DNA from: Candidatus Latescibacterota bacterium
GTDB taxonomy: Bacteria > Latescibacterota > UBA2968 > UBA8231
Length of the DNA stretch: 64,000 bases
NCBI GenBank assembly: GCA_965203175.1
Contig: OZ241867.1
Span: forward strand, 5,248,001 to 5,312,000
Direction of reading: 5' to 3'
In this document: positions 1 to 64,000 of the stretch, piece after piece
How the letters are laid out: the number at the start of each line of letters is the position of its first letter
Position numbering within the stretch: position 1 is the first letter of the stretch
Notes under the pieces: model-generated
Database searches by the model: none
What the model was told of the DNA's origin: nothing
Seen by the model: the letters and a program-made list of their open reading frames with translations, nothing else
Position numbers and translations under genes: made by a program

Positions 1-494
1 TCTACCACGTAAATCTTTCTGGCGGACCTAACTCGGTAGGAAATGAACGCGACAGATTGCCCATCCGGAGACCACGAAGGAGACCTGTCAGCCTGAAAGT
101 GATCGGTTAGGCGGCGCAGGTTGTCCCCATTGGCATCCATCACGTAAATCTCATAGTTGCCGGCGCGGTCGGAGAAAAAGGCGATAGAGCGACCGTCTGG
201 AGACCACGAAGGTTGCCCGTCCTGGCCGCTGTCATTGGTTAGGTTCCGCAGGTTGTCTCCATTGGCATCCATCACGTAAATCTCATGGTTGCCGGCGCGG
301 TCGGAGGTAAAAGCGATAGAGCGACCATCTGGAGACCACGAAGGGGACCTGTCAACGCCACTGGCATCGGTCAGGCGGCGTACGGCCTCCGTGACCCAAG
401 CCTCCCCATCACTGCTCGTCACCGTTTGCCCCCAGCCAGCGACGGCCAACCCCAGCGTTGCCAAGCAGACGATCAGTATCGACCGATAGTTCAC
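1..494 (-). CDS. TolB-like beta-propeller (PD40 repeat) secreted protein, 3' end runs off the window
   Basis: Not in the ORF track. Manual translation from GTG at 494 (RBS GGAGG upstream) gives MNYRSILIVCLATLGLAVAGWGQ..., then repeats of PSWSPDGRSIAF.SDRAGN.EIYVMDANGDNLR.LT. Signal peptide nearly identical to that of 540..1355. Confidence 0.85.
   Translation of the reverse strand, partial: MNYRSILIVCLATLGLAVAGWGQTVTSSDGEAWVTEAVRRLTDASGVDRSPSWSPDGRSIAFTSDRAGNHEIYVMDANGDNLRNLTNDSGQDGQPSWSPDGRSIAFFSDRAGNYEIYVMDANGDNLRRLTDHFQADRSPSWSPDGQSVAFISYRVRSARKIYVV
61..344 (-). repeat. Near-identical 132-bp (44-aa) intragenic tandem repeat encoding PD40 blades
   Basis: CATTGGCATCCATCACGTAAATCTCAT at 128 and 260; GGAGACCACGAAGG ends at 80, 212 and 344 (period 132). 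Confidence 0.85.
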
Positions 495-539
495 AACGTA
501 CCTCCTTTTAGAAGGATGAATGAGAAGGTTAGAGGTGTG

Positions 540-1355
540 TCATGGAGTTGAAAGCAGCGATTTAATCCGTGCCCACGATTGGGCTTCGACGCTTGTAGCG
601 GCAGGGGAGGCTGGCCGCCAAGCGGGCCAGCTTCCGCCCAAGCCGTTGGTCAGATTAACCAAGTTGCTCCCGTCTATATCAACTACCCAAATATCCAACG
701 GGCCGCCCATACTGGGACCAGAAGCGAAGGCTATTTTCATGCTGTCGGGTGACCAAGTGGGGTTTATATCGACGTTGGGGCTGTCGGTCAGACGAGTAGT
801 CGTGCGCTCGTCGCCACTGTTATCGACGATGTAGATGTCAGTCTGGTCTCCATCTCTCAAGACGACCATGCTTTTGGTTCCGTCTGGAGAACGAGGCCAC
901 ATTCGAGCGATGGCCCCCTCCTCGGAGTCCACGGGTAGGGAACCACTTCCGTCTTCTAACCCTATGACAAACGACTTCGTGCCATCCTTCGGATGCCCAG
1001 TGGGCAGCGCGTCGTAGTAGATTCTACTTCCATCTTCAGACCATACAAGCCCCACTTTATGGACTCCATCGTTAGTCACCTGTTGCTGATTGCCACCGCT
1101 GGCGTCCATCAACCAGATTTCACCATTGCCGATATAGGCGATCGTCATGCCATCCGGAGACCAAGCCGGATGAACGCAATCCCCCCGTCCCTTGGTTAGA
1201 TTTACAGGATCGCTCCCATCCGCACTCATAATCCAAATGTTGGGGAGCCCATCGCGGTTGGAGATAAACGCTATTTTATCCCAACCCTGTCCCCAGCCAT
1301 CAACGGCCAGTCCCAGCATTGCCAAGCAGACGATCAATATAGATCGATAGTTCAT
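540..1355 (-). CDS. TolB-like PD40-repeat secreted protein with C-terminal SWARIK tail
   Basis: Signal peptide; IAFISNRDG, PAWSPDG, PTWSPDS repeats; ends ATSVEAQSWARIKSLLSTP. Confidence 0.85.
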   Translation of the reverse strand: MNYRSILIVCLAMLGLAVDGWGQGWDKIAFISNRDGLPNIWIMSADGSDPVNLTKGRGDCVHPAWSPDGMTIAYIGNGEIWLMDASGGNQQQVTNDGVHKVGLVWSEDGSRIYYDALPTGHPKDGTKSFVIGLEDGSGSLPVDSEEGAIARMWPRSPDGTKSMVVLRDGDQTDIYIVDNSGDERTTTRLTDSPNVDINPTWSPDSMKIAFASGPSMGGPLDIWVVDIDGSNLVNLTNGLGGSWPAWRPASPAATSVEAQSWARIKSLLSTP

Positions 1356-1466
1356 AACGTGGCTCCCTACAAATTTGCAAATTGGGCAAAATGTTACTCG
1401 TCGCTAGATATTTTACCATAAACCACGATTGACTTCAACCACGGCGAACATCGGCAGCCGTCGAAT

Positions 1467-3383
1467 TCAATATGCCACACTGAGCGTCCTAGCCAACACC
1501 TCTTCCCCCGATTCAGTCTCAGCCGCAATGCGCGCGATATAAGCCCCCGGAGGCACCAGCTCACCGGTCGCATCGCGGCCATCCCAAGTGTGCTCGTAGG
1601 CTCCGGCAGACAAGGCGTCGAAAAATAGCTGACGCACCCGGCGTCCAGCCAAATCGTAGATGCCGATGGAAAAATCGACTTCCTGCACCAGACGCAGGAC
1701 TTGGAAAACAATGCGACTCTCTTCGTTGACGCCGTCCCCATTGGGCGTACATACCGCCGGTACGACCTGCATCGCGGATAAAATCCCACCCCTTGCGGCA
1801 TTGGAGAAAAAGACCCGGTTGGTGTTGGTGCCAACACCCGAACTGGCATCGCCGGCAGCGACGGGCTGGGGCAAACGGCCCCCAGAGTCGATTAAGTGGC
1901 TCACCAAATCAGTGGCATAGACCAGAATAGCCGTGCGAAAGGTAACGCGCAGCGGCTGATTGTTGCTCGGCGTGACCCGATTCGATGGGAAGTACAGCAT
2001 CAGCCCCTGTGCATCCGCGTGGACGCTGTCGGGCACTACCTCGACAAGCGGCTCTCCCATCTCGAATTTGAACAACGTCGGTTCGGTTTGGGTTGCAATG
2101 TGCAAGCCATCGAACCCAACCTGCGCGTCGCTGCCAAATTCCGCCCGGATGTCATAGGTAAAAAGGGTGTCTCGGCCGGCCGGCACCGCAACCACACCAC
2201 CAGGAGGGAACGGATCTGCGAGAACGGCCACCTCGCCTACGGCGCGGTCGGCCAGCGGCAGAGAGTAGCTGATAGCCAAGCTATCTATCTGGACGAGATC
2301 GGTAGAAGTGCCCCGAAAAAAAAGCTGGAAGTCGAAATACTGCCTTGGACCGGGCAGTTCGAGGGGATAGGTAAAAGTCCCCGTCGAATCAATGCGGATC
2401 GGATTCTTCCAAGTCCAGTTTTCAGCATCGTCGAGGATGGAACCGCGGAAATCCTCCGCCAGCTTGGCATAGGCGGCCGCGGCCGTGGGCTGCTCCGAAC
2501 CCGTTTCGCGATCGACGATTTCAAAATGGACCAGAGGAGTTTCGTCAGTGCCGTTGCGCAGGGTCAGGTCCACGGATGCGGCGGCGGCCGCTGTCGGGAG
2601 CAGGACGCCGTCCGGCTGTCGGCGCAACTTGGTGGTTTTGACAGAGAGTTCGCCGAGAATCGCTGCTGTGGGCAATTCAATGAGCTTGGAAAGATAAGTA
2701 CCCTTGGGCACGAAACCCGTGCCAAAGGCTTGGATCTCCGCTATTTCAAATGGATTGGGCGACAGGATGCGCAGCCTGATAAAGCGGATTAGCTGCACTG
2801 GAAAGTCGATTACCGTCCTCGGCTCGGTCTGCAAATCAACGCGTTTCAAAACCTGATAGCGCGGCTCGCCTTGCTGGGTATAGTCGCGGCCATCATTCAC
2901 GGAAAGTTCAAAGGCCCTGGGGAAGTCGTCGGGAAAGGACGGACTGGGGAAGTAGATCAGCCGATTGACCGGAAAAGAAGCCCCCAAATCCAAGAAAAAA
3001 ATGCGACCCGTCTGATCGGTGCCTAGCCCTTTGAAGCGGTCGCCGGAAGAAGTCTGCTCATCGCCGTCGACCAAAGTAGCGGCAGAGCCTTCGATCGCAG
3101 CATTGTCCCAGATATGGGCTCTGCCTTCGGCGACAAAGTCCAAGGTAGGCGAGTCGCTCCAGTCGAGCGAGCGGAGGATATTGTCGGTTTCTGCCAAGCC
3201 GATGGGACGGATCAGAGCTGGGTTTTGCAGATCTACTCCTCCGGCAACCGCGGCCTGAGAATCCCAAGAAAGCCCGTCCCCACCGACCCTATAGCTTTCG
3301 ACCTGTGCTTCGAGCGGCGCACTCAGCCCGCATACTCCGCACAAAACGAGGCTGCCCGCCAGCAGTCTCATTCCTGCGCCCAA
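1467..3383 (-). CDS. Secreted protein with discoidin/F5-8-like domain and C-terminal FlgD-Ig (T9SS-CTD-like) domain
   Basis: Signal peptide; LDLGASFPVNRL...RFIRLRI...EIAEIQAFG (F5/8 type C-like); C-terminal TPNGDGVNE...IYDLAGRRVRQL...WDGRDATGELVPPGAYIARI. Confidence 0.75.
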   Translation of the reverse strand: MGAGMRLLAGSLVLCGVCGLSAPLEAQVESYRVGGDGLSWDSQAAVAGGVDLQNPALIRPIGLAETDNILRSLDWSDSPTLDFVAEGRAHIWDNAAIEGSAATLVDGDEQTSSGDRFKGLGTDQTGRIFFLDLGASFPVNRLIYFPSPSFPDDFPRAFELSVNDGRDYTQQGEPRYQVLKRVDLQTEPRTVIDFPVQLIRFIRLRILSPNPFEIAEIQAFGTGFVPKGTYLSKLIELPTAAILGELSVKTTKLRRQPDGVLLPTAAAAASVDLTLRNGTDETPLVHFEIVDRETGSEQPTAAAAYAKLAEDFRGSILDDAENWTWKNPIRIDSTGTFTYPLELPGPRQYFDFQLFFRGTSTDLVQIDSLAISYSLPLADRAVGEVAVLADPFPPGGVVAVPAGRDTLFTYDIRAEFGSDAQVGFDGLHIATQTEPTLFKFEMGEPLVEVVPDSVHADAQGLMLYFPSNRVTPSNNQPLRVTFRTAILVYATDLVSHLIDSGGRLPQPVAAGDASSGVGTNTNRVFFSNAARGGILSAMQVVPAVCTPNGDGVNEESRIVFQVLRLVQEVDFSIGIYDLAGRRVRQLFFDALSAGAYEHTWDGRDATGELVPPGAYIARIAAETESGEEVLARTLSVAY

Positions 3384-4093
3384 TCTGCCGGCGGCTGATA
3401 CCCCCTGAACACCTCGCGCTGAAAGCGGTACGCCAGATCTATGGTCTCGACGGGTTGCTGCCTGAAGTCGAAGCGAATCGCCACGTCGCTGAGGTGAATG
3501 GTAAACTCATTGATATCGTGGGGTAACGCGGGAAACACCACATATCCCTCGACTTCCTGGCCGCTGAAAACGTCTTCGTCTGGATACATGGTGCGAGTCA
3601 GAATCTCCCTGCGCTCCTGGAAGACACTGTAGGCATTACCCGCATAACCAGGAATCATAGAAGCATAGAATTCGAGGATATCTCTTCTATTGAGCGGATC
3701 GTACTCGCGGCCAGCCTGCTGGGAGATGAGAGTTATGCGGGTGGGGTCTAGGTGCACCTTGGGATACTCATAGTTTTTCACCTGGACTGAAAAGACAGTG
3801 TACTTTGGCGGCGTATAGGTATCGCCCAGCGGCTTCCAGTTGCCAAAGGTATATGGATTCTTGGAATTGGCACCCGCCGCAGAGTAGTCGGCGAATTGCC
3901 GGTTCAACTCTTCGTCCGTCATGGGACGCAGGGAAACTTCGAGGCGGTTGAAAACGGCGATAATGGTTCCGTCGTCCTCGACCGAAGCATAGACTTCCTG
4001 GCGATTTTCAGGCGCGGGTTCGATCGGCCCTGGGAAATAGCGACCACAACCGACCAACACCAGCAGCACTAAGGCACCCAAGCATGGACTCAT
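3368..4093 (-). CDS. Hypothetical lipoprotein
   Basis: Lipobox-like LVLVGC; 241-aa ORF overlapping the start of the downstream gene. Confidence 0.7.
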   Translation of the reverse strand: MSPCLGALVLLVLVGCGRYFPGPIEPAPENRQEVYASVEDDGTIIAVFNRLEVSLRPMTDEELNRQFADYSAAGANSKNPYTFGNWKPLGDTYTPPKYTVFSVQVKNYEYPKVHLDPTRITLISQQAGREYDPLNRRDILEFYASMIPGYAGNAYSVFQERREILTRTMYPDEDVFSGQEVEGYVVFPALPHDINEFTIHLSDVAIRFDFRQQPVETIDLAYRFQREVFRGYQPPADWAQE

Positions 4094-4129
4094 GGCAAAG
4101 CGCTTCCCAAACGTCCTACAAAACGCGAA

Positions 4130-4169
4130 AGCGGGGGAGTAGAGATAGTCACACCTCTCCTCCCCCGCT
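4130..4169 (-). terminator. Strong hairpin (terminator or mRNA-stabilising stem) downstream of 4190..5098
   Basis: AGCGGGGGAG(4130-4139)...CTCCCCCGCT(4160-4169) inverted repeat, followed on the minus strand by TTCGCGTTTT (imperfect U-tract). Confidence 0.55.
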
Positions 4170-4189
4170 GTACATAGAATGAAGAAGTT

Positions 4190-5098
4190 TTACTCGTCGA
4201 AAGTCGCCTTAATTTTTCCCCAGGCGCTGCCTTCGACCGCAGTGCCAGTATCGCTGCCCCGGGTGTACTCACCTACGGTCAATAGGGTAAAATCAGAAGC
4301 GAAATCCTGATCTCTATGCGCCCCGTTGACGTCCCCAGTGACTAGCTGATGCGTCCGGGCGGCACCCTCAGAAGGCGTCGTATCGGCCTCGTTGAGTTGA
4401 TAGGTGAGACCAACCGTCATTCCCGGCTGCAGGACCACGCGTTCTGTAGAGGCCTCGTCGTTTTCCAAGTTGACCCACAGCGGCATGGCGTACTCATAGC
4501 CGAGGGTGACATTCGTCGATCCGTGCGTAGCGCCAGGAGGGCTGAGACTGACATCGGCCTCAATATAGGCCGTGGCCCACTGCTTGGCCGGATCGGCGTC
4601 TTTGCGCAGCCAGGTCGTGCCGTTGCCATAGGGAGTCGAATATCCGCCGGGCACCTGCACGTGCATGGTCCACTGCTGCGCGTTCACTTGGTTCGGATCG
4701 CGGTACGGGCCACCGCTGTGGTCGCCGTCGGTAATAATTTCGAGATCGTCCTCAAACCACCCGTTCTCAGGATCCGTTTCGGCCGCGTGCAGCGAATCGT
4801 CCGTCACCCGCACAAAGCCATAGATGCGGTTGTCGGGGGCCTGCGTCCAAGCGGTCCTGATGGAAACATCGATATCGCTCTTATCTGGAATTACCTGCTG
4901 TACGACCTCGCCCATTTCGTCGGGCGTGATGATGAAATTGGGATCGTACCACGCCCAATCCCCGTCATCGCCATCGGCGACGTACGTCACATCCGCGGGC
5001 CATTCCAAAGCAAAATACCCAAAACCATTGGCGTTGCTGTGCGCAAAGCACGTGCTCGCAGCCAATAGCAGAACGCCAAAAACAGCACAGACTCTCAT
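4190..5098 (-). CDS. Secreted DOMON/CBM9-like domain protein with C-terminal SAWGKIK tail
   Basis: Start moved to ATG 5098 (RBS AGGAGG); signal peptide; ADGDDGDW...RIYGFVRVTDD...DDLEIITDGDHSGG resembles the CBM9/DOMON-like fold; ends TAVEGSAWGKIKATFDE. Confidence 0.65.
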   Translation of the reverse strand: MRVCAVFGVLLLAASTCFAHSNANGFGYFALEWPADVTYVADGDDGDWAWYDPNFIITPDEMGEVVQQVIPDKSDIDVSIRTAWTQAPDNRIYGFVRVTDDSLHAAETDPENGWFEDDLEIITDGDHSGGPYRDPNQVNAQQWTMHVQVPGGYSTPYGNGTTWLRKDADPAKQWATAYIEADVSLSPPGATHGSTNVTLGYEYAMPLWVNLENDEASTERVVLQPGMTVGLTYQLNEADTTPSEGAARTHQLVTGDVNGAHRDQDFASDFTLLTVGEYTRGSDTGTAVEGSAWGKIKATFDE

Positions 5099-5277
5099 GG
5101 TTAGCCTCCTTTTAGAGATTAAATTGGCTGTTTTGTTTGTCAGATATGCTCTTTCTGCTAACAACTAAAACCTCCTTTTTGAATGGTTAGAACATACACC
5201 CTTTTGCCCGTTCAAGCTATTTAATAGCATAGTGGAAGTCAACTTTTACGACGATTAGTGTATGGAGGCTGTACCCC

Positions 5278-7011
5278 ATGTTTAACTGCGTGCTGAGCGG
5301 CTTGCTCGCCTGCTGTCTGCTCTTTGCCTGTGGCGACGATGTCAACGACGAAACGGACGTCCCCCGCAACCGCTCGCTCATAATGAACTGCACGCCGCCC
5401 AACACCTGCGCCGGCCAGATCCAGGACTACGATTCCTTCAACCCTTTTCTCCCCGGCAGCATCTCCAGCACCGGCCACAACTTCCTCTACGAACCGCTCT
5501 ATTTCTACAACCCCTATGGCAAAGAACAAAACCTCATACCTTGGATCGCCACCGGACACGAGTACAACGACGACTTCACTGAAGTGACCATATACCTCAG
5601 AGAGGGAGTAACGTGGAGTGACGGCACACCTTGGACTGCGGCGGATCTGGTATTCACAATCGACATGCTCAAAAAGAACGCTCCCGTCCTCAACGCCTCG
5701 GTCGATATGGAACTATGGGTTGCAGAGGCCAGCGCCGTGGACGACCTACAGGCGAAAATCGCGCTAAAATCGCCGAATCCGCGCTTCGTATTCGAGTATT
5801 TAACTAACAATTTCGGCAACGGCATCCCCATTGTCCCCAAGCATATCTGGGAGGGGAAAGACGCGAAAACCTTTGCCAACCTAGATCTCCAACGCGGCTG
5901 GCCCGTAGTCAGCGGCCCCTACCAGCTCGTCCGTTCCGAGCCTCAGCAGCGAATCTGGGATTTGCGGCAAGACTGGTGGGCAGCCGAGACGGGCTTTCGT
6001 CGGCTCCCCCGCGTAGAACGCCTGATCTATCTGCCCTATATGGACGAAGACAAAAGAGTGCAACTGCTGATCAGCAACCAAATGGACACCTGTCTGGATC
6101 TGCGCCCGTCCAATATCAAGACCATTCTCGACCAGAATCCCGATGTATCTACTTGGACCGGCCGCGAACCACCCTACGGCTACCTCGATTGGTGGCCCAT
6201 CGCCTTGGGCTTTAACAATCTCGAAGCGCCATTTGCAGATGCGGAAATCCGCTGGGCCATCAACTACGCCATTGACCGGCAGCAACTCGTCGAGGTCGGT
6301 TGGCAGGGTGCGGGCACCTATTCCCTGCTGCCCTTTCCAGACTTCCCACCCCTGCGCCGTTTCATGGACCAGATCGAAGATTTGCTCGCCCGCTATCCAG
6401 TCGGCACGCACGACCCAGCCAAGACCGCAGAGATCATGCAACGTCGGGGTTGGTCCCTAGAAAAAGGCATCTGGACCAAGGAAGGCACGCCGTGCAAAAT
6501 CACCATCGACCTGCATCCGAATCTCCACGACATCGTCCCCGTGTTGGTCGAACAGCTGCGCCGCGCCGGCTTTGATGCCGGTTTCAGAATGACTTCCGAT
6601 TATTACACCCGCATGACCGTGGGCGACGCCCGGGCCTTTCTGATCGGCAATGCCGGCAGCGTGCGCGACCCGTACTTCACCCTCAGACTCTATCACAGCC
6701 GCTACGTGCAACCTACCGGCACGGCCGCCATCTACTTCTGGCGCTGGCAAAACGACCACTTCGACCAAATCATCGATCGCATGGCCGGCACGGCCCCCGA
6801 CGATCCGCAACTGCTCAAACACTTTCGCCAAGCCATGGAAATCTGGCTGCGCGAGCTGCCCTCCATCCCGCTACTCCAGTGGTACCACAGAATCCCCCAC
6901 AACGAAACCTACTGGCAGAACTGGCCCACCGCGGAGACTCCTTATATCAACAGCGCCTATTGGGCGCGCACTTGGCTGCTGGTTCTCCTCGAACTCGAAC
7001 CTACACAGTAG
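5278..7011 (+). CDS. ABC transporter substrate-binding lipoprotein, family 5 (OppA/DppA-like)
   Basis: Lipobox LFAC; LYEPL, LREGVTWSDGTPWTAADLVFT, IRWAINYAIDRQ motifs. Confidence 0.9.
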   Translation: MFNCVLSGLLACCLLFACGDDVNDETDVPRNRSLIMNCTPPNTCAGQIQDYDSFNPFLPGSISSTGHNFLYEPLYFYNPYGKEQNLIPWIATGHEYNDDFTEVTIYLREGVTWSDGTPWTAADLVFTIDMLKKNAPVLNASVDMELWVAEASAVDDLQAKIALKSPNPRFVFEYLTNNFGNGIPIVPKHIWEGKDAKTFANLDLQRGWPVVSGPYQLVRSEPQQRIWDLRQDWWAAETGFRRLPRVERLIYLPYMDEDKRVQLLISNQMDTCLDLRPSNIKTILDQNPDVSTWTGREPPYGYLDWWPIALGFNNLEAPFADAEIRWAINYAIDRQQLVEVGWQGAGTYSLLPFPDFPPLRRFMDQIEDLLARYPVGTHDPAKTAEIMQRRGWSLEKGIWTKEGTPCKITIDLHPNLHDIVPVLVEQLRRAGFDAGFRMTSDYYTRMTVGDARAFLIGNAGSVRDPYFTLRLYHSRYVQPTGTAAIYFWRWQNDHFDQIIDRMAGTAPDDPQLLKHFRQAMEIWLRELPSIPLLQWYHRIPHNETYWQNWPTAETPYINSAYWARTWLLVLLELEPTQ

Positions 7012-7017
7012 CGACCC

Positions 7018-8700
7018 ATGGCAATAGCAGCGATAGTCCTTTTCCTCTTGGGATGCGCGGAAAACCATTCTGTAGCAGCGCGGATCGCCGATCGCACCAT
7101 CGCGATCGATCAGGTGGAACGGGTCTGGGACAAGCTGCCGCAAGAGCAAAAAAAATCAAAGCAAGATGTCCTAGAGACACTTATCAATCGCGAGTTGCTG
7201 TTCATAGAAGCCGAGAATAGGGAACTAGATAAGAGCGCACGGGTCCTATCCGACTTAGAACGCGTGCGCCGACAACGAGCCGTAGAACGCCTCATCGAAA
7301 GAGAGGTTAAAAGCCACATAACAGTCTCCGACACAGAGATCAGAACCTATTACGAAAACAGCGACCTGCGCACCAAGCGCGAGGTGCGGGGACGGCATCT
7401 CATGGTGAAAACAGCGGCAGAAGCGCAAACGCTCTACCAAGCGCTTCTAGACGGCGAAGATTTCGCCGAGCTAGCCCGTCGCTTTTCCCTAGACCAACAG
7501 ACCGCTGATAAAGGAGGAGACCTAGGCTACTGGGACGAGTCCTTGATGATCGGCCCCGTCAGCAAGGTGCTCTTTTCCATGCAACTCGGCGAGCTGTCTG
7601 AGCCTTTCCAAGGCAGAGAGGGCTACTTCCACATCGTGCGCGTGGAGGACGAGCGCCCACTGCCCTATGAGTCCTTAAGAAAGAGGATCAAAGACCGGCT
7701 CTACGCAGACCGCCTTGCCGTGCGCACAGCGGAGTTTCGCACGAACATCAGAAAGCAGTTCAATCTACAGCTAGTCGAAGAAACCTGGTTGCAGCTAGTC
7801 AAGCTGGGCAAAACCGCCTCTCATGGCATCCCCGAGTTCGACGAGGACGAGCAGTCAGCAAAACAGCTAATACTCTATGAAGGAGGACAGGTCGCGCTTG
7901 GGCAGTACCTGCAATGGCTCCTAGCAACCCCATCCCAACGGCGTCCCGTAACCGTAGATACCGCGAGCATCGCTCGGTACGCCAGACGCACGGCAGTAGA
8001 TTCCGTGCTGCTGCCGCTAGCTGCCCAACAGGCCGGGCTAGCCGACGACGACGCGATGAAGCGCTATGTAGAAAAGCGCCGAACGGTGCTAATGATCGAA
8101 GAACTACGCCGCCTAGAAGCAGAAGCGCCGATTGTCAATGAAGCTACTATGCGGACCTATTACGAGGAGCATCTATCCTGGTTTACCGATCCCGATCTAC
8201 TCATCTACGAAGCCATCCTGCTCCACCACGAATCAGATGCACTCGATGTCGCCGAAAAAGTGCGCCAAGGAGCCGACATGTGGACTTTGGCCCAAGCTTA
8301 TCCGCGCTTTCACGACGCTTGGTTCCACTACAACATTTACCACATCCACCGCGAGGAAGACGAACAACACGCCCACTCCCCGCACACCATGTCGGCAGTG
8401 TTAGCAGCCGTCCGCAAAACTCCGGTGGGAAAAGTCGGCGGGCCTTTCTTGGTGCACTTCCAGCCACGCGAAAAAATCTGGCCGGGATACATCGTGTTTC
8501 GCACGCTGGAGCAACGCCCTGCCCGATTGCTACCTTTTGCCCATCCCGAGGTTCAGCAAACCGTAAAAAAGATGGTGCGCTCGGCAAATGGCCAGCGCAT
8601 TGAGGAGCGCTTTGAAGCTTTTCTAAGCCAACTGCGGGAGCAGTACGCAGAGCAAATTGAAATATACCCCGAAAATCTCGCATCCGAACCGGCCTTATAA
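7018..8700 (+). CDS. PpiC-type peptidyl-prolyl isomerase lipoprotein (SurA/PrsA-like, two parvulin-like domains)
   Basis: RGRHLMVKT...GEDFAELARRFSLDQQTADKGGDLG...GELSEPF...FHIVRV rotamase motif; second copy degenerate. Confidence 0.85.
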   Translation: MAIAAIVLFLLGCAENHSVAARIADRTIAIDQVERVWDKLPQEQKKSKQDVLETLINRELLFIEAENRELDKSARVLSDLERVRRQRAVERLIEREVKSHITVSDTEIRTYYENSDLRTKREVRGRHLMVKTAAEAQTLYQALLDGEDFAELARRFSLDQQTADKGGDLGYWDESLMIGPVSKVLFSMQLGELSEPFQGREGYFHIVRVEDERPLPYESLRKRIKDRLYADRLAVRTAEFRTNIRKQFNLQLVEETWLQLVKLGKTASHGIPEFDEDEQSAKQLILYEGGQVALGQYLQWLLATPSQRRPVTVDTASIARYARRTAVDSVLLPLAAQQAGLADDDAMKRYVEKRRTVLMIEELRRLEAEAPIVNEATMRTYYEEHLSWFTDPDLLIYEAILLHHESDALDVAEKVRQGADMWTLAQAYPRFHDAWFHYNIYHIHREEDEQHAHSPHTMSAVLAAVRKTPVGKVGGPFLVHFQPREKIWPGYIVFRTLEQRPARLLPFAHPEVQQTVKKMVRSANGQRIEERFEAFLSQLREQYAEQIEIYPENLASEPAL

Positions 8701-8724
8701 ATTCATTCCTACGAAAGGCATTCC

Positions 8725-9837
8725 ATGCACATCACCAAAGTCGAAATACGCACCGTAGCTCCACCAGTTGACCGCTTCACTTGGTCGGACGATCTACCGG
8801 ACCAGTACTCGACCAACACAGTCGTCCGCATCTATACAGACGAGGGCGTCGAGGGCGTAGCCGGCGTCTGGAACGCGACCTCCTTTGACTTCGAACGCTA
8901 TACTGCCGAATCCATACGCCACCTAGCCCCCATCCTGCTGGGCCAGGACCCGCTCTTGCGGGAGCATATATGGCACGAGATCAGGCCGCGCGTCTTTCCG
9001 CTGCCACCCCAGTCGCTGGCCGCCATCGACATCGCCCTGTGGGACCTAGCGGGCAAGGTGGCGGGCCTGCCGCTCTACCGCCTTTTGGGCGGAGCGCGCG
9101 ACAAAATCCCCGCCTACGCCAGCACCCCGCTCTTTGAAGATGTCGAATCCTATCTGAAGAACGCCGAGGAGTTCATCGTCCAAGGCTTCAAGGCCATCAA
9201 GTTCCACACTTGGTGCATTCCCGAACTGGACCTCGAACTCGCCCGCGCCGTCCGGAAGCAGTACCCCGGCAACGACGTCGCCTTCATGCTCGACGCCGAG
9301 AATAACTACGACCGCGACGGCGCTCTGCGCGTCGCCCAAGAACTCGAAGCAATGGGTTTCACGTGGTTTGAAGCCCCATTGCACGACTCAGACCTCGACG
9401 GCTACCGGGAGCTGACGAGCCGGGTAACCATTCCCATCCTTCCATCCGGCAACTGGTTCCAGGACCTCCACACCTTTGCCGAAGCCCTTCATTCAAAGGC
9501 GTGGGGCCGCGCCCGCACCGACGCGGCCATGATGGGCGGAATCACACAGACCAACAAAGCAATCGCCCTCACCGAAGCGGCTGGCATGAAATGCGAGATC
9601 ATGTCGTGGGGATACAGCTTAGTGTCGGCCGCTAACCTGCACCTGATGCTGGCTCACGACAACTGCTCCTATTTCGAGCAATCGGTCCCCTGCGAACCCT
9701 ACGAATACGGAATGCAAGACGTCATCCGCGCCCAACCCGACGGCTATGCTTATGCGCCCGCTGGGCCGGGCCTCGGCCTCACCGTGGACTGGGAAGCCAT
9801 GGCGGCGGCCACGATCCATTCGATTGTCGTCGAGTAG
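8725..9837 (+). CDS. Mandelate racemase/muconate lactonizing enzyme family (enolase superfamily)
   Basis: AAIDIALWDLAGKVAGLPLYRLLGG, GFKAIK, MLDAE, WFEAP, PGLGL motifs. Confidence 0.9.
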   Translation: MHITKVEIRTVAPPVDRFTWSDDLPDQYSTNTVVRIYTDEGVEGVAGVWNATSFDFERYTAESIRHLAPILLGQDPLLREHIWHEIRPRVFPLPPQSLAAIDIALWDLAGKVAGLPLYRLLGGARDKIPAYASTPLFEDVESYLKNAEEFIVQGFKAIKFHTWCIPELDLELARAVRKQYPGNDVAFMLDAENNYDRDGALRVAQELEAMGFTWFEAPLHDSDLDGYRELTSRVTIPILPSGNWFQDLHTFAEALHSKAWGRARTDAAMMGGITQTNKAIALTEAAGMKCEIMSWGYSLVSAANLHLMLAHDNCSYFEQSVPCEPYEYGMQDVIRAQPDGYAYAPAGPGLGLTVDWEAMAAATIHSIVVE

Positions 9838-9852
9838 GACATCCCCACCCAT

Positions 9853-10854
9853 CTATTTTTCGCAGACGGCGACTCCGATGTGGCGGTAAATACCGTCTTG
9901 ATCAACCTGTATTGTGCCATCGCCCGCGCCGTAGATATTGCCTTGGTCGCGGGCCGAATAATAGAGCAAATAGCGGTCGCCATCTGCGAGGACGCACGGC
10001 GTTGAAGTGTAGCGGCCGTCAAAGTGATTGGGATGGCGTGTGGCTGGGAAGGCCGAGCGCTCAAAATGGTGCTTCCAGTGCAGGCCGTCGGCCGAGGTCG
10101 AGGCGTAAATTTCGAAAATGCCGTCCGCTATGTGGCAGCCGTACCACATGGTATAGGCACCGTTGTTTTCTAGGACATAGGGATAGACGATACTCCTGTG
10201 GGTTTCATTGGCCACGACCGCTGGTTCTGCATCGCGGCTCCAGTGCAGACCATCTTCTGAGGTGAAGCGGTAGATGTGGCGAGCCATGGCGCGAAAATCA
10301 TCGTCTGCCGCCGGCGCAGAATTCATCCACATACGGTAACGGCCCGGACCATCCTTGAGCACACAGGGGCGGCGACCGCTCGGGTAGAGCGGCTCGGGGT
10401 GAACTTCCCAGCGCCGGCCATCCGGACTGATGGCATAACCAAGCATCTGCCGCATAAGAGGACCTTTACTGGTGGTGCCGAGGCGCTGACTCATCACGAA
10501 CCACATCTTGTACAGACCTTCGTCAGCATCAAAGAGGACGTGCGGTGTCTGCCACGCTTGGCCCACAGGGGTCTCGCCCGTGCGCAGAATGGGATTGTCG
10601 GGGAAGGCCGTCCAGTGCAGGCCGTCCTCTGATTCGGCATAGCCCAGATCCATGTCGTCGTTGCGCGTGGCACTGCTGTTGCCCAGATACCACATCTCGT
10701 ACCGGCCATCGACTTTGATCACCGTGGGATTGTAGAGCGTCACCCGGCACCAAGTCTGCTCTGTCGTCATAGTCGAGAGCACGGGCTGGGACGACCGCTG
10801 CCAAGCTAATTCGTTGAGAAATGCATCCGCCATTTTACCGTCCAGAATCGTCAC
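9853..10854 (-). CDS. Five-bladed beta-propeller glycoside hydrolase-like protein (GH43/32/130-like)
   Basis: Repeated P.V......Y.MWY...GYA.S.DGLHW blades. Confidence 0.7.
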   Translation of the reverse strand: MTILDGKMADAFLNELAWQRSSQPVLSTMTTEQTWCRVTLYNPTVIKVDGRYEMWYLGNSSATRNDDMDLGYAESEDGLHWTAFPDNPILRTGETPVGQAWQTPHVLFDADEGLYKMWFVMSQRLGTTSKGPLMRQMLGYAISPDGRRWEVHPEPLYPSGRRPCVLKDGPGRYRMWMNSAPAADDDFRAMARHIYRFTSEDGLHWSRDAEPAVVANETHRSIVYPYVLENNGAYTMWYGCHIADGIFEIYASTSADGLHWKHHFERSAFPATRHPNHFDGRYTSTPCVLADGDRYLLYYSARDQGNIYGAGDGTIQVDQDGIYRHIGVAVCEK

Positions 10855-11855
10855 TCGCCGATCATGGCAGCAGTAAGACGATCTATGAGCGCATCGTCGG
10901 CTGGCAGCAGACCAGAGGCCGGCAAACGCCGCAGTAAGTCGGCCCAGCGGTCGTACTGCGCCTGCGCCCGTTGCAGATAGGGCACCGCTTCTTCTTCGCG
11001 GCCCTCAGAAGCCAAGGTCACCCCCACCCAAAACGGAGCCTCGCCGCCCGTTGCCTCATCGGGCACCAGTTCGGTCGCTGCGCGGTAGGCATCCATGGCC
11101 GCCTCCATGTCCCCCGCAGTCACCCATTCGTCGCCCTCGTTGAGCTTGTGATAGGCCCGCGCCAGACGCACCAAGCGGCGCAGTTCCTCCACCGGCTCGG
11201 GATGATCTTCCACGCGCAGGTCGAACACGCGATCAACCCACGGCCTACCCGTATCTTCGGCAGAAACCACGAGGATGGCCGCCGATTGCCGACCGCGCAG
11301 GTCGCCTCCCTCGGCCTCAGCAACTTCCAAGGCCACGAGCAGCCGCTCTGCCAGATCGCCTGCGGCATTTTCATAGGCGTGTGCCATAGCCGGCCACACG
11401 CTGTCTTGGTCCATCAGGTTCGCCTGAACGCTGTACTGGGCACCGGTCTGATGGCCAGCAGCGACAATGGCCCGCTCGCCCGTATGGACGGCCACGTTCC
11501 CCTCGGCATCTACCATGGCCACTTGCCGCACCACAGCGTCGGCATCCCCTGCGAGCAGAGCGGTGAGCGACGCCTGGGCTGTCTTGCCCATGGCCATCAA
11601 TTCAAGGCCAAGCGGACCGTAAGCCGGATCAACAAGAGATTGAGTGGCCACAGCGCCGACGCCGGGATGGGCCCAAGGAACGATGGGACCAACGGAAAAC
11701 CAGTGGGACTGAACGGCGACGCCGAGTTGACCGCTGAGGGAGTCGCGGGCGACGATGGAATAGGTGGCCACAGGTCGCCGCCAGTCAGGTGCGTCGGCCG
11801 CGACTAGCTGTGCCGTAGTGAAAATTAGGATGAGTAGGCGCATGATTCCTCCCAA
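10851..11855 (-). CDS. DUF1028 (Ntn-hydrolase-like) protein with C-terminal TPR
   Basis: TYSIVARD...LGVAVQS, GAVATQ, GGDLRGRQSAA, DLRVEDHPEP; TPR-like helices at the C-terminus. True start may be a few codons downstream. Confidence 0.85.
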   Translation of the reverse strand: MGGIMRLLILIFTTAQLVAADAPDWRRPVATYSIVARDSLSGQLGVAVQSHWFSVGPIVPWAHPGVGAVATQSLVDPAYGPLGLELMAMGKTAQASLTALLAGDADAVVRQVAMVDAEGNVAVHTGERAIVAAGHQTGAQYSVQANLMDQDSVWPAMAHAYENAAGDLAERLLVALEVAEAEGGDLRGRQSAAILVVSAEDTGRPWVDRVFDLRVEDHPEPVEELRRLVRLARAYHKLNEGDEWVTAGDMEAAMDAYRAATELVPDEATGGEAPFWVGVTLASEGREEEAVPYLQRAQAQYDRWADLLRRLPASGLLPADDALIDRLTAAMIGE

Positions 11856-11872
11856 GTGTCGATGGATGGGAA

Positions 11873-13609
11873 TTAACCTTTCTTGTCCTTTGCCAACGGC
11901 CCGGTCGGTGCTTCCTTGCTGTAGAGCGTTGACCCGCGTTCGTACGACACTCTCACCTCGCCATTGGCCACGTCCAGTCGCGGCACGTTACTGTTGAACA
12001 CATCGCGGTCCGGGCCGCGCATCACCGCCAACTGGGCATCGCTCATCCCCTCGACCAATTCGCCCCAGCGGTTTTCCGGGTGGGCCATCTCGCCGCCGCT
12101 GCGGTTGAAGTTGCGCGACGAATACTTGATCAGGATGCCTCGCCGCGCAATCTCGCTCTTCCAAGCCAACGCTCCGTGCGTCGTACCGCCGTCGCCGAAG
12201 AACAGCACGTCGCCGGCCTGCATTTCAACGTGTTTAACCAGCCCCATATCGCGGTCGCAGGTCCGCACGCCGGGGGGCAATTTGTAGTACGCCTTGTGGC
12301 TGCCCGGCACACAGGCAAAACCCCCGTCGCCCGCCCGCACATCCCTGAGCTGCCAAGTCACGGTAATCGCCTCGCAATAGCTGCGGCCGTTGTGGTACAC
12401 ATAGCCGCGACCGGGGTTGAGCGGCTCGTTGGCGTCGTGCAGCGCGTGGCCGCTGGTTCCCTTGACCGAGACAAAACCCGTCGCTCCGCCCATCCGCCCA
12501 CCACTGCCACCCATCCAATTCAGCCGGTGCTCGACCGCCGGATGCGCGACCATCCGCCGGAACGGTTCGCAATACGGCTGGGGCAAGTCCAGCAGTCCAT
12601 TCAACAGAGGCCGCCCAGTTCCCGCCAGACTTTTAGACCCCCGCGCTAACTCTTCGCCGACTACGATCCGTTCCTCAAAACGGTCCACTGCCTCGTTGGC
12701 TGCGGCCAACCACTCCTCGTCCATCACCCCACGCAAGACCAGATAGCCGTTGAGATCCCAAAAGTAAAACTCCCGGTAGTCAATGTCGCTGTCGGGATCT
12801 ACCTGCAAAAGCGACGGATGAAAGACCCCGGAATCCATCCGCGTCGTCTTGCCATCGGTCACAATCGTCGGCGGCGGAGTCGTGGCTTGGTAGCCCGGCT
12901 TGTAGAGCGAGGCCCGCTGCACCTCACTCAATTCGGCGTGCCACTCCGGGCGCGGCTCTGCTTCGGTCTTCGGCCCCGTCCCCGCGCTGCGGATCACGCC
13001 GCGTCCTGCGAATTCGTAACTCAACAGCCTCCCCTGCCACGGTCGCATCCCCTGCACTGTCGCCAGCGCCACAATCAGCAAATCCCCCGCCTTGAGCGCC
13101 GGCTGCAAGGTAAGCCCCATATCGTCGGCCCCTGTCGCCACCTCCTCTGGCGTCGCCACATTGCCCTTGTGGCTGCACGGCACCAGCACAAAACCGCCGT
13201 CCCCCTCCTCCACATCCTCCAGCGCCCACAGCACCCGCACCCCCTCGCTGAAGCGCCGCCCGTTCTGGAAGTAGTACGCAATGGCAGGGTCCCGAGGCTC
13301 GTTGCCGCCGACCAGCGGCGCACTCGTATCGCAGGTCTCTTCACACCAGACTTCTGGTGCGCGGTCGAGGATAAACCCCTGGCCGACGAGCTGGTTGAGA
13401 TACCACACCAGCGCCGGATGCACCAACAGGTCGCGGAATGGCTCCCGCGCCTTTCCCGGCCAACCCAACATCCCCTCCGTCGCCCCCATGGCGTCGATCT
13501 CCCTATTGAGCCGCTCGACCTCCGGCCGAGTCAACGTCCCCGGCACGTGCAAATACCCAGCCACGTCGAAACAGTAATTCTCTTCATTGGTCATCACTTC
13601 ACGGTCCAT
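11873..13609 (-). CDS. Tandem phytanoyl-CoA dioxygenase (PhyH)-family Fe(II)/2OG protein
   Basis: Two homologous halves, each with FD/WD..GYL...PFR...HP...GDGGF..VP.SHK...AGD. Confidence 0.85.
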   Translation of the reverse strand: MDREVMTNEENYCFDVAGYLHVPGTLTRPEVERLNREIDAMGATEGMLGWPGKAREPFRDLLVHPALVWYLNQLVGQGFILDRAPEVWCEETCDTSAPLVGGNEPRDPAIAYYFQNGRRFSEGVRVLWALEDVEEGDGGFVLVPCSHKGNVATPEEVATGADDMGLTLQPALKAGDLLIVALATVQGMRPWQGRLLSYEFAGRGVIRSAGTGPKTEAEPRPEWHAELSEVQRASLYKPGYQATTPPPTIVTDGKTTRMDSGVFHPSLLQVDPDSDIDYREFYFWDLNGYLVLRGVMDEEWLAAANEAVDRFEERIVVGEELARGSKSLAGTGRPLLNGLLDLPQPYCEPFRRMVAHPAVEHRLNWMGGSGGRMGGATGFVSVKGTSGHALHDANEPLNPGRGYVYHNGRSYCEAITVTWQLRDVRAGDGGFACVPGSHKAYYKLPPGVRTCDRDMGLVKHVEMQAGDVLFFGDGGTTHGALAWKSEIARRGILIKYSSRNFNRSGGEMAHPENRWGELVEGMSDAQLAVMRGPDRDVFNSNVPRLDVANGEVRVSYERGSTLYSKEAPTGPLAKDKKG

Positions 13610-13637
13610 TGGACACCTCCTTTGTCCGATGTGGTGT

Positions 13638-13943
13638 TTAGGCGGCTACGGAATCGCTGACCTCAACTGCAAGGCGCAACCCCAACTCGCGAAGAACTGC
13701 GGTCAGACTTAAGAGTTGGGGATTACCTTGGTCGGACAGCATTCGATACATCGACTCGCGATTGAGCTGAGCGCCCTCTGCGAGTCGCTTCATGCCGTGG
13801 GCTTCGGCTACATCACGCAGCGCAAGGAGAAACACATCAGGGGAGCCATCCTCAAGAGCAGCAGTCAAATACGCAGCCGCTTCGCTGGGATCTCTGAGAT
13901 CCTCAAGTAGCCCTTCTTTATATGGGCGAGATGCTTTGCTCAT
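13638..13943 (-). CDS. Putative addiction-module antidote protein (HI1420-like HTH antitoxin), no intact toxin
   Basis: LRDPSEAAAYLTAALEDG...LALRDVAEAHGMKRLAEGAQLNRESMYRMLSDQGNP is the signature of this family. Confidence 0.85.
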   Translation of the reverse strand: MSKASRPYKEGLLEDLRDPSEAAAYLTAALEDGSPDVFLLALRDVAEAHGMKRLAEGAQLNRESMYRMLSDQGNPQLLSLTAVLRELGLRLAVEVSDSVAA

Positions 13944-13956
13944 AATGACCTTTTTC

Positions 13957-13977
13957 TTTAGTGCCACCGCAAAGCAA
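13957..13977 (-). pseudogene. Possible remnant of the cognate RelE/HigB-like (HI1419-like) killer gene
   Basis: Reads LLCGGTK directly upstream of the antidote; the killer family carries a conserved LLCGGDK near its C-terminus. Confidence 0.45.
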
Positions 13978-13979
13978 CG

Positions 13980-13995
13980 GTAGCCGAAAAGCTAC
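13980..13995. promoter_or_regulatory. Palindromic operator candidate for the antitoxin
   Basis: GTAGC-CGAAAA-GCTAC inverted repeat just upstream of the antidote gene. Confidence 0.5.
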
Positions 13996-14081
13996 AACGC
14001 CGCAAGGATAGCTAATGACAATAATGGACGCTACCCTACCGACGCGATATATTGCCCTGTCCATCAACAGGAGAACACGCC

Positions 14082-15425
14082 ATGGCTCTGACCCCTTGGA
14101 TCCGCATCGGCCAGCCCTTAGAGGCGGTCATGTCCGACTACGAGCGCATCTTTGACGCCTGGGAACAAGGCGGCATTCGCGGCCTTGTCTTTGGCCGCCT
14201 GGTCTTTGCCGACGAGCAGGGCCAGTCTACCATCCCCGCGTTCAAGGGCGATCCCGCGCCCTACCAAAAGCGCGGCCTCAAAGCCGAACTGCGCGACGTA
14301 CCCCTGCAACCCGACAAGGAAAAGCTCCTACACGCCATGCTGGCCGACGCCAAAAATCGCGGCTGGACCGTGATGATCTTCGCGCCCGCCTCCGGCACCA
14401 TTGCCGCCGAGGGTCTGCCGCTGGAGGAGGACCCCTACGGCACTCAGGCACACGCCGCATCTTGGGAGGACATCTTCGCGGCTTTCCCAGAAGCCGACGG
14501 CGGTATTGTCGATGGCTGGACCGAGTCGCCCTACGAGCTGACGTACCACCACGGCAACGCGGTTTTCCGCCCGCTCAACGACGGCCAGCGCCGAGAGGCA
14601 ACGGCTAGAGGCTACGACGCTGAACGCTTGGAGCAGGGCCGCCAGCACTTGCACCAGCGCTTCCAGAGCTTCACGCCCGCCGAAGTGGACTACTATGGCG
14701 ATTACGGCGTACTCTCGGAGATGAACCTCTTCGACATCAACGAAGACGCGCTCTACTGGCTGCGCTGGCGCCGCGAAGACGGCATCCGCCAAGGCCGCGC
14801 CTTCCGCCAAGCCATAGACGAGTTGCCGCGCCAACTGCTCTTGGGCAATGGCCCGCGCTCGGCTGTGTTTTCCGGCATGACTGCGCTCGACTTCCACGCC
14901 TGGGGTCAGATCGTGGATTTGCTCCTAGTCAAGCACTACTTCTGGCATCGCGGCTTTGACGGGATGTACGGCACAGTCGCCCGCTGGGTACAGCAGATTC
15001 AGGAGTGGAATCCGGTGTTGAGCGAGGCGCGGTGCTGGACGGTGCTTCGCGCTTGGCTCGGCATCCGCCTGCCCGAGGTGGAGTGTCTAGCCGATATGGA
15101 GTTGGGATTTCCGCAGGCGTTTTTCGACGAGGTGGTACAGGAAGAGACGCGCCGCGCCATTGCCGCAGTCGGCGACCCGCAAAAGATCCTGCCCTGGGTC
15201 GATACCGGGCGCATGCCCCACGGCGGCGACCCCATGACCTCCGGCGATCTCTACCGCATCCTCCAAGCTTCAGAAGAAGTCGGACTACAGCGCTTCCTCT
15301 TCCACAACCACGCCCACCTGACCGCAGCCGAATGGGCAGTCATCTCGCGGATGTGCGGCACGGCGTGGGACGAAAATCCGGACGGCTACTGGCCCCCGGC
15401 GACGCCCAAACCTTCGACGTTCTGA
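14082..15425 (+). CDS. Conserved-looking hypothetical protein (possible TIM-barrel hydrolase-like)
   Basis: Long ORF with genome-typical codon usage and RBS AGGAG before ATG 14082; no motif recognised with confidence. Confidence 0.7.
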   Translation: MALTPWIRIGQPLEAVMSDYERIFDAWEQGGIRGLVFGRLVFADEQGQSTIPAFKGDPAPYQKRGLKAELRDVPLQPDKEKLLHAMLADAKNRGWTVMIFAPASGTIAAEGLPLEEDPYGTQAHAASWEDIFAAFPEADGGIVDGWTESPYELTYHHGNAVFRPLNDGQRREATARGYDAERLEQGRQHLHQRFQSFTPAEVDYYGDYGVLSEMNLFDINEDALYWLRWRREDGIRQGRAFRQAIDELPRQLLLGNGPRSAVFSGMTALDFHAWGQIVDLLLVKHYFWHRGFDGMYGTVARWVQQIQEWNPVLSEARCWTVLRAWLGIRLPEVECLADMELGFPQAFFDEVVQEETRRAIAAVGDPQKILPWVDTGRMPHGGDPMTSGDLYRILQASEEVGLQRFLFHNHAHLTAAEWAVISRMCGTAWDENPDGYWPPATPKPSTF

Positions 15426-15470
15426 GCATCATATAGTGCCTCAGAGACCTTCATCGTCAGATCGTACGCG

Positions 15471-16907
15471 TTACTCTTCCAAACACCATTCATACGGACC
15501 GGGCCCCGTATAGCTAATCATCTCGGCGATCTGCCCGCGCATTGACGCAATCCGCTCCTGACAATCAGGACGGCCAGCCACGTTTTTCATTTCACCCGGA
15601 TCGGCATCCAAGTCGTACAGTTCGTCGATATCGAACCGATTCCAGATATATTTCCAGTTCCCATCGCGGACCATCACATGAGCAGCGAGCTGTTCCGGCT
15701 CTTGCGCGTTGTGATAAATCGCGTCGAGGCTGGCAATCTCGGCGAAGATAGGCCGACGATCAGGTTCCCGTCTGTTCAGAATTGCCTCCGCTACGGAACG
15801 TCCATCAATCGGTGCCGGCGGACTTTCATTTGCGAGGTTGAGTAACGTCGGCATCAGATCGACGCCGGCGAATGGTGCTGCTACCCGGAATCCGCGCGGC
15901 AATTGTTCGGGCCATGAGATCAAACAGGGCACCCGTGCCGACGCTTCGTACATCAAGCATTTCTCCACATAGCCATGATCGCCCAGCAATTCCCCGTGAT
16001 CACTCATGAAGACGACAATCGTATTGTCGAGCAGATCTCGTTCTTCAAGGGCTTTGAGGATGCGCCCGACTTGCGTGTCGATGTGTGTAATGAGGGCGTA
16101 ATAGTACGCCACCATTCGGCGAAATTCCTCGTCAGTTACCTCAGGACGAATGCGGAACTTCCCTCGCGTCTGAAAGTCGGGCTTGCCTTCCAGTGGATCT
16201 CGCAAGGAGTCAGGAAGCGGAATCTGTTCTTCTGGATAGCTCGCCAGAAGCTCCGGTGGCACCAAAATTCTAGGATGCGGATCCTTGACACTCGCAAACA
16301 GAAAGAACGGATCATCATCTTCCTGCCGAATAAATTCCAGACTGCGGTCAACGGTCCAAGTCGTCCGTTGCTGCCGAGGATCCTCAATGGTACCAAACTC
16401 CAAGGTATTTTCGTACAGGGTCATCCCAGGCGCGTCTGAAAGATACAGGTTGGGAACCCCTTCTCGTTTAAAATAATCAAACAGCGGATCTGGATATTCA
16501 CCCAAATAACGATAGGTGCACCAGAAATCCGTGAACCCGTGTTGCGGCAGGTGATCATCGCCCAGATGCCACGGTCCGACAATGCCACAGCGATATCCGG
16601 CCGCTTGCAGCACATCGCCGATTGTAATGCAGTTATCCGGCAGGCAGGAACCGAACTCGCCCTTCCTGCCGGGACCGTAATTCCGCAGTTGCAGGTGGGC
16701 ATGCGGATAAAGACCCGTCAACCAACTCGCGCGCGCCGGCGAACACACCGGAGAAGCGCAGTACGCGTTCTCAAAACAAACGCCATTCGCCGCCAACTGA
16801 TCGAGGTGCGGCGTCTGCACCGTAGGACTACCCGCGAATCCAGCCGCGTCCCATCGCATCTGATCGCACATAATCAGCACTATATTCGGGCGTGAGCTCA
16901 TTATCAT
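15471..16907 (-). CDS. Sulfatase (formylglycine-dependent, Cys type)
   Basis: RPNIVLIMCDQMR, CSPARASWLTG (CxPxR), SDHGELLGDHG, ELYDLDADPGEMKN. Confidence 0.93.
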   Translation of the reverse strand: MIMSSRPNIVLIMCDQMRWDAAGFAGSPTVQTPHLDQLAANGVCFENAYCASPVCSPARASWLTGLYPHAHLQLRNYGPGRKGEFGSCLPDNCITIGDVLQAAGYRCGIVGPWHLGDDHLPQHGFTDFWCTYRYLGEYPDPLFDYFKREGVPNLYLSDAPGMTLYENTLEFGTIEDPRQQRTTWTVDRSLEFIRQEDDDPFFLFASVKDPHPRILVPPELLASYPEEQIPLPDSLRDPLEGKPDFQTRGKFRIRPEVTDEEFRRMVAYYYALITHIDTQVGRILKALEERDLLDNTIVVFMSDHGELLGDHGYVEKCLMYEASARVPCLISWPEQLPRGFRVAAPFAGVDLMPTLLNLANESPPAPIDGRSVAEAILNRREPDRRPIFAEIASLDAIYHNAQEPEQLAAHVMVRDGNWKYIWNRFDIDELYDLDADPGEMKNVAGRPDCQERIASMRGQIAEMISYTGPGPYEWCLEE

Positions 16908-17006
16908 CCTCCGAGTCTCTGGCGTTTACCGGTGCGTATTAGGTATAATAAGGCCGCTCCACGCGGCTAGCGAATCTTCCTCTACACCAATACACAGGAT
17001 CGAATC

Positions 17007-18266
17007 ATGGCCAAAAAACGCGGCAAACAACCTCCCATCCGCGTCGGCGTAGTCGGCGTCTGTCGCGGCCGTTCCTTCATGCAGGCGGCTGCGGCGACCG
17101 GCATGGAACTGGTCGCCATTTGCGACATTTGGGAGGAGCGCCTCATTGCAGAAGGCAAGGCGCTCAACGTGTCCACATTCGTCGATTACGAAGAATTCCT
17201 CGGCTGCGACATGGATGCGGTCGTGCTAGCCAACTACTTCCACCAGCACGCGCCGTTTGCCATCAAAGCGCTCAAAGCCGACAAACACGTAATGAGCGAA
17301 ACCGCAGCCTGCCACACCTTGGGCGAAGGCGTGGCGCTAGCGCGGGCGGTCGAGAAAAGCGGCAAGATTTACATGTTCGCCGAGAACTACCCCTACATGG
17401 TCTTCAATCAAGAGATGAAGCGGCTCTACCAACAGGGCCGCGTCGGCGACTTCAAATACGGCGAAGGCGAGTACGTCCACCCCGACCCACCCGAAGTGAA
17501 ACTGGCGCGCAGTTGCGGGCGCGACCACTGGCGCAACTGGATCCCCGCCACGTACTACTGCACCCATTCCATCGCCCCAGTCATGTACATCACCGACACT
17601 CGGCCCGTAAAAGTAAACGGCTTTGTCATCCCCTTTGACTTCGCGGACCCCACCCAAACGCTGCACATGAACCGCAGTGACACCGCTGCGGTAATCATCT
17701 GCCGGATGGACAACGACGCAGTGATGAAGTCGCTACACGGCGCACTGCGCGGCCACGGCAACTACGTCCGCATCCACGGTAACAAGGGGGTGATGGAAAA
17801 CTGCCGCCACGGCGACAAACAGCGGCTGCGCGTGTGGTACGAGCCGTGGGAAAAGCGCAAGAGCGATCCAGTCGAAACCGTGTACAGTCCCAACTTCCCC
17901 GTGCATCATGGCCTAGCGGTGCGCGCTGGCCACGGCGGCGGCGACTTTTTCACCAGCTACCACTTTGCCGAGGCCATCCGCACCGGCGAGCAACCCTATC
18001 TCGACGTGTACCGCGGCATCGACATGAGCATCGCCGGGATCCAAGCGTGGCGTTCGGCGCTGAACGACTCGGCACCAATGGAAATACCCGACTTCCGCCG
18101 CGAGTCAGTGCGCAAAAAATACGCCAAAGACGACTGGTCGCCCGATCCCGAGCGCAAAAAGAAAGGCCAGCCGCCGAGCAGTATCTTAGGAGCAATCGAA
18201 CCAGACCCCAAGGCGCAAAAACTGGCTCGTAAAGTCTGGGCAGACCAAGGCTATCTGGGCGATTGA
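17007..18266 (+). CDS. Gfo/Idh/MocA family oxidoreductase
   Basis: IRVGVVG...AICD, KHVMSE, MFAENY, EGEYVH, GHGGGDF. Confidence 0.88.
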   Translation: MAKKRGKQPPIRVGVVGVCRGRSFMQAAAATGMELVAICDIWEERLIAEGKALNVSTFVDYEEFLGCDMDAVVLANYFHQHAPFAIKALKADKHVMSETAACHTLGEGVALARAVEKSGKIYMFAENYPYMVFNQEMKRLYQQGRVGDFKYGEGEYVHPDPPEVKLARSCGRDHWRNWIPATYYCTHSIAPVMYITDTRPVKVNGFVIPFDFADPTQTLHMNRSDTAAVIICRMDNDAVMKSLHGALRGHGNYVRIHGNKGVMENCRHGDKQRLRVWYEPWEKRKSDPVETVYSPNFPVHHGLAVRAGHGGGDFFTSYHFAEAIRTGEQPYLDVYRGIDMSIAGIQAWRSALNDSAPMEIPDFRRESVRKKYAKDDWSPDPERKKKGQPPSSILGAIEPDPKAQKLARKVWADQGYLGD

Positions 18267-18270
18267 TTTT

Positions 18271-19512
18271 TCACAAAGCGCTCTTGGGACGCTCTTTGGT
18301 TGGATCAAAGAACGGCACCCGTACCACCTCAGCATCTACAATGCCGTCCTTTGGCAACTGAACCTTCACTTGAGTGCCTCTTCTCCAGTGCGACCGAGGC
18401 ATGACGGCCAGCGCTATGTTCGACTCCACATTCGGCGACCAGAAAGCACTGGTCACGTAGCCTACGTCATCGTCCGAATCGCGGTCCTTAACTAAGTAAA
18501 AGTCCTCGTTGTACCAAGTAATCGGCTCACCGCCGACCTTCAGGCCGACCAGTCGCTGCCCAACCCCTTCTTCCTTAATTCTGGCCAGCGCCTCTTTGCC
18601 AATGAAGTCCCCTTTATCCAAGTCCACCTGCCAGCCAAGCCGGACTTCAAATGGATTATTCTCTATATCCATGTCCTGGCCGTAAGACAAAATTCCCGCC
18701 TCTAGACGACGGACGTGACTGGGGGCGATCACACCCAAGTTGAACTCCTCTCCCTGTTCCAAGATATGCGGCCAAACATCGTCGGCATGGAGCATGGCCC
18801 CGTGCAGGTATATCTCAAACCCAACTTCGGCGGAGAAGCCCGTGCGCGAAATCGTGACCGCATGGCCGTTCAGCGTGTCGTGAATCAGGTGGTAGTATGG
18901 AATTTCCCTGATGTGGGAGCCGAACATCTTCTCCATCAGCAACACGGACTTGGGCCCCTGTATCTGGACTGGAGATACATCAATCTCGTGAATGTCAACG
19001 TCGAACTTGCCTGATGAGTTGACTCCCTGCGCCCAAAGCAGGAGATCCGAGTCGGAAATACTAAACCAGAAGTCATCGTCAGCCACCCGCAGCAACACCG
19101 GATCGTTTATGACGCCGCCGTACTGGTTACACAGAATCACATAACGGGCTTGCATGGTCGGCACTATGGTGTGTACATCGCGGGTGATGAGCATGTTCAC
19201 AAAATCCGCGGCGTCGGGACCCTTGATCTGGATCTGACGCTCGACTGCCACATCCCACATGCTGACATGTTCAGTCAGGTACTTGTACTCCGCAAACAGT
19301 CCTCCATCCTCAGGTTTGACGTACGCGCGCGGATGATACATGTGATTGTACGTCGTATATGCCCAGCAGCCTGCAGCCTTTGACAGATGCCACCACGGAG
19401 ACTTCCTGATGCGGGCAGATATTAACATCTGGGCATCGCTGTTGCCGCTCTGCCGGAGGTTAATCGGCAAGGTACGCCGCTTGAGACCGTCGATTACCAG
19501 AGTTTGTGCCAT
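18271..19512 (-). CDS. Aminomethyltransferase (GcvT) family, DmdA-like demethylase
   Basis: YNHMYHP, MWDVAVERQIQIKGPDA, INDPVLLR, SRTGFSAEVGFEIY, RRLEAGILSYGQD; RBS GGAGG before ATG 19512. Confidence 0.8.
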   Translation of the reverse strand: MAQTLVIDGLKRRTLPINLRQSGNSDAQMLISARIRKSPWWHLSKAAGCWAYTTYNHMYHPRAYVKPEDGGLFAEYKYLTEHVSMWDVAVERQIQIKGPDAADFVNMLITRDVHTIVPTMQARYVILCNQYGGVINDPVLLRVADDDFWFSISDSDLLLWAQGVNSSGKFDVDIHEIDVSPVQIQGPKSVLLMEKMFGSHIREIPYYHLIHDTLNGHAVTISRTGFSAEVGFEIYLHGAMLHADDVWPHILEQGEEFNLGVIAPSHVRRLEAGILSYGQDMDIENNPFEVRLGWQVDLDKGDFIGKEALARIKEEGVGQRLVGLKVGGEPITWYNEDFYLVKDRDSDDDVGYVTSAFWSPNVESNIALAVMPRSHWRRGTQVKVQLPKDGIVDAEVVRVPFFDPTKERPKSAL

Positions 19513-19574
19513 CTGAGAACCTCCAGTTGTTTGGATTTCTATATCAATTCGACGCGACGCAACAAGCAGGGGTT

Positions 19575-22043
19575 TCACGCCTTCATCTTCTTGCCTTCCG
19601 GGTCGTACAAAGGCTCTTGCTCAACTGTTGCTTGCAGACGCTCGCCAAAGTAGAGGATGTCAACGCTGGTCCCCACTTCAGTGTAGTTCATCGGCAGATA
19701 ACCATACGCAATGCCAAGGCCGATCGAGTGGCCGTAGTTGGCGCTCGTCACGTAGCCCAACACGCAGTCACCGTCCAAGATTAGCTCCTTGCCCATAACG
19801 ACGGCGTTAGGATCGTCCAGCGTCATACAGCACAGCTTGCGCGTCAGTCCTTGGGCGAGAATTTTCCGCAACGCGTCCCGGCCCAAGAAATCGCCCTTCC
19901 CCATCCTCACCGCGAAACCTATACCAGCCTCGTAAGGATTGTACTCAGTGTGGATGTCATTCCCCCACAGTCGGTAGCCTTTTTCCAAGCGCAGCGAATC
20001 GAAGGCACCTCCACCTGCTGCAACGACTCCGAACGGCTGACCCGCCTCCCACAGAACATCCCACAACCGCAAGCCCTGCTCGGCGGGCGCGTAGATCTCC
20101 CAGCCGAGTTCACCCACGTATGAGATTCGCAGCGCCAGTGCGGAAACCTCGGCTATCCGTATAGGCTTTCCGGTCAAGTAAGGAAAACCCTCGTTGCTCA
20201 CATCGTCCTCACAGACCCGGCTTAACAAGTCGCGCGCGCTTGGCCCCCATAAACCTATACAGCACAGCCCCGACGAAATGTCAGCTACCCCAACCGATCC
20301 GTCGTCCGCTAGCTGCTTCTGAATCCAGCCCAGATCGTGGTGTCCCATAGCTCCACCCGTGACCACCATAAAGCGCTTCTCACCCAGCCGCGTCACGGTC
20401 AGGTCGCACTTAATTCCGCCCCGAGGTGTGAGCATAGACGTGTATGTGATAGTCCCGACGGGCTTGTCCATCTGATTGGTCGCAAGGCGCTGGAGCGCAG
20501 CGAGCGATTCTTCTCCAGTCACCTCGAACTTGGCAAAGGGAGTAAGGTCGAACAGGGCTACTCGCTTGCGAGTGGCGACGTGTTCCGCTGCAATCGTCGG
20601 CGACCATTCTCGCGCCTCCCAGCCAGTTCGCGCTGCGCCGGTAACCGTGAGGGAGTCGAGCAGGCTCTCGTTTGCGGCGTACCACTGGGGACGCTCCCAT
20701 CCCGCGTTCTCAAAGAAGACGGCACCCAATTCCCGCTGTCGCGTATAGAACGGCGTCAGGCGGAGGTTGCGCGGGTTGGCTATCTGCTGGCGCGGGTGGA
20801 TGATGTCGTACACCTCGCGGTACTGTTGTGCAGCTCGGGCGCGGACGTAGGAGCGGCTGTACGCGTGCGGATGAAAGCGCCTTATGTCGCACTCCCGCAG
20901 ATCGCTGGTCGGCTCGCCATTTGCAATCCACTCAGCAACCGCCTTGCCAACGCCTCCAGCGTGTGTAATCCAGACGGCCTGCGCCGACCAAAAACCGCGC
21001 ACCTGGGGCGATTCGCCGAGTACGGGAAACCCATCGGTGGTAAAAGAAAAGAGGCCGTTGAACTTGCGCGTCAATCCCACGCCTTTGAGGCTCGGCAGCA
21101 CCTCTCCCGCCGCGGCCATCGCCTTCTCAAAGTGAGGCGGCGTAAACGGCATCTCGGCCGGAGCAACCGGCGCTTCCTCGTGGTCGAGAATGTCATTGGC
21201 ATCCACTAAAAGAGGTTCATGCTGATACGAGCCAATGCCGTAGCACTCGCCGACCTGCCGGAAGTACATAGCCTCGTCTTGGTGCCGCAAGAACGGCTGC
21301 GATATATCCTCAGCCGCACCAGCGAGTTCCCGCAGTGGCGTCGTAACTGCGTAGAGATGTTGCATCGGCGACAGCGGGATGGGCACGTCGGCAAGCCCGC
21401 CAACCTTTGGAGCCCAGATGCCGGTAGCAGCGACTACCAGGTCCGTCTGGATGTCGCCGCACGTAGTATGGACCGCCTTAATTCGTCCGTCCGCAATAGC
21501 AAAGCCAGTAACCTTGACGTTACTGTAAAACGTGGCACCATTCCGTTCTGCCTCTCGCGCCATCGCTTCAGCCGGCCTCGTCGCCTTCGTCTGGATGTCG
21601 GAAGGAACGTACAGCGCACCCAAAATGCGATCGGACAGCATTGGAATCCGGCTGCGAGCCTCGTCGGCGCTGAGGAGGTGGGCCTCCACGCCCCAACTCA
21701 TGCCATACCCGGCCTTGCGTTTCAGATCGGTGAGGCGCTCCTGCGTCCAAGCCACTTCAAGGCTGCCCACGCTCTTGGCGCACGGCTCGCCATCAAGTTC
21801 CAACTGGCTCCACAGGTCAACCGTATAGCGCGCGAAACCCGTCATGGTCTTCGACGGGTTGAGCTGAAAAACGAGGCCCGGGGCGTGCGAGGTCGAGCCG
21901 CCAGTCTCAAACAGCGGCCCTTGCTCGACGACGACGACATCCCGCCAGCCGAGTTTCGTCAGATGGTATGCGACGCTGCAACCTACGATGCCTGCGCCAA
22001 TGATGACGCCCTTAGCTTGCTGCGGCACTGTGGTATCAGACAT
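19575..22043 (-). CDS. Dimethylglycine oxidase/dehydrogenase-like FAD-dependent oxidoreductase with GcvT domain
   Basis: IIGAGIVG, GGSTSHAPG, AVWITHAGG, GWERPQWY, SYVGELGWEIY, SLRLEKGYRLWG. Confidence 0.88.
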   Translation of the reverse strand: MSDTTVPQQAKGVIIGAGIVGCSVAYHLTKLGWRDVVVVEQGPLFETGGSTSHAPGLVFQLNPSKTMTGFARYTVDLWSQLELDGEPCAKSVGSLEVAWTQERLTDLKRKAGYGMSWGVEAHLLSADEARSRIPMLSDRILGALYVPSDIQTKATRPAEAMAREAERNGATFYSNVKVTGFAIADGRIKAVHTTCGDIQTDLVVAATGIWAPKVGGLADVPIPLSPMQHLYAVTTPLRELAGAAEDISQPFLRHQDEAMYFRQVGECYGIGSYQHEPLLVDANDILDHEEAPVAPAEMPFTPPHFEKAMAAAGEVLPSLKGVGLTRKFNGLFSFTTDGFPVLGESPQVRGFWSAQAVWITHAGGVGKAVAEWIANGEPTSDLRECDIRRFHPHAYSRSYVRARAAQQYREVYDIIHPRQQIANPRNLRLTPFYTRQRELGAVFFENAGWERPQWYAANESLLDSLTVTGAARTGWEAREWSPTIAAEHVATRKRVALFDLTPFAKFEVTGEESLAALQRLATNQMDKPVGTITYTSMLTPRGGIKCDLTVTRLGEKRFMVVTGGAMGHHDLGWIQKQLADDGSVGVADISSGLCCIGLWGPSARDLLSRVCEDDVSNEGFPYLTGKPIRIAEVSALALRISYVGELGWEIYAPAEQGLRLWDVLWEAGQPFGVVAAGGGAFDSLRLEKGYRLWGNDIHTEYNPYEAGIGFAVRMGKGDFLGRDALRKILAQGLTRKLCCMTLDDPNAVVMGKELILDGDCVLGYVTSANYGHSIGLGIAYGYLPMNYTEVGTSVDILYFGERLQATVEQEPLYDPEGKKMKA

Positions 22044-22093
22044 CTCCTATGTCTCCCGAGTCAGCTCATCGGTTGCGATGCGGGCGTTTCCCC

Positions 22094-23185
22094 TCAGACA
22101 TCCATCGCCGGCGGTCCATCGTAGCCAATGCTCTGCCACCCGGCGACATCACCGCCCCTGAGGCGATAGGGATGCGGATACAGCTTGAGCGTGCGGTCCG
22201 CAAACGGCAGAGATACCCGCTCGTGTCCCCGATGAGCCGAGCGCACTAAGGCGATGGCCACTTCGAGCGAGTGGCGGTAGTCGTCTCCACTGCTATACGG
22301 CTCTGTGCCATCCCGATGGGCGCGCATCAGGCGCTCGATCGTATAGGTGAAGGCGTCGGCCACTGGCTGATCCAAAAAGTCGGGATATACCGGAGAAGCC
22401 GCCGCGCCGGTCCCCTCAATCAGCACGGGCCGTGGACGCGCCAAAAAGACCTGCCCGCACTCGCCAGTGACCGAGATAAAGGTCGGCACGCGACCATCCG
22501 GCTCAGGAGCGACGACCTCGCAGACGATGCCGCCGCTCAGCCCCAAGCGGCCGTACGCAGGCACATCCCCCTCCTCACTAGGAGTGCCTTCCGCCACGTA
22601 CCCCGGCACCGCCGGCAAGGTGTACCCTTCCACCCATTCCACGTCCATCCCAGTGAGGATGCGCAAAGCCGCAATCTGCACGCAACCACCGCCCGACACC
22701 TCAGTCGGCAACCCGCCCGGAATCGCCGCCGCCGTCAGCCGACCAATGTGCCCCTGCCGTACCCACTCGACCACATCGGGCATATACGGCGTCGCCCATC
22801 CAGCCTGAGCGCAGCCGAACAACGTGCCGTGCTCCCGGCAGATGCGGATTATTTCGTCGGCCTCGTGCAGTTCGTGAGAAATCGGCTTCTCGCAGGAAAC
22901 CACCCGCACGCCAGCGCGGGCGCATGCGGTGACACACGGGTAATTCTGGCCCACTGGAACCACTGCGGAGACAATGTCGGGCACTTCGGCCGCGAAAAGA
23001 CCATCGAGATCGTCGTACACCTTCTCCACGCCGTAGCGCTGGGCAATGGCATCCCGCCGCTCTCTAGCGCGATCGACGAGGCCGACAATCTCACAGTTGG
23101 GATGGGCGGCGTACGCGCGCGTATAATAGCGGCCCCACGTGCCGGCCGCACCGACGACGGCCACTCGGTATTGTCCATTAGTCAT
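22094..23185 (-). CDS. Gfo/Idh/MocA family oxidoreductase
   Basis: RVAVVGAAGTWG Rossmann motif, CEKP motif. Confidence 0.85.
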   Translation of the reverse strand: MTNGQYRVAVVGAAGTWGRYYTRAYAAHPNCEIVGLVDRARERRDAIAQRYGVEKVYDDLDGLFAAEVPDIVSAVVPVGQNYPCVTACARAGVRVVSCEKPISHELHEADEIIRICREHGTLFGCAQAGWATPYMPDVVEWVRQGHIGRLTAAAIPGGLPTEVSGGGCVQIAALRILTGMDVEWVEGYTLPAVPGYVAEGTPSEEGDVPAYGRLGLSGGIVCEVVAPEPDGRVPTFISVTGECGQVFLARPRPVLIEGTGAAASPVYPDFLDQPVADAFTYTIERLMRAHRDGTEPYSSGDDYRHSLEVAIALVRSAHRGHERVSLPFADRTLKLYPHPYRLRGGDVAGWQSIGYDGPPAMDV

Positions 23186-23244
23186 TGTTAGTCTCCTAAT
23201 TGACGAGAATAGAGGTCACAGTTATATTTTTGCGCGGAGAATAA

Positions 23245-23310
23245 ATGATGCAGAACCTACGCGCCGAACGCTACTACTACTATTACACCTCGCTTCATAG
23301 ACAGGGGTAA
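23245..23310 (+). CDS. Tyrosine-rich leader peptide (21 aa, MMQNLRAERYYYYYTSLHRQG) of tyrS
   Basis: RBS GGAGA at 23236-23240, ATG 23245, Tyr codons TAC TAC TAC TAT TAC at 23272-23286, TAA 23308-23310; ends 79 nt before tyrS. Confidence 0.85.
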   Translation: MMQNLRAERYYYYYTSLHRQG

Positions 23311-23351
23311 TGCGTTCGCTTTATCGTCTCAACCGCGTTTACAAGCCCCTG
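23302..23351 (+). promoter_or_regulatory. Antiterminator of the tyrS attenuator
   Basis: CAGGGG (23302-23307) is complementary to CCCCTG (23346-23351), the 5' arm of the terminator; extra pairing possible between GTAATGCG and CGCGTTTAC. Confidence 0.7.
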
Positions 23352-23370
23352 ATTACAGGGGCTTTTTTTT
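23343..23370 (+). terminator. Intrinsic terminator (attenuator) in the tyrS leader
   Basis: AAGCCCCTG-ATTA-CAGGGGCTT followed by a T run ending at 23370, located upstream of the tyrS start. Confidence 0.9.
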
Positions 23371-23389
23371 ATGCCCATAAGGAAATGCG

Positions 23390-24637
23390 ATGAACATCAT
23401 ACCCGATCTTGAATTTCGCGGCTTGATCTACCAAGTCACCGACCTCGACGGCCTCGCCGAACGCCTCGCTGCCGGTCCGATCGTGCTCTACAATGGCTTC
23501 GACCCAACCGCCGACAGCCTGACGGTGGGCAACCTCGTGCCGATCCTACTCCTGCGCCGCTTCCAGCTCGCCGGCCACAAGGTCATCGCCTTGGCTGGCG
23601 GCGGCACCGGCCTGATCGGCGACCCAGGCGGCAAGACCGAGGAGCGCCAGCTCAATGCCGCCGACGTCGTGGCCAAGTGGACACAGCAGGTCAAAGCCCA
23701 GCTAGAGCGCTTCCTCGAATTCGACGGCCCCAACCCCGCGATCATGGTCGATAACCACGACTGGCTCGGCCAACTCGCGGCCATCGACTTTATGCGCGAC
23801 GTCGGCAAGCACTTTCCCGTCCCCTACATGCTGGCCAAGGACTCGGTCGCCTCGCGCCTGGAAACGGGCATTTCCTACACCGAGTTCAGCTACATGGCGC
23901 TACAGGCGTACGACTTTTTGGTCCTCAACGAAAAATACGGCTGCGAGCTGCAGACCGGCGGCTCTGACCAGTGGGGCAATATCACCGCCGGCACCGATCT
24001 GATCCGCCGCTCCGCCGGCAGCCGGGCCTTTGGCCTGACTTGCCCGCTAGTAACCAAAGCAGACGGCACCAAGTTCGGCAAGACCGAGGCCGGCACAGTC
24101 TGGCTCGACGCTGTTAAGACCTCGCCTTACCAGTTTTACCAGTTCTGGATCAACGCCGAGGACCAGAAGGTCGTCGCTCTCCTGAAAACGTACACCTTCT
24201 TGGAGCAGGACGCGATCCTCCAGCTCGCCGAGACCGTCCGCGACCAGCCCGAACGGCGCGAGGCCCAGCGCACCCTCGCCGCTGAGGCAACGACCATTGT
24301 GCACGGAGCCGACGCTGCTCGCCGGGCCGAACGCATCTCGCACGCGCTCTTTTACGGGGAATTTCAGGACCTATCCGAGGAGGAAATCCTCGAAGGCTTT
24401 GACGACGTGCCAACGCACGCGATGGGTCAGGAGGAATTAGGACTGGTCGATCTGCTCGTCGCAGCCGGCGTCTCACCCTCCAAGCGCCAAGCCCGCCAAG
24501 ACGTGCAAAACGGCTCGATCTACATCAACGGCGAGCGCTGCACGGACATGGCGCGGAGCATGCGGTGCCAAGAGGGCTTACACGGCAAATACCTAATCGT
24601 GCGCCGTGGCAAGAAGCAGTACACCCTCGTCTGCTAG
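23390..24637 (+). CDS. tyrS: Tyrosyl-tRNA synthetase
   Basis: YNGFDPTADSL, GGGTGLIGDPGGK, TEFSYMALQAYDF, QTGGSDQWGNI, KFGKT, C-terminal S4 domain RRGKK. Confidence 0.97.
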   Translation: MNIIPDLEFRGLIYQVTDLDGLAERLAAGPIVLYNGFDPTADSLTVGNLVPILLLRRFQLAGHKVIALAGGGTGLIGDPGGKTEERQLNAADVVAKWTQQVKAQLERFLEFDGPNPAIMVDNHDWLGQLAAIDFMRDVGKHFPVPYMLAKDSVASRLETGISYTEFSYMALQAYDFLVLNEKYGCELQTGGSDQWGNITAGTDLIRRSAGSRAFGLTCPLVTKADGTKFGKTEAGTVWLDAVKTSPYQFYQFWINAEDQKVVALLKTYTFLEQDAILQLAETVRDQPERREAQRTLAAEATTIVHGADAARRAERISHALFYGEFQDLSEEEILEGFDDVPTHAMGQEELGLVDLLVAAGVSPSKRQARQDVQNGSIYINGERCTDMARSMRCQEGLHGKYLIVRRGKKQYTLVC

Positions 24638-25101
24638 CTCTCAGGCTGCAAGAGCGATAAGAACTGCTCAAAGTCCTGCGCAAAATCGCGTTGGATGCAC
24701 ACGACTTTGGCCGCCAGACTCGCCACCTTGTCGGAATCCAAATCCGCGGTGTATGCGTGGCGAAACAGATGGCGGAATCGCCGCAATTCATCTAGGTCGG
24801 AAGCAGTTTCTGCGGACAGGAGCGCTGGGCGGATACCCTCGATCTCTAGCTGCATCCGCCTAATCATATCCGCGTGATATCTTGCTTCGTCGATTTGGTT
24901 CTCAAAGAATCGCGCTACTTCCTCGAACAACTGCTCAAACGCGCCATAAAGGTTGTGGAGCTGGTACCCCATGCTGTCCACCCCCTCGGCACTACGAGCA
25001 AACGTGCCTAGGCGTTCCTCGATGCGACCGCCGATGCGACTGATGTCTCGGACACGCGCTCGCAACCCCGCTTCGAGAACCGCGAAGGCCCCTTTATCCA
25101 T
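24634..25101 (-). CDS. HEPN (HepT-like) ribonuclease toxin
   Basis: LHNLYGAFEQLF and LDELRRFRHLFRHAY (RxxxxH); coupled to the upstream MNT. Confidence 0.8.
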   Translation of the reverse strand: MDKGAFAVLEAGLRARVRDISRIGGRIEERLGTFARSAEGVDSMGYQLHNLYGAFEQLFEEVARFFENQIDEARYHADMIRRMQLEIEGIRPALLSAETASDLDELRRFRHLFRHAYTADLDSDKVASLAAKVVCIQRDFAQDFEQFLSLLQPES

Positions 25102-25432
25102 ACACTTTGACTCCAGACTGAGTAAAGGATTGAGGGGAAGGATGCCGGTCGAGGTCGATTACGTCCACCTCTCTGCCGGTAACATCCTCCAGCGCTTTCA
25201 TTACTTCGAGCACAACAGGTGAGCAGCCTCCCACAGCCACGTCAATGTCGGACGACTCCCGCCAAGAATCGGGCGACCGCAGCGAGCCCACGATGTACGC
25301 GGCCTCAATTCCGAGAGGTTCCCGTAGCTCCAACAGGGTACAACGAACACAGTCGAGCAACTCGGCTTGCTCTGCCGCTAGCCGCTGGCGTCGCGCTCTT
25401 ATGGCCTCGTCGAGGATGCTGGTGTCGAACAT
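25094..25432 (-). CDS. Minimal nucleotidyltransferase (MNT) antitoxin
   Basis: YIVGSL...SSDIDVAV...REVDVIDL Pol-beta NTase motifs. Confidence 0.85.
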   Translation of the reverse strand: MFDTSILDEAIRARRQRLAAEQAELLDCVRCTLLELREPLGIEAAYIVGSLRSPDSWRESSDIDVAVGGCSPVVLEVMKALEDVTGREVDVIDLDRHPSPQSFTQSGVKVYG

Positions 25433-25450
25433 ACTTTCGCCGCTTGGGCT

Positions 25451-27256
25451 TTATTCCCACTCCACCGTACCCGGCGGCTTGTGGGTAATGTCGTAGAAGA
25501 CCGCCTCAATGCCCGCTAGCGCCAACAGCCGCTCGCACACATCGTCCAAAAACGCCTGCGGCAATGGGCAAAAGCGCGCGGTCATAAAGTCGGAAGTCGC
25601 AATCGGCCGCAGCACCACGCTCTCTTGCACTCCATCCGACGACAGCGGCAAAAGCACCGTCGGCATCTGGGTCACTTCCTCCATCAGCCCGTGGCGCTCC
25701 AGCGCCTCCATGCTGATGGCATCGGCCCGGCGCAGCAGATCGAGCCGGTCGCGGGTCAAATACCCCGCTTTGATGTTTTGCTGTGGCCGCGGCGTCGGCC
25801 CCAGCAGGTAGATCACCCGATTGATTGACGGGAAGTTATTGGTCAGTTCGGTGGACAGCGCCTCTAAGGTCTTCCACTCGCGCTGGCCGGAAACCACCGC
25901 AGGATGCGCGTAGGTCCGCGAATCGCCCTGCACGCCGACGCTGCGCAACGGCAGCACATCCAGCGCCAGCCCGAATGTCGCCGCCACCTTCTGCGCCTCG
26001 GCGACTGTTTCGTGAGCCAAACCCGAGTCTGCATCCTCTGCGTCTGGCCCATCGCTACACAAAGCCCGCACCGCCAGCCCCGGCCCTGGGAACGGATGCC
26101 GCCAGACTAAGTGATGCGGCAAGCCGAGCGTCTCGCCCAAGGTGCGCGCCTCGTCCTTGTAGAGCTGGTCCAGCGGCTCGACGACCTTGCCCTCGGCCAA
26201 GAGTTGATCGATGACGCCGACGCGATTGTGATGGGTCTTGATAACCGCTGCGTTTTCCGTGCCACCGGATTCGATGGTATCTGTGTAGAGCGTCCCCTGG
26301 CCCAACAGCCATTCGTCCGGGTCCAGCGCCAATGCCGCCAGCGCTCGGTCGCGGACGCGGATGAACTCCTCGCCAATCCGCCGCCGCTTTTCCTCGGGGT
26401 CGGCAATCCCCTTCGTGGCAGCGAGGAATTCAGCGCTGGCATCGACGACTTCCAGATTGTCCAAGCCGGCTCCCTTCATCAGCCGCTCGACCATCGCAGT
26501 CTCGCCCTCGCGCATAAAGCCGTTGTCAATGTGCAACCCCAGCACCCGCTCTGCGCCCAAAGCGCGGTTGAGCAGGAGAAACGCCACCGACGAATCGACT
26601 CCGCCGCTGACGAACAAAAAGACGTTGCGCCCCTTCGCCTGCTCTTGGAGCCGCTCTATCGTCTCCTCGGTGTAGCGCTCCATCGTCCAGTTCCGCTCTG
26701 CGCCACACAGTGCGGCGAAGTTATCGAGGATCTCCATACCCCGGACGGTGTGCGTCACTTCTGGATGAAACTGCAAGCCGTATATCTTGCGCTCGGCGTC
26801 GCCCATCGCCGCCACCGGGCAGTCCTCGGTCGCGCCCAAGACGGCAAATCCGGGTGGCAGAGCTGCAACGTGGTCGCGATGGCTCATCCACACCCGCTCG
26901 CGCGCGTCCAATCCGGCCAACACGCCCTCTGCCTTGTGGACATGCAGATAGGCCGCGCCAAACTCGTGAGTCTCCCCCATTTCGACTTGGCCGCCCAAGC
27001 GATGGCAGAGCAGTTGGTGGCCATAGCACAAACCCAGCATCGGCTTGCCCATCGCCAAAATCTCGGAATTGTACACCGGGGCTTCCGGGTCATAGACGCT
27101 GGCCGGGCCGCCCGACAGAATCAGCCCGTCGGCGTCTTGCAAATCGGCAACCGCAGTCTCTGGCGAGCGGATCTCAGCATGAACGCGGAGGCGGCGAATG
27201 CGGTTGGCGATCAGGTGGGCGTACTGCCCGCCGAAGTCGAGGACGACGATGCTCAA
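25451..27256 (-). CDS. guaA: GMP synthase (glutamine-hydrolysing)
   Basis: VLDFGGQY, LGLCYGHQ, VWMSH, QFHPEV, SGGVDSS, IKTHHN, RHPFPGPGL, KPPGTVEWE. Confidence 0.97.
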   Translation of the reverse strand: MSIVVLDFGGQYAHLIANRIRRLRVHAEIRSPETAVADLQDADGLILSGGPASVYDPEAPVYNSEILAMGKPMLGLCYGHQLLCHRLGGQVEMGETHEFGAAYLHVHKAEGVLAGLDARERVWMSHRDHVAALPPGFAVLGATEDCPVAAMGDAERKIYGLQFHPEVTHTVRGMEILDNFAALCGAERNWTMERYTEETIERLQEQAKGRNVFLFVSGGVDSSVAFLLLNRALGAERVLGLHIDNGFMREGETAMVERLMKGAGLDNLEVVDASAEFLAATKGIADPEEKRRRIGEEFIRVRDRALAALALDPDEWLLGQGTLYTDTIESGGTENAAVIKTHHNRVGVIDQLLAEGKVVEPLDQLYKDEARTLGETLGLPHHLVWRHPFPGPGLAVRALCSDGPDAEDADSGLAHETVAEAQKVAATFGLALDVLPLRSVGVQGDSRTYAHPAVVSGQREWKTLEALSTELTNNFPSINRVIYLLGPTPRPQQNIKAGYLTRDRLDLLRRADAISMEALERHGLMEEVTQMPTVLLPLSSDGVQESVVLRPIATSDFMTARFCPLPQAFLDDVCERLLALAGIEAVFYDITHKPPGTVEWE

Positions 27257-27259
27257 AGT

Positions 27260-27805
27260 TTACACCTGACCTTTCAAGCTACCCCACGAAATGGGCGCGA
27301 CATTTGTCTGCGCCGAATCGAGATACAACCCCGCGCCAATGTAATAGGATGCACCCTCAATCTCGATGGGGGCCACGTAGCTTACCTTGGTGGACTCGTC
27401 CTCTCCTTCGATCGCCGGATTATCAAAGAGATATTCCGTGAATCCGCCCCCGGCTTGTGCCGCCGCGATATTCTGCTGTACGATCTTAACGCCATTGCTG
27501 TCTTCTGAGTCGATATTATTGACCCCTTCGCGATCAGGTTGGGTCGCGTGGAAGAAGCCCACGCCTTCGTAACTGGTGATGAAGATATAAATCGGTCCGT
27601 GTCGCCATTCTTCGTCGATCCTGAAGGTCTCCAAAATGGCCGTCCGTTCCGCCTCGTCTTGTGCAGATTCCAGCAGACTCTTCGCTTCCAGCACGAAATT
27701 CTTCAGCGTCTCTCGATCTACTACACCCCTTGCATCAGCAGCGGCTTTCTCTGCTCCGCCGAGCAGCCCTATCGCAACTAGGACAAATGACAATATTCGG
27801 ATCAT
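27260..27805 (-). CDS. Secreted stand-alone single Cache-domain protein with C-terminal SWGSLK tail
   Basis: Signal peptide; YIFI...FHATQPDREG...DSNGVKIV...GGGFTEYLFDNP...KVSYV...IGAGLY (Cache_2-like); ends VAPISWGSLKGQV. Confidence 0.8.
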   Translation of the reverse strand: MIRILSFVLVAIGLLGGAEKAAADARGVVDRETLKNFVLEAKSLLESAQDEAERTAILETFRIDEEWRHGPIYIFITSYEGVGFFHATQPDREGVNNIDSEDSNGVKIVQQNIAAAQAGGGFTEYLFDNPAIEGEDESTKVSYVAPIEIEGASYYIGAGLYLDSAQTNVAPISWGSLKGQV

Positions 27806-27948
27806 GATTTTCTCCCCATGATTGGTTAATGAGTGGTAAATAGTACGTAAAGGGGCTTTAGGTATATAGTCAAGGAGCGTCGGCTCTTTTCGCTTTTAGT
27901 AAATGGACTGATAGGACGCGAGCGCACCGCCAGACTATATTTGCTCGC

Positions 27949-29238
27949 ATGACCTCCGCACCCACCCCATCCGAACGCCTGCGTCCCGAGCTTGGGCTAA
28001 TCGGCACCATCGCCCTCGGCTTGGGTTCGATCGTCGGCACTGGCGTCTTTGTCAGCATTGGCATCGGCGCTGGCATCGCTGGACCGGCGGTCCTGGTCGC
28101 CATCGCCATTGGGGCACTGGTCGCCCTCTGCAACGGCCTGTCTAGCGCCCAACTAGCCGCCAACCATCCGCTCAGCGGCGGCACGTACCAATACGGCTAT
28201 GAATACGCCTCGCCAGCCATCGGCTTTACCGCCGGGTGGATGTTCATCTGCGCCAAGAGCGCGACCGCAGCCACCGCGGCGATGGGACTGGCCGGCTACC
28301 TGCTCAACGCACTGGATCAGACCGCATCTATCACCCCAGTCGCCTTGGCTGCCGTGCTAGTACTCACCCTCATCTCCCTCCTAGGCATCAACCGCACCAA
28401 CAAGGTCAACATCGCCATCGTCGCCGCGACGCTTTGCTCGCTGATCGCCTTTATCGTCGCTGGTGCTCCCAGCGCCCTGAGCAACCTGCACCTGACCCCT
28501 TTCTTGGGAGAACAAGGCTGGTCGGCCCTATTGCATGCCAGCGCCCTGATGTTCGTCGCCTATACGGGCTACGGTCGCATCGCCACACTTGGCGAAGAAG
28601 TGCGCCAACCCCGCAAGACGATTCCCCGCGCCATCGTCGCCGTGCTGCTGATCTCCATGATGCTCTACATCGGCGTTGGTGCCGTCGCCATAGCCGCCGT
28701 AGGATCAGAGGCGTTTTACGCGGCCACCATGGAGAAAGCCGCTCCCCTAAAGGTCATCGCCCACACTTTTGATGCGCCCGGCATCTCTTGGCTCCTAGCC
28801 TTGGGAGCGATCACCGCTATGGCCGGGGTACTGCTCAACCTAATCCTCGGTCTGTCGCGAGTCCTGCTGGCTATGGGCCGCCGTGGGGATATGCCCCAAG
28901 CACTTGCCCGTCTCAATCGGGATCAGACTACGCCTTCTATTGCCGTGGTGGTCGTCGGACTAGCCATAGCCGGACTAGTCCTCGCAGGTAACATCAAGAC
29001 CACTTGGTCCTTTAGCGCCTTCACTATTCTGGTCTATTACGCCATCACCAACTTCTGCGCCCTGCGCTTGCCAGCCGACCAGCGGCTTTACCCCCGATGG
29101 ATAGCCATAGTGGGCCTAGTCGCCTGTCTGGGATTGGCGTTTTTCGTCGAGCGCACGATCTGGCTCAGCGGCTTGGGGCTGCTCTTGCTCGGCTGGTGTT
29201 GGCACCGCGTGGCGCAGCAGCACAGGGAGAAAGACTAG
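27949..29238 (+). CDS. APC family amino acid permease
   Basis: GSIVGTGVF, SGGTY, FVAYTGYGRIATLGEEV..P..TIPRA; about 12 hydrophobic segments. Confidence 0.92.
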   Translation: MTSAPTPSERLRPELGLIGTIALGLGSIVGTGVFVSIGIGAGIAGPAVLVAIAIGALVALCNGLSSAQLAANHPLSGGTYQYGYEYASPAIGFTAGWMFICAKSATAATAAMGLAGYLLNALDQTASITPVALAAVLVLTLISLLGINRTNKVNIAIVAATLCSLIAFIVAGAPSALSNLHLTPFLGEQGWSALLHASALMFVAYTGYGRIATLGEEVRQPRKTIPRAIVAVLLISMMLYIGVGAVAIAAVGSEAFYAATMEKAAPLKVIAHTFDAPGISWLLALGAITAMAGVLLNLILGLSRVLLAMGRRGDMPQALARLNRDQTTPSIAVVVVGLAIAGLVLAGNIKTTWSFSAFTILVYYAITNFCALRLPADQRLYPRWIAIVGLVACLGLAFFVERTIWLSGLGLLLLGWCWHRVAQQHREKD

Positions 29239-29307
29239 GTAGCCAATCAACGCATGGAACTAACGGACGCACTTGATCGTCTATATTATTTACAGGTATT
29301 GCAACCT

Positions 29308-29347
29308 TGTCATGCTGAGCGCGGCGCAGCGGAGTAGAAGCATCTCG
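29308..29347. repeat. Single copy of a REP-like element (GTCATGCTGAGC...GAAGCATCT type)
   Basis: TGTCATGCTGAGCGCGGCGCAGCGGAGTAGAAGCATCTCG resembles a widespread extragenic palindrome type; only one copy seen in this window. Confidence 0.4.
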
Positions 29348-29395
29348 CTGGACGATGCGTAACGCCAGCTAATCAGTGCTCTAGGAGAAGCTCCT

Positions 29396-29995
29396 ATGTC
29401 TATCTCCCGTTTGATCTGGATCAGCCTACTGACGAGCGGCATCGCCGCCGCCGACCAAGGCCCCTTGGCCGACCGAGGCGACTGGGCGTTGGGCGTGGCC
29501 CTGCCCTCCAACAGCGGAAGCAGCTTCAGCCTGTGGAAGATCCGCTCTCCCACCACCGCCGTGGGCTTGGAAGTAGGTGTTTCGTGGAACTACGCCGATT
29601 CCACCGCCAACGCCGATACCCCCTACCCGACCGCCCTCCAAGATCATTACCTATCGCTACAACTAGATCCTACTATCAAGCACTACCGTCCGCTGCACGA
29701 CCGAATCGCCCCTTTTACGTACGGTCAAGTGACAGCTGGTTTTCGGGGCTATAAACGAGATATCGATGTGTATAGGCAGCGCGGCAGCAGCTCAGGCAAT
29801 ATAGGGCTAGCACTGGGATTAGGGGTTGAATGGTTCCCATTCCAACGCATCAGCTTAGGCGGCCAGACCGGACTGAGCCTAGGCTACCGCTACGGGCAGT
29901 ACGATACTAGGGGCGATAATAACAGATCTAGTACCAATTGGTCCCTATACCTAAGAACCTTCCAATCGGAGGTGAAGGCACTGATGTATTTTTGA
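29396..29995 (+). CDS. Small outer-membrane beta-barrel protein (paralog A)
   Basis: Signal peptide, amphipathic strands, GLGVEWFPFQRISLG, C-terminal ...ALMYF. Confidence 0.75.
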   Translation: MSISRLIWISLLTSGIAAADQGPLADRGDWALGVALPSNSGSSFSLWKIRSPTTAVGLEVGVSWNYADSTANADTPYPTALQDHYLSLQLDPTIKHYRPLHDRIAPFTYGQVTAGFRGYKRDIDVYRQRGSSSGNIGLALGLGVEWFPFQRISLGGQTGLSLGYRYGQYDTRGDNNRSSTNWSLYLRTFQSEVKALMYF

Positions 29996-30043
29996 TGAAA
30001 GACCATGCCGCCCCTTATCACTCTCCACTATTTGAGCGATGCG

Positions 30044-30910
30044 ATGTCTTTTTTAATTCTTACTTTGCTGCTAGCCATCCAGATAACGGCGTGCGACTAT
30101 TGGAGCCCGACACAGTCCTTTGAATCATCCAATGTTCCCAGGTGGCCGGAACGTGTTTTTCTTGGCGACGATACCCGCTTCAGTGAGAGTCGTCATTTCA
30201 CTCTACCTATCAGGAATTGGCCAGCAGGTGACGTAGATGCCATTTATTTTTTAGCGATTAACGAGGCCACCAGTTATGGTCAAGACTCTCCCGATCACAG
30301 GATCTACGTTTTTGTGCGGCCATCCGAGGTCGAGCCAGCGATGCTGTGCCGCGACGACGGACAAACCATTGATGGGTTTCAGCCGAACCCCGCCTTCACA
30401 GAAGTCTGTATTGTCGATGGCCAAATAACCTTGCGCAAAAAGCAAGACTATTCTTTTAAGGATAATCCCGTCTCTCTAAGGATCATTCCCATAATAGAAG
30501 AACCCTACCGACGCTCGGAATACCTCGTGACGACCGGAATGCGTCTCACGAGCGATACTTCTTTGTGGCTCGACGAAGATGGTTTTATTCGAGGTCCCGT
30601 AGCAAGTTGGCCGGCGAGTGCCGTAGATAAAATCTATCTTGTACCGCTTAACGAGGCCACAAATTATGGTCATGGATATAGCCCTGATCAACGAATATAC
30701 ATTTTCGTGCGACCGTCTGAGCCAGCGGTGCTGTGCCGCGACGATGGACAAGCCATTGATGGGTTTCAGCCGAACCCCGCCTTCGCAGAAGTCTGTATTG
30801 TCGATGGCCGAATAACCTTACGTAAAAAACAAGACTACTCCTTCAAGGATAATCCCGCCTTTTTATGGGTGGATCCAGTACCGAATACCCCAAGACTAAC
30901 CGACGACTAG
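30044..30910 (+). CDS. Hypothetical lipoprotein with an internal tandem domain duplication
   Basis: MSFLILTLLLAIQITAC lipobox; two copies of WPA..VD.IY...NEAT.YG...SPD.RIY.FVRPSE..PA.LCRDDGQ.IDGFQPNPAF.EVCIVDG.ITLRKKQDYSFKDNP. Confidence 0.75.
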   Translation: MSFLILTLLLAIQITACDYWSPTQSFESSNVPRWPERVFLGDDTRFSESRHFTLPIRNWPAGDVDAIYFLAINEATSYGQDSPDHRIYVFVRPSEVEPAMLCRDDGQTIDGFQPNPAFTEVCIVDGQITLRKKQDYSFKDNPVSLRIIPIIEEPYRRSEYLVTTGMRLTSDTSLWLDEDGFIRGPVASWPASAVDKIYLVPLNEATNYGHGYSPDQRIYIFVRPSEPAVLCRDDGQAIDGFQPNPAFAEVCIVDGRITLRKKQDYSFKDNPAFLWVDPVPNTPRLTDD

Positions 30911-30962
30911 GCGGGAATGTTCTACGCTCTAGATGAGACCTAATTTTTTTGAGAAGAAAGCC

Positions 30963-31550
30963 ATGCTTATTTTCCCTCTGATCGGTATCGTCCTGTTGAT
31001 AAGCACCGCCGCCGCGGACCAAGACCCCTTGGCCGACCGAGGCAACTGGGCGTTGGGTGTAGCCCTGCCTTCTAGCAACGGACTCAACCTCAGCCTGTGG
31101 AAAGTACGCTCTCCCGTCACTGCCCTCGGCTTAGAAATAGATGTTTCGTCGTACTACAGCGAGTACACTTCCGACTACCGCGACAACCCCGACCGACGAT
31201 CCCAGTATCGTTCTCTAAGGCTGCAACTACGTCCCACCATCAAGCACTACCGTCCCATGCACGACCAAGTCGCCCCTTTTGTTTTTTATCAAGCCCACGC
31301 GGATCTTTCCGCTTTTTGGAGTCGCCTACTAGGTATAAATCCGGAGAGACAACGCACCAGAACCAAGTACGATCTGGGGCTGGCACTGGGGCTGGGTGCC
31401 GACTGGTTTCCGTTTCAACGCATCAGCTTGAGCGCCCAGATCGGACTGGACCTGAGCTACCTCTACGACAAACGCCCCTCTGACCGTCGCATGTGGGAGT
31501 GGTCCCTCAAGACCTTTCAAACGGAGGTGGCGGCGCTAGTGTACTTTTGA
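30963..31550 (+). CDS. Small outer-membrane beta-barrel protein (paralog B)
   Basis: Shares AAADQ.PLADRG.WALGVALPS, PTIKHYRP.HD..APF, WFPFQRISL and KTFQ.EV.AL.YF with 29396..29995. Confidence 0.75.
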   Translation: MLIFPLIGIVLLISTAAADQDPLADRGNWALGVALPSSNGLNLSLWKVRSPVTALGLEIDVSSYYSEYTSDYRDNPDRRSQYRSLRLQLRPTIKHYRPMHDQVAPFVFYQAHADLSAFWSRLLGINPERQRTRTKYDLGLALGLGADWFPFQRISLSAQIGLDLSYLYDKRPSDRRMWEWSLKTFQTEVAALVYF

Positions 31551-33095
31551 CGCCGCTACCCGATCCTTCACCAGTAGCGTCGGCTGCTGCCAGTGAGCAT
31601 CGTCGCGCGTGGGATGATCGCAGTTGTAGTGGACGCCGCGGCTTTCCAAGCGCTGCCGCGCCGAGCGGGCAATGAGCTGGGCTACAGTCGCCAAGCTGCG
31701 TAGCTGGACTAGCTCAGCGTCGAGCCGGTGCTCGCTGTGCAAAGCTTCAATTTCTCGCGCCATCCGCTCCGTCTCTTCACAAGCCCGCTGCAAGCCGCAG
31801 TCGCTGCGCACGATCCCCACTTCGTCCCACATCAAGCGCCGCAGCAACTCCCGCCGCTCCTCCAGCGCATCAGGTGCAACAGCATCGCCCGCATGCGTCA
31901 TCTCGAACCGGCCCTCAGTCACGGGCGCAACTGTCCTGGCATGCTCGACAGCGCGCCGCGCAAAAACCAACCCCTCCAACAGCGAATTACTCGCCAGCCG
32001 ATTGGCTCCCTGAAACCCACTCATCGCCACCTCGCCAGCCGCGTATAGGCCCTCAATATCCGTCTGACCGTGCACGCCAGTCCACACCCCACCGCAGCTA
32101 TAGTGAGCCGCCGGCACCACCGGGATCGGCATCTCAGTCATGTCCACGCCCATTCCCAAACAATGCCGATAGATATTGGGGAATCGGCGGCGGGTCTGGT
32201 CGGCATCTTGGCCGGTGACGTCCAAATAGACACACTCGGCACCGCTTTCCTGCATCTGCGCGACAATGGCCCGCGACACCACATCGCGCGTCTGCAATGG
32301 GTCGGTAAACGCCTCGCCGCGCCCGTCGATTAGCACGGCACCAAACCCACGCAAAGCCTCGGTAATCAGGAACGAGGGCCGCCCCGGATCGTAGAGCATG
32401 GTCGGGTGGAACTGCATAAACTCCATGTTGCTCACCCTAGCTCCGGCCCGCCAAGCCATGGCAACCCCATCGCCGGAGGCCACGCGCGGATTGGTCGTAT
32501 GTAAAAAGACCTGCCCGCAACCACCCGTGGCCAGCAGCGTAACCGGCGCCACAGCGGCGATGGGATCGGCTCGCTGCGAGTCCAATACCCAAGCCCCGTG
32601 ACAGCGCCGTTGCTCGTCCACCATTAAGTCTATCGCCAAATGGTGATCGTACAAGGTCACCTGCGGCAGCGCTTGCACAGCCGCAACCAAGGCGCGCGTC
32701 ACCTCGCGGCCGGTCATATCGTCCGCATGCACCACCCGCGCATGGGCGTGTCCACCTTCGCGCCCCAATGCCAACACCCCGGGCCGCGCTTCGTTGAACT
32801 GCGCGCCAATCGCCAACAGCTCGTCCACCACCTCTGGCCCTTCAGCTACCACCCCTTCGACAACCGCGCGGTCGCACAGGCCCGCGCCCGCCGCAACCGT
32901 GTCCTGCGCGTGGCTCGCAACCGAGTCGGCTCCATCCATGGCCGCGGCAATCCCGCCCTGCGCGTATTGCGTGTTAGACTCGCGCCGCTCGCGCTTGGTC
33001 ACCACGGCCACGGACCCGTGCTGAGCGGCCTTGAGGGCAAAGAACAAACCGGCAATCCCGCTGCCGAGAACTAAATAATCCGCCTCGATTTTCAT
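31536..33095 (-). CDS. nadB: L-aspartate oxidase
   Basis: GSGIAGL, SNTQYAQGGIAA, REGGH, QFHPT, LITEALRG, PAAHYSCGG, GANRLASNSLLE; ATG 33095 overlaps the stop of the upstream gene. Confidence 0.95.
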   Translation of the reverse strand: MKIEADYLVLGSGIAGLFFALKAAQHGSVAVVTKRERRESNTQYAQGGIAAAMDGADSVASHAQDTVAAGAGLCDRAVVEGVVAEGPEVVDELLAIGAQFNEARPGVLALGREGGHAHARVVHADDMTGREVTRALVAAVQALPQVTLYDHHLAIDLMVDEQRRCHGAWVLDSQRADPIAAVAPVTLLATGGCGQVFLHTTNPRVASGDGVAMAWRAGARVSNMEFMQFHPTMLYDPGRPSFLITEALRGFGAVLIDGRGEAFTDPLQTRDVVSRAIVAQMQESGAECVYLDVTGQDADQTRRRFPNIYRHCLGMGVDMTEMPIPVVPAAHYSCGGVWTGVHGQTDIEGLYAAGEVAMSGFQGANRLASNSLLEGLVFARRAVEHARTVAPVTEGRFEMTHAGDAVAPDALEERRELLRRLMWDEVGIVRSDCGLQRACEETERMAREIEALHSEHRLDAELVQLRSLATVAQLIARSARQRLESRGVHYNCDHPTRDDAHWQQPTLLVKDRVAASKVH

Positions 33096-35761
33096 TTGAT
33101 AAAGATCATTTTTTTGGCGTGGGCGATCGGCCCGATGCGCAACACGTAGTAATACATACCACTGGCCACGCGCTCGCCACGTTCGTCGCGGCCATCCCAA
33201 GAAGTGCTGTACAACCCTGGGGCTGCCAACCCCTCAACTAAGTGCCGCACTAAGCCGCCGGTCAAGGTGCGGACTTCCAACTCGACCATGGTCTGGCCGG
33301 CAACAATGGGGTCGTTGATCCCGATCTGATAGTCGATCTGCGTAGCCTTGTTAAACGGATTGGGATAATTCTGTCCCAGGGCAAAGTTCAGCGGTATGCG
33401 CGGGTCGAAGTTGAGGAAGGGCTGCCAGTTGACATCGCCGCTGATTCGGGCTGTAATCCAACTCTCGTCCTCATTCCCCCACCAATTGTTAATCGCCTGC
33501 AGTGATTGATCAGTTTGGTTGTCGATCAGTTGCTCACCCTCTTGAACGCCATTCAAGACCAGCCGCGCCGGTACCACGCTCCCCTCCACCCGCAGGGCCA
33601 ACGCATTGCGGAAGAATTGATTGCGCACAATGCGCGGGCGCGCGCTTCTAGACCAAAGACCAACTTCGTGATTGTACAGCGCGTTGTCCTCGATCTCGAC
33701 CTCCCGCGTCTCCACGCAGTAAATTCCAATCCCACCAGCAAACGAATTGCCCGCCACCTTGCCGCTGGCCCCCCGCCCCAAGACCAAGTTGGCTTCCTCG
33801 GGCGCGGACGAGCCGTTATTGTTGAAACGACTGTCGAGCAACGATAAATACCCACCTTCGCGCCAGAGGCCAGCGCGGCCATTGTCGTGCAGCTCGGCTT
33901 GGTTTATCCGCATCAAGCCCGAGCCGGCGATCCAAATGCCCACGCCACCCGATTCCTCGACCTGAACGCCATCAAAGATGATCTCCTCTTCGATGTTTTC
34001 TAAGCGAATGCCGTCCTCGCCAGCGTGGCGGATTGCCACATCTTCCAAGGTAATGGTGTGGTCGAGCTTTTTGGCCAATAGCCCATAGCGGGCATGGTCG
34101 ATATGGACGCTGCGCAAATATACCGAGGAGGTTGAGTGCAGTACGATGCCCTGCCAATCTCCGGGCTGCGGGTCGGCTGCCGCCGAGCGAAAGGCGGTTT
34201 GCCCATGCCCCGAAACACCGACGATGAGGTCGCCGTACACTATCAGCTCCACGCGCGCTGTATCCGCACCCGCAGCCAGCGCATCCGGCCCCACTAGCAC
34301 CTCCGCACCAGTGCGGACATCGAGATGCCCTCCAGGCAGAACGGTCACGTCGCCGACGATTTCAATGCGGTTCCTCCAAATTTCCATAGCGATAATCGGG
34401 CCGGCGCGACGGTGGTCTTGCAGCTTGAGGTCGGCCATCATCCGGTCACCCTCGCGGCGGATGCGGGTCACACTAACCCCAGTAGTGGACGCCGGATTGG
34501 ACGCAGCCCAGAAGTCGGTAAATTGCTCGCCGTCAAACACGTCGGTGGCGTCTCCGAGGTTGCCGCCAAAATCCGTGCGATAGCGGTCGTCGTGCGCCCA
34601 AAAGTCGAGGTTGTCGCGGCCGCTAAATGGGGCGGGCTTACGGCCTAAGGGGAAACCCGCATCCCTAAAAAGCCCATCGGCGCATACTAAGTCCACCTGT
34701 TTAATGGCTTCCATATTATTGCCGTTGCGATTGGGATTTATGCGCCAGATCAGCAAGCCTTCACCGGGCAGATTGCGCTCGTAGTAGCTGTGCTGGCGGC
34801 TGCGGAACTCCACGAGGAAAAAGTGTTCGGCAGGCGCGTGTGCGGGCAGCAAATATACATCGCCGCCGGCGTTGACATCGGCAAAGATTACGTCGTCTTG
34901 GTCCTCGCTCAGTGCTTTAAGCTGTTGGTTGTTTACCCCCAGCCAGCCGAGCTGCCCCAAGCTCCAAGCGCAAAAGGGGTTGGGGCCACTTATCTCGTCC
35001 CAGCCTCGGATGCCGTGCCCCATCAAGCCCCAATAGCCAATGCCGCCCGAGTCTTGGTCCGGCTCGGATCCGCGGTCGAGATCGTATAAGTCGGGCAGGC
35101 CCAGAAAGTGCCCAAACTCGTGGGCCATGATGCCCACGGCATCGGCGAAATTCTTGCCGCGCTGCACGGAGCCGCTTTTCGACTGGACCTGGATGAAGCC
35201 GCCGTGCAAAGCGCGGTCTTGGCTCACGAAGTCATAGCCCAACCCTAGCCGGGCAACACCTGTGGCATCTCCGACGATAAAGCCCGGCGGAGCCGAGGCC
35301 GAGACGATAAAAATATAATCCACGTATCCATCGTCATCGCCGGAGTTGGGCACTCCGTCGGGGCCGTCGTTGTCGTAGCGGCTAAAATCCACGTCGGCAT
35401 CAGCAGCCTCTATGATCTCGCGGGCAAAGCGGCCATAACCAGCCTCCATGTCCACGTACGAGTCGGCATTGCTGCGGGACGCATACCGGCGGGGCAGCAC
35501 CTCGCCGGTGAGTTCGAACTGACCGCGCGACATCTCGCGGTAGAAATGGGTCAGGCTACCCGGCTGCTCGGTGAAAATCTCCGCCGCAAAAGACGGGGGA
35601 TCGCGGCCCAAGCCGCCCTCATCGGCAAAGCGCGCAAAGATGGTCAGGGCGTGGATGTGCCCGGTTTGGGGGGCGATGTCTTGCAGGGGGGTCGCGCCGG
35701 CCTCGGCGGCGATGACCCAAGCGACGACGAGGGCGTTTTTGGCAGCGGATTTAATCATCAA
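33092..35761 (-). CDS. M6 family (immune inhibitor A-like) metalloprotease with beta-helix and FlgD-Ig/T9SS-CTD-like domain
   Basis: HEFGHFLGLPDLY, WGLMG, NDGPDGVPNSGDDDGYVD; pectin-lyase-like repeats; LGQNYPNPFN...WDGRDERGERVASGMYYY. Confidence 0.88.
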   Translation of the reverse strand: MMIKSAAKNALVVAWVIAAEAGATPLQDIAPQTGHIHALTIFARFADEGGLGRDPPSFAAEIFTEQPGSLTHFYREMSRGQFELTGEVLPRRYASRSNADSYVDMEAGYGRFAREIIEAADADVDFSRYDNDGPDGVPNSGDDDGYVDYIFIVSASAPPGFIVGDATGVARLGLGYDFVSQDRALHGGFIQVQSKSGSVQRGKNFADAVGIMAHEFGHFLGLPDLYDLDRGSEPDQDSGGIGYWGLMGHGIRGWDEISGPNPFCAWSLGQLGWLGVNNQQLKALSEDQDDVIFADVNAGGDVYLLPAHAPAEHFFLVEFRSRQHSYYERNLPGEGLLIWRINPNRNGNNMEAIKQVDLVCADGLFRDAGFPLGRKPAPFSGRDNLDFWAHDDRYRTDFGGNLGDATDVFDGEQFTDFWAASNPASTTGVSVTRIRREGDRMMADLKLQDHRRAGPIIAMEIWRNRIEIVGDVTVLPGGHLDVRTGAEVLVGPDALAAGADTARVELIVYGDLIVGVSGHGQTAFRSAAADPQPGDWQGIVLHSTSSVYLRSVHIDHARYGLLAKKLDHTITLEDVAIRHAGEDGIRLENIEEEIIFDGVQVEESGGVGIWIAGSGLMRINQAELHDNGRAGLWREGGYLSLLDSRFNNNGSSAPEEANLVLGRGASGKVAGNSFAGGIGIYCVETREVEIEDNALYNHEVGLWSRSARPRIVRNQFFRNALALRVEGSVVPARLVLNGVQEGEQLIDNQTDQSLQAINNWWGNEDESWITARISGDVNWQPFLNFDPRIPLNFALGQNYPNPFNKATQIDYQIGINDPIVAGQTMVELEVRTLTGGLVRHLVEGLAAPGLYSTSWDGRDERGERVASGMYYYVLRIGPIAHAKKMIFIK

Positions 35762-35953
35762 ATTCAGGAGGGAAGCCGGATCAAGTGGCCCGTTTCAACT
35801 TGGACTTGGCGCACTTGATGCCCTCTGTGGAAAGATCGTCTAAGAGAAGCGGTACGGGTGGCAGACCGTTCATGGCCGCAGAAGTTATTCCAAACGTTTG
35901 ATGGATTCGAACAGTGCTTTTATTGGGAGGCATATTTCAACTTATCTGCGCCG

Positions 35954-37507
35954 CTAATGCTTGTCAATATGACCTCGGGTCCAGTCAATCTGTACGCCCC
36001 CGTAGTGCCTCAGCCGCTGGTCGCGCTGGATGCGGTAGCGGCTGCTCAGCCGCCAGCCGCGATAGGCAGTCTCCACGAGCGCGTACCCGCGCCAGCCCGT
36101 GCCGTAGAGCGAACGAATGCTCACGGCCCCGGGCAGATCCGCTTCGTATTCGTAAATCCGCGTCCAATACGAGTCCGTGCGGAAACGGCTCACGTGCAAG
36201 GTGAGCCAGCGCGTCTTAACCCGCACGCTGCCCAACAGGCCCCACTCGGCGCGAGCAGCGCGGTGCCAGCGCACCAATTCACTGCGCCAGCGCCAAGCTC
36301 CCCGCTCAAAGTCCAAACGCCATTTGTGGCTGCGCTCTTGCACCAACCGCTCGTCCGCCCAGCGCGGCCGCAGCCGTCTTTGCCACTGCCCGCGCATAGC
36401 CCAGTGGCGGCCCCACCGCTGCCGTAACTCGCCCCCCCAAGTAGCATACGTGACCGGCACCGGTATGAAGTAGGAGCGCGCGGGCCGACGATACACATCC
36501 ACGTAGCCACGCCAGCCACGCCCACTGACCTCAGCGACGCCACCCCGTTCGTTTTGCATGGCCGAAGTCCCTGGAGCCGCGCCAAAGAAGCTGTGGAACC
36601 CCGGCGCGTAGTAGCGGCCCAGCGTCCTCAGCCGCAGACCCCCATGCCGCCCTCGCAGTTCCCCAACTATCCCCCAGTGCCCCATCCCATCGCCAGCCAT
36701 CTCCAACGCCGCTCGGCCCCGATCCCAATCCACGCGCACATCCACAGCCCCCATGCGCTGCTCGTCGCCGACAAAGCCCCAAGGCGTCCGCCCATTCCGG
36801 CGCAAGTCGATATAATGGGAAAAGTCCAAGGCCAGCAGGGTCGTGCCCCACTGCCAATGCTCACCCCGCCAGTGCAGCCGACCACCACCAGCCCGAATGC
36901 CCAGCAGGTCGCGGCCAGCCACCTCGGTCGCAGTCACGTGATAGCCGCTCTCGGGTAGCGACCGCACCTGCCCTTGCTCGTCCAAGCGCCCATCCCGGCG
37001 CGTCCAACCCCCGAGCAGCATTCCACTCCACACCCGCCCCTCATAGCGCCACGCCGCGCCGCGCAGGGCGTGGTTCTCTCCGCTAGAGCGATACCCCAAG
37101 CGCCGACTGTCGCCCGCCGGCATCCTCGGCGCAATACTCCCGCGCCGGTAGCGCCCAAACACCAAGCCCGCACCCGTACCGGCCCGCAGGTCGCCGACGA
37201 CCCATTCGGATCGCCGCCTCTGCACTGCGTAATAAAACGTCCTAAAATCGCTCCACCCGGACTCGCCTGGGTCGCGCTCGGCCAAGCCAAAAAACGCCTG
37301 TCCGCTGACCGGCGCGACCTCCACCCGCTGATACATCTGCCACCGTTCCCGAGCCGCTTCGGCCCCGCGCACCCGCCACCGCACAGCCGCCGCGTCTAGC
37401 CCTCCCAAATCGTCCAACCGCTGCTCCAAATAACCCGCGTCCTCCTCCCCCAAATCCCCCTCGGCCCACACCGGGCCGACCAATACCAACACCAACAGTC
37501 GCCACAT
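35954..37507 (-). CDS. Probable outer-membrane beta-barrel protein resembling the barrel part of FCB 'ComEA/HhH-domain' proteins
   Basis: Signal peptide; Trp/Arg-rich amphipathic strands; VGDLRAGTGAGLVFG, NERG, RIYEYEADLPGAVSIRSLYGTGWRGY. Family call is from memory of motifs. Confidence 0.55.
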   Translation of the reverse strand: MWRLLVLVLVGPVWAEGDLGEEDAGYLEQRLDDLGGLDAAAVRWRVRGAEAARERWQMYQRVEVAPVSGQAFFGLAERDPGESGWSDFRTFYYAVQRRRSEWVVGDLRAGTGAGLVFGRYRRGSIAPRMPAGDSRRLGYRSSGENHALRGAAWRYEGRVWSGMLLGGWTRRDGRLDEQGQVRSLPESGYHVTATEVAGRDLLGIRAGGGRLHWRGEHWQWGTTLLALDFSHYIDLRRNGRTPWGFVGDEQRMGAVDVRVDWDRGRAALEMAGDGMGHWGIVGELRGRHGGLRLRTLGRYYAPGFHSFFGAAPGTSAMQNERGGVAEVSGRGWRGYVDVYRRPARSYFIPVPVTYATWGGELRQRWGRHWAMRGQWQRRLRPRWADERLVQERSHKWRLDFERGAWRWRSELVRWHRAARAEWGLLGSVRVKTRWLTLHVSRFRTDSYWTRIYEYEADLPGAVSIRSLYGTGWRGYALVETAYRGWRLSSRYRIQRDQRLRHYGGVQIDWTRGHIDKH

Positions 37508-37693
37508 AGTCTTTCCTCCTTTTTCTCGACTATTGCAACGACTGTGCCATGAGGCTCGGTCAGTGGCAGAAACAGTGGCTAGTGTATCCTTTGATTCCCT
37601 ATTCTGTTTCCTTTAGGTTACAGTCCCAAGCGGGCAGTCGCCGAGGCGGATTGGGCGGTTTGCAGTAACCACCGTCCCCCAAAGAGACCATAC

Positions 37694-38536
37694 GTGAGAA
37701 CCCTTAAATACACCATTCTGCTCGCCAATGCCCTGCTCATCGCCTGCGGCGACGATGACAATCCCATTGACGGCAGTAGAGATCATACTGGTAATACAGA
37801 GAGCCGTGGACGAGGACAACTCGCCGCGGCTCAAGAGCACGATGGCGGGGGCAATGCGATTGGGAATGCAGAGAGCCATTGGCGGGGGATCGAGATCCGT
37901 CCCGAAAGTAGATGTTCTCCCTATGATCGCAGCGACTATCGCTACCCACAGTCCGTCGAGCTTGTCATTATCAAAGAGCTCGGCGGCATATACAGCCCGT
38001 ACACGGGACGCTGTTTTTCTAGCCGGTGGGAGACGGACATCGAGCACATAGTCGCGCTTTCCGAAGCGCACGACAGTGGGCTATGCGAGCCTGTCCCCAA
38101 TATCATGCAGCTGCGTCAAACCTTTGCTTCCGATCCGCTCAACCTGACGCTTGCAAGCCCCGAATTAAACCGCGGCCGCAAGCGACACTACGATGGTGCC
38201 GAATGGATGCCGCCCATGAATAGATGCTGGTTTGCCCAGCGCATCGTCGAAGTGCGCAGCGAGTATGGCCTCACTATTGACCGCAGAGAAGCGGAAGCAC
38301 TGGAGCGCATACTTTCGACGTGCTCTTCTGTCGAGATGGAGTTTATTGATTGTGCAGCGGAGGTCTCGGAAGTTAGACTGGCAAGCTCAGATGCGCTTAG
38401 CGAGTATGACGACGACGGCAATGGGCGCATCACTTGCGCGGAGGCGCGACGGCATGGCATTGCTCCGGTGCCGCGCAACCATCCGGCCTATCCATTTATG
38501 AACGACGGGGATGGCGACGGCGTCGTATGCGAATGA
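37694..38536 (+). CDS. Lipoprotein with HNH/DUF1524-like nuclease domain and C-terminal Excalibur Ca-binding domain
   Basis: Lipobox LIAC; TDIEHIVALSEAHDSG, FASDPLNLTLASPELNRGRK, AEWMP...CWF; ITCAEARRHGIAPV...HPAY..MNDGDGDGVVCE. Confidence 0.85.
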   Translation: MRTLKYTILLANALLIACGDDDNPIDGSRDHTGNTESRGRGQLAAAQEHDGGGNAIGNAESHWRGIEIRPESRCSPYDRSDYRYPQSVELVIIKELGGIYSPYTGRCFSSRWETDIEHIVALSEAHDSGLCEPVPNIMQLRQTFASDPLNLTLASPELNRGRKRHYDGAEWMPPMNRCWFAQRIVEVRSEYGLTIDRREAEALERILSTCSSVEMEFIDCAAEVSEVRLASSDALSEYDDDGNGRITCAEARRHGIAPVPRNHPAYPFMNDGDGDGVVCE

Positions 38537-38618
38537 ACCATCATCCGGCTCAAATCGTCGCTGGCCGTATTCTATCGGAGTCTGTACTGTTATTTTATCT
38601 GAGACTTGGAGGATCGCG

Positions 38619-38855
38619 ATGAAGGAAATAGGTATTTCCGAATTCAAGGCGAAGTGCATCGACGAATTGAAGAAGGTGCAACGGACGGGGGAACCGCTCC
38701 TCGTGACCTTGAACAAACGGCCCATAGCCACGGTCAACCCATACCGCGAAGAAAGCCGCTCAAACAGAGAGCTAGGCAAACTGCGCGGCCGGATGACTAT
38801 CCACGGCGACATCGTTCATACTGATTTCGGGGATGAGTGGGAGATGAATTCGTGA
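38619..38855 (+). CDS. vapB: Phd/YefM family antitoxin (VapB)
   Basis: MKEIGISEFKAKC...VQRTGEPLLVT..KRPIA; RBS GGAGG. Confidence 0.85.
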   Translation: MKEIGISEFKAKCIDELKKVQRTGEPLLVTLNKRPIATVNPYREESRSNRELGKLRGRMTIHGDIVHTDFGDEWEMNS

Positions 38856-39253
38856 GGATCCTACTCGATACGCATGTATGGATCTGGTCACAGGAATCGC
38901 CGGAACAACTCGGTCCAGACGCACGGAGTACCGTCGCCGACGAGGCCAATGCACTTCTCGTCTCAACTGCATCATCGCTGGAAATCGCACGCTTAGTGTG
39001 GGGAGGCCGGCTGACCCTAGCAGGCCGACTTGAGACTTGGATATCCGAATCGCTCGATGCACTGCTCGCCGAAACCGTTCCCCTCACTCACGAGATCGCC
39101 ATCGCGGCCTATAATCTACCCGGGGAATTTCACCGCGACCCTGCCGACCGAATGCTAGTCGCTACCGCCGTCGTGCACGACCTGACCTTTATGACCGCTG
39201 ACGAGCGCATCCTAGCTTATTCCCATCTACTCTCGCTCGACGCACGCAAATGA
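38852..39253 (+). CDS. vapC: PIN-domain toxin VapC
   Basis: ILLDTHVWIW, STASSLEI, HRDPADRMLVATA, TADERI; GTG start overlaps the antitoxin stop. Confidence 0.9.
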   Translation: MRILLDTHVWIWSQESPEQLGPDARSTVADEANALLVSTASSLEIARLVWGGRLTLAGRLETWISESLDALLAETVPLTHEIAIAAYNLPGEFHRDPADRMLVATAVVHDLTFMTADERILAYSHLLSLDARK

Positions 39254-40863
39254 ACGAAAATCGGCGAGTTAAAGACGTTGCAGGGTACCTGAAGGAAGTC
39301 TCAAAGATAAAAGCTGAATGGACCAACTCTACTTTGGTATTTCGAGGTCAGGAAAACGAGGAGTGGCCTTTGGCGTCTTCAGCGGAGCGCCGTCTGAAGA
39401 AGAGTCTCCCAAGCCAAAACAGAATACCCGACCGATTATTCATTGAATACCACGAAGACCTGCTGAAGAAATGCAAGCAGAAGAACTACGACCAGCGCGA
39501 GCGGAAGCAATTAGACGACTTAGAGCTACTCGCTGATCTTCAGCATCACGGAGCTGCAACCTGCATAGACTTTACGCGCAATGCCCTCGTCGCTTTGTGG
39601 TTCGCCTGTGAAAAGTCAGAGAAGAATGGGAAGGTATTTGTCGTCAATAGAGCTGCTGAGAAGACCTTTTCGGAAATAGCGCACGAGATAAAAAAACCAA
39701 TAAGCTACATCCTCCAGTTCAAAGCCCGTGAGACCAATAATGATCAGGAGATCGGACGTCCGACACCGGAAACTTTAGCGGTATCCCCAAACAAATCAAC
39801 CTTCTGGCACTGGACACCGGCCCACCTGAACGAACGCATAACGGCGCAGCACTCTCTATTCCTCTTCGGCCTCCCTTCATCGGAAGACCTGAATTCGGAA
39901 GAGATACTCATCGAATCAGGAAATAAAAAACTGATACGAAGAGAGTTGGAAGAACTACACGACATCCATGAAGAATCTCTCTTCCCGGATTTCGTGGGCT
40001 TTGCCCATACTCAGCGTTATAATGCTCCCTACTCCACTCCTGATGCCAAGGAATATTTCCGCCGCGGAGTTGAGGCAGGTCAACGGGGGCAATATTCGGA
40101 AGCCATCGAAAAATTTACCAAGGCAATTCGACTAGACCCGGATGATCCCGAAAAGTATCATCTTCGTGGCCGTGCTTACCTTGACAGAGGCGATTATGAC
40201 CACGCGATCCAAGATTTGACCAATGCGATTTCACGAGATTTTAAGTTCGCCGACACATATTTCCTTCGCGGCCATGCTTACCTCAAAAAAAACAAACATG
40301 AAGACGCGATTAAAGACTTTGCCAACGCGATTCGACTTCAACCGGATGCCTTTAACTATATTATGCGCAGCTATGCCTACTACGGAAAGGGAAAGTACTG
40401 CCACGCCATCCAAGATGCTACAAAGGCGATTCAGCTTAAACCGGATTTCGCTGAAGCATATTATGCACGTGGCCTTGCTTATTTCAGCAAGGAAAAGTAT
40501 GACCTAACGATTATAAACACTACCGAAGCGATTCAACTTAAATCGGATTATGCCGAAGCCTATGGTATTCGTGGTCTTTCCTATAGAAGAAAAGACGAAT
40601 ATGAAAACGCCATCCACAATTTTACCAAGACGATTGAACTGAATCCCGAATGGGAAAACACCTATTACTTTCGAGGCGTTACCCTGTTAGCCTTGGAAAG
40701 ATGGCAGGAAGCCAAATTAGATCTGACCACCGCTAAGAATATGGGATTGAACATCGTCTCTTCCTTTCGACGGGAGTACAACAGCGTCGCCGACTTTGAG
40801 CAAGAAACCGGAATTACCTTGCCAGAAGACATAGCGGCAATGCTGACAGAAAGCGAAAATTGA
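39250..40863 (+). CDS. FRG-domain protein with C-terminal TPR array
   Basis: VFRGQ...WPLASS, LQHHGAAT.IDFTRNALVALWFAC, NERITAQHSLF, LFPD; about 7-8 TPRs (A...RG..Y...YD.AI.D...AI.L.P). Confidence 0.88.
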   Translation: MNENRRVKDVAGYLKEVSKIKAEWTNSTLVFRGQENEEWPLASSAERRLKKSLPSQNRIPDRLFIEYHEDLLKKCKQKNYDQRERKQLDDLELLADLQHHGAATCIDFTRNALVALWFACEKSEKNGKVFVVNRAAEKTFSEIAHEIKKPISYILQFKARETNNDQEIGRPTPETLAVSPNKSTFWHWTPAHLNERITAQHSLFLFGLPSSEDLNSEEILIESGNKKLIRRELEELHDIHEESLFPDFVGFAHTQRYNAPYSTPDAKEYFRRGVEAGQRGQYSEAIEKFTKAIRLDPDDPEKYHLRGRAYLDRGDYDHAIQDLTNAISRDFKFADTYFLRGHAYLKKNKHEDAIKDFANAIRLQPDAFNYIMRSYAYYGKGKYCHAIQDATKAIQLKPDFAEAYYARGLAYFSKEKYDLTIINTTEAIQLKSDYAEAYGIRGLSYRRKDEYENAIHNFTKTIELNPEWENTYYFRGVTLLALERWQEAKLDLTTAKNMGLNIVSSFRREYNSVADFEQETGITLPEDIAAMLTESEN

Positions 40864-40903
40864 CTCCGTACACCTCTAAGCCCACCCCATGAGGAGCACC
40901 CAC

Positions 40904-41722
40904 ATGAAACTCACCACCTGCAACGAGTACTTCGCCGACTGGCCCATCGAAGAGGTCTTCGACTACGCCGCCGACCTCGGCTACGAAGCCGTCGAAATCG
41001 CCCCCTTTACTCTCGCCGACAGCGTCGAAGACATCTCCGCGTCGCGCCGCGCCCAAATCCGCGTTGCCGCCGAACGCGCCGGCGTGGAAATCGCCGGTCT
41101 GCACTGGCTCTTGGCCAGTCCCGACGGGCTGTACATCACCCATCCCGACCCAGCCATCTACCAGCGCACCTGCGCGTACTTCAAGGAGCTAGTCCAATTC
41201 TGCGGCGACCTCGGTGGCCAAGTGATGATCATCGGCTCGCCCATGCAGCGCAACGTACAGGAGGGGTGGGATTACCAAGAGTGCTGGAACCGCATGCGCG
41301 GAGCGTTTGAAGGCAGCTTGGAATTGGCCGAGCAGCACGGCGTCTATCTCTGCATAGAGTCGCTGAGCAAGGAGCAGACGAACATCATCACCACCTGTGC
41401 AGAAGCGCGCAAAATGATCGCCGAAATTGACCACCCGCACTTCCAAACCATGGTCGATGTATGCTCCGGCTCGACCGAAGAAATTCCCGTCGCCCAGCTT
41501 TTGCGCGACTCCGGCGAGCACCTCTACCACGTCCACGTCAACGACGCCAACAAGCGCGGCCCCGGCTTTGGCAACACCGACTTCGCCAGCGTCATGCGGA
41601 CGCTCAAAGAGCTGGACTACCAGCGCTACGTCTCAGTAGAAGTGTTCGATTTTAACCCGGATCCGCGCACTATCGCCGCTGGCAGTTTGCACTACCTCAA
41701 GGGCCTTGCCGACGCCCTGTGA
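40904..41722 (+). CDS. Sugar phosphate isomerase/epimerase (xylose-isomerase-like TIM barrel)
   Basis: GYEAVEIAP, CIESL, MVDV, HVHVND..KRGPGFG, VSVEVF. Confidence 0.88.
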   Translation: MKLTTCNEYFADWPIEEVFDYAADLGYEAVEIAPFTLADSVEDISASRRAQIRVAAERAGVEIAGLHWLLASPDGLYITHPDPAIYQRTCAYFKELVQFCGDLGGQVMIIGSPMQRNVQEGWDYQECWNRMRGAFEGSLELAEQHGVYLCIESLSKEQTNIITTCAEARKMIAEIDHPHFQTMVDVCSGSTEEIPVAQLLRDSGEHLYHVHVNDANKRGPGFGNTDFASVMRTLKELDYQRYVSVEVFDFNPDPRTIAAGSLHYLKGLADAL

Positions 41723-41794
41723 CACAAACCCACCTCCCTTGACAGTAGCGCCCTTTTTGCGAACTTTCGGGCGCTCATAAAGAAAGGATTTCTC

Positions 41795-42163
41795 ATGCCT
41801 AACTACACCCTCAACCACGTCCACCACGAAGCCGTCGACGTCCACGCCGCGGTTGACTGGTACAAAAAGCTCTTCGGCGCCACCAACGATCCGCCCTTTG
41901 AGCGCGGCGGTGCGACTTGGGTTCCAGTTCATATCGGTGCCGTGCAAATCACCGTCACGGACCGCGAGTTTGCCCCCATGGAATTGGGGCGCTACCAAGG
42001 CTACGACCACATCGCCCTCGTCTCCGACGACTTCGATCAAACCCTCGCCGACATCGCCGAGCACGGCGTCGAGATCTGGATGGGGCCGGTGACGCTCGAC
42101 AACGGCAGCCGCATTGTATTCATCAACGGCCCAGACAACGTCAAGATCGAGTTGATGGAGTAG
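41795..42163 (+). CDS. VOC/glyoxalase family protein
   Basis: LNHVHH...AAVDWY..LFG; DHIAL; FINGPDNVKIELME. Confidence 0.88.
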   Translation: MPNYTLNHVHHEAVDVHAAVDWYKKLFGATNDPPFERGGATWVPVHIGAVQITVTDREFAPMELGRYQGYDHIALVSDDFDQTLADIAEHGVEIWMGPVTLDNGSRIVFINGPDNVKIELME

Positions 42164-42170
42164 CGCTAGG

Positions 42171-44048
42171 ATGGAAGTCCGCCCCTTCGGCTTGTGGCCC
42201 AGCCCCCTCTCGCCCGACGAGTTGGCCAGCTCCACGCGTCTCCGTGACCTAGCTTGGGATACCGACGGCCGCACTCTCGTCTGGCTGGAGGGACGCGGGC
42301 CAAAGGGCGTGCTCGTCTGCCAACAGCCGGGGGCCGCTCCACGCGATCTCAACGCGGCGCTCTCGGTGCGTGCCCAAGTCGGCTACGGCGGCGGCGACTT
42401 TGCCGTCGCTCGCGCCCACGCGTACTTCGCCGAGCACTGCGGCCGCCTCTATCGCCAGCCGCTAGCCGGCGGCCCAGCCCAGCCGATCACGCCTCAGTTT
42501 GGTCACGCCGCGTCTCCTGCGCCTGCGCCAACAGGGCGTCATCTCGTGTACGTCCACACGTACGAGGACCGCGACACATTAGCCATCGTCGATGTCGCCG
42601 GATGCTCTTGGCCGCAAATCCTCGCGGAAGGGGCCGACTTCTACATGCAGCCAGCCTGGCATCCCAGAGGCGACCGCTTGGCCTGGATCGAGTGGGATCA
42701 TCCGCAGATGCCTTGGGACGGCACCCGCCTAGTGCTAGGCCAGCTTGCGCGCAGCCGCCACGGGCTGCCCAGCCTGCGCACAACCGAGGTGCTCGCCGGC
42801 GACGCAGACACCGCCATTGCCCAGCCTTGCTTTTCACCCGACGGCCGCTATTTGGTCTATGCCTCGGACGAGCGCGGCTACAGCAACCTCTGGTGCCGCG
42901 ATCTCGCCAACGGGGACACGCGTTGCCTGTACGAGGACGCCAACGACGTCGCCACTCCCGCCTGGGCGCAGGGCATGCGGGCATTCTCATGGGCCGCCGA
43001 TAGCCACACTTTGTATTTCGTGCGCAGTGAAAACTCCCAGCGCTTAGCATACGCGCTCGACTTCGCCAGTGGAGCAGTCGCCAAGGTCGAGGCGCTGGCC
43101 GCCTACACCCACATCGAACAGCTCGCCGCGGCCCCGCGCGGCAAGGGCTTGGCCTGCATTGCCGCGGCCAGCGCGACCCCCGCCCGCATCGTCGCTGGCA
43201 CTGCCACCCAAGTAGCAGTCCGCGCCCGCTCCGCCAGCGAGTCGCTTGCCCCAGCCGATCTGTCTACGCCCGAGCCAGTTTCTTGGGCCAGCGAGGACGC
43301 CACGCAAGTCCACGGGCTGTACTATCCTCCGGCCAACCGCCGCTTTACCGGCCGCGGCCGGCCGCCGCTGATCGTGGCCGTCCACGGCGGCCCCACCGGT
43401 CAGATAGAGACCGGCTTTGAAGGCAGCCACCAATACTTTGCCACTCGCGGCTGGGCCGTCCTCGACGTGGATTACCGCGGCAGCACGGGCCACGGGCGCG
43501 CCTACATGACCGCCCTGCGCGCCCAGTGGGGCCTTCTCGACGTGACAGACGCCATCAGCGGTGCCCAGCACCTCGTCTCCAGCGGCCTCGCCGACCCAGA
43601 GTGCCTCGTCATCATGGGTGGTAGCGCCGGTGGCTACACGGTTTTGCGGGCGCTCACCACGCGGCCTGGCTTCTTCCGCGCTGGCATCTGCCTCTACGGC
43701 GTGGCCAACCTTTTCACCCTCGCCACAGACACCCACAAATTTGAATCCCGCTACCTCGATTCCATGATCGGCCCGCTGCCCGCAGCGGCTGCGGTCTATC
43801 GCAATCGCTCGCCGGTTTATGCCGCCGACCAGCTACGCGACCCGATCGCCATCTTTCAGGGAACCGACGACCAAGTTGTGCCTCCGGCCCAAGCCGAGGA
43901 GATCGTCGTCTCGTTGCGCCGCCGCAACATACCGCACGTCTATCATTTGTACGAAGGCGAGGGCCACGGCTGGCGCAAACCCGAGACCGTGCGGGCCTTC
44001 TACCAAGCCTGCGAGGATTTCCTCCGCCAACACGTCCTCTTTGCCTAA
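42171..44048 (+). CDS. S9 family (prolyl oligopeptidase/acylaminoacyl) peptidase
   Basis: [21 protein letters not shown] nucleophile, [13 protein letters not shown]. Confidence 0.92.
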
Positions 44049-44070
44049 AGCTCGCCCAAAGGAGCATTCC

Positions 44071-45501
44071 TTGCACTACGAAACCGTCATCGGCATGGAA
44101 GTCCACGTCGAGTTGCAAACCGCCTCCAAGATGTTCTGCGCCTGTGCGGCCGATCACTTTCAGGTGGTGGCCAACGCCCATATCTGCCCGGTGTGCACTG
44201 GCCAGCCCGGTGCTTTGCCCGTGATCAATGGCCGCGCTGTCGAGCTGACGGTTATGACCGGCATGGCTCTCCATTGCCAAATCAAGCCCAGCAGCGTTTT
44301 TGCGCGCAAAAACTACGTCTATCCCGACCTGCCCAAGGGCTACCAGATCTCGCAATACGAGCAGCCCCTGTGCGAGAGCGGCTGGATCGAGATCGACGGC
44401 GAGAGCGGCGCCAAGCAAATCGGCGTCGTCCGCGTCCACCTCGAAGAAGACACCGGCAAGCTCCAACACGCCGGCGGCTCCAGCCTGATCGACTACAACC
44501 GCGCCGGCGTGCCGCTGATGGAAATCGTCACGGATTCCTCGCTCCGCTCAGCCGACGAGAGCTATGCGTACCTGACCCAAATCCGCCAGATCGTCCGCTA
44601 CCTAGGCGCGTCCTCTGGCGACATGGAAAAAGGGGCCATGCGCTGCGAGGCCAACATCTCGATCCGGCCTGCGGGCAGCCGCGAATTGGGCACCAAAGTC
44701 GAGGTCAAAAATCTCAATTCCTTCCGCGCCGTGCGCAGCGCCATCGCCTATGAAGCCGAGCGCCAGCAACAGATCATCGAAGCCGGCGGCCACGTCCAGC
44801 AAGAGACCATGGGCTGGGACGAACGCGCCAATATCACCCGTCCGCAGCGCAGCAAAGAGACCTCGGACGACTACCGCTACTTCCCGGAGCCAGACCTGCT
44901 CGTCGCGGAGTTAGAAGACGAGTGGATCGCCCGAGTCCACTCCAGCTTGCCCGAGCTGCCCGCCGCCAAAGCCGAACGCTTTGCCGATGCCTACGGACTC
45001 AACCCACAGGAAGTCGCCGCCTTGGTCGAAGACCACGCCGTGGCCGCGTATTTCGAGGAAGCCGCACAGGTACAAGGCGCAGATCCCAAACAGGTTGGCA
45101 ACTGGATCACCGGGGAAATTTTCCGCCGCCTCAACGCCGAGGGCCGGTCGATTGAAGACATAGAAGTCCAGCCAGCCGCGCTCGTCGAGTTGCTCGCCTT
45201 AGTCAAAAAGGGCACGATCAACCAAAACGCGGCCCGCGAAGTCTTTGGCCAACTGTGGGAACAGGGCGGCTCGCCCGCCGAGATCGTCGCCGCACGCGGC
45301 CTCGGGCAAATCTCCGACAGCGGCGAACTCGACCAAGCAGTAGCCGAAGTGATCGCCGCGCACCCCGACGCCGTCGAAAAAATCAAAGGCGGCAACCACA
45401 ACACCGTGCAATTTCTGATGGGTCAAGTAATGCGGGCGACGCGGGGGAAGGCCAATCCGCAACTCGTGCAAGAATTGCTGCGCAAGCAGTTGGGGATATA
45501 A
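44071..45501 (+). CDS. gatB: Asp-tRNA(Asn)/Glu-tRNA(Gln) amidotransferase subunit B
   Basis: [59 protein letters not shown]; TTG start after GGAG. Confidence 0.97.
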
Positions 45502-45546
45502 GACCCGGCTATCAGGGGGCGGCGAAACGAGAAGAAGAGTGTATAC

Positions 45547-45777
45547 GTGAATCTCGTGCGAAAACCTGTTGCCATCGTTGATCTTTTTTCTGGCCCTGGC
45601 GGTCTTAGTGAGGGCTTTTCTGCCTTCACTGATGATGCACAGCATCGCCCGTACTCGATCCGGGTTTCGATCGAAAAGGATCGATCAGCTCACGAAACTC
45701 TGCTTCTGAGGAACTTCCTGCACAAATTCAACTCCGGATTTCCAGCGCATGGTCCCCATACCGAGGGGAGTAGGAAT
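45547..45777 (+). pseudogene. N-terminal fragment of a C5 cytosine DNA methyltransferase, in frame with the Fic gene
   Basis: [15 protein letters not shown] (motif I) and [12 protein letters not shown]; no downstream PCQ or ENV motifs. Confidence 0.75.
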
Positions 45778-46833
45778 ATGAGTAACGGCTTTAGACCAGT
45801 CTTCACGACTACTCATCCGATCACCGGTGGGCTGACACACATCGAACGCGCTCGGGGATTCTTGGAAGCGGCTATGCTGTCGGAGCAGTGGGTGCGTGAG
45901 ATGGGCCAGCGCGCCTTGCTTCTGGAAGCGCACCACACCACTCACATTGAGGGAACACGCCTCACACTGGACCAAGCCCGGCGGCTGCTAGAGGGAAACC
46001 CTGTACCAGATGCCGACCCGGAAGATGCAAAGGAGTTGCTCAACTATCGGAAAGCATTCGACTTCGTATCCGAATATATTTCGAGCGGCGGTCCTATCAC
46101 GGAGGGGTTAATTCGAGAAATCCACAGATGTCTGGTCGAAGGTGTCCGCGGCGGTGCCGCAGGTCCCGGTGAGTATCGGAAGACCCAGAACTATGTGGTG
46201 AACTCCCTCACCGAAGAGATAATTTATAAGCCGCCGCCAGCTTACGATGTGCCGACCATGATGGCGGAATTAGTAGACTGGCTCCACCGGGAACAGGAGA
46301 TCCATCCCGTGCTGGTGAGCGGAATTGCGCAGTTCCAACTCGTGCATATCCATCCGTTCTTGGACGGCAATGGTCGCACCTCCCGTCTGCTTTCCACCCT
46401 GTGCCTCTATCGAGCCGGATATGACTTCAAACGCCTGTTCACGATCAGCGAATACTATGACCGGAACCGGACCGCCTTCTACCAAGCGATTCAAAGTGTC
46501 CGCGAAAGCGGCATGGACCTGACCGCCTGGCTGGAGTACTTCGTAGAAGGATTGGCCACTCAGCTTGCCGAGGTCAGGAGACGCGGAGAACGTGCCATCC
46601 GACGGGATGTCCTCATCAAGGAGCGAGGGCTGTCCGATCGTCAGGCCAAGGCGCTTAGCCACATTGTCGAGCACGGCAGTTTAACCATTCAGGACTTTGA
46701 GAACCTTTGTCCCGACGTCAACCGCCGGTCACTACAGAGAGACATTCGAGCCATGATTGAACAAGGGATCATGAAAGAAAAAGCAACGAGTCCTACGGAC
46801 CCCAATAAACGATACGTGTTCAATAATGAATAG
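45778..46833 (+). CDS. Fic family protein with C-terminal winged HTH
   Basis: [20 protein letters not shown] (canonical Fic motif), [12 protein letters not shown]; own RBS-like GGGGAGTAGGA before ATG 45778. Confidence 0.9.
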
Positions 46834-46958
46834 CCTAGTTCGGAAGCTATGACAAGCTGTGACATGGAGCTATGACAAAATGAAACGCAACCGAGATCTG
46901 TCGTCGCCTGTGCCATGCCGAGGAGATCGACTGACCACAGGTTCCGATCTAGCCAAGA

Positions 46959-47015
46959 TCACCAAAGGCGGCGAACGCCATAACTATCGAAGAGCGGTTC
47001 AATTGAAACGATTAC
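46959..47015 (-). pseudogene. 3' remnant of a vapC toxin
   Basis: Reads VIVSIEPLFDSYGVRRLW*, matching the typical VapC C-terminus (..FD.YGV.R.W*), overlapping the end of the antitoxin. Confidence 0.7.
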
Positions 47016-47241
47016 CCTCCCAAGCTCCCAATTCCTCTTCTGGCAGCGGATCAAAGAAGCTCTCGTCGAGTTTTATCTGGCCCTTCATGGAGCCGAATTG
47101 CCGCTTGCCCTGCTTTCGGACACGCACCATCCGGGCCACCGGCGTACCGCTACGGGCGATGACGACTTCCTCCCCCGCCTCGACCTTTGCAAGCAAACGC
47201 GATAGGTTGGTCTTCGCTTCATGGACATTCACTTTTATCAT
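46999..47241 (-). CDS. Phd/YefM family antitoxin (orphan)
   Basis: VNVHEAKTNLSRLLAKVEAGEEVVIARSGTPVARMV...FFDPLPEEELGAWEG; RBS AAGGAG; TTAGCTAA palindrome at 47264-47271. Confidence 0.9.
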   Translation of the reverse strand: MIKVNVHEAKTNLSRLLAKVEAGEEVVIARSGTPVARMVRVRKQGKRQFGSMKGQIKLDESFFDPLPEEELGAWEGNRFN

Positions 47242-47340
47242 CGCCAACTCCTTGAGAATAAAGTTAGCTAAGAATATAGTTTAGCAAGCCTTCAAAGCCT
47301 TGCTAACGGCGCACGTGCCCGCTTGGCAAACGCACGCCTC

Positions 47341-50300
47341 TCAACGCACCAACGCCAAGCGCCCCATCGCAACAAACGAATCCGCCACCAAGCGATAGAA
47401 GTAAATCCCCGAGGCCACCACGTGCCCATCTTGGTCGCGCCCATCCCAGACGAATCGATAGCGGCCAGCCACTAACGGCCCGTCCACAAGGTGGCGCACA
47501 GGCCGTCCTAACGCATCGTAGAGCACCAACGCGACCGACGCCGCCTGCGGCAGATCAAACGGCAGCGCGACCTCGGCGTTGAAGGGGTTGGGATAGGCCG
47601 GATGCAGTGCAAAGTCGGTCGGCAGAGCCACCGCCTTAGACACCCCTTCCTCCGTGAGAAACGGCACCCACGCCACCGCGCCTTCAATCTGCGCTGCAAT
47701 GGTTGCGCTGTCGGCTGTGCTCCAGTAGTTGCCTTGAGCGTTCAATTCCTCGGCGCTCAAATTCTCAATGGCCGTGGTGTTGTTGGCAAAGGTGTTGCCG
47801 CTAATCGCCGTCGGCATCCGCGGCCCTTCCACCCGGATGGCCACAGTATTGTCTGCAAAGCGGTTGCCGACGATGTGCGGTGCAGAGTCCACGGATTGAA
47901 TGGCCGGCGTCCCGCGCACAAACTCGCTGGTGCGAATCTCCAGCGACTCTACGCCGGTTAGCTCCAAACCCCGGCCCCCGACAAACGAGCCCATCTCAAT
48001 CGCCCCTCTCGTCCCCTGCCCCAAGCGCAGACCCGCGGCAACATGCGCCCTGAACGTCGAGTTCCATATCTCCACCAGCGATCCGGAGATTTCGGCACCA
48101 GCGCGCAAGTTGCGCTCGACCAGCACCTGCGCAAGGACCAAGCGCGCCGCGCTCCTAGCGCGCAGACCATCGCCTTGGTTGGCGACGAGGCGGCTGTTGT
48201 GCAATTCCACCTCCCCCAGCCACTCTTCCAAATCCATGCCGTGCCCGGTATTTTGCTCAATCTGCGACTCCCACATCTCAATGCGCTGGCCGCGGCCGCC
48301 GATGGCCCGCACTCCAGTCCGCGGGTCGTCCGGGTCAAGGCGGCCATTGTCGATTACGGCGACGCGGATGGCCTCTAAGGATGCGTTATTGAGCAGGATC
48401 CCCTCTTGGCCATTGCCCTCAATGGTGACGTTCCGCAGCGCGAGTTGCCCGCTGCCAGCGAGAAGTATGGCTGGTCCGGAGATAGTGGTAAATTCGCTCC
48501 GATCTACCTGTACTTGGCCGTTGAGTGCTAGCCGCAGGCCGTTGCCTCCGCTTTCGCGCACCGCAGAGTCGGCGATGTGCAAGCTCGTCTCCGCGTCGAT
48601 CTCGCCGATGAAGGCAAAAGCCGTGCGCGTTAGCTCGGCGTGCTGCACCTCGACTTGAGCTCCCGGCAGCACGCGAATGCCATACCACAAGCCGTCATTG
48701 TCCGGACCGGGCTCGGTAGTTAGCTCTGCCCGCTGTCCGGCCATCCCCTCAATCGTCAACGCGCCTTCCACGATCAACTCGGCGAAGTCCGGGGACACGC
48801 CGCGCCGGCTGAGATCAAAGCGGGGAAAAGACACGCTGCTCGGGCCGATGTGCAGTTCGGACCCGGCCGGCACCACCAAATCCGCGTACACGGCCTGCTC
48901 GTCCAGCCACTGCGTCCGCCCCGGAGGCAGGCGGAAGCCGACAATCCCGCGATGGGCGTGTTCAATGGCGATGGCCACTGGGTCAATTGCTTGGCCGTCG
49001 AGCAGGTAAATACCCGACCAATCCAAGGGGCCAGTGCGCGGCGCACCCGACGAGAAAGACACATCTTCCCCGATTTTGAGATCGCCATAGACGATCAACT
49101 CGCTGCGGTCTGGATCAAACCCCGTGCCCTGTGCATCGCCGCGGGCAAAGCGGATCTCCGCACCGGCGTCAATAGTCAGCGTTGCCCCCGGTGCCACGAC
49201 CACGTCCCCGTCCAAATCCACCCGGCCCGTCCACGTCGCGTCGCCGACAATGTGGCCGGGGCGTTGCTGCCGCACCACATCGACGACCATCGCGGTACCT
49301 TGCGGGCGGATATTGTCTATAGCCACGCCCAACGGCAAGTTCCGCGCAAAGCCCGTGTGGCCGCTGAAGGCCGGATTCGTGTCCCAAGCGAAGCGGCGGA
49401 AGCGCACGCCGTCAAAAGGGTCGGTCGCGTCGCCTTTGTTGCCGTTGTGCATCGAGGAGTACGCCTCGTCCCGCGCCCAAAAGTCGAGATGATCCCGTCC
49501 TTCCACTACATCGGGGTCGCCGTTGGGCGCAAAAAGCCCATCGGCGCAGACCAAATCGACCTGTTTGTGGCGTTCCTCGTCGTTGTCCGCCTGCTCGTCT
49601 ATGTGCCAGATGAGCAGGCCGTCTTGTGGGATATTGCGGTTGTAGTACGAGCCGTCGGCGCGCCGGTGCTCCAGCAGGAAGTACTCGTCTTGGGTTAGGG
49701 GAATTTTGTACGCCTTCCGGTCGCTGAAGATCTCCCCGATCTCTAGCCCTGAGACGCTCCCTGTCACTTCCACCACCTCGATCCAACCGAGGGTAGCTAG
49801 CGACCAAGCCGAAAAGGCGTTGGGGCCATCTTCTACGCCCCAACCAAGCGTCCCCCAACCCATGATCCCCCAATTGCCAATACCTGCGGAATCGTTCTCT
49901 GGGTCCAACTCGGCCACGGTCAACGCCGTCTGATCGAAGAGATCGGGCAACCCCAACACGTGCGCGAACTCGTGACACATCGTCGAAGCCGTGATGCTAA
50001 AGGTGTGGCCCCGCTGCGTGGTGCCGCCGAAACCTGTAAAGCGACTTCGCACCCGCACAAAGCCGCCATTGGCCGCTGAATCGCCGCTGATGTAATCGGC
50101 GTTTAATCCCAAGCTGGCGATGCCAGTGGCCGCGCCAACAAAAAAATCGCGGGGCGAGGTATGCAGGTTGATAAAGACGATATCGACGTACCCGTCGTCG
50201 TCGCCGGAGTTGGGCACCCCATCGGGGCCGTCGTTGTCAAAGAGACCGAAATCGACGTCTGCATCTGCCGCGGTGAGGACCTCCAAGTTGAAGCGCCCGA

Positions 50301-50652
50301 ATTGGCCCAGGCTTCCTGGGATCTCAGCCAGATAGGTCTCGGCATTGTCGCGAGAGCGATAGCGCCGCGGCAACACTTGGCCATCGACGTGGAGCCGTCC
50401 GGCCGACATCTCGCGGTAGAAGTGAGCAAAACTACCGGGCAACTCGTCGTCGAAAAGGTCATTCGCCCACGAAGGGGCCGAATCGCCGGCACTCTCGTCC
50501 GCAAACTGCGCGAAGATAACCAACGCACTCAGGTGCTCCGGCGTCTGCACAACCTGCTGCGCCGACGACTCCAACGCCGCGCAGGCGAACTCGGCCGCTA
50601 GGGCTTGGTATGGGAAGACGAGAAGGAGGAAAAGGAACAACTTACACGCCAT
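47341..50652 (-). CDS. M6 family metalloprotease with beta-helix repeats and FlgD-Ig/T9SS-CTD-like domain (paralog of 33092..35761)
   Basis: Signal peptide from ATG 50652; HEFAHVLGLPDLF; NDGPDGVPNSGDDDGYVD; AYPNPFN...WDGRDQDGHVVASGIYFYRL. Confidence 0.88.
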   Translation of the reverse strand: MACKLFLFLLLVFPYQALAAEFACAALESSAQQVVQTPEHLSALVIFAQFADESAGDSAPSWANDLFDDELPGSFAHFYREMSAGRLHVDGQVLPRRYRSRDNAETYLAEIPGSLGQFGRFNLEVLTAADADVDFGLFDNDGPDGVPNSGDDDGYVDIVFINLHTSPRDFFVGAATGIASLGLNADYISGDSAANGGFVRVRSRFTGFGGTTQRGHTFSITASTMCHEFAHVLGLPDLFDQTALTVAELDPENDSAGIGNWGIMGWGTLGWGVEDGPNAFSAWSLATLGWIEVVEVTGSVSGLEIGEIFSDRKAYKIPLTQDEYFLLEHRRADGSYYNRNIPQDGLLIWHIDEQADNDEERHKQVDLVCADGLFAPNGDPDVVEGRDHLDFWARDEAYSSMHNGNKGDATDPFDGVRFRRFAWDTNPAFSGHTGFARNLPLGVAIDNIRPQGTAMVVDVVRQQRPGHIVGDATWTGRVDLDGDVVVAPGATLTIDAGAEIRFARGDAQGTGFDPDRSELIVYGDLKIGEDVSFSSGAPRTGPLDWSGIYLLDGQAIDPVAIAIEHAHRGIVGFRLPPGRTQWLDEQAVYADLVVPAGSELHIGPSSVSFPRFDLSRRGVSPDFAELIVEGALTIEGMAGQRAELTTEPGPDNDGLWYGIRVLPGAQVEVQHAELTRTAFAFIGEIDAETSLHIADSAVRESGGNGLRLALNGQVQVDRSEFTTISGPAILLAGSGQLALRNVTIEGNGQEGILLNNASLEAIRVAVIDNGRLDPDDPRTGVRAIGGRGQRIEMWESQIEQNTGHGMDLEEWLGEVELHNSRLVANQGDGLRARSAARLVLAQVLVERNLRAGAEISGSLVEIWNSTFRAHVAAGLRLGQGTRGAIEMGSFVGGRGLELTGVESLEIRTSEFVRGTPAIQSVDSAPHIVGNRFADNTVAIRVEGPRMPTAISGNTFANNTTAIENLSAEELNAQGNYWSTADSATIAAQIEGAVAWVPFLTEEGVSKAVALPTDFALHPAYPNPFNAEVALPFDLPQAASVALVLYDALGRPVRHLVDGPLVAGRYRFVWDGRDQDGHVVASGIYFYRLVADSFVAMGRLALVR

Positions 50653-50671
50653 TCCTTTAGAGCGGCATACT

Positions 50672-52099
50672 TCAAAACTTATCGAGCGGCATCTGCCGAC
50701 ACTCGCGGATGAAGAGTTCGGCTTCGCGGCCATAGGTGAGGAAAGGGTCGTCGAGGCTGAGGAACTTATCGTCGCCCACGCAAATGGAGTCCCAATCAAT
50801 TTGGTAGCGCGTCTTCTGATCGGTCAGCGCTCTCATCACGCGGGAGCGAGCGCAGGCGCGGGTATCGGCTGGGGGATGCGTGATGGCTTGGTTGATCTGC
50901 TCGTCGCTGACGACTCGCTTGACCATCCCGCGCTCGTACAAATCGAAATAGAGGCTCCGCGCCGCGTTGAGATTGTGGTATTCCAGATCCAAACTTTGGA
51001 TCCAAGTATCCTGCCAGTCCAACCCCTCTTCCCGCATGAAGTACTCCAACAGCCACTTCTTAGCCACCCAATCGACGCGATCGACCAAGCACCCAGGATC
51101 GTGTTCTAAGGCGTCGATGACAAAGCGCCACTCGTCCAACACCCAGTCGCCCTCTTCGTCCCGACCGCGCAGATAGCGCTCGGCCAAATCGAGATACGCG
51201 CGCTGTATCTCCGTCGCCGTGGTGTAGCGGCCGTCCTCTAGCTGCACTTCCCAGCGATAGGTCATGTCGCGCGAAATGTCGCGGATGGCCTGCACGGGAT
51301 CGAGGAGCTTGATATCGTCGCAGATCACGCGCTCTTGCTCTTCTAAAAGCTGCAACACCAAGGCCGTGGTCCCCACCTTCAGGGCCGTGGCGTACTCCAT
51401 CATGTTCGAGTCGCCCACCAACAGGTGCAGGCGGCGGTACAATCCCCAGTCGGCCAGCGGCTCGTCGCGCGTGTTGATGATTGCGCGACTGAACTGGATC
51501 CACTGGTAGATCTCGGTGACGATGTGGTCGGCCCGCTGCGAGAGTTGGAATTCAACGCCTTCGTCCTCGGCACTGCCGTACTCGAAAATATCCGTGTGGC
51601 AACCGACTCGGCCGGCACCGGCGAATATCTGGCGGGTGACGAAAAAGGGCAGCATGGTCGGCAGCAGCACTTGCGAAAACGGCACTTCCCGCCGCACGAG
51701 GTAGTTCTCGTGGCAACCAAAAGTAGCCCCTGTGTAGTGGTCGATATTGTTCTTGAAAAAGGCCGCGCTATCGGCCAAGCCAAGCTGATCTAGCGCGCGC
51801 TGCACCAACCGCTCGCCAGCTCGGTCGGCAGCCACCAAATCAAAAAGCCCGGTGCACTCCGGAGTGGCGTACTCGACGTGGCCCATGTCGATGTACACTC
51901 GACCGCCGTTGAAGAGAAAGCCGCCATTGCCGGGCGGCTCGTCGCGGCCCCGATAGTGCATATCGACAATGCCCAAGTGCTCGCGGTAGAACACACAGTC
52001 TTTGGCCTTTATCGACACAAAATCGGGACTCAAAAAGGGATCCGAAGCCGGCGGTAGACAACCGTATTCGGTTTCCAGTCCGTAGATGCGACCTTCCAT
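50672..52099 (-). CDS. pafA: Pup/UBact-protein ligase (PafA family)
   Basis: RIYGLETEYG, FLFNGGRVYIDMGHVEYATPEC, KNNID...GCHENY, SQRADH, RAIINTRDEPLAD...YRRLHLLVGDSN, DLEYH. Confidence 0.92.
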   Translation of the reverse strand: MEGRIYGLETEYGCLPPASDPFLSPDFVSIKAKDCVFYREHLGIVDMHYRGRDEPPGNGGFLFNGGRVYIDMGHVEYATPECTGLFDLVAADRAGERLVQRALDQLGLADSAAFFKNNIDHYTGATFGCHENYLVRREVPFSQVLLPTMLPFFVTRQIFAGAGRVGCHTDIFEYGSAEDEGVEFQLSQRADHIVTEIYQWIQFSRAIINTRDEPLADWGLYRRLHLLVGDSNMMEYATALKVGTTALVLQLLEEQERVICDDIKLLDPVQAIRDISRDMTYRWEVQLEDGRYTTATEIQRAYLDLAERYLRGRDEEGDWVLDEWRFVIDALEHDPGCLVDRVDWVAKKWLLEYFMREEGLDWQDTWIQSLDLEYHNLNAARSLYFDLYERGMVKRVVSDEQINQAITHPPADTRACARSRVMRALTDQKTRYQIDWDSICVGDDKFLSLDDPFLTYGREAELFIRECRQMPLDKF

Positions 52100-52100
52100 A

Positions 52101-52868
52101 CTAAGCCTCGACGTAGGAAGCGAGTGGCTCGGCTAGTTGTTCCGCAGTGAGCAGGCGGAACTTCGACTTGGCGGCGCGGTCGCGGTCGAGCACCGCAGCC
52201 TCGACTGTCAGCCCTTGCAAACCGCCCTTTAGAAAATCGCGCACAGCCTCCGAGCTAGGCACCTCTCCAGCTCCATCGCGGGCGTCGAGGGTCAACCGGC
52301 CCAATCCCCACACCTCCAACGCCGCGCTCAAGGCTTGGTCGAGAGGAAGCTCTGGACTAGTCTCTTGCAATTGTGCTGTCATGGCCTGTGCGCTCTCTGT
52401 GTTGCCGCTGATGGCCGCCACCCCACCACTTTGGGCAAAAGACCCATCGGCGTCAATAGTAAAAAAGGCGTCGCCGCCGCCATCCGGGTCTAGCTCGGCC
52501 ATCATCACGCGGGCGACAAAGGGCGAGCGAAACAGCTCGTCGAAGGCCGCCTTCATCAGCGGGCCGATGCCAAAGCTGACCAATCGCTGCAAGGTCACGT
52601 CGTTGGCTGATAGGTTGAACCCTTCGAGATGGGCGATATCGATGACGGCTTTGCGCAACTTCTCGATGTCAGCCGGGTGCCCCACGGCCGCAAAGGCGAT
52701 CTCGTCGTACACCTCAAAGAGCTTGCGCGGGCCTGGAGTAGCCGTCAGCAGCAGTACCCCGTCGGCGTACGCCGTACCCACCACCGGACTGCCGCTCGCG
52801 AGTTGGTCTTCCACATACTCGCGGCGGTTGTTGATGGCCTCGACCCAGCGATAAGGTTCTTCTAACAT
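52101..52868 (-). CDS. prcA: 20S proteasome alpha subunit (bacterial type)
   Basis: GSPVVG..YADGVLL...RKLFEVYDEIAFAAVG...DIEKLR, EAAVLDR...KFR; position between prcB and pafA. Confidence 0.88.
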   Translation of the reverse strand: MLEEPYRWVEAINNRREYVEDQLASGSPVVGTAYADGVLLLTATPGPRKLFEVYDEIAFAAVGHPADIEKLRKAVIDIAHLEGFNLSANDVTLQRLVSFGIGPLMKAAFDELFRSPFVARVMMAELDPDGGGDAFFTIDADGSFAQSGGVAAISGNTESAQAMTAQLQETSPELPLDQALSAALEVWGLGRLTLDARDGAGEVPSSEAVRDFLKGGLQGLTVEAAVLDRDRAAKSKFRLLTAEQLAEPLASYVEA

Positions 52869-52873
52869 GCGCC

Positions 52874-53632
52874 TCAAGCCCTTTGGTAGAGCGCAGCCAA
52901 ATCCGCTTCGGGCACAGTGCTCAAACCCTCGGCCGTCACCTGCACGACCTGGGGAAAGATGTGCGCGGCCTCGCGGAAGCCGCCAGTAGCCGTGTCGTAT
53001 TCAGCGGCTGTCTCTAGCATCTTGAGCAGCAGCTCGACCGCCTGCTCTCCGGCCATCTCCCGCAGCGGCTGCGGCCCCCAGCGATTTTGGTAGTACAGCG
53101 CGCCGCGCACAATGTGTGCACCCGAACCGGTGGCGCAGAAATCCACGCACTCGAACTCGGCCCCCAAGAGGTCGTAAAAGAAAATTTTACCCTCCGCAGC
53201 CTCGTGGTCAAAGGCCGCGAAGATCGGCACCACCGCGCCAATCCCCTGCATGGCCAGCGGCAAGTTCTGGCGCAACAGCCGCGACAAAGTCCGCACCTTG
53301 CCGTCCAAACTCAGCCCTTGTAGCTGGCTGCGGCGATAGTACTGCACCGACATTTCCAGCATCCGCGCAATGTCCCACGCCACCGCCGGCGAACCGGCAA
53401 TGGCCATGACTGCTTCGTCGTCAATTATCAGCACTTTGTCGGCGCGGTCGTACACCACCGAGTTGCCCATGGTAGCGCGGCGGTCACCGGCCACCACCAC
53501 CCCGTCGGCGCAACGCACCGCTACAATCGTGGTGCCCTCGACCGGCTGCAAGGACGCTTCCGCAGCAGCGACCGGGGCGGCGGGCAAAAGCCCCCGCTCC
53601 TTGAGCAAGTCGAGGAAGTCGCAGCTTTCCAT
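52874..53632 (-). CDS. prcB: 20S proteasome beta subunit (bacterial type)
   Basis: Propeptide ending EG|TTIVA (catalytic Thr1), GDRRATMG, ADKV, LSLDGK, ATGSG, DTATGG. Confidence 0.93.
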   Translation of the reverse strand: MESCDFLDLLKERGLLPAAPVAAAEASLQPVEGTTIVAVRCADGVVVAGDRRATMGNSVVYDRADKVLIIDDEAVMAIAGSPAVAWDIARMLEMSVQYYRRSQLQGLSLDGKVRTLSRLLRQNLPLAMQGIGAVVPIFAAFDHEAAEGKIFFYDLLGAEFECVDFCATGSGAHIVRGALYYQNRWGPQPLREMAGEQAVELLLKMLETAAEYDTATGGFREAAHIFPQVVQVTAEGLSTVPEADLAALYQRA

Positions 53633-53638
53633 CGGCCG

Positions 53639-53830
53639 CTACTGTCCCGTGCGCTGGCGGTAGCGACGGGCCTGATTCGGATCTACGCGGCGCATCCGCT
53701 TGAGGATATCGTCCGTGCTGGGGCGCTCGACTCGCGGTCGGCGCGGGCCGGTATCTGGCCCGTCGTCGTTGTCGTCGATCGGCTTGGTCGGCCGGGGCGC
53801 GCGCTCCCGGTAGGAAATAAAATCGCTCAT
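53639..53830 (-). CDS. ubact: UBact-type prokaryotic ubiquitin-like tag (63 aa)
   Basis: Disordered, charged N-terminus; C-terminal ILKRMRRVDPNQARRYRQRTGQ matches the UBact R[T/S]G[E/Q] end; lies between dop and prcB. Confidence 0.88.
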   Translation of the reverse strand: MSDFISYRERAPRPTKPIDDNDDGPDTGPRRPRVERPSTDDILKRMRRVDPNQARRYRQRTGQ

Positions 53831-55371
53831 GGTGCCACCTCCGGTTTCGGTTTTCTACCCAGTCTGGCGAGCAAATCCTCGACGCTCGCAGCCGCGTCTA
53901 AGGCTTCGTTATAATAAGCCGCTGTCTCCCGGCTGACACAAGCCTTGAGGTCGATGACCTCACAGCGGCCGTCGAGTTCCAGCTCAATGCTATCCCAATT
54001 GAGCGAGCGCACCGCCGTGGCAAACTTCTGCAACATCTTGCCGCGAAAATAGGCCCGCGTGTCCCCGGGCGGCTCGACCAACGCCCGACACACCGCCTCC
54101 TCGGAGACGACGCGCTCTACTTGACCGGCGGCTTCAAGCGTCGGGTATAGCCCCTCAGCCGGGTCGATGTTGTGGTATTCGAGGTCTTGGCTTTGCAGCC
54201 AAGCGCGGTCCTCAGGCCGTTCCCAATCGAGTCTCTCGGACTCGGCAAACGCATCCAAAAGCCACTTTTTAGTCACCCAATCGAGGCGTCCAATTAGCTC
54301 TTGCGGATCGCGCGCGAGGGAGTCCAACACGTCGCGCCAAGCCGCGAGAACCCAATCTGTCTCCTCGTCGCGGCCCTGAAAAGCTCGCGTCGCTGCCGCC
54401 ATGATGGCCGTCTGGATTTCCAGCGCCGAACTCGACCCTCCCCCGGACAAGGGCACTGGCCACTCACGGGACTCGTCGCGGGAAATGGTCTTGAGCGCAC
54501 CGATGGGATCGGCCAATGCAAACGAAGGCAACGCACCAGCCTCTAGCAGGTCGAGTACCAAGGAAGCCGTGCCAACCTTGAGCGCGGTGGTGTATTCGCA
54601 CATGTTGGCGTCGCCGATGATCAGGTGCAGGCGGCGGTAGTGCGCTGGATCGGCGTGTGGCTCGTCGCGGGTGTTGACCAGCGGGCGGCGGTGCATGGTA
54701 TCGACGCTGGCGATGACCTCGAAAAAGTCCGCGCGCTGGCTTAGTTGGTAGGTGGCGGGCCGCGCCCGGGCGTCTTGTTCGACGCCGACTTTGCCGGCCC
54801 CGGCAAAAATTTGGCGCGTCACCACAAAGGGCAGCAGCCCGTTGATCACTTGTTGGAAGGGAATGTCGCGGCTGAGCAGGAAGTTCTCGTGGCAGCCGTA
54901 GCTGTGCCCCTCGAAGTCGGTGTTGTTTTTGTACAAACGCACTACGCCCCGACCGCGGTCTTCGGTGCGCTGGCGCGCGCACTGGAAGAGAATCCGCTCT
55001 CCGGCGCGATCAACAGCTACCAAATCGCGGAGACTATAGCATTCTGGGGTGGAAAATTCCGGGTGGGTGTGGTCGTTGTACAGGCGGGCACCATTGTGGA
55101 CGATCAGGTCGCTTTTCAAGTCCGCTAGCTGGATCGGGCGCTGGCGATCCTTCTGCAAGTGGACGGTCTCGTCCTTGTCGTTGAGGAGCTCGGTGACCTC
55201 AAAGCCGCGCATGTCGAGCCGCGGATTTTCGAGTGCGTAATTCCACAGAGCGACAAAATCTTGGCGCACATAGCAGCGGATCAATTCCATGGACTCTACC
55301 ACCACGTCCATGGACTCATCCTCATCAACCTGGATGCCGTACTCGGTTTCTAGCCCGCAGAGCCGCTGCAT
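53827..55371 (-). CDS. dop: Deamidase/depupylase Dop (PafA2) family
   Basis: GLETEYGI, WNYALENPRLDMRGF (Dop loop region), NGARLYNDHTHPEFSTPEC, KNNTDFEGHSYGCHENF, QRADFFE, NTRDEPHAD, TRAYFRG. Confidence 0.92.
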   Translation of the reverse strand: MQRLCGLETEYGIQVDEDESMDVVVESMELIRCYVRQDFVALWNYALENPRLDMRGFEVTELLNDKDETVHLQKDRQRPIQLADLKSDLIVHNGARLYNDHTHPEFSTPECYSLRDLVAVDRAGERILFQCARQRTEDRGRGVVRLYKNNTDFEGHSYGCHENFLLSRDIPFQQVINGLLPFVVTRQIFAGAGKVGVEQDARARPATYQLSQRADFFEVIASVDTMHRRPLVNTRDEPHADPAHYRRLHLIIGDANMCEYTTALKVGTASLVLDLLEAGALPSFALADPIGALKTISRDESREWPVPLSGGGSSSALEIQTAIMAAATRAFQGRDEETDWVLAAWRDVLDSLARDPQELIGRLDWVTKKWLLDAFAESERLDWERPEDRAWLQSQDLEYHNIDPAEGLYPTLEAAGQVERVVSEEAVCRALVEPPGDTRAYFRGKMLQKFATAVRSLNWDSIELELDGRCEVIDLKACVSRETAAYYNEALDAAASVEDLLARLGRKPKPEVAP

Positions 55372-55379
55372 GAGCTGGG

Positions 55380-57074
55380 TCAGATCACTTGGCCGATGCG
55401 CTTTTCCGGTGTCTTTTCCGGCTGAGGTCTAACGGGTATCACCCTCACCACGTTCTCCGGCTCGTAGTCGAGCAGCTTGAGCCAGTCCTCGACGCTGTCC
55501 GAAGGTGGGAACACCTCGTTTTCGCGGTATTCAGCCCGCGTCGCCTGCCGCAAGTCCTCGGCGCGGATCCCGCCTTCGGGGTCGCCCTCGGCAATGGCGC
55601 GCTTGATCGCCATCTCCTTGGCCCGCGATACGACCGAGGCGATGATGGCTCCGGAAATCAGGTCGCCGCGATAGAGTACTTCTTGGCGGCCGCTGCGCAG
55701 CGACACCTCCAAGAAGCGGGCCTCTTCGCCTTTGGAAAACAACTCGTCGAGGCCCTCCTGTATCAGGGCCTCGCGCGCAGCCGCTTCGCCGCCGTACTGC
55801 TCTACCTCGGCGCGATCAATCGGCAGTTCGGGCTTGAGGTAAATCCCCAAAATGTCACCAGCCGCTTCGTAGTTGGGGCGCGCGACCTTGATTTTGCGGT
55901 CGATGCGGCCGGGCCGGAGCACGGCTGGGTCAATCAGATCGTGGCGGTTGGAGGCCAAAATCAGCACCACGTCCTGCAGCGACTCAATGCCGTCCATCTC
56001 AGTGCAAAACATCGGCACGACCGTGTTGGAGATGTTGTGGCTGCGCATCGAGCGCCGAGTGCCCAAGATCGACTCGGCTTCGTCGATAAAGACAAAGGGC
56101 AAATAGCCCTCCTTGCGCTTTTGGCGCGCCTGGGCAAAGACCTCGCGCACCATGCGCTCGGTCTCGCCGAGCCACATGTTGAGGATTTCCGGCCCCTTGA
56201 TGTGCATGAAGTACTCTTCCAACTCCAGGCCCTCGACCTCGCGCATGTGCTGCACCAAGTTGTACGCCGTGGCCTTGCCGATGAGAGTCTTGCCGCAGCC
56301 CGGGGGGCCGTAGAGCAGGAAGCCCTTGGGCGTCGAATACTCGAAGCGCTCGAAGAGCTGGGGGTGCAACGCAGGCAGTTCAATGGTGTCGCGGATGGCT
56401 TCGATCGCTTCGGCTTGGCCACCGATGCTCTCCCAAGGAGTTGGAGGAACGTCCTCGATGAAGTACTCCTTGCTCTCGGCGGATTGCAAAACTTCCAGCG
56501 CAACCTTGTAGGCCGGATCCATCCGCACCTCGTCGCCGATTTGCAAATCCACGTCGGCCAATTCCGCAGCGCGCTCGACGACCACCTCTTGGGTCCCGTG
56601 CGCTTGGGCAATCCGCAACCGCCCCTCTGGAAGCAGATCGCCGACCTTGGCCACCGGTCCAGAGGGGCTGTGCCCCAAATTGCCAACGACCGCATAGGCT
56701 TCGTTTACCAGCACCCGGCAGCCGACCTTGAGCTGGGACACATCGACGCGCGGGTCGATATTGGCATAGTACTCAGCACTGCCGACGAAGACCGTGGCAA
56801 TCCCCTCGCTCGGCAGGCCGAGGAAAATCCCGACGCGATTGGCCGGTGCCGTCACCTTCTCTAGGGCGGCTTCCATCTCCACAAGAGCCCGACGCGCCTC
56901 CTGAAAGGAAATCTCCCGCTCCATGAGCTGGCGCCGAAGGCGGTACAGCAGAGGCCGAGCTGGGTCGCGGTCTGGGGCTAGCGCGAGCAACTGATCGACC
57001 AAGCGCAATGGCTCAGCAACCTGCTCCTCTGGCTCTTGGTCCTTGTCGTATTCGTGCGATTCCCTGCGGTTCAT
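55380..57074 (-). CDS. arc: Proteasome-associated AAA+ ATPase (ARC/Mpa)
   Basis: N-terminal coiled coil and OB region; GPPGCGKT, IKGPEILNMWLGETER, FIDEAES, IDPAVLRPGRID. Confidence 0.93.
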   Translation of the reverse strand: MNRRESHEYDKDQEPEEQVAEPLRLVDQLLALAPDRDPARPLLYRLRRQLMEREISFQEARRALVEMEAALEKVTAPANRVGIFLGLPSEGIATVFVGSAEYYANIDPRVDVSQLKVGCRVLVNEAYAVVGNLGHSPSGPVAKVGDLLPEGRLRIAQAHGTQEVVVERAAELADVDLQIGDEVRMDPAYKVALEVLQSAESKEYFIEDVPPTPWESIGGQAEAIEAIRDTIELPALHPQLFERFEYSTPKGFLLYGPPGCGKTLIGKATAYNLVQHMREVEGLELEEYFMHIKGPEILNMWLGETERMVREVFAQARQKRKEGYLPFVFIDEAESILGTRRSMRSHNISNTVVPMFCTEMDGIESLQDVVLILASNRHDLIDPAVLRPGRIDRKIKVARPNYEAAGDILGIYLKPELPIDRAEVEQYGGEAAAREALIQEGLDELFSKGEEARFLEVSLRSGRQEVLYRGDLISGAIIASVVSRAKEMAIKRAIAEGDPEGGIRAEDLRQATRAEYRENEVFPPSDSVEDWLKLLDYEPENVVRVIPVRPQPEKTPEKRIGQVI

Positions 57075-57086
57075 GGCATCCTCCCA

Positions 57087-57800
57087 CTAGTAGATCACGT
57101 CGCCGAGACGCCTGTAGCGCACTCGACTGGGCAGGCGCCAGATAAAGCTGGCCACCACCGCGGGCAGCGAACTCAAGCCCCTGTAATAAGGTCCGCGGGT
57201 GTCGGGCTCCCACGACCAATAGATGTTCATGGCCTTGCCCTTGATCAACCGCTTGGGCACAGCGCGAAAGTAGCGGCTGTCCGAGCTGTTGTCGCGATTG
57301 TCACCCATCATAAAGAAATAGCCTTCGGGCACAATATACGGGCCAAAATTGTCGCGGGGATTGAGCTCCCTCGGATAGTATCTAGGGTCGGTGTACTTGG
57401 TCAGCGGCGGATCTTGCATTGGCTCGCCATCAACGTAGAGTACCTTGTTGATGATGTGGACGCGCTGCCCTCCGACGGCAACACAGCGCTTGATCAAGTC
57501 GCGCCCCTCGTCCTGCGGAGAGCGGAAAATCACGATGTCACCCGGCTGCGGTTCCTTGAGTGCAGGCAGACGGAAGAGGGAAATGCTCGTCAGAGGCACA
57601 TCGACTGGAACGCCGTAGATAAACTTGTTGGCCAACAGATAATCACCCACCAAAAGCGTATCTTCCATCGAACTGGAAGGGATGTAAAAGGCCTGCACCA
57701 CACCGGTGCGAATGACCAAAAACAAGCCTACGACGGTCAGTATAGAATACAGGTATTGGCCAAGTTCGGACTTTTGCTTGGCGTGCTTCATCCGCAGCAT
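57087..57800 (-). CDS. lepB: Signal peptidase I
   Basis: IPSSSMEDTLLVGD, LIKRCVA, FMMGDNRDNSSDSRY. Confidence 0.95.
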   Translation of the reverse strand: MLRMKHAKQKSELGQYLYSILTVVGLFLVIRTGVVQAFYIPSSSMEDTLLVGDYLLANKFIYGVPVDVPLTSISLFRLPALKEPQPGDIVIFRSPQDEGRDLIKRCVAVGGQRVHIINKVLYVDGEPMQDPPLTKYTDPRYYPRELNPRDNFGPYIVPEGYFFMMGDNRDNSSDSRYFRAVPKRLIKGKAMNIYWSWEPDTRGPYYRGLSSLPAVVASFIWRLPSRVRYRRLGDVIY

Positions 57801-57848
57801 CTCCTTAGACCTGAGTATAACAAACTACCCCCATAGTCGCCATTTGCG

Positions 57849-58844
57849 CTACCCTTTAGGGACCTCTACCACCTGTCCGGTTTCCCAGCTTTCGATAAGC
57901 GCCTCAATTACTAACTGGACTCGCAAGGCGTCCGCTCCTCTCGCATCCACCTGCGCAGGCGGGACTTGGTTTAGCAAATCGTCGATCCAAGCGTTGATGC
58001 GCGCCGGGAAGGTATCCGCAAAGCCGCCCATGCCTCCGAGGTGATCGTAGCTTTCCACCTCGCGTGAAAAGCGCGGGTAAAATGTCAGCTTCTCACAGGC
58101 TTCATTGATGATAACCCGTCCCTCCGAGCCGACCAGTTCCAAGGTCTCCAAGCCGTAGCTTCCCCCGGCGTCGTACGACCCGGTCAAATGACCGATGACG
58201 CCATTCTCGTACAGCAGATTCGCCTGCACGTTGGACCAGATCTGTCGCCCTTTTCCCTTCTTAAAAAAGGCGTGTACCCGATCCACTCCTCCGGCGAAAT
58301 AGCTCATCACGTCCAGCGAGTGCGGATGCAGGGCGCGGATGTGGAACCACGGACTCGATTCGTTGGGATTGTTGATCCACATCGTCATGTTGATTATCTG
58401 TAGTTCGCCGAGCCGCCCGTTGGTCAGCCACTCCTTGGCCTTGACGGCCGCGGGCGTGAAGCGATGATTCAGGTTGATCCCATAGGGCAACTGCTTTTCT
58501 TCGGCCAAAGCCACCATTTCCCGCGCCTTGGGAATTTCATTGGAAATCGGCTTCTCGCCTAGCACCGGAATGCCGGCCCGCAAAAGCGCCATCGTCGGCT
58601 CGTAGTGATCGCCCCCGTTCTCCACCCCGGCCGTGGTCACCGAGCAGGCGTCGAGCCGCTGGCCGCTGGCGATCATCTCCTCGACCGAGTAAAAGGCCTG
58701 CGCCTCATAGGACTCGGCCGCTTTGTCCGCTTGCTCTTTAACCATGTCGCACACGGCGACGACCTTTGCGTTCTCGTTTGCCGTGTAGCAGCGGGCGTGA
58801 TTGTTGCCAATTCCACCCATGCCGACAATCCCGATGTGAAGCAT
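57849..58844 (-). CDS. Gfo/Idh/MocA family oxidoreductase
   Basis: IGIVGMGGIG, GEKP, NHRFTP. Confidence 0.88.
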   Translation of the reverse strand: MLHIGIVGMGGIGNNHARCYTANENAKVVAVCDMVKEQADKAAESYEAQAFYSVEEMIASGQRLDACSVTTAGVENGGDHYEPTMALLRAGIPVLGEKPISNEIPKAREMVALAEEKQLPYGINLNHRFTPAAVKAKEWLTNGRLGELQIINMTMWINNPNESSPWFHIRALHPHSLDVMSYFAGGVDRVHAFFKKGKGRQIWSNVQANLLYENGVIGHLTGSYDAGGSYGLETLELVGSEGRVIINEACEKLTFYPRFSREVESYDHLGGMGGFADTFPARINAWIDDLLNQVPPAQVDARGADALRVQLVIEALIESWETGQVVEVPKG

Positions 58845-58871
58845 CGCAAACTCCTTTTTAATTGCGAGGTC

Positions 58872-59936
58872 TTAATTCCTAATTGACCTCGGCAGCTCCA
58901 CTCCCAACTCAGCCGCCAAGGCTCCTATCTCATCCCAAGCTTTCTCATCCACGTGTAGCCCATCGCGCCGCCGCGCCTGCAACCGCTGGTGCGCCCGCTC
59001 TCCGGGCAGCAACACCTCGGCCACCCCAGGAGCCGGCGGACACGACTTGACCCATTCGATAAATCCCGCAACCTCGGCGTAAAACTCGTCCAACGGCAGG
59101 AAGGCCGCGACATTGAGCACGGCGATGAACAGTGCGTTGCCCGTGCGCTCGGGTGCCTCTTGCGTCATCCCGGCCCCAGAAAGCGACCCAGCCAAAATAT
59201 CGACTAGCACGGAAAGCCCGTAGCCCTTGTGCCCGCTCTGCGGAAAACCAAGCGGCAAGATAGCACCAGCGGGCGGGCCATAGTACGCGTCCACTTTCGT
59301 CGTTGGACGGCCCTCTGCATCGATCAGCATCCCCGGCGGCGCATCCTCGCCCCTGTTGCGCAAAAGCCGCATATCCCCGCCGGAAATCATGCTCGTCGTC
59401 ATGTCTAGGATCACGGGCCAATCGCCGCCGGTGGGAATGCCGCAGCAGATTGGATTCGTCGGCAAGCGACGGCTGCGGCCGCCAAAGGGAGCCACCGCAC
59501 TGTCGCCGCCGTGGCCATTGGTTGCGATGAGGGCAATGCAGTTGGCGCGAGTAGCTATCTCGGCGAAACGCCCCAGCCGCGCCACGTGGTTGCAGTCGCG
59601 CACCCCGACGACCGCCACTGCCCCGTCGCCGAGCTTGTCCAGTGTCCAGCGCACAGCCTCGGTTGCCGTCACCGGCCCGTAGTTCCACTGGCCGCTCAAC
59701 CGCCCCCCACACTCGCTTTCGTCCAAGACTACCAACGCAGCCCCAGGCTCGACTTGGCCGTCGCGCACCATGTTCACGTATTGGGGCAGCCGCAACACGC
59801 TGTGGGTATCGTGCCCCATCAGCCCAGCTTCAACCAGGTGCTCAGCCACCAACGCCGCATCGTCCGGGGGAACGCCGACCTGCCGCAAGCAAGTCTGCGC
59901 CAGCCCATCGAGGTCTTCGGCCAGCAAGGTCGGCAC
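58872..59936 (-). CDS. Ldh_2 family (malate/L-lactate/sulfolactate-type) NAD(P) oxidoreductase
   Basis: GHDTHSVLRL, NHVARLG, PTNPI, LDMTTS, GHKGYGL, LPGE. Confidence 0.9.
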   Translation of the reverse strand: MPTLLAEDLDGLAQTCLRQVGVPPDDAALVAEHLVEAGLMGHDTHSVLRLPQYVNMVRDGQVEPGAALVVLDESECGGRLSGQWNYGPVTATEAVRWTLDKLGDGAVAVVGVRDCNHVARLGRFAEIATRANCIALIATNGHGGDSAVAPFGGRSRRLPTNPICCGIPTGGDWPVILDMTTSMISGGDMRLLRNRGEDAPPGMLIDAEGRPTTKVDAYYGPPAGAILPLGFPQSGHKGYGLSVLVDILAGSLSGAGMTQEAPERTGNALFIAVLNVAAFLPLDEFYAEVAGFIEWVKSCPPAPGVAEVLLPGERAHQRLQARRRDGLHVDEKAWDEIGALAAELGVELPRSIRN

Positions 59937-61102
59937 TAGGGCCGCTCCTCGTCCCGAGTGTCCGCTACGACTAAAAGAGCGTTGACCACCGGCCGCTCGC
60001 CCGTGGGATCGGAGGGCCTGTTGATCACCTGTTCGCCTACGACCATCGTCGTCGAGCCACCACCATCGAGGTTTAACCCCTGATAGGCATTGGCCTTGGC
60101 GCGAGAAAATTCAGCCAAGCGCGTGCACATAAATTCGGCCAACTCCTGCAAGCTCATGCCAACGCTGTACCCTGGTTGCCGCCCATCGACCACAATCATA
60201 AAAAGCACCTGCTCGTCTTGGGAATATCCAATGGCCGTGCGTGGGTGTCGCTTGTCGGCAAAGCTACGGCTGAGCCGCTCCTCTTCTACTTCAATGGATA
60301 CTGCGCCATCGCGCAGGATGCGCGGCCCCCCACTGATGGCCTCCATCAACTTGGCACGGGCTGGCAACAGTCGGCAATACAGTTGCACTGTGTCGCCCAA
60401 GGCAATCTGCTCTGTCGCCTCGTATTCGGCGTCGGCGGCCAACAGCCATTGGTCGCGCTGGAGGGAGAGCGGCCAAGCCTCCCGCCGGACTTGTTGAACC
60501 CAGACGGAGATCGTGTCGTTGGCGATGGAGGTATTGCCCACCCCTTGCAACAGGAAGCCCGTGGCCGCTTGCAGCGAATCTCCCTGCACATGCGCGCGCT
60601 CGTTGAACACGGACAACTCCCCGAGCGCTGGCTCGCGATTAAAGCCCGCGACGTGTAGCTGCTCGCCTTCGGCCGTCAACAGACCCAATTCCATCTTGTA
60701 CACTGCGATCAAGGGCTGGCCCGCCTCGGTAATGGCAAAAGCCGAGCGCCGCTGTGGGATGCGGATGAGATTGCCGGACTCGATATATAACCCGGCTGGC
60801 TGGTTAGACTCGCCGGGAAATAAAAAGTCCCCGTTTATGGCCGCTAAAGCACCAGCGGCCAAGCTACTGGTCTTTTGCGCCTCTTCCTGCTTGGCCATGC
60901 GCACGCGGATGCCCGCCGCCCAAGAGCGCGGCAGATCCACTTCCACCATGTGTATCCGCCACGGACCTTCGGGCAAGTGGATCTCGCGGTACACCACCCC
61001 GGGTGCTAGCTCCTCGGTGTCTTCCCGAGCGCAGCTCCAACTCAAACACCACGCGAGAATCGCGAGGACGAGGCGTAGGGATGCCTTATGCGGTATAGCC
61101 AA
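59936..61102 (-). CDS. Phosphodiester glycosidase (NAGPA) family lipoprotein
   Basis: AAINGDF, GGPRIL, RHPRTAIG, VDGRQ...SVGMSL, LNLDGGGSTTM, ERPVVNAL. Exact start uncertain. Confidence 0.88.
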   Translation of the reverse strand: MAIPHKASLRLVLAILAWCLSWSCAREDTEELAPGVVYREIHLPEGPWRIHMVEVDLPRSWAAGIRVRMAKQEEAQKTSSLAAGALAAINGDFLFPGESNQPAGLYIESGNLIRIPQRRSAFAITEAGQPLIAVYKMELGLLTAEGEQLHVAGFNREPALGELSVFNERAHVQGDSLQAATGFLLQGVGNTSIANDTISVWVQQVRREAWPLSLQRDQWLLAADAEYEATEQIALGDTVQLYCRLLPARAKLMEAISGGPRILRDGAVSIEVEEERLSRSFADKRHPRTAIGYSQDEQVLFMIVVDGRQPGYSVGMSLQELAEFMCTRLAEFSRAKANAYQGLNLDGGGSTTMVVGEQVINRPSDPTGERPVVNALLVVADTRDEERP

Positions 61103-61264
61103 AAGAAGTGTACCTCAGCGGCAAGGGGACGAAAGATGCATTATAGCACCCCTCGGTTGAAATCGTCCAAAAGTAGCCCTGCACTGCGACCGTGTCAATT
61201 TTTTCTAACGACTGGCCCGGCCGCAGACCAAGCCCTTTATTTTAAAAAAAGCGAAAGGACTCCG

Positions 61265-62272
61265 ATGAAAGCCATACTCGTAGGGTTGGGCGGCAGGGGC
61301 CGCTATTGGCTCGACCAATGCCGGAAGCAGCAGAACGTCGATGTAGTCGCCTGCGTCGAGCCGAGCGCGCAAAACCGCGAGCGCGCGGTCGCCCAATGCG
61401 CACTCGCCGAGCGTTCCATCTACCGAGATCTCGGCGAAGCCTGCGCAGCCGTGCAAGCCGACTTCGTCCTCGACGTGACGCCGCCAGCCATCCACGAAGA
61501 AATCGCCATGCAGACTTTTGCCGCGGGCCTACACCTGCTCGGAGAAAAACCCCTCAGCGACCAGTACGAGGCCGCCCGGCGCGTAGTGGAGGCCGGCACC
61601 CAAGCCGACGTCGCGCACATGATCACCCAGAACTACCGGTTCAACGGCCTGCCGCGCACGACTCGCCGCCTACTCACCGAGGATCTCATCGGCCCGGTCG
61701 GCCAGCTCGATGTCTCGCTTTACGTCAATTGGGCCGACTCGCCCGGCTCGCACTACGTCACCGAGCCGTACATGTTCCTCACCGACATGGGTATTCACCA
61801 CTTCGACATGATGCGCTACACGCTCGGCCAAGACCCCGTGAGCGCTCACGCCCTTACTTGGAACCTCCCCTGGGGCTGGCACCAAGGCGACGCCGCTCAG
61901 ATGATCCTCTTCCGCTTTGCCAACGGCACAGTCGCCACCCACCGCGGCATCGGCTGCACGGTCGGGCACGTGCCAGCCGGACACAATGGCGAGTGGCGCT
62001 ACGAGGGGCCGCGCGGTACCCTGACGTGGGAGGGCTTCGACCTGTACCACACTCACTCACACCGCGCCGATCCCAAAATTCGCCAGCAAATCCCCCTCGA
62101 CGACGATGGCGACCAAGACCAAAATCCCGTGCTGCGGGAATTCGTCGCCGCCATCGAAGAGGGCCGCACGCCCGAGTGCAATGCGGCCGACAACCTCAAG
62201 TCCATGGCCATGGTTTTTGCCGCAGTCAGAAGCGCGATGGAAGGCCGCGAAGTATCCATCGACGAGTTATAG
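61265..62272 (+). CDS. Gfo/Idh/MocA family oxidoreductase
   Basis: MKAILVGLGGRG, GEKP, QNYRF, DMGIHHFD; start moved to ATG 61265 (RBS AAGGA). Confidence 0.88.
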   Translation: MKAILVGLGGRGRYWLDQCRKQQNVDVVACVEPSAQNRERAVAQCALAERSIYRDLGEACAAVQADFVLDVTPPAIHEEIAMQTFAAGLHLLGEKPLSDQYEAARRVVEAGTQADVAHMITQNYRFNGLPRTTRRLLTEDLIGPVGQLDVSLYVNWADSPGSHYVTEPYMFLTDMGIHHFDMMRYTLGQDPVSAHALTWNLPWGWHQGDAAQMILFRFANGTVATHRGIGCTVGHVPAGHNGEWRYEGPRGTLTWEGFDLYHTHSHRADPKIRQQIPLDDDGDQDQNPVLREFVAAIEEGRTPECNAADNLKSMAMVFAAVRSAMEGREVSIDEL

Positions 62273-62326
62273 ACTGACTCTTTCTCTATTGCCACATCTT
62301 GCGACTAACCCCTCTTTAATAGACTT

Positions 62327-63706
62327 ATGACCCTGCATCTTTTTGATACCTATGCCCGCCAAGAGCGCCCCTTCACACCGCTCGCGCCTCCTCAAGTCCG
62401 CCTGTATGCCTGCGGCCCGACCGTGTACAACTACCAGCACATCGGCAACCTGCGCACCTATATCTTCGAAGACATCCTGCGGCGAGCCCTCGAATACAGC
62501 GGCTATGAGGTCCACCACGTCGTCAACATCACCGACGTGGGGCACCTAACCTCCGACGCGGACACCGGCGAGGACAAGATGGAAGCCGGCTCGCGGCGCA
62601 CCGGCCTGACAGCTTGGGAAATCGCCGAGCGCTACACCGCGGATTTCCAAGAGAAGCTCGAATGGCTCAACGTGCTCGCGCCTCACGTCTGGTGCCGGGC
62701 CACCGACCACATTCGCGAGCAGATCGCGGCCATCGCCGCCATTGAGGAAAAAGGCTACGCGTACCGCACGGACGACGGCCTGTACTTCGACACTTCGCGC
62801 CTGAGCGACTACGGCCACCTCGCCCGCCTCGACATCGAGGGCCTGCAAGGCGGTCAGCGCGTCGATCTTGGGCAGAAGCGCCGCGTCACGGACTTCGCGC
62901 TGTGGAAGTTCAGCCCAGAAAAGACGCAGCGACAGATGGAATGGGACAGCCCGTGGGGGCGCGGCTTTCCCGGCTGGCACATCGAATGCACGGCCATGGC
63001 GGCCAAGTACTTGGGGCCGTACTTTGACATCCACTGCGGCGGCGAGGATCACATTCCAGTCCACCACACCAACGAGATCGCCCAATCCCAAGCCTGCTAC
63101 GACACGCGGCTGGCCGAATTTTGGCTCCACGGCGCGTTTTTGCAACTCGACGGGGAGAAGATGTCCAAGTCAAGCGGCGATTTCCTGCGCCTCGAATCCC
63201 TCGTCGAAGAAGGGTACGACCCCCTCGCCTATCGCTTTTTCTGCCTCGGGGCGCGCTACCGGGCCAAGCTCTCCTTTAGCTGGGAGAGCCTCGCCGGCGC
63301 GGCCACGGCCCTCGACCGGCTGCGCGCCGCCGCCCACGCCTGGGGTGCGCCGTCTGAACCCGAAGACCGCTACGTGGCCGCGTTCAAAGAGCGCGTCGAG
63401 GACGACCTCAACATGCCGCGCGTCCTCGCCCTGTGCTGGGAACTCGTAGCCGATGATCTTTCCGACGCCGTCAAGAAGGCCACGCTCCTGCACTTCGATC
63501 AGGTCATGGGCTTGGGACTAGCCACGTGGACGCCGCAAGAGGAGGCCATACCCAACTCGATTCACGCGCTCGCCGCTCAGCGCCAACAGGCCCGTGACAC
63601 CAAGGACTGGTCCACGGCCGACGCCCTGCGCGACGAAATCGCCGCAGCCGGCTACGAAATCGAAGACACCCCCCAAGGCCCCAACATCCGCCCGCGCAAA
63701 ACCTAA
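62327..63706 (+). CDS. cysS: Cysteinyl-tRNA synthetase
   Basis: CGPTVY, HIGN, DFALWK, PGWHIEC, HHTNEIAQ, KMSKS. Confidence 0.97.
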   Translation: MTLHLFDTYARQERPFTPLAPPQVRLYACGPTVYNYQHIGNLRTYIFEDILRRALEYSGYEVHHVVNITDVGHLTSDADTGEDKMEAGSRRTGLTAWEIAERYTADFQEKLEWLNVLAPHVWCRATDHIREQIAAIAAIEEKGYAYRTDDGLYFDTSRLSDYGHLARLDIEGLQGGQRVDLGQKRRVTDFALWKFSPEKTQRQMEWDSPWGRGFPGWHIECTAMAAKYLGPYFDIHCGGEDHIPVHHTNEIAQSQACYDTRLAEFWLHGAFLQLDGEKMSKSSGDFLRLESLVEEGYDPLAYRFFCLGARYRAKLSFSWESLAGAATALDRLRAAAHAWGAPSEPEDRYVAAFKERVEDDLNMPRVLALCWELVADDLSDAVKKATLLHFDQVMGLGLATWTPQEEAIPNSIHALAAQRQQARDTKDWSTADALRDEIAAAGYEIEDTPQGPNIRPRKT

Positions 63707-63720
63707 CCGAACGGACGCCC

Positions 63721-64000
63721 ATGTCCCGCATCCTCGTCGCCGAGTGCAAGCAAGAAATCTCCTCCTTCAACCCGGTCATCGGCACGTACGACAATTTCTC
63801 CGTCCGCCGCGGTCCTGAGTTGCTCACCTATCACCAAGGCCGCGAGACCGAGTTGTGCGGTGCCTTGCAGGTCTTCGCCGACAGCCACGTTGACGTCATC
63901 CCCACGTACGGGGCCGTTGCCCCCTCGGCCGGGCCTTTAGACCAACAGGACTTCGAGCGCCTTGCCGCCGATCTGCTCGACGCGGTCACGCCGCACCTAG
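63721..64000 (+). CDS. M81 family metallopeptidase (MlrC-like), 3' end runs off the window
   Basis: Not in the ORF track. ATG 63721 gives MSRILVAECKQEISSFNP...AVAPSAGPL...FERL, matching the MlrC N-terminus. Confidence 0.75.
   Translation, partial: MSRILVAECKQEISSFNPVIGTYDNFSVRRGPELLTYHQGRETELCGALQVFADSHVDVIPTYGAVAPSAGPLDQQDFERLAADLLDAVTPHL

Follow-up and report, generated by a model that had tools for sequence, protein, structure and literature searches.

The tyrS gene of Candidatus Latescibacterota bacterium (GCA_965203175.1) is very probably controlled by a classical ribosome-mediated leader-peptide transcription attenuator, through which Tyr-tRNA(Tyr) supply would govern transcription of the gene. 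As judged from the sequence, tyrS is most likely switched on when charged tyrosine tRNA is short. The region immediately upstream of tyrS contains a short ORF with a Shine-Dalgarno (SD) sequence and a start codon, cognate codons within this ORF, and an intrinsic terminator before the gene. In addition, an antiterminator sharing the terminator 5' arm and a 1:2 (anti-antiterminator) hairpin were found computationally. A Tyr-tRNA-sensing attenuator of tyrS had been proposed in the first-pass annotation of this DNA, and the comparative and folding analyses described below support that proposal.

Architecture of the tyrS leader

The window analyzed here is a 64,000-nt stretch of contig OZ241867.1 (positions 5,248,001-5,312,000, forward strand). 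The host organism is uncultured and is represented solely by metagenome-assembled genomes. The features of the locus are listed in Table 1.

Table 1. Features of the tyrS leader region, in window coordinates.
Feature	Position	Strand	Details
Promoter-like site, sigma-70-like	23200..23228	+	-35 TTGACG (23200-23205), 17-nt spacer, -10 TATATT (23223-23228)
Shine-Dalgarno GGAG (GGAGA, 23236-23240)	23236..23239	+	8 nt 5' of the conserved ATG at 23248
Leader ORF (uORF)	23248..23310	+	20 codons plus stop TAA (23308-23310); 21 codons if ATG at 23245
Five consecutive Tyr control codons, TAC TAC TAC TAT TAC	23272..23286	+	Read from sequence
Segment 1, 5' half of the 1:2 (anti-antiterminator) hairpin	23265..23294	+	Holds the Tyr codons and ACCUC, which pairs with GGGG of segment 2
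Segment 2, ..CAGGGGUAAUGCGUUCG..	23299..23319	+	Overlaps the stop codon; partner is segment 1 or segment 3
Segment 3, terminator 5' arm AAGCCCCUG	23343..23351	+	Hairpin prediction
Segment 4, terminator 3' arm CAGGGGCUU and U run	23356..23370	+	T run 23363-23370
tyrS	23380..24637	+	RBS AGGA (23380-23383); ORF 23390-24637, 415 aa

The identity of tyrS was indicated by the Pfam tRNA-synt_1b domain, the SYY C-terminal domain and NCBIfam TIGR00234 (394.5 bits). It was the one tyrosyl-tRNA synthetase gene found in the genome; a PF00579 search returned tyrS and one second match, which is read as trpS from its size and its place after a trpC-like gene.

The promoter-like site matches 10 of 12 positions, with 0.4 sites expected in shuffled sequences. 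TTGAC and a (G)TTATATT box were kept across the genus alignment, and similar promoter boxes were found 5' of the uORF in other genera. We infer that this site would drive a leader-tyrS transcript starting near position 23235, which gives a transcribed leader of approximately 135 nt. GGAG was present at the SD place in 23 of the 26 aligned genus sequences, with L020, L022 and L023 deviating. The frame 23245..23310 is open in the ORF list (uORF product M(M)QNLRAERYYYYYTSLHRQG), and the second ATG, at 23248, is the start kept in 26 of 26 aligned genus relatives, giving the leader peptide MQNLRAERYYYYYTSLHRQG. The reading frame of the 21-codon ORF in the first-pass annotation was retained, and its length was revised to 20 codons at the conserved start. 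The SD sequence, the uORF, the five Tyr codons, the motif CAGGGG (23302-23307, within segment 2), the terminator and the 19-nt gap before tyrS all lie where that annotation had placed them.

The intrinsic terminator, AAGCCCCTG-ATTA-CAGGGGCTT (23343-23364) followed by T8, forms nine pairs, six of them GC, with a predicted free energy of -16.1 kcal/mol (z -5.4), which was equaled by none of 200 shuffles. The end of the T run is 19 nt from the tyrS ATG (23390), leaving no promoter room between the terminator and the gene. The gene located 5' of the leader is divergent (22094-23185, minus strand), and therefore the terminator serves no gene but tyrS.

A run of at least five consecutive TAY triplets occurs exactly once on both strands of the 6,579,469-base genome, at the Tyr codons of the leader, with approximately 0.05 such runs per genome expected from base composition. 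The other runs of four TAY triplets lie within genes or AT-rich spacers. The leader itself is unique in the genome, since an nhmmer search gave one full-length match (E 7.8e-40).

RNA-library data were available as assembled contigs of relatives, 90-99% alike. A contig from a close relative spans 23166-23588 and joins the leader, the terminator and the 5' end of tyrS. In three of the four RNA-library runs the leader was not covered by any contig, and contig X7 begins at 23366; nothing was drawn from contig ends or uncovered parts because these are unreadable as transcript ends.

Alternative folds of the leader RNA and the proposed switch

Three mutually exclusive hairpins of near-equal stability were predicted in the leader: 1:2 (-15.5 kcal/mol; 23265-23318 in the fold of 23264-23320), 2:3 (-16.3 kcal/mol; 23302-23351) and 3:4, the terminator (-16.1 kcal/mol). 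Their z scores against shuffles were -2.8, -2.2 and -5.4, respectively. The antiterminator and terminator alternatives of the first-pass annotation were recovered, and its three-segment design was replaced by one of four segments, in which the 1:2 hairpin sequesters CAGGGG when the leader is untranslated. Indeed, in the fold of the window sequence without a ribosome, segment 2 was sequestered and segment 3 was free.

According to the proposed mechanism, transcription would proceed from the promoter at 23200-23228 and a ribosome would load on the 20-codon leader ORF. When Tyr-tRNA is plentiful, the ribosome would reach the stop codon (23308-23310) with its footprint over segment 2 (CAGGGGUA...); segments 3 and 4 would then pair, and RNA polymerase would stop at the U run, whose end lies 19 nt from the tyrS start. 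When Tyr-tRNA is scarce, the ribosome would stall at the five Tyr codons, covering segment 1 and leaving segment 2 open. Free segment 2 could then capture the emerging segment 3 (-16.3 kcal/mol), so that the terminator would be blocked and tyrS would be transcribed. If no ribosome is present, 1:2 pairing (-15.5 kcal/mol) would lead to termination by default.

Folds with ribosome masks were computed on the transcript up to the point before segment 4, with the A site on the last Tyr codon for the stall mask. Under the stall mask, segment 3 had at least 5 nt paired with segment 2 in each of the 19 diverged representatives, whereas under the stop-codon mask most of the 19 gave only weak structures. 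For the window sequence the corresponding values were -16.3 and -2.3 kcal/mol, and the stalled ribosome left seven of the nine nucleotides of segment 3 paired. These folds bear out the earlier suggestion that a ribosome on the Tyr codons lets CAGGGG pair with the terminator 5' arm and that a ribosome at the stop codon masks it. When the full leader was folded with ribosome masks, the terminator was always present in the minimum-energy structure, the stalled mask included. As the terminator thus remains the thermodynamically favored state, antitermination must be kinetic, and read-through would depend on a putative kinetic window.

The best leader partner of the terminator 5' arm in the window lies at positions -7 to +1 relative to the stop codon (-13.5 kcal/mol), and none of 200 shuffles matched it. 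The best partner fell between approximately 30 nt upstream and 11 nt downstream of the uORF stop in 18 of the 19 representatives, a count in which one row (L016) was scored on a wrongly chosen reading frame; in L067, the nineteenth, the duplex is predicted to extend from -28 to +21. The terminator arm sequences differ between genera in these representatives. In single-sequence tests of the 2:3 duplex, the share of shuffles with an equally good duplex ranged from 0 to 0.58 by lineage, and the test gave weak results in many lineages. The ribosome-free folds also differed among the diverged representatives: roughly half of them form the antiterminator by default, and some sister lineages lack the 1:2 hairpin.

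Covariation within the genus was also calculated. No antiterminator pair had changed on both sides (222 of 500 shuffles reached the score), and two two-sided pairs were found in the 1:2 helix (44 of 500 shuffles); these counts are uninformative because the terminator and the G run are invariant within the genus. Of the conserved poly-Tyr uORF and covarying stems looked for among relatives, the former was found, and for the latter the covariation within the genus did not reach significance. Between genera, segment 2 changes along with the terminator arm, a comparison made without a common alignment because the leaders are too diverged. As far as these sequences can tell, the support for the attenuator comes from an architecture kept across diverged genera, not from nucleotide covariation within the genus.

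Conservation of the leader across Latescibacterota

The in-frame Tyr uORF followed by a terminator was found 5' of tyrS in all 27 same-genus loci examined and in 31 of the 39 loci drawn from 17 further genera of its Latescibacterota family, counts that overstate the number of independent observations because kin are not independent. The leader is thus present in 15 of the 18 genera covered, its own genus included. No match was found in the remaining eight of the 39 loci, in two of which a contig end or a doubtful gene start restricted the search. L196, from the same genome as L076, has a terminator and a homologous frame, and its frame has no ATG, GTG or TTG start. The leader was also sought in 21 tyrS loci from four other families and in seven loci of genus g2, with no positive locus among these 28 other-family loci.

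The terminator was present in 58 of 58 positive family loci. The sequences of the peptide and the hairpins were very different among these loci, and Tyr was retained in all of them. The genus relatives carry two to six Tyr codons in which TAT and TAC interchange, with 10 distinct codon strings in 26 sequences. In alignment A1, all indels inside the uORF were multiples of 3, and indels of 1 or 2 nt occurred only past the stop codon. When one representative per genus was considered, Tyr accounted for 53 of 296 leader residues (17.9%), compared with 2.1% when those regions were read in their other frames. When the best ORF was selected for each residue without bias toward Tyr, at least three Tyr in six codons were obtained in 9 of the 15 genera, the next residue being Arg (5 of 15).

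A promoter, an SD sequence, an ORF and a terminator are formally a complete unit, and the leader could be read as an independent small gene or small RNA that has a constitutive terminator, the Tyr run then belonging to a micropeptide and tyrS being expressed by leaky read-through or from an unrecognized promoter. However, the peptide is unconserved between genera except for Tyr and the preceding Arg, and the Gly codons at its C-terminal end follow the G run that terminator pairing requires. The element always lies directly 5' of tyrS and nowhere else in the genome. A weaker promoter-like site was found at 23298-23327, but it is still 5' of the terminator, and the tyrS ATG follows the T run by only 19 nt. 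We therefore give this explanation very little credence.

In 13 of the 15 genus representatives, a Tyr codon comes immediately after an Arg codon, and seven of the 31 positive loci from other genera have a single Tyr codon, in an Arg-rich ..DRRYRR.. context. The Arg-Tyr core could be taken to cause ribosome stalling when free tyrosine or some other signal is sensed, as in nascent-peptide arrest sensors of the TnaC or SecM kind, the more so as the single Tyr of these seven leaders (..RRYRR..) makes few control codons for a supply sensor. This reading is hardly probable. The length and the sequence of the peptide around the core vary widely, and in most genera Tyr is multiplied (two to six codons), as a supply sensor predicts. 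In some lineages the CGN-UAY nucleotides join the 1:2 helix, and therefore the conservation of Arg-Tyr is explicable at the RNA level. Moreover, the leaders of thrS and aspS in the same genome, described below, are plain codon runs.

Other synthetase leaders and comparison with known systems

Upstream of thrS lie a terminator and a leader with 11 Thr codons in a row; no other run of at least eight ACN triplets occurs in the genome. The second aspS gene (aspS2) is preceded by tandem, Asn-rich leaders with Asn and Asp codons and by terminators. By eye, no cognate-codon leader was seen before two large tRNA-synt_1 genes (frames of 1073 and 922 aa), before MetRS-like, LeuRS-like, proS-, serS- and glyQS-like genes, before trpS, pheS, two tRNA-synt_1c genes, argS, cysS, alaS and hisS, or before an AsnRS-like gene, a 452-aa tRNA-synt_2 gene and the first AspRS-like gene; the synthetase names except tyrS, thrS and aspS2 were assigned by size and N-terminal sequence. 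A genome-wide scan gave 106 terminator-to-gene pairs. Scans for codon-run leaders elsewhere yielded mostly noise, and three extra candidates that were checked lie inside long ORFs.

A wider interpretation, which we offer tentatively and consider rather doubtful, is that in this family leader-peptide attenuation is general for synthetase genes, in the role that the T-box has in Bacillota, that aspS2 encodes a non-discriminating AspRS, and that stalling is enhanced by codon context. It would include tyrS, thrS and the accessory aspS, the last governed by two tandem attenuators. The Asn-rich tandem leaders might suggest a non-discriminating AspRS that is induced when Asn-tRNA runs short. The near-invariant Arg-Tyr core and the single-Tyr lineages might suggest that CGN is slow beside UAY, one control codon sufficing.

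The mechanism is a textbook one; what is most likely new is the amino acid (Tyr), the gene (tyrS) and the uncultured phylum. If the attenuator of tyrS is real, one tRNA-charging sensor has been convergently replaced by another on the same orthologous gene, and the mechanism extends to a phylum without cultured members. It would also provide approximately 58 natural variants, which carry one to six Tyr codons, follow three- or four-segment designs and may include leaderless uORFs, a family useful for studying attenuator evolution and the minimum number of control codons. The tyrS, thrS and aspS leaders would aid the annotation of regulation in metagenome-assembled genomes and could serve as compact Tyr-, Thr- and Asn-responsive parts in synthetic biology.

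Leader-peptide attenuation is well established for the Trp, His, Phe, Leu, Thr and Ile/Val operons. The trpL, hisL, pheL, thrL and leuL leaders have four segments (pairing 1:2, 2:3 and 3:4), with the control codons in or beside segment 1 and the stop codon beside segment 2, and one study reportedly treats a model of biosynthetic-operon attenuation. These leaders control biosynthetic operons, whereas the tyrS leader would control a synthetase gene; in addition, unlike them, some Latescibacterota sister lineages have no 1:2 hairpin and form the antiterminator by default. To our knowledge, the synthetase genes with known or predicted leader-peptide attenuation are few (pheST, trpS, leuS, hisS paralogues and cysS), and a full-text search of the literature found no tyrosine leader peptide controlling tyrS.

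The founding example of the T-box in textbooks is tyrS itself. A T-box reads uncharged tRNA directly by means of a structured RNA of approximately 220 nt and requires no translation. The T-box of Bacillota tyrS (RF00230) acts on the same gene with the same logic, the choice between terminator and antiterminator being made by the charging of tRNA(Tyr), and the TyrRS of the window is approximately 60% identical to that of Paenibacillus. The leader could thus be conceived as a tRNA- or protein-binding switch, in which UAC/UAU is a specifier for the GUA anticodon of uncharged tRNA(Tyr), as in a mini T-box, or TyrRS binds the leader and thereby decides between terminator and antiterminator. Although T-box control is found for the closest tyrS homologues from other phyla (Paenibacillus L086, the positive control, scored 94.2 bits), no T-box match was found at E<=10 in 22000-25000 of the window and none at the gathering score in 16 Latescibacterota loci, and the leader transcript is only approximately 135 nt. 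The repeated Tyr codons are also repeated anticodon-complementary sites, and a single Tyr codon in some lineages is what a specifier would give; however, the Tyr triplets are always in frame within an ORF with an SD sequence and a start codon, the indels are of whole codons, TAT and TAC exchange freely, and the stop codon is always at or adjoining segment 2. These features count against a binding switch because a non-translational model needs none of them, and we regard such a switch as very unlikely.

Among leader-peptide attenuators, E. coli pheM is a short ORF rich in cognate codons, followed by terminator and antiterminator alternatives directly 5' of pheST. It shares with the putative tyrS attenuator the quantity sensed, a charged tRNA that is the product of the regulated enzyme. 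It differs in that the amino acid is Phe and not Tyr, the gene and the phylum are others, and the sequences are unrelated. The Rfam models Phe_leader (RF01859; 22 bits against a gathering score of 55) and Trp_leader (RF00513; 16.4 against 41) remained below threshold, and nothing near any gathering score was found by the Rfam scan at E<=10 of 22000-25000 of the window. Phe_leader is named only "Phenylalanine leader peptide" and may be built from pheM or pheL. The pheST operon is cited as the precedent for leader-peptide control of a synthetase gene (PMC1262725). Attenuators have been predicted for trpS and leuS of Streptomyces, for hisS paralogues of Bacilli and for cysS of Rhodobacterales (the uORFC-8-2 motif) (PMC1262725, PMC2965389, PMC8632094). 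They are likewise defined computationally, by cognate codons (Trp, Leu, His or Cys) and a terminator, and none of them is for tyrosine or tyrS or from Latescibacterota. The tyrS leader differs also in being kept in 15 genera with strongly diverged sequence.

Architecture and alternative folds of the tyrS leader

The first-pass annotation had claimed, from the sequence alone, a Tyr-codon leader-peptide attenuator upstream of tyrS, and the sequence reads exactly as it described in both elements and coordinates. The leader comprises segment 1 (the Tyr-codon part), segment 2 (the CAGGGG part by the stop codon of the leader ORF, uORF), and segments 3 and 4 (the 5' and 3' arms of the terminator). 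The oxidoreductase gene directly upstream lies on the opposite strand; therefore, the terminator serves no upstream gene, and transcription of tyrS must cross it. No second tyrS was located in the genome, the window copy being the sole one found. On the opposite strand just 3' of tyrS, two overlapping genes look like a HepT/MNT toxin-antitoxin pair.

Features of the tyrS region (window positions) and of the thrS and second aspS leader regions (locus positions)
Feature	Position	Strand	Remarks
Oxidoreductase gene	22094-23185	-	Gfo/Idh/MocA-type; directly upstream of leader
Predicted sigma-70-like promoter	23200-23228	+	TTGACG-17-TATATT; 10/12 matches
Shine-Dalgarno	23236-23239	+	GGAG
uORF starts	23245 and 23248	+	ATG ATG
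1:2 hairpin (anti-antiterminator)	23265-23318		-15.5 kcal/mol, z -2.8; encloses Tyr codons; ACCUC and neighbouring bases pair with CAGGGGUA
Five Tyr codons	23272-23286	+	TAC TAC TAC TAT TAC
2:3 hairpin (antiterminator)	23302-23351		-16.3 kcal/mol, z -2.2; CAGGGGU:GCCCCUG and second helix
uORF stop	23308-23310	+	TAA; peptide M(M)QNLRAERYYYYYTSLHRQG
3:4 hairpin (terminator)	23343-23364	+	AAGCCCCTG-ATTA-CAGGGGCTT; -16.1 kcal/mol, z -5.4; eight T up to 23370
Ribosome-binding site		+	AGGA; 3' of T run, ahead of tyrS
tyrS	start 23390	+	415 aa; Pfam tRNA-synt_1b and SYY C-terminal domain; NCBIfam TIGR00234, 394.5 bits
HepT-like protein and Pol-beta-type nucleotidyltransferase genes	24634-25101 and 25094-25432	-	overlapping
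cysS	~62326-63705	+	near window end (G000:C1:5310326...)
thrS leader region (L111)	G000:C1:2322000-2325000	-	uORF 2604-2488; hairpin 2456-2428; T run 2427-2423; thrS ATG 2405
Second aspS leader region (L112)	G000:C1:2039800-2042300	-	promoter-like 2375-2348; uORF-1 ATG 2339; terminator 2247-2217
Second aspS leader, further part (L112)		-	uORF-2 ATG 2192; second terminator ends near 2052; aspS ATG 2019

Runs of at least five consecutive Tyr triplets (TAT or TAC) occur once in the genome (both strands, 6,579,469 bases), in the tyrS leader, compared with approximately 0.05 expected from base composition. A profile of the leader matched the genome over its full length once (E 7.8e-40), and the remaining matches covered the terminator part only. 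Rfam contained no family for this leader; the top match was Phe_leader (22 bits versus a threshold of 55), and no T-box match was obtained at E<=10.

The 1:2, 2:3, and 3:4 hairpins are mutually exclusive and of near-equal predicted stability. The transcript before synthesis of segment 4 was folded with and without a masking ribosome, a stalled ribosome being represented by the last Tyr codon in the A site and 13 masked nucleotides downstream. Without a ribosome, segment 1 held segment 2 and left segment 3 free. The stall mask caused 7 of the 9 nucleotides of segment 3 to pair with segment 2, whereas the stop-codon mask left almost no structure (-2.3 kcal/mol). These folds agree with the proposal that a stalled ribosome frees CAGGGG and a ribosome at the stop codon covers it. 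Segments 2, 3, and 4 had been recognized in the first-pass annotation; segment 1 and the 1:2 hairpin had been missed. The resulting four-segment logic is the same as that of trpL-type attenuators. When the full leader was folded, the terminator was kept in the minimum-energy structure even under the stall mask. It is therefore apparent that antitermination must be a kinetic outcome, as it likewise is in classical attenuators.

Conservation and variation of the tyrS leader

The relatives compared were metagenome-assembled genomes of Candidatus Latescibacterota, a few of them labelled Gemmatimonadetes. A promoter, a uORF, two to six Tyr codons, and a terminator were present at all 27 tyrS loci of the same genus (L001-L023, L045, L049, L051, and L052); L021, the sequence of which contains N, has two separated Tyr codons. 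The commonest form of the Tyr core in the genus is HYYY, and the YYYYY of the window is at the high end. Among 26 of these sequences, TAT and TAC were used 63 and 25 times, respectively, in 10 distinct codon strings. In the genus alignment, all indels within the uORF were multiples of three, with 1- and 2-nt indels solely after the stop codon, and the second ATG (23248) was the start common to all aligned sequences. Based on this interchange of TAT and TAC, the in-frame indels, and the retention of the second ATG, the Tyr stretch is read as codons. At L049 (G143:C1:1164558-1165922), the tyrS match is split into residues 1-234 and 224-415 with approximately 90 nt between them in one 469-aa open frame, as would result from an insertion that keeps the reading frame; the leader there is intact.

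Expression data consisted of assembled RNA-library contigs, all from relatives 90-99% alike. A 425-nt contig from a sponge-labelled library (X4, record 4), which bears the HYYY variant, spans 23166-23588 and joins the leader, the terminator, and the start of tyrS. It hints at co-transcription of the leader and tyrS, such contigs being unstranded and possibly containing DNA.

Of 168 genomes of the phylum searched, 131 gave a tyrS match (E<=1e-60). In the 430 nt upstream of tyrS, a Tyr-containing uORF with its end at most 60 nt ahead of a terminator was sought at 39 loci of the family (17 genera besides that of the window) and at 21 loci outside it (four other families). This element was found at 31 of the 39 family loci, and 15 of the 18 genera carry it when the window genus is included. 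Among the eight negatives, L211 is at a contig end with the terminator alone visible, L196 has a homologous frame without an ATG, GTG, or TTG start, L210 has a tyrS with internal stops, and the gene start of L195 is uncertain; the others are L176, L199, L200, and L209. None of the 21 loci of the four other families carried the element, nor did any of the seven tyrS loci of g2, a genus from another family, where tyrS lies 3' of a putative trpF-like gene (judged by its C-terminal translation).

The leader peptides are almost wholly unlike between genera (e.g., MTRTIAYRYYYYASGG, MKPIYRYYHLGTSGG, MPVITPAFAYYRYRYYRDTYRGALL, MALKSYYYRLEKQYGG, and MTTHRLRAYYRYYRSPGAFD), and the terminator arms also vary. 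The constant features are the presence of Tyr codons, a Tyr codon directly preceded by an Arg codon, often CGA or CGC (13 of 15 genus representatives), and a G-rich 3' end. At least two Tyr codons were present in 24 of the 31 positives outside the genus, and the other seven have one Tyr codon, flanked much as in ..DRRYRR..; single-Tyr or Arg-Tyr leaders include L178, L183, L186, L189, L191, and L201. This near-invariant Arg-Tyr core, which is notable together with the lineages keeping a single Tyr codon, may be due to base pairing within the 1:2 helix of the RNA, to slow codons in the vicinity, or to an effect of the peptide. With one representative per genus, Tyr accounted for 53 of 296 leader residues (17.9%) versus 2.1% in other frames of the same regions, a comparison biased towards Tyr by the way the ORFs were picked. 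With the best ORF picked separately for each residue, Tyr still ranked first (at least three in six codons in 9 of 15 genera) and Arg second (5 of 15), though the background of Arg is 5.5 times higher.

Base-pair covariation within the genus was not significant: the terminator and the G run are invariant, the antiterminator has no compensatory pairs, and shuffles equalled the observed score in 222 of 500 cases for 2:3 and 44 of 500 for 1:2. Between genera, the sequence of the arm partner follows that of the arm, CACCGGGGG facing CCCCCGGUG in one genus and CCGUCCUCG facing CGAGGAUGG in another. In 18 of 19 diverged representatives (the L016 row being on a wrongly chosen frame), the best leader partner of the terminator 5' arm fell within a stretch reaching from approximately 30 nt before the uORF stop codon to 11 nt after it, the exception being L067, with a long duplex spanning the stop codon. 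Shuffle tests on single sequences gave weak results in many lineages, a fraction of 0 to 0.58 of the shuffles doing as well as the real sequence; therefore, the argument rests on the consistent position of this partner. Under the stall mask, segment 3 paired with segment 2 in all 19 folds, and the stop mask gave weak folds in most. Roughly half lacked the 1:2 hairpin, the antiterminator then being the default without a ribosome, which indicates that both three- and four-segment versions exist. At L067, L068, L070, L074, L075, and L078, all of one genus, approximately 7 nt separate the -10 box from the uORF ATG (e.g., ..GTAGATTGGCCGCCATG..), which has no Shine-Dalgarno sequence, and the uORF may be a case of leaderless translation.

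Other synthetase leaders in the same genome

Synthetase genes were located by Pfam searches of the genome, and the DNA upstream of them was read by eye; cognate-codon leaders were seen before tyrS, thrS, and a second aspS, and before none of the other synthetase genes located. The thrS gene (TIGR00418, 687 bits) is preceded by a promoter-like site, a 38-codon uORF (MISAMLTVASAPCLSGLPSGPTATTTTTTTTTTTMCAG) with 11 consecutive Thr codons, which is the sole run of at least eight ACN triplets in the genome, a terminator hairpin (CCCCGCTGTC-N9-GACAGCGGGG) followed by T5, and an AAGGAG ribosome-binding site. The uORF was present at all 23 same-genus loci and Thr-rich in most, with Thr at 4-8 positions of its best 8-codon window. 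This is a predicted threonine leader-peptide attenuator. The thrS loci of g2 (L137-L142) have a conserved GC hairpin (..CGCGCGCCGG..CGAGCGCG) and a T run immediately 5' of the start codon, and no Thr-rich uORF was found there.

The second aspS (NF001750, 808.9 bits; 44% identical to the housekeeping copy) follows two predicted attenuators in tandem, MITRQNDRTQNNNPLAPLRVF plus a terminator and then MTFRYNHTAYAFANNNDNNPAIRARWRWP plus a terminator, both with Asn-codon leader peptides. Of the 25 genus genomes searched, 17 contained copies sharing at least 91% identity with it; an Asn-rich uORF was present at 16 of these loci, the 17th being cut by a contig end, and the relatives carry one leader form or the other. 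The gene may encode a non-discriminating AspRS induced by Asn-tRNA shortage; the genome has an AsnRS-like gene as well. Upstream of cysS, neither a Cys-codon uORF nor a terminator was visible, which indicates that such leaders are not on all synthetase genes of this genome.

With a cognate-codon run and a terminator ahead of each of three synthetase genes, it is untenable to read the tyrS leader as a product of chance. The codon run, the alternative folds, and the family-wide distribution support the reading as a Tyr-tRNA-sensing attenuator, and the Tyr-bearing uORF on which it was founded is conserved within the genus and across most of the family loci. The leader is thus predicted, with high probability, to be a functional ribosome-mediated transcription attenuator sensing Tyr-tRNA. 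The original reading is refined in four respects: the design has four segments, the conserved start is at 23248, the switch must be kinetic, and the element is distributed across the family.

Comparison with known attenuators

The tyrS leader belongs to a well-known class, and its mechanism is not new. Among synthetase genes, pheST has a leader-peptide attenuator on record in gamma-proteobacteria, whereas those of trpS and leuS in Streptomyces are predictions (PMC1262725); further computationally defined cases are hisS paralogues in Bacilli (PMC2965389, the main text of which mentions neither tyrS nor tyrosine) and cysS in Rhodobacterales (PMC8632094). No Tyr leader peptide for tyrS was found in full-text searches of the literature; supplementary tables of comparative-genomics papers might list one. 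The tyrS leader goes beyond the routine in that its amino acid and gene are new, its phylum is uncultured, its natural variants range widely, and it is accompanied by the thrS leader and the tandem leaders of aspS. The closest tyrS homologues outside the phylum are those of Paenibacillus and other Bacillota (approximately 60% identity). A T-box precedes Paenibacillus tyrS at the one locus with a match (94.2 bits), whereas none was detected at the 16 Latescibacterota loci scanned. Therefore, the kind of sensor through which tRNA(Tyr) charging controls this one gene appears to differ between phyla.

Follow-up and report, generated by a model that had tools for sequence, protein, structure and literature searches.

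Positions 50,672 to 57,074 of the window, by which we mean the whole 64,000-nucleotide stretch analysed here, are filled end to end by six minus-strand open reading frames (ORFs) in the order arc, dop, ubact, prcB, prcA and pafA-like (Table 1). Based on their coordinates, intergenic distances are 8 nt for arc/dop, 6 nt for ubact/prcB and 1 nt for prcA/pafA; the dop/ubact junction is a 4-nt ATGA overlap with GGAGG upstream, and prcB and prcA overlap by 4 nt. The spacing of the six genes is operon-like. An earlier reading of this DNA (the first-pass annotation) had described six close-packed or overlapping genes in the actinobacterial Pup-proteasome order, and both the ORF coordinates and the family matches agree with that description. 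All six frames are open with their catalytic residues intact, and a genome-wide inventory recovered one UBact gene and a pair each of Pup_ligase and proteasome-fold genes, all within this locus.

Table 1 Features of the putative UBact-proteasome locus, in window coordinates
Feature	Position	Strand	Remarks
arc/mpa-like proteasomal AAA ATPase	55380..57074	-	564 aa; C-terminus ...KRIGQVI
dop-like deamidase / de-tagging enzyme	53827..55371	-	514 aa; function by homology
ubact	53639..53830	-	63 aa; acidic/Gly-Pro middle, basic C-terminal tail ending RTGQ
prcB, 20S beta subunit	52874..53632	-	252 aa; 33-residue propeptide
prcA, 20S alpha subunit	52101..52877	-	258 aa; start TTG at 52877 or ATG at 52868
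pafA-side paralog, presumed UBact ligase	50672..52099	-	475 aa; no Dop loop

The 63-aa ORF, situated between dop and prcB and present as a single copy in the host genome, matches UBact models from both Pfam (PF20513; 72.7 bits, cut-off 27.8) and NCBIfam (NF033388; 74.9 bits, cut-off 35). The Pfam Pup model, in contrast, gave no match to it at E ≤ 10, and a UBact profile retrieved no PDB chain at E ≤ 10, although Pup-containing entries exist in that database. The model searches suggested by the first-pass annotation thus upheld its identification of the ORF as UBact rather than Pup, and the C-terminus read from the ORF, MRRVDPNQARRYRQRTGQ, is the one it had given. The terminal RTGQ conforms to the motif R-[T/S]-G-[E/Q] that Lehmann and colleagues reportedly defined for UBact in 2017. 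Tail residues 45-62 are near-invariant in 75 relatives, in which the third positions of the corresponding codons vary at 17 of 18 sites while the amino acids are almost fixed, and the tag is under strong purifying selection. The last 24 residues carry a net charge of +4 to +6 in 47 sequences. The terminal residue alternates among the 75 copies between RTGQ (45) and RTGE (30), with at least five switches when mapped on a Dop tree. This alternation fits, by analogy, the deamidation of a terminal Gln by Dop, and it is paralleled by the PupQ/PupE dimorphism described in PMC3511204.

The best matches of the enzymes are the corresponding Pup-system families, with the 475-aa protein tying between the Dop and PafA models, and none of the five reaches its actinobacterial equivalog cut-off in NCBIfam. 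The 514-aa protein (528.7 bits to Pfam Pup_ligase) scores 450.2 bits against the NCBIfam Dop model and 366.1 bits against PafA, a difference of 84 bits in favour of Dop that nevertheless leaves it under the Dop equivalog cut-off (TIGR03688, 492.3 bits). It matches PDB chains of Dop over the full length at 363-399 bits, compared with 252 bits for PafA. A Dop loop occupies approximately residues 40-86, including W43 and the motif ENPxxDMRGFEV, and aligns to Acidothermus Dop with both the Trp and RGFEV retained; in the alignment the loop is conserved and a His follows the catalytic Asp. Phylogenetic analysis placed the 514-aa protein inside the Dop clan with 97/97 support, together with all 11 Dop equivalogs included.

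Similarity scores alone give a near tie for the 475-aa protein (476.8 bits to Pfam Pup_ligase), with 369.0 bits for the NCBIfam Dop model and 366.6 bits for PafA, the latter below the PafA equivalog cut-off (TIGR03686, 551.3 bits); PDB chains of Dop score higher (285-295 bits) than those of PafA (245-248 bits). In the same tree the 97/97 split sets the protein on the PafA side, with all seven PafA equivalogs, and it belongs to a separate 12-row clan supported at 99/97. The PafA/Dop phylogeny for which the first-pass annotation had called assigns one paralog to each side. This tree retained 66 of the 100 rows of a quick tree (34 dropped), in which the position of the 475-aa clan had a support of 11; it is unrooted, and the clan may be either a sister of PafA or a basal ligase-like lineage. 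A word-indexed homolog search with the 475-aa query returned only close relatives among the matches listed (at least 120) and was unusable for tree building; public names among those matches include 'proteasome accessory factor PafA2 family protein' and 'proteasome accessory factor A'.

The 475-aa protein carries Phe61, Asp71-Met-Gly, Ala78, His192 and Ser204, and the alignment indicates that its clan lacks the Dop loop and has Phe61, Gly73, Ala78, His192 and Ser204 in common with PafA. Using the diagnostic ligase/hydrolase positions in Table 1 of Hecht 2020 (PMC7947786), the residues at positions 7, 11, 13, 14, 25, 33 and 46 resemble PafA and that at position 15 resembles Dop. The clan has Leu, Ile or Val75 instead of Pro, and the Thr-Thr of the alpha-loop motif Thr-Thr-x-x-Arg, which PafA and Dop both conserve, is replaced by I/V and Q/R (here Ile201 and Gln202), with the Arg kept. 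An AF2 model of this loop contains a 3-residue helix and a strand (pLDDT 69-79) and no long PafA helix. Superposition of the model gave TM scores of 0.85 on Dop and 0.77-0.83 on PafA; AF2 combined with Foldseek was rejected as a ligase/hydrolase test because it does not separate the two classes. A predicted complex of UBact with the 475-aa protein scored 0.85 against 0.17 for the best control. Among solved complexes 58 of 80 attain this mark, as do 2 of 110 mismatched pairs, and the pass may lean on solved PafA-Pup and Dop-Pup structures. Contacts agreed between runs at ≥96%, the partner pLDDT was at least 69, and UBact residues 45-63 contacted enzyme residues 71-74 and 350-390. In this prediction the tail of UBact lies along the active-site groove of the 475-aa enzyme, which on these sequence and model-based comparisons is presumed to be the UBact ligase.

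The beta subunit matches Pfam Proteasome (105 bits) and NCBIfam 20S_bact_beta (171.3 bits, cut-off 191.9), and the alpha subunit matches Pfam Proteasome (33.5 bits) and 20S_bact_alpha (84.7 bits, cut-off 139.05). The PrcB junction reads ...QPVEG/TTIVAV, making Thr1 residue 34, with Asp17 and Lys33 at residues 50 and 66, respectively. An intact catalytic Thr1 propeptide junction had been claimed for PrcB; it is present here and also in 72 relatives, where the junction is G|TT in 61 (with Asp and Lys kept in 60 of these) and A|TT in 11. The locus accordingly has the bacterial 20S traits (TIGR03690/TIGR03691) of a beta subunit with propeptide, Thr1, Asp17 and Lys33 and of a paired alpha subunit. 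The ATPase has a heptad-like stretch at its N-terminus as well as two OB domains and a single AAA module, matched by Pfam Prot_ATP_ID_OB_N, Prot_ATP_ID_OB_C and AAA; it scores 452 bits against NCBIfam pup_AAA (TIGR03689, cut-off 504.75) and its best PDB matches are Mpa/ARC chains (331-343 bits, residues 56-545). The penultimate Tyr of GQYL, a C-terminal docking motif that PMC12288473 describes as required in mycobacteria, is absent from the window ARC (GQVI) and from all 74 full-length relatives, of which 72 end in V-I or V-V and two in I-V.

The window lies within a single contig of 6.58 Mb, the chromosome of a Latescibacterota host, and the GC content of the locus resembles that of its surroundings. 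The closest relatives are Latescibacterota MAGs, the phylum lies within the FCB group in the NCBI taxonomy, and genes adjoining the locus bear T9SS sorting domains, all of which agrees with the diderm candidate-phylum host proposed in the first-pass annotation. UBact was detected in 111 of 151 sampled Latescibacterota genomes and Pup_ligase in 114, nearly always as two copies per genome and with the same pattern across families. The locus is common in the window's class, where almost every genome sampled from four families has it, and the 34 genomes sampled from nine other families (f5, f7-f14) gave no match to the system. Related loci diverge down to ~60% identity with the order kept. Of 79 related loci, 67 have an identical six-gene order; among the remaining 12, contig ends interrupt 11, leaving a single true departure (L075). 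The locus is not a product of chance, given the retention of the order in these 67 loci and the variation of ubact third codon positions around near-fixed amino acids.

Contigs from RNA libraries that are 90-99% identical extend over the six genes and run across each of the five junctions, which is no proof of transcription. Scans for promoters (6 promoter-like sites versus a shuffled mean of 2.8, sd 2.2) and terminators (12 terminator-like sites versus 10.5 in shuffled sequence) yielded nothing in excess of shuffled sequence that would delimit the transcription unit, and Rfam and tRNA scans of the window returned no matches. The upstream lepB and the downstream M6/T9SS protease were considered as parts of the system and rejected, because they accompany the locus only in nearer relatives.

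Very probably, the six genes form a complete UBact-proteasome operon on this Latescibacterota chromosome, corresponding to the Pup-proteasome system of actinobacteria, and we infer its function by homology. In the proposed pathway, the 63-aa UBact would be made with a terminal Gln, which the Dop-like enzyme would, by analogy, convert to Glu by deamidation. The 475-aa PafA-side enzyme would then use ATP to phosphorylate the terminal gamma-carboxylate of UBact and couple the tag to lysine residues of target proteins. The ARC ATPase may bind the tag and thread the conjugate into the PrcA/PrcB 20S particle, in which PrcB would have processed itself at Gly33|Thr34, and the Dop-like enzyme could also strip the tag from its targets.

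The 475-aa paralog could alternatively be a second hydrolase or a regulator, with the Dop-like enzyme performing conjugation or the tag never being conjugated. The NCBIfam tie, the higher-scoring Dop chains in the PDB, the failure of the fold search to separate Dop from PafA, and an alpha-loop in which both Thr are replaced and the long helix is missing from the model are all compatible with such a role. We nonetheless consider it improbable, as the protein lies outside the Dop clan, on the PafA side of the split, and has neither the Dop loop nor the His that follows the catalytic Asp, nor Dop's Glu and acidic alpha-loop residues, while sharing at least five PafA-specific residues. Moreover, tagging requires a ligase and only two members of the family are encoded in the genome, and the UBact tail is predicted to reach the active site of the 475-aa enzyme.

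That the operon has become inactive as a relic, or entered recently from a foreign source (actinobacterial DNA, for example, or a binning error), is more improbable still. Its patchy occurrence in the phylum and the horizontal transfer of pupylation genes proposed in PMC7947786 and PMC3511204 would be consistent with an insertion, but the window sits within a single large contig of like GC content, its frames and catalytic residues are intact, the locus recurs with its order kept in almost every genome sampled from four families of the class, and the tag is under purifying selection. Neither frameshifts or loss of catalytic residues in most relatives nor a break in composition at the locus borders was seen. 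Least credible of all, and very unlikely in our view, is that the tag is a divergent canonical Pup in an ordinary Pup-proteasome system; the gene order and enzyme families are those of Pup systems, and the tag resembles Pup in length and in its terminal Q/E, but the Pup model and the PDB remained unmatched in the searches above, the tail is basic, and the tag ends in RTG[Q/E] rather than GG[Q/E].

A broader evolutionary reading of the UBact-proteasome operon, which we hold tentatively and think somewhat more likely to be wrong than right, is that the UBact system is an old sister of the Pup system that co-evolved separately and did not arise by recent copying of the actinobacterial one. Its ligase would then represent a third Dop/PafA lineage with a rebuilt alpha-loop, its tag would be reversed in charge, and its ATPase would dock on the 20S particle via a terminal Val-Ile where mycobacteria use GQYL. 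In that case, mycobacterial rules on what sets ligase apart from hydrolase, on how the tag is recognised and on how the gate opens would not be directly transferable.

The locus shares with the actinobacterial Pup-proteasome system the six roles and their order, a GS-fold ligase/amidase pair with the Dop loop in one paralog only, a proteasome with Thr1, a two-OB-domain ATPase and a terminal Q/E tag dimorphism (PMC3511204). Unlike that system, it has a sequence-unrelated and basic tag, five enzymes under the equivalog cut-offs, a PafA-side enzyme in its own clan with I/V-Q/R for the alpha-loop Thr-Thr and Leu/Ile/Val75 for Pro, and an ARC terminus without the penultimate Tyr of the GQYL motif (PMC12288473). 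Dop, tag, PafA and ARC are also present in Corynebacterium-type proteasome-less pupylation loci, from which the present locus differs in having prcB and prcA, both intact; a degradative role is therefore likely.

UBact is already catalogued by sequence, and standard annotation models (Pfam, NCBIfam) recognise the tag. UBact conjugation-proteasome loci of Gram-negative bacteria were reportedly described by Lehmann et al. (BBRC, 2017) in phyla said to include 'Handelsmanbacteria' but not Latescibacterota. The present locus has the same tag family (PF20513, NF033388), R-T-G-Q/E end and order arc-dop-ubact-prcB-prcA-pafA as known UBact loci, and its host phylum differs from those reported for the 2017 loci. 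What is added here is the distinct PafA-side clan, the GQVI end of ARC, the Q/E switching and the prevalence in the phylum. To our knowledge, no proteasome-linked tagging system other than UBact is predicted in diderm bacteria, and no experimental or biochemical paper on any UBact system was found in the searchable open literature. The locus raises no new question and offers the same options for testing as other UBact loci. It is a clean and complete example, and the system is nearly universal in its lineage, which provides many natural sequence variants for reconstitution, and the separate ligase clan, basic tag and GQVI docking end constitute three concrete hypotheses relative to the Pup system. 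One related locus (L034) is itself labelled 'Handelsmanbacteria'.

The window, positions 5248001-5312000 of one 6.58-Mb contig, carries six minus-strand ORFs that, in its ORF listing, fill 50672-57074 exactly, with intergenic spacings of 8, -4, 6, -4 and 1 nt in order from arc to the pafA-like gene. The dop stop and ubact start share an ATGA, with GGAGG upstream. The 63-aa ORF is UBact, scoring 72.7 bits against PF20513 (cut-off 27.8) and 74.9 bits against NF033388 (cut-off 35), and is the only one of the six products to pass a curated cut-off; the five enzymes all fall below the actinobacterial equivalog cut-offs, each with the expected family as its best match. ARC contains two proteasomal-ATPase OB domains and an AAA domain (Pfam) and scores 452 bits against NCBIfam pup_AAA, the 514-aa and 475-aa proteins match Pfam Pup_ligase (528.7 and 476.8 bits), and PrcB and PrcA both match Pfam Proteasome as well as NCBIfam 20S_bact_beta (171.3 bits) and 20S_bact_alpha (84.7 bits), respectively. 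The first-pass annotation had proposed a complete UBact-proteasome locus, and both its observation and its interpretation hold, given six ORFs in the proposed order and a tag above both UBact cut-offs. The locus is intact, of a known and already modelled kind, and common in its lineage. A signal peptidase I gene lies 12 nt upstream of arc and an M6-like metalloprotease gene starts 19 nt past pafA (likely ATG 50652). Sharing the strand of the locus, the two may be on its transcript too; they occur beside it in nearer relatives only.

Features of the UBact-proteasome locus and other genes of the window
Feature	Position	Strand	Product
arc	55380-57074	-	564 aa
dop	53827-55371	-	514 aa
ubact	53639-53830	-	63 aa
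prcB	52874-53632	-	252 aa
prcA	52101-52877	-	258 aa
pafA-like	50672-52099	-	475 aa
Signal peptidase I	57087-57800	-	
M6-like metalloprotease	47341-50652	-	beta-helix and T9SS sorting domains
Second M6-like protein	33092-35761	-	beta-helix and FlgD_ig domains
Toxin-antitoxin or defence-like genes	13638-13967, 24634-25432, 37694-40863, 45547-47247		

A scan with Dop retrieved 79 related loci, the majority from MAGs labelled Latescibacterota, with a minority labelled Gemmatimonadota/Gemmatimonadaceae, one labelled Handelsmanbacteria and a few just 'bacterium'. The same six genes in the same order were present in 67 of these; 11 of the remaining 12 stop at a contig edge, and one (L075) alone continues with unrelated genes. 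In L075 (7530-13518), arc-dop is followed by aminotransferase-like and other genes in place of ubact-prcBA-pafA, which may represent a split locus or a misassembly. A close relative (L009) has about 1.9 kb of extra DNA between dop and ubact, including a 400-aa ORF (7581-8783) with no Pfam match. Across a phylum sample of 151 genomes, 111 gave a UBact match and 114 a Pup_ligase match, with an identical family pattern: UBact in 57/63 and Pup_ligase in 60/63 genomes of family f1, both in all genomes of f2 (30/30), f3 (19/19), f4 (2/2) and f6 (2/2), and no match to either in the nine other families (f5, f7-f14; 34 sampled genomes). Positive genomes nearly always carry two Pup_ligase copies, and the three with Pup_ligase and no UBact are 75-86% complete. 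Latescibacterota belong to the FCB group according to NCBI and genes flanking the locus carry T9SS sorting domains, which fits the diderm host guessed at first pass.

Assignment of the two Pup_ligase paralogs differed in difficulty. The 514-aa protein is clearly Dop-like in sequence: it scores 450 bits against NCBIfam Dop versus 366 for PafA, solved Dop chains align over its full length (363-399 bits), its catalytic Asp is followed by His, and in this alignment it retains the Dop loop (function described in part of PMC9556782) with Trp and RGFEV. For the 475-aa protein the scores are equivocal, and trees were therefore built. NCBIfam places it at 369.0 (Dop) versus 366.6 (PafA), solved chains at 285-295 bits (Dop) and 245-248 bits (PafA), and its AF2 model (pLDDT 86.1, pTM 0.89) superposes on Dop with a TM of 0.85 and on PafA with 0.77-0.83. 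A search of 1.84 billion representatives gave 5761 matches at E<=0.001; among the best 150 of these, 90 of 121 near-full-length matches received NCBIfam labels, 17 above the Dop and 7 above the PafA cut-off. The careful tree (IQ-TREE, LG+C20+F+G4 PMSF; 66 rows picked from the 100 of a quick tree) splits 32 rows from 34 (support 97/97). The window's Dop falls among the 32, as does every one of the 11 Dop equivalogs included in the tree; the 34 contain the 475-aa protein together with all 7 PafA equivalogs and 8 rows that lean towards PafA. Within the latter side the 475-aa protein belongs to a separate 12-row clan (99/97), apart from a 19-row PafA group (86/96). At diagnostic positions taken from Table 1 and sections 6 and 8 of Hecht et al. 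2020 (PMC7947786), this clan lacks the Dop loop and resembles PafA in Phe61, Gly73 (Asp71 not being followed by His), Ala78, Thr79, His192, Ser204 and the Asp of position 46; Pro80 is a Dop-like residue. Replacement of the alpha-loop Thr-Thr by Ile/Val and Gln/Arg, and of Pro75 by Leu/Ile/Val, is unique to it. From tree placement, diagnostic residues and elimination, we infer that the 475-aa protein is the ligase.

A complex of this enzyme with UBact residues 27-63 was predicted in three runs, with a median score of 0.85 versus 0.17 for the best control, a mark reached by 58/80 solved complexes and 2/110 mismatched pairs. The runs share at least 96% of contacts (partner pLDDT at least 69), joining UBact 45-63 to enzyme residues 11-15, 71-74, 120-130 and 350-390, so the tail is predicted to reach the catalytic Asp region. 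Because PafA-Pup and Dop-Pup complexes have been solved, the pass may partly reflect enzyme likeness, even though no resemblance of UBact itself to Pup can be detected. The model supports, and does not demonstrate, UBact binding by the 475-aa enzyme.

At E<=10, the window's UBact did not match Pup, and a profile built from 47 UBact sequences matched no PDB chain. Among 75 copies the tail Arg45-Gly62 is nearly invariant while 17 of its 18 third codon positions vary, indicating strong purifying selection on the ubact frame; net charge over the last 24 residues is +4 to +6. Of the 75 copies, 45 end in Gln and 30 in Glu, a distribution that takes at least five switches on a 73-row Dop tree. The same dimorphism is described for PupQ/PupE in part of PMC3511204. 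As all UBact loci were retrieved via Dop, these counts cannot show Dop retention in Glu-ending lineages. By analogy, UBact would follow the mechanism of the Pup system. In L085 (G108:C69, 2111-2589), a related locus, a normal UBact of 65 aa with the end RTGE precedes another UBact-like ORF, which lies directly before prcB and has the tail RYRQRDGGVN, an end that is not G-Q/E.

PrcB carries a 33-residue propeptide whose last residue is Gly; Thr-Thr follows, and both Asp17 and Lys33 are present. In 11 of 72 PrcB relatives the residue before Thr1 is Ala rather than Gly (PTDA|TTIL). In the window's genome, UBact occurs once and Pup_ligase and proteasome-fold genes twice each, all within the locus; prcB and prcA are its sole Pfam Proteasome matches, and no HslV-type gene was found in the whole genome (estimated 93% complete). 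ARC, which best matches Mpa/ARC chains (331-343 bits), ends in GQVI; among 74 full-length relatives, 72 have Val and 2 have Ile as the penultimate residue, and none has Tyr. In contrast, the mycobacterial ATPase ends in GQYL, described in part of PMC12288473 as required for gate opening, and ARC therefore probably docks on the 20S through a different end.

RNA-library contigs from four libraries of three studies (runs labelled sponge or coral metagenome) match the locus at 90-99%, covering all six genes and bridging each of the five junctions with at least one contig. These contigs derive from relatives and are no proof that the locus is transcribed, from which strand, or as one transcript. 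The UBact-proteasome system is probably active. What it adds is modest: a PafA-side clan of its own, an ARC end other than GQYL, Q/E switching that recurs, and figures on prevalence. Lehmann et al. 2017 is reportedly the founding UBact paper. In the literature searched, UBact appeared only as a passing mention (PMC11354881) or a reference-list entry, the remaining string matches having, by title, other meanings; matches for Latescibacteria with proteasome were unrelated, judged by titles.

Elsewhere in the window, the second M6-like protein is a paralog of the pafA-adjacent metalloprotease. The scattered toxin-antitoxin or defence-like genes comprise an HI1420-type antidote, a HepT/nucleotidyltransferase pair, GmrSD_C+Excalibur, PIN, FRG+TPR, Fic and a Phd/YefM antitoxin, and GC content is lower (0.53) in the 38-42 kb stretch.
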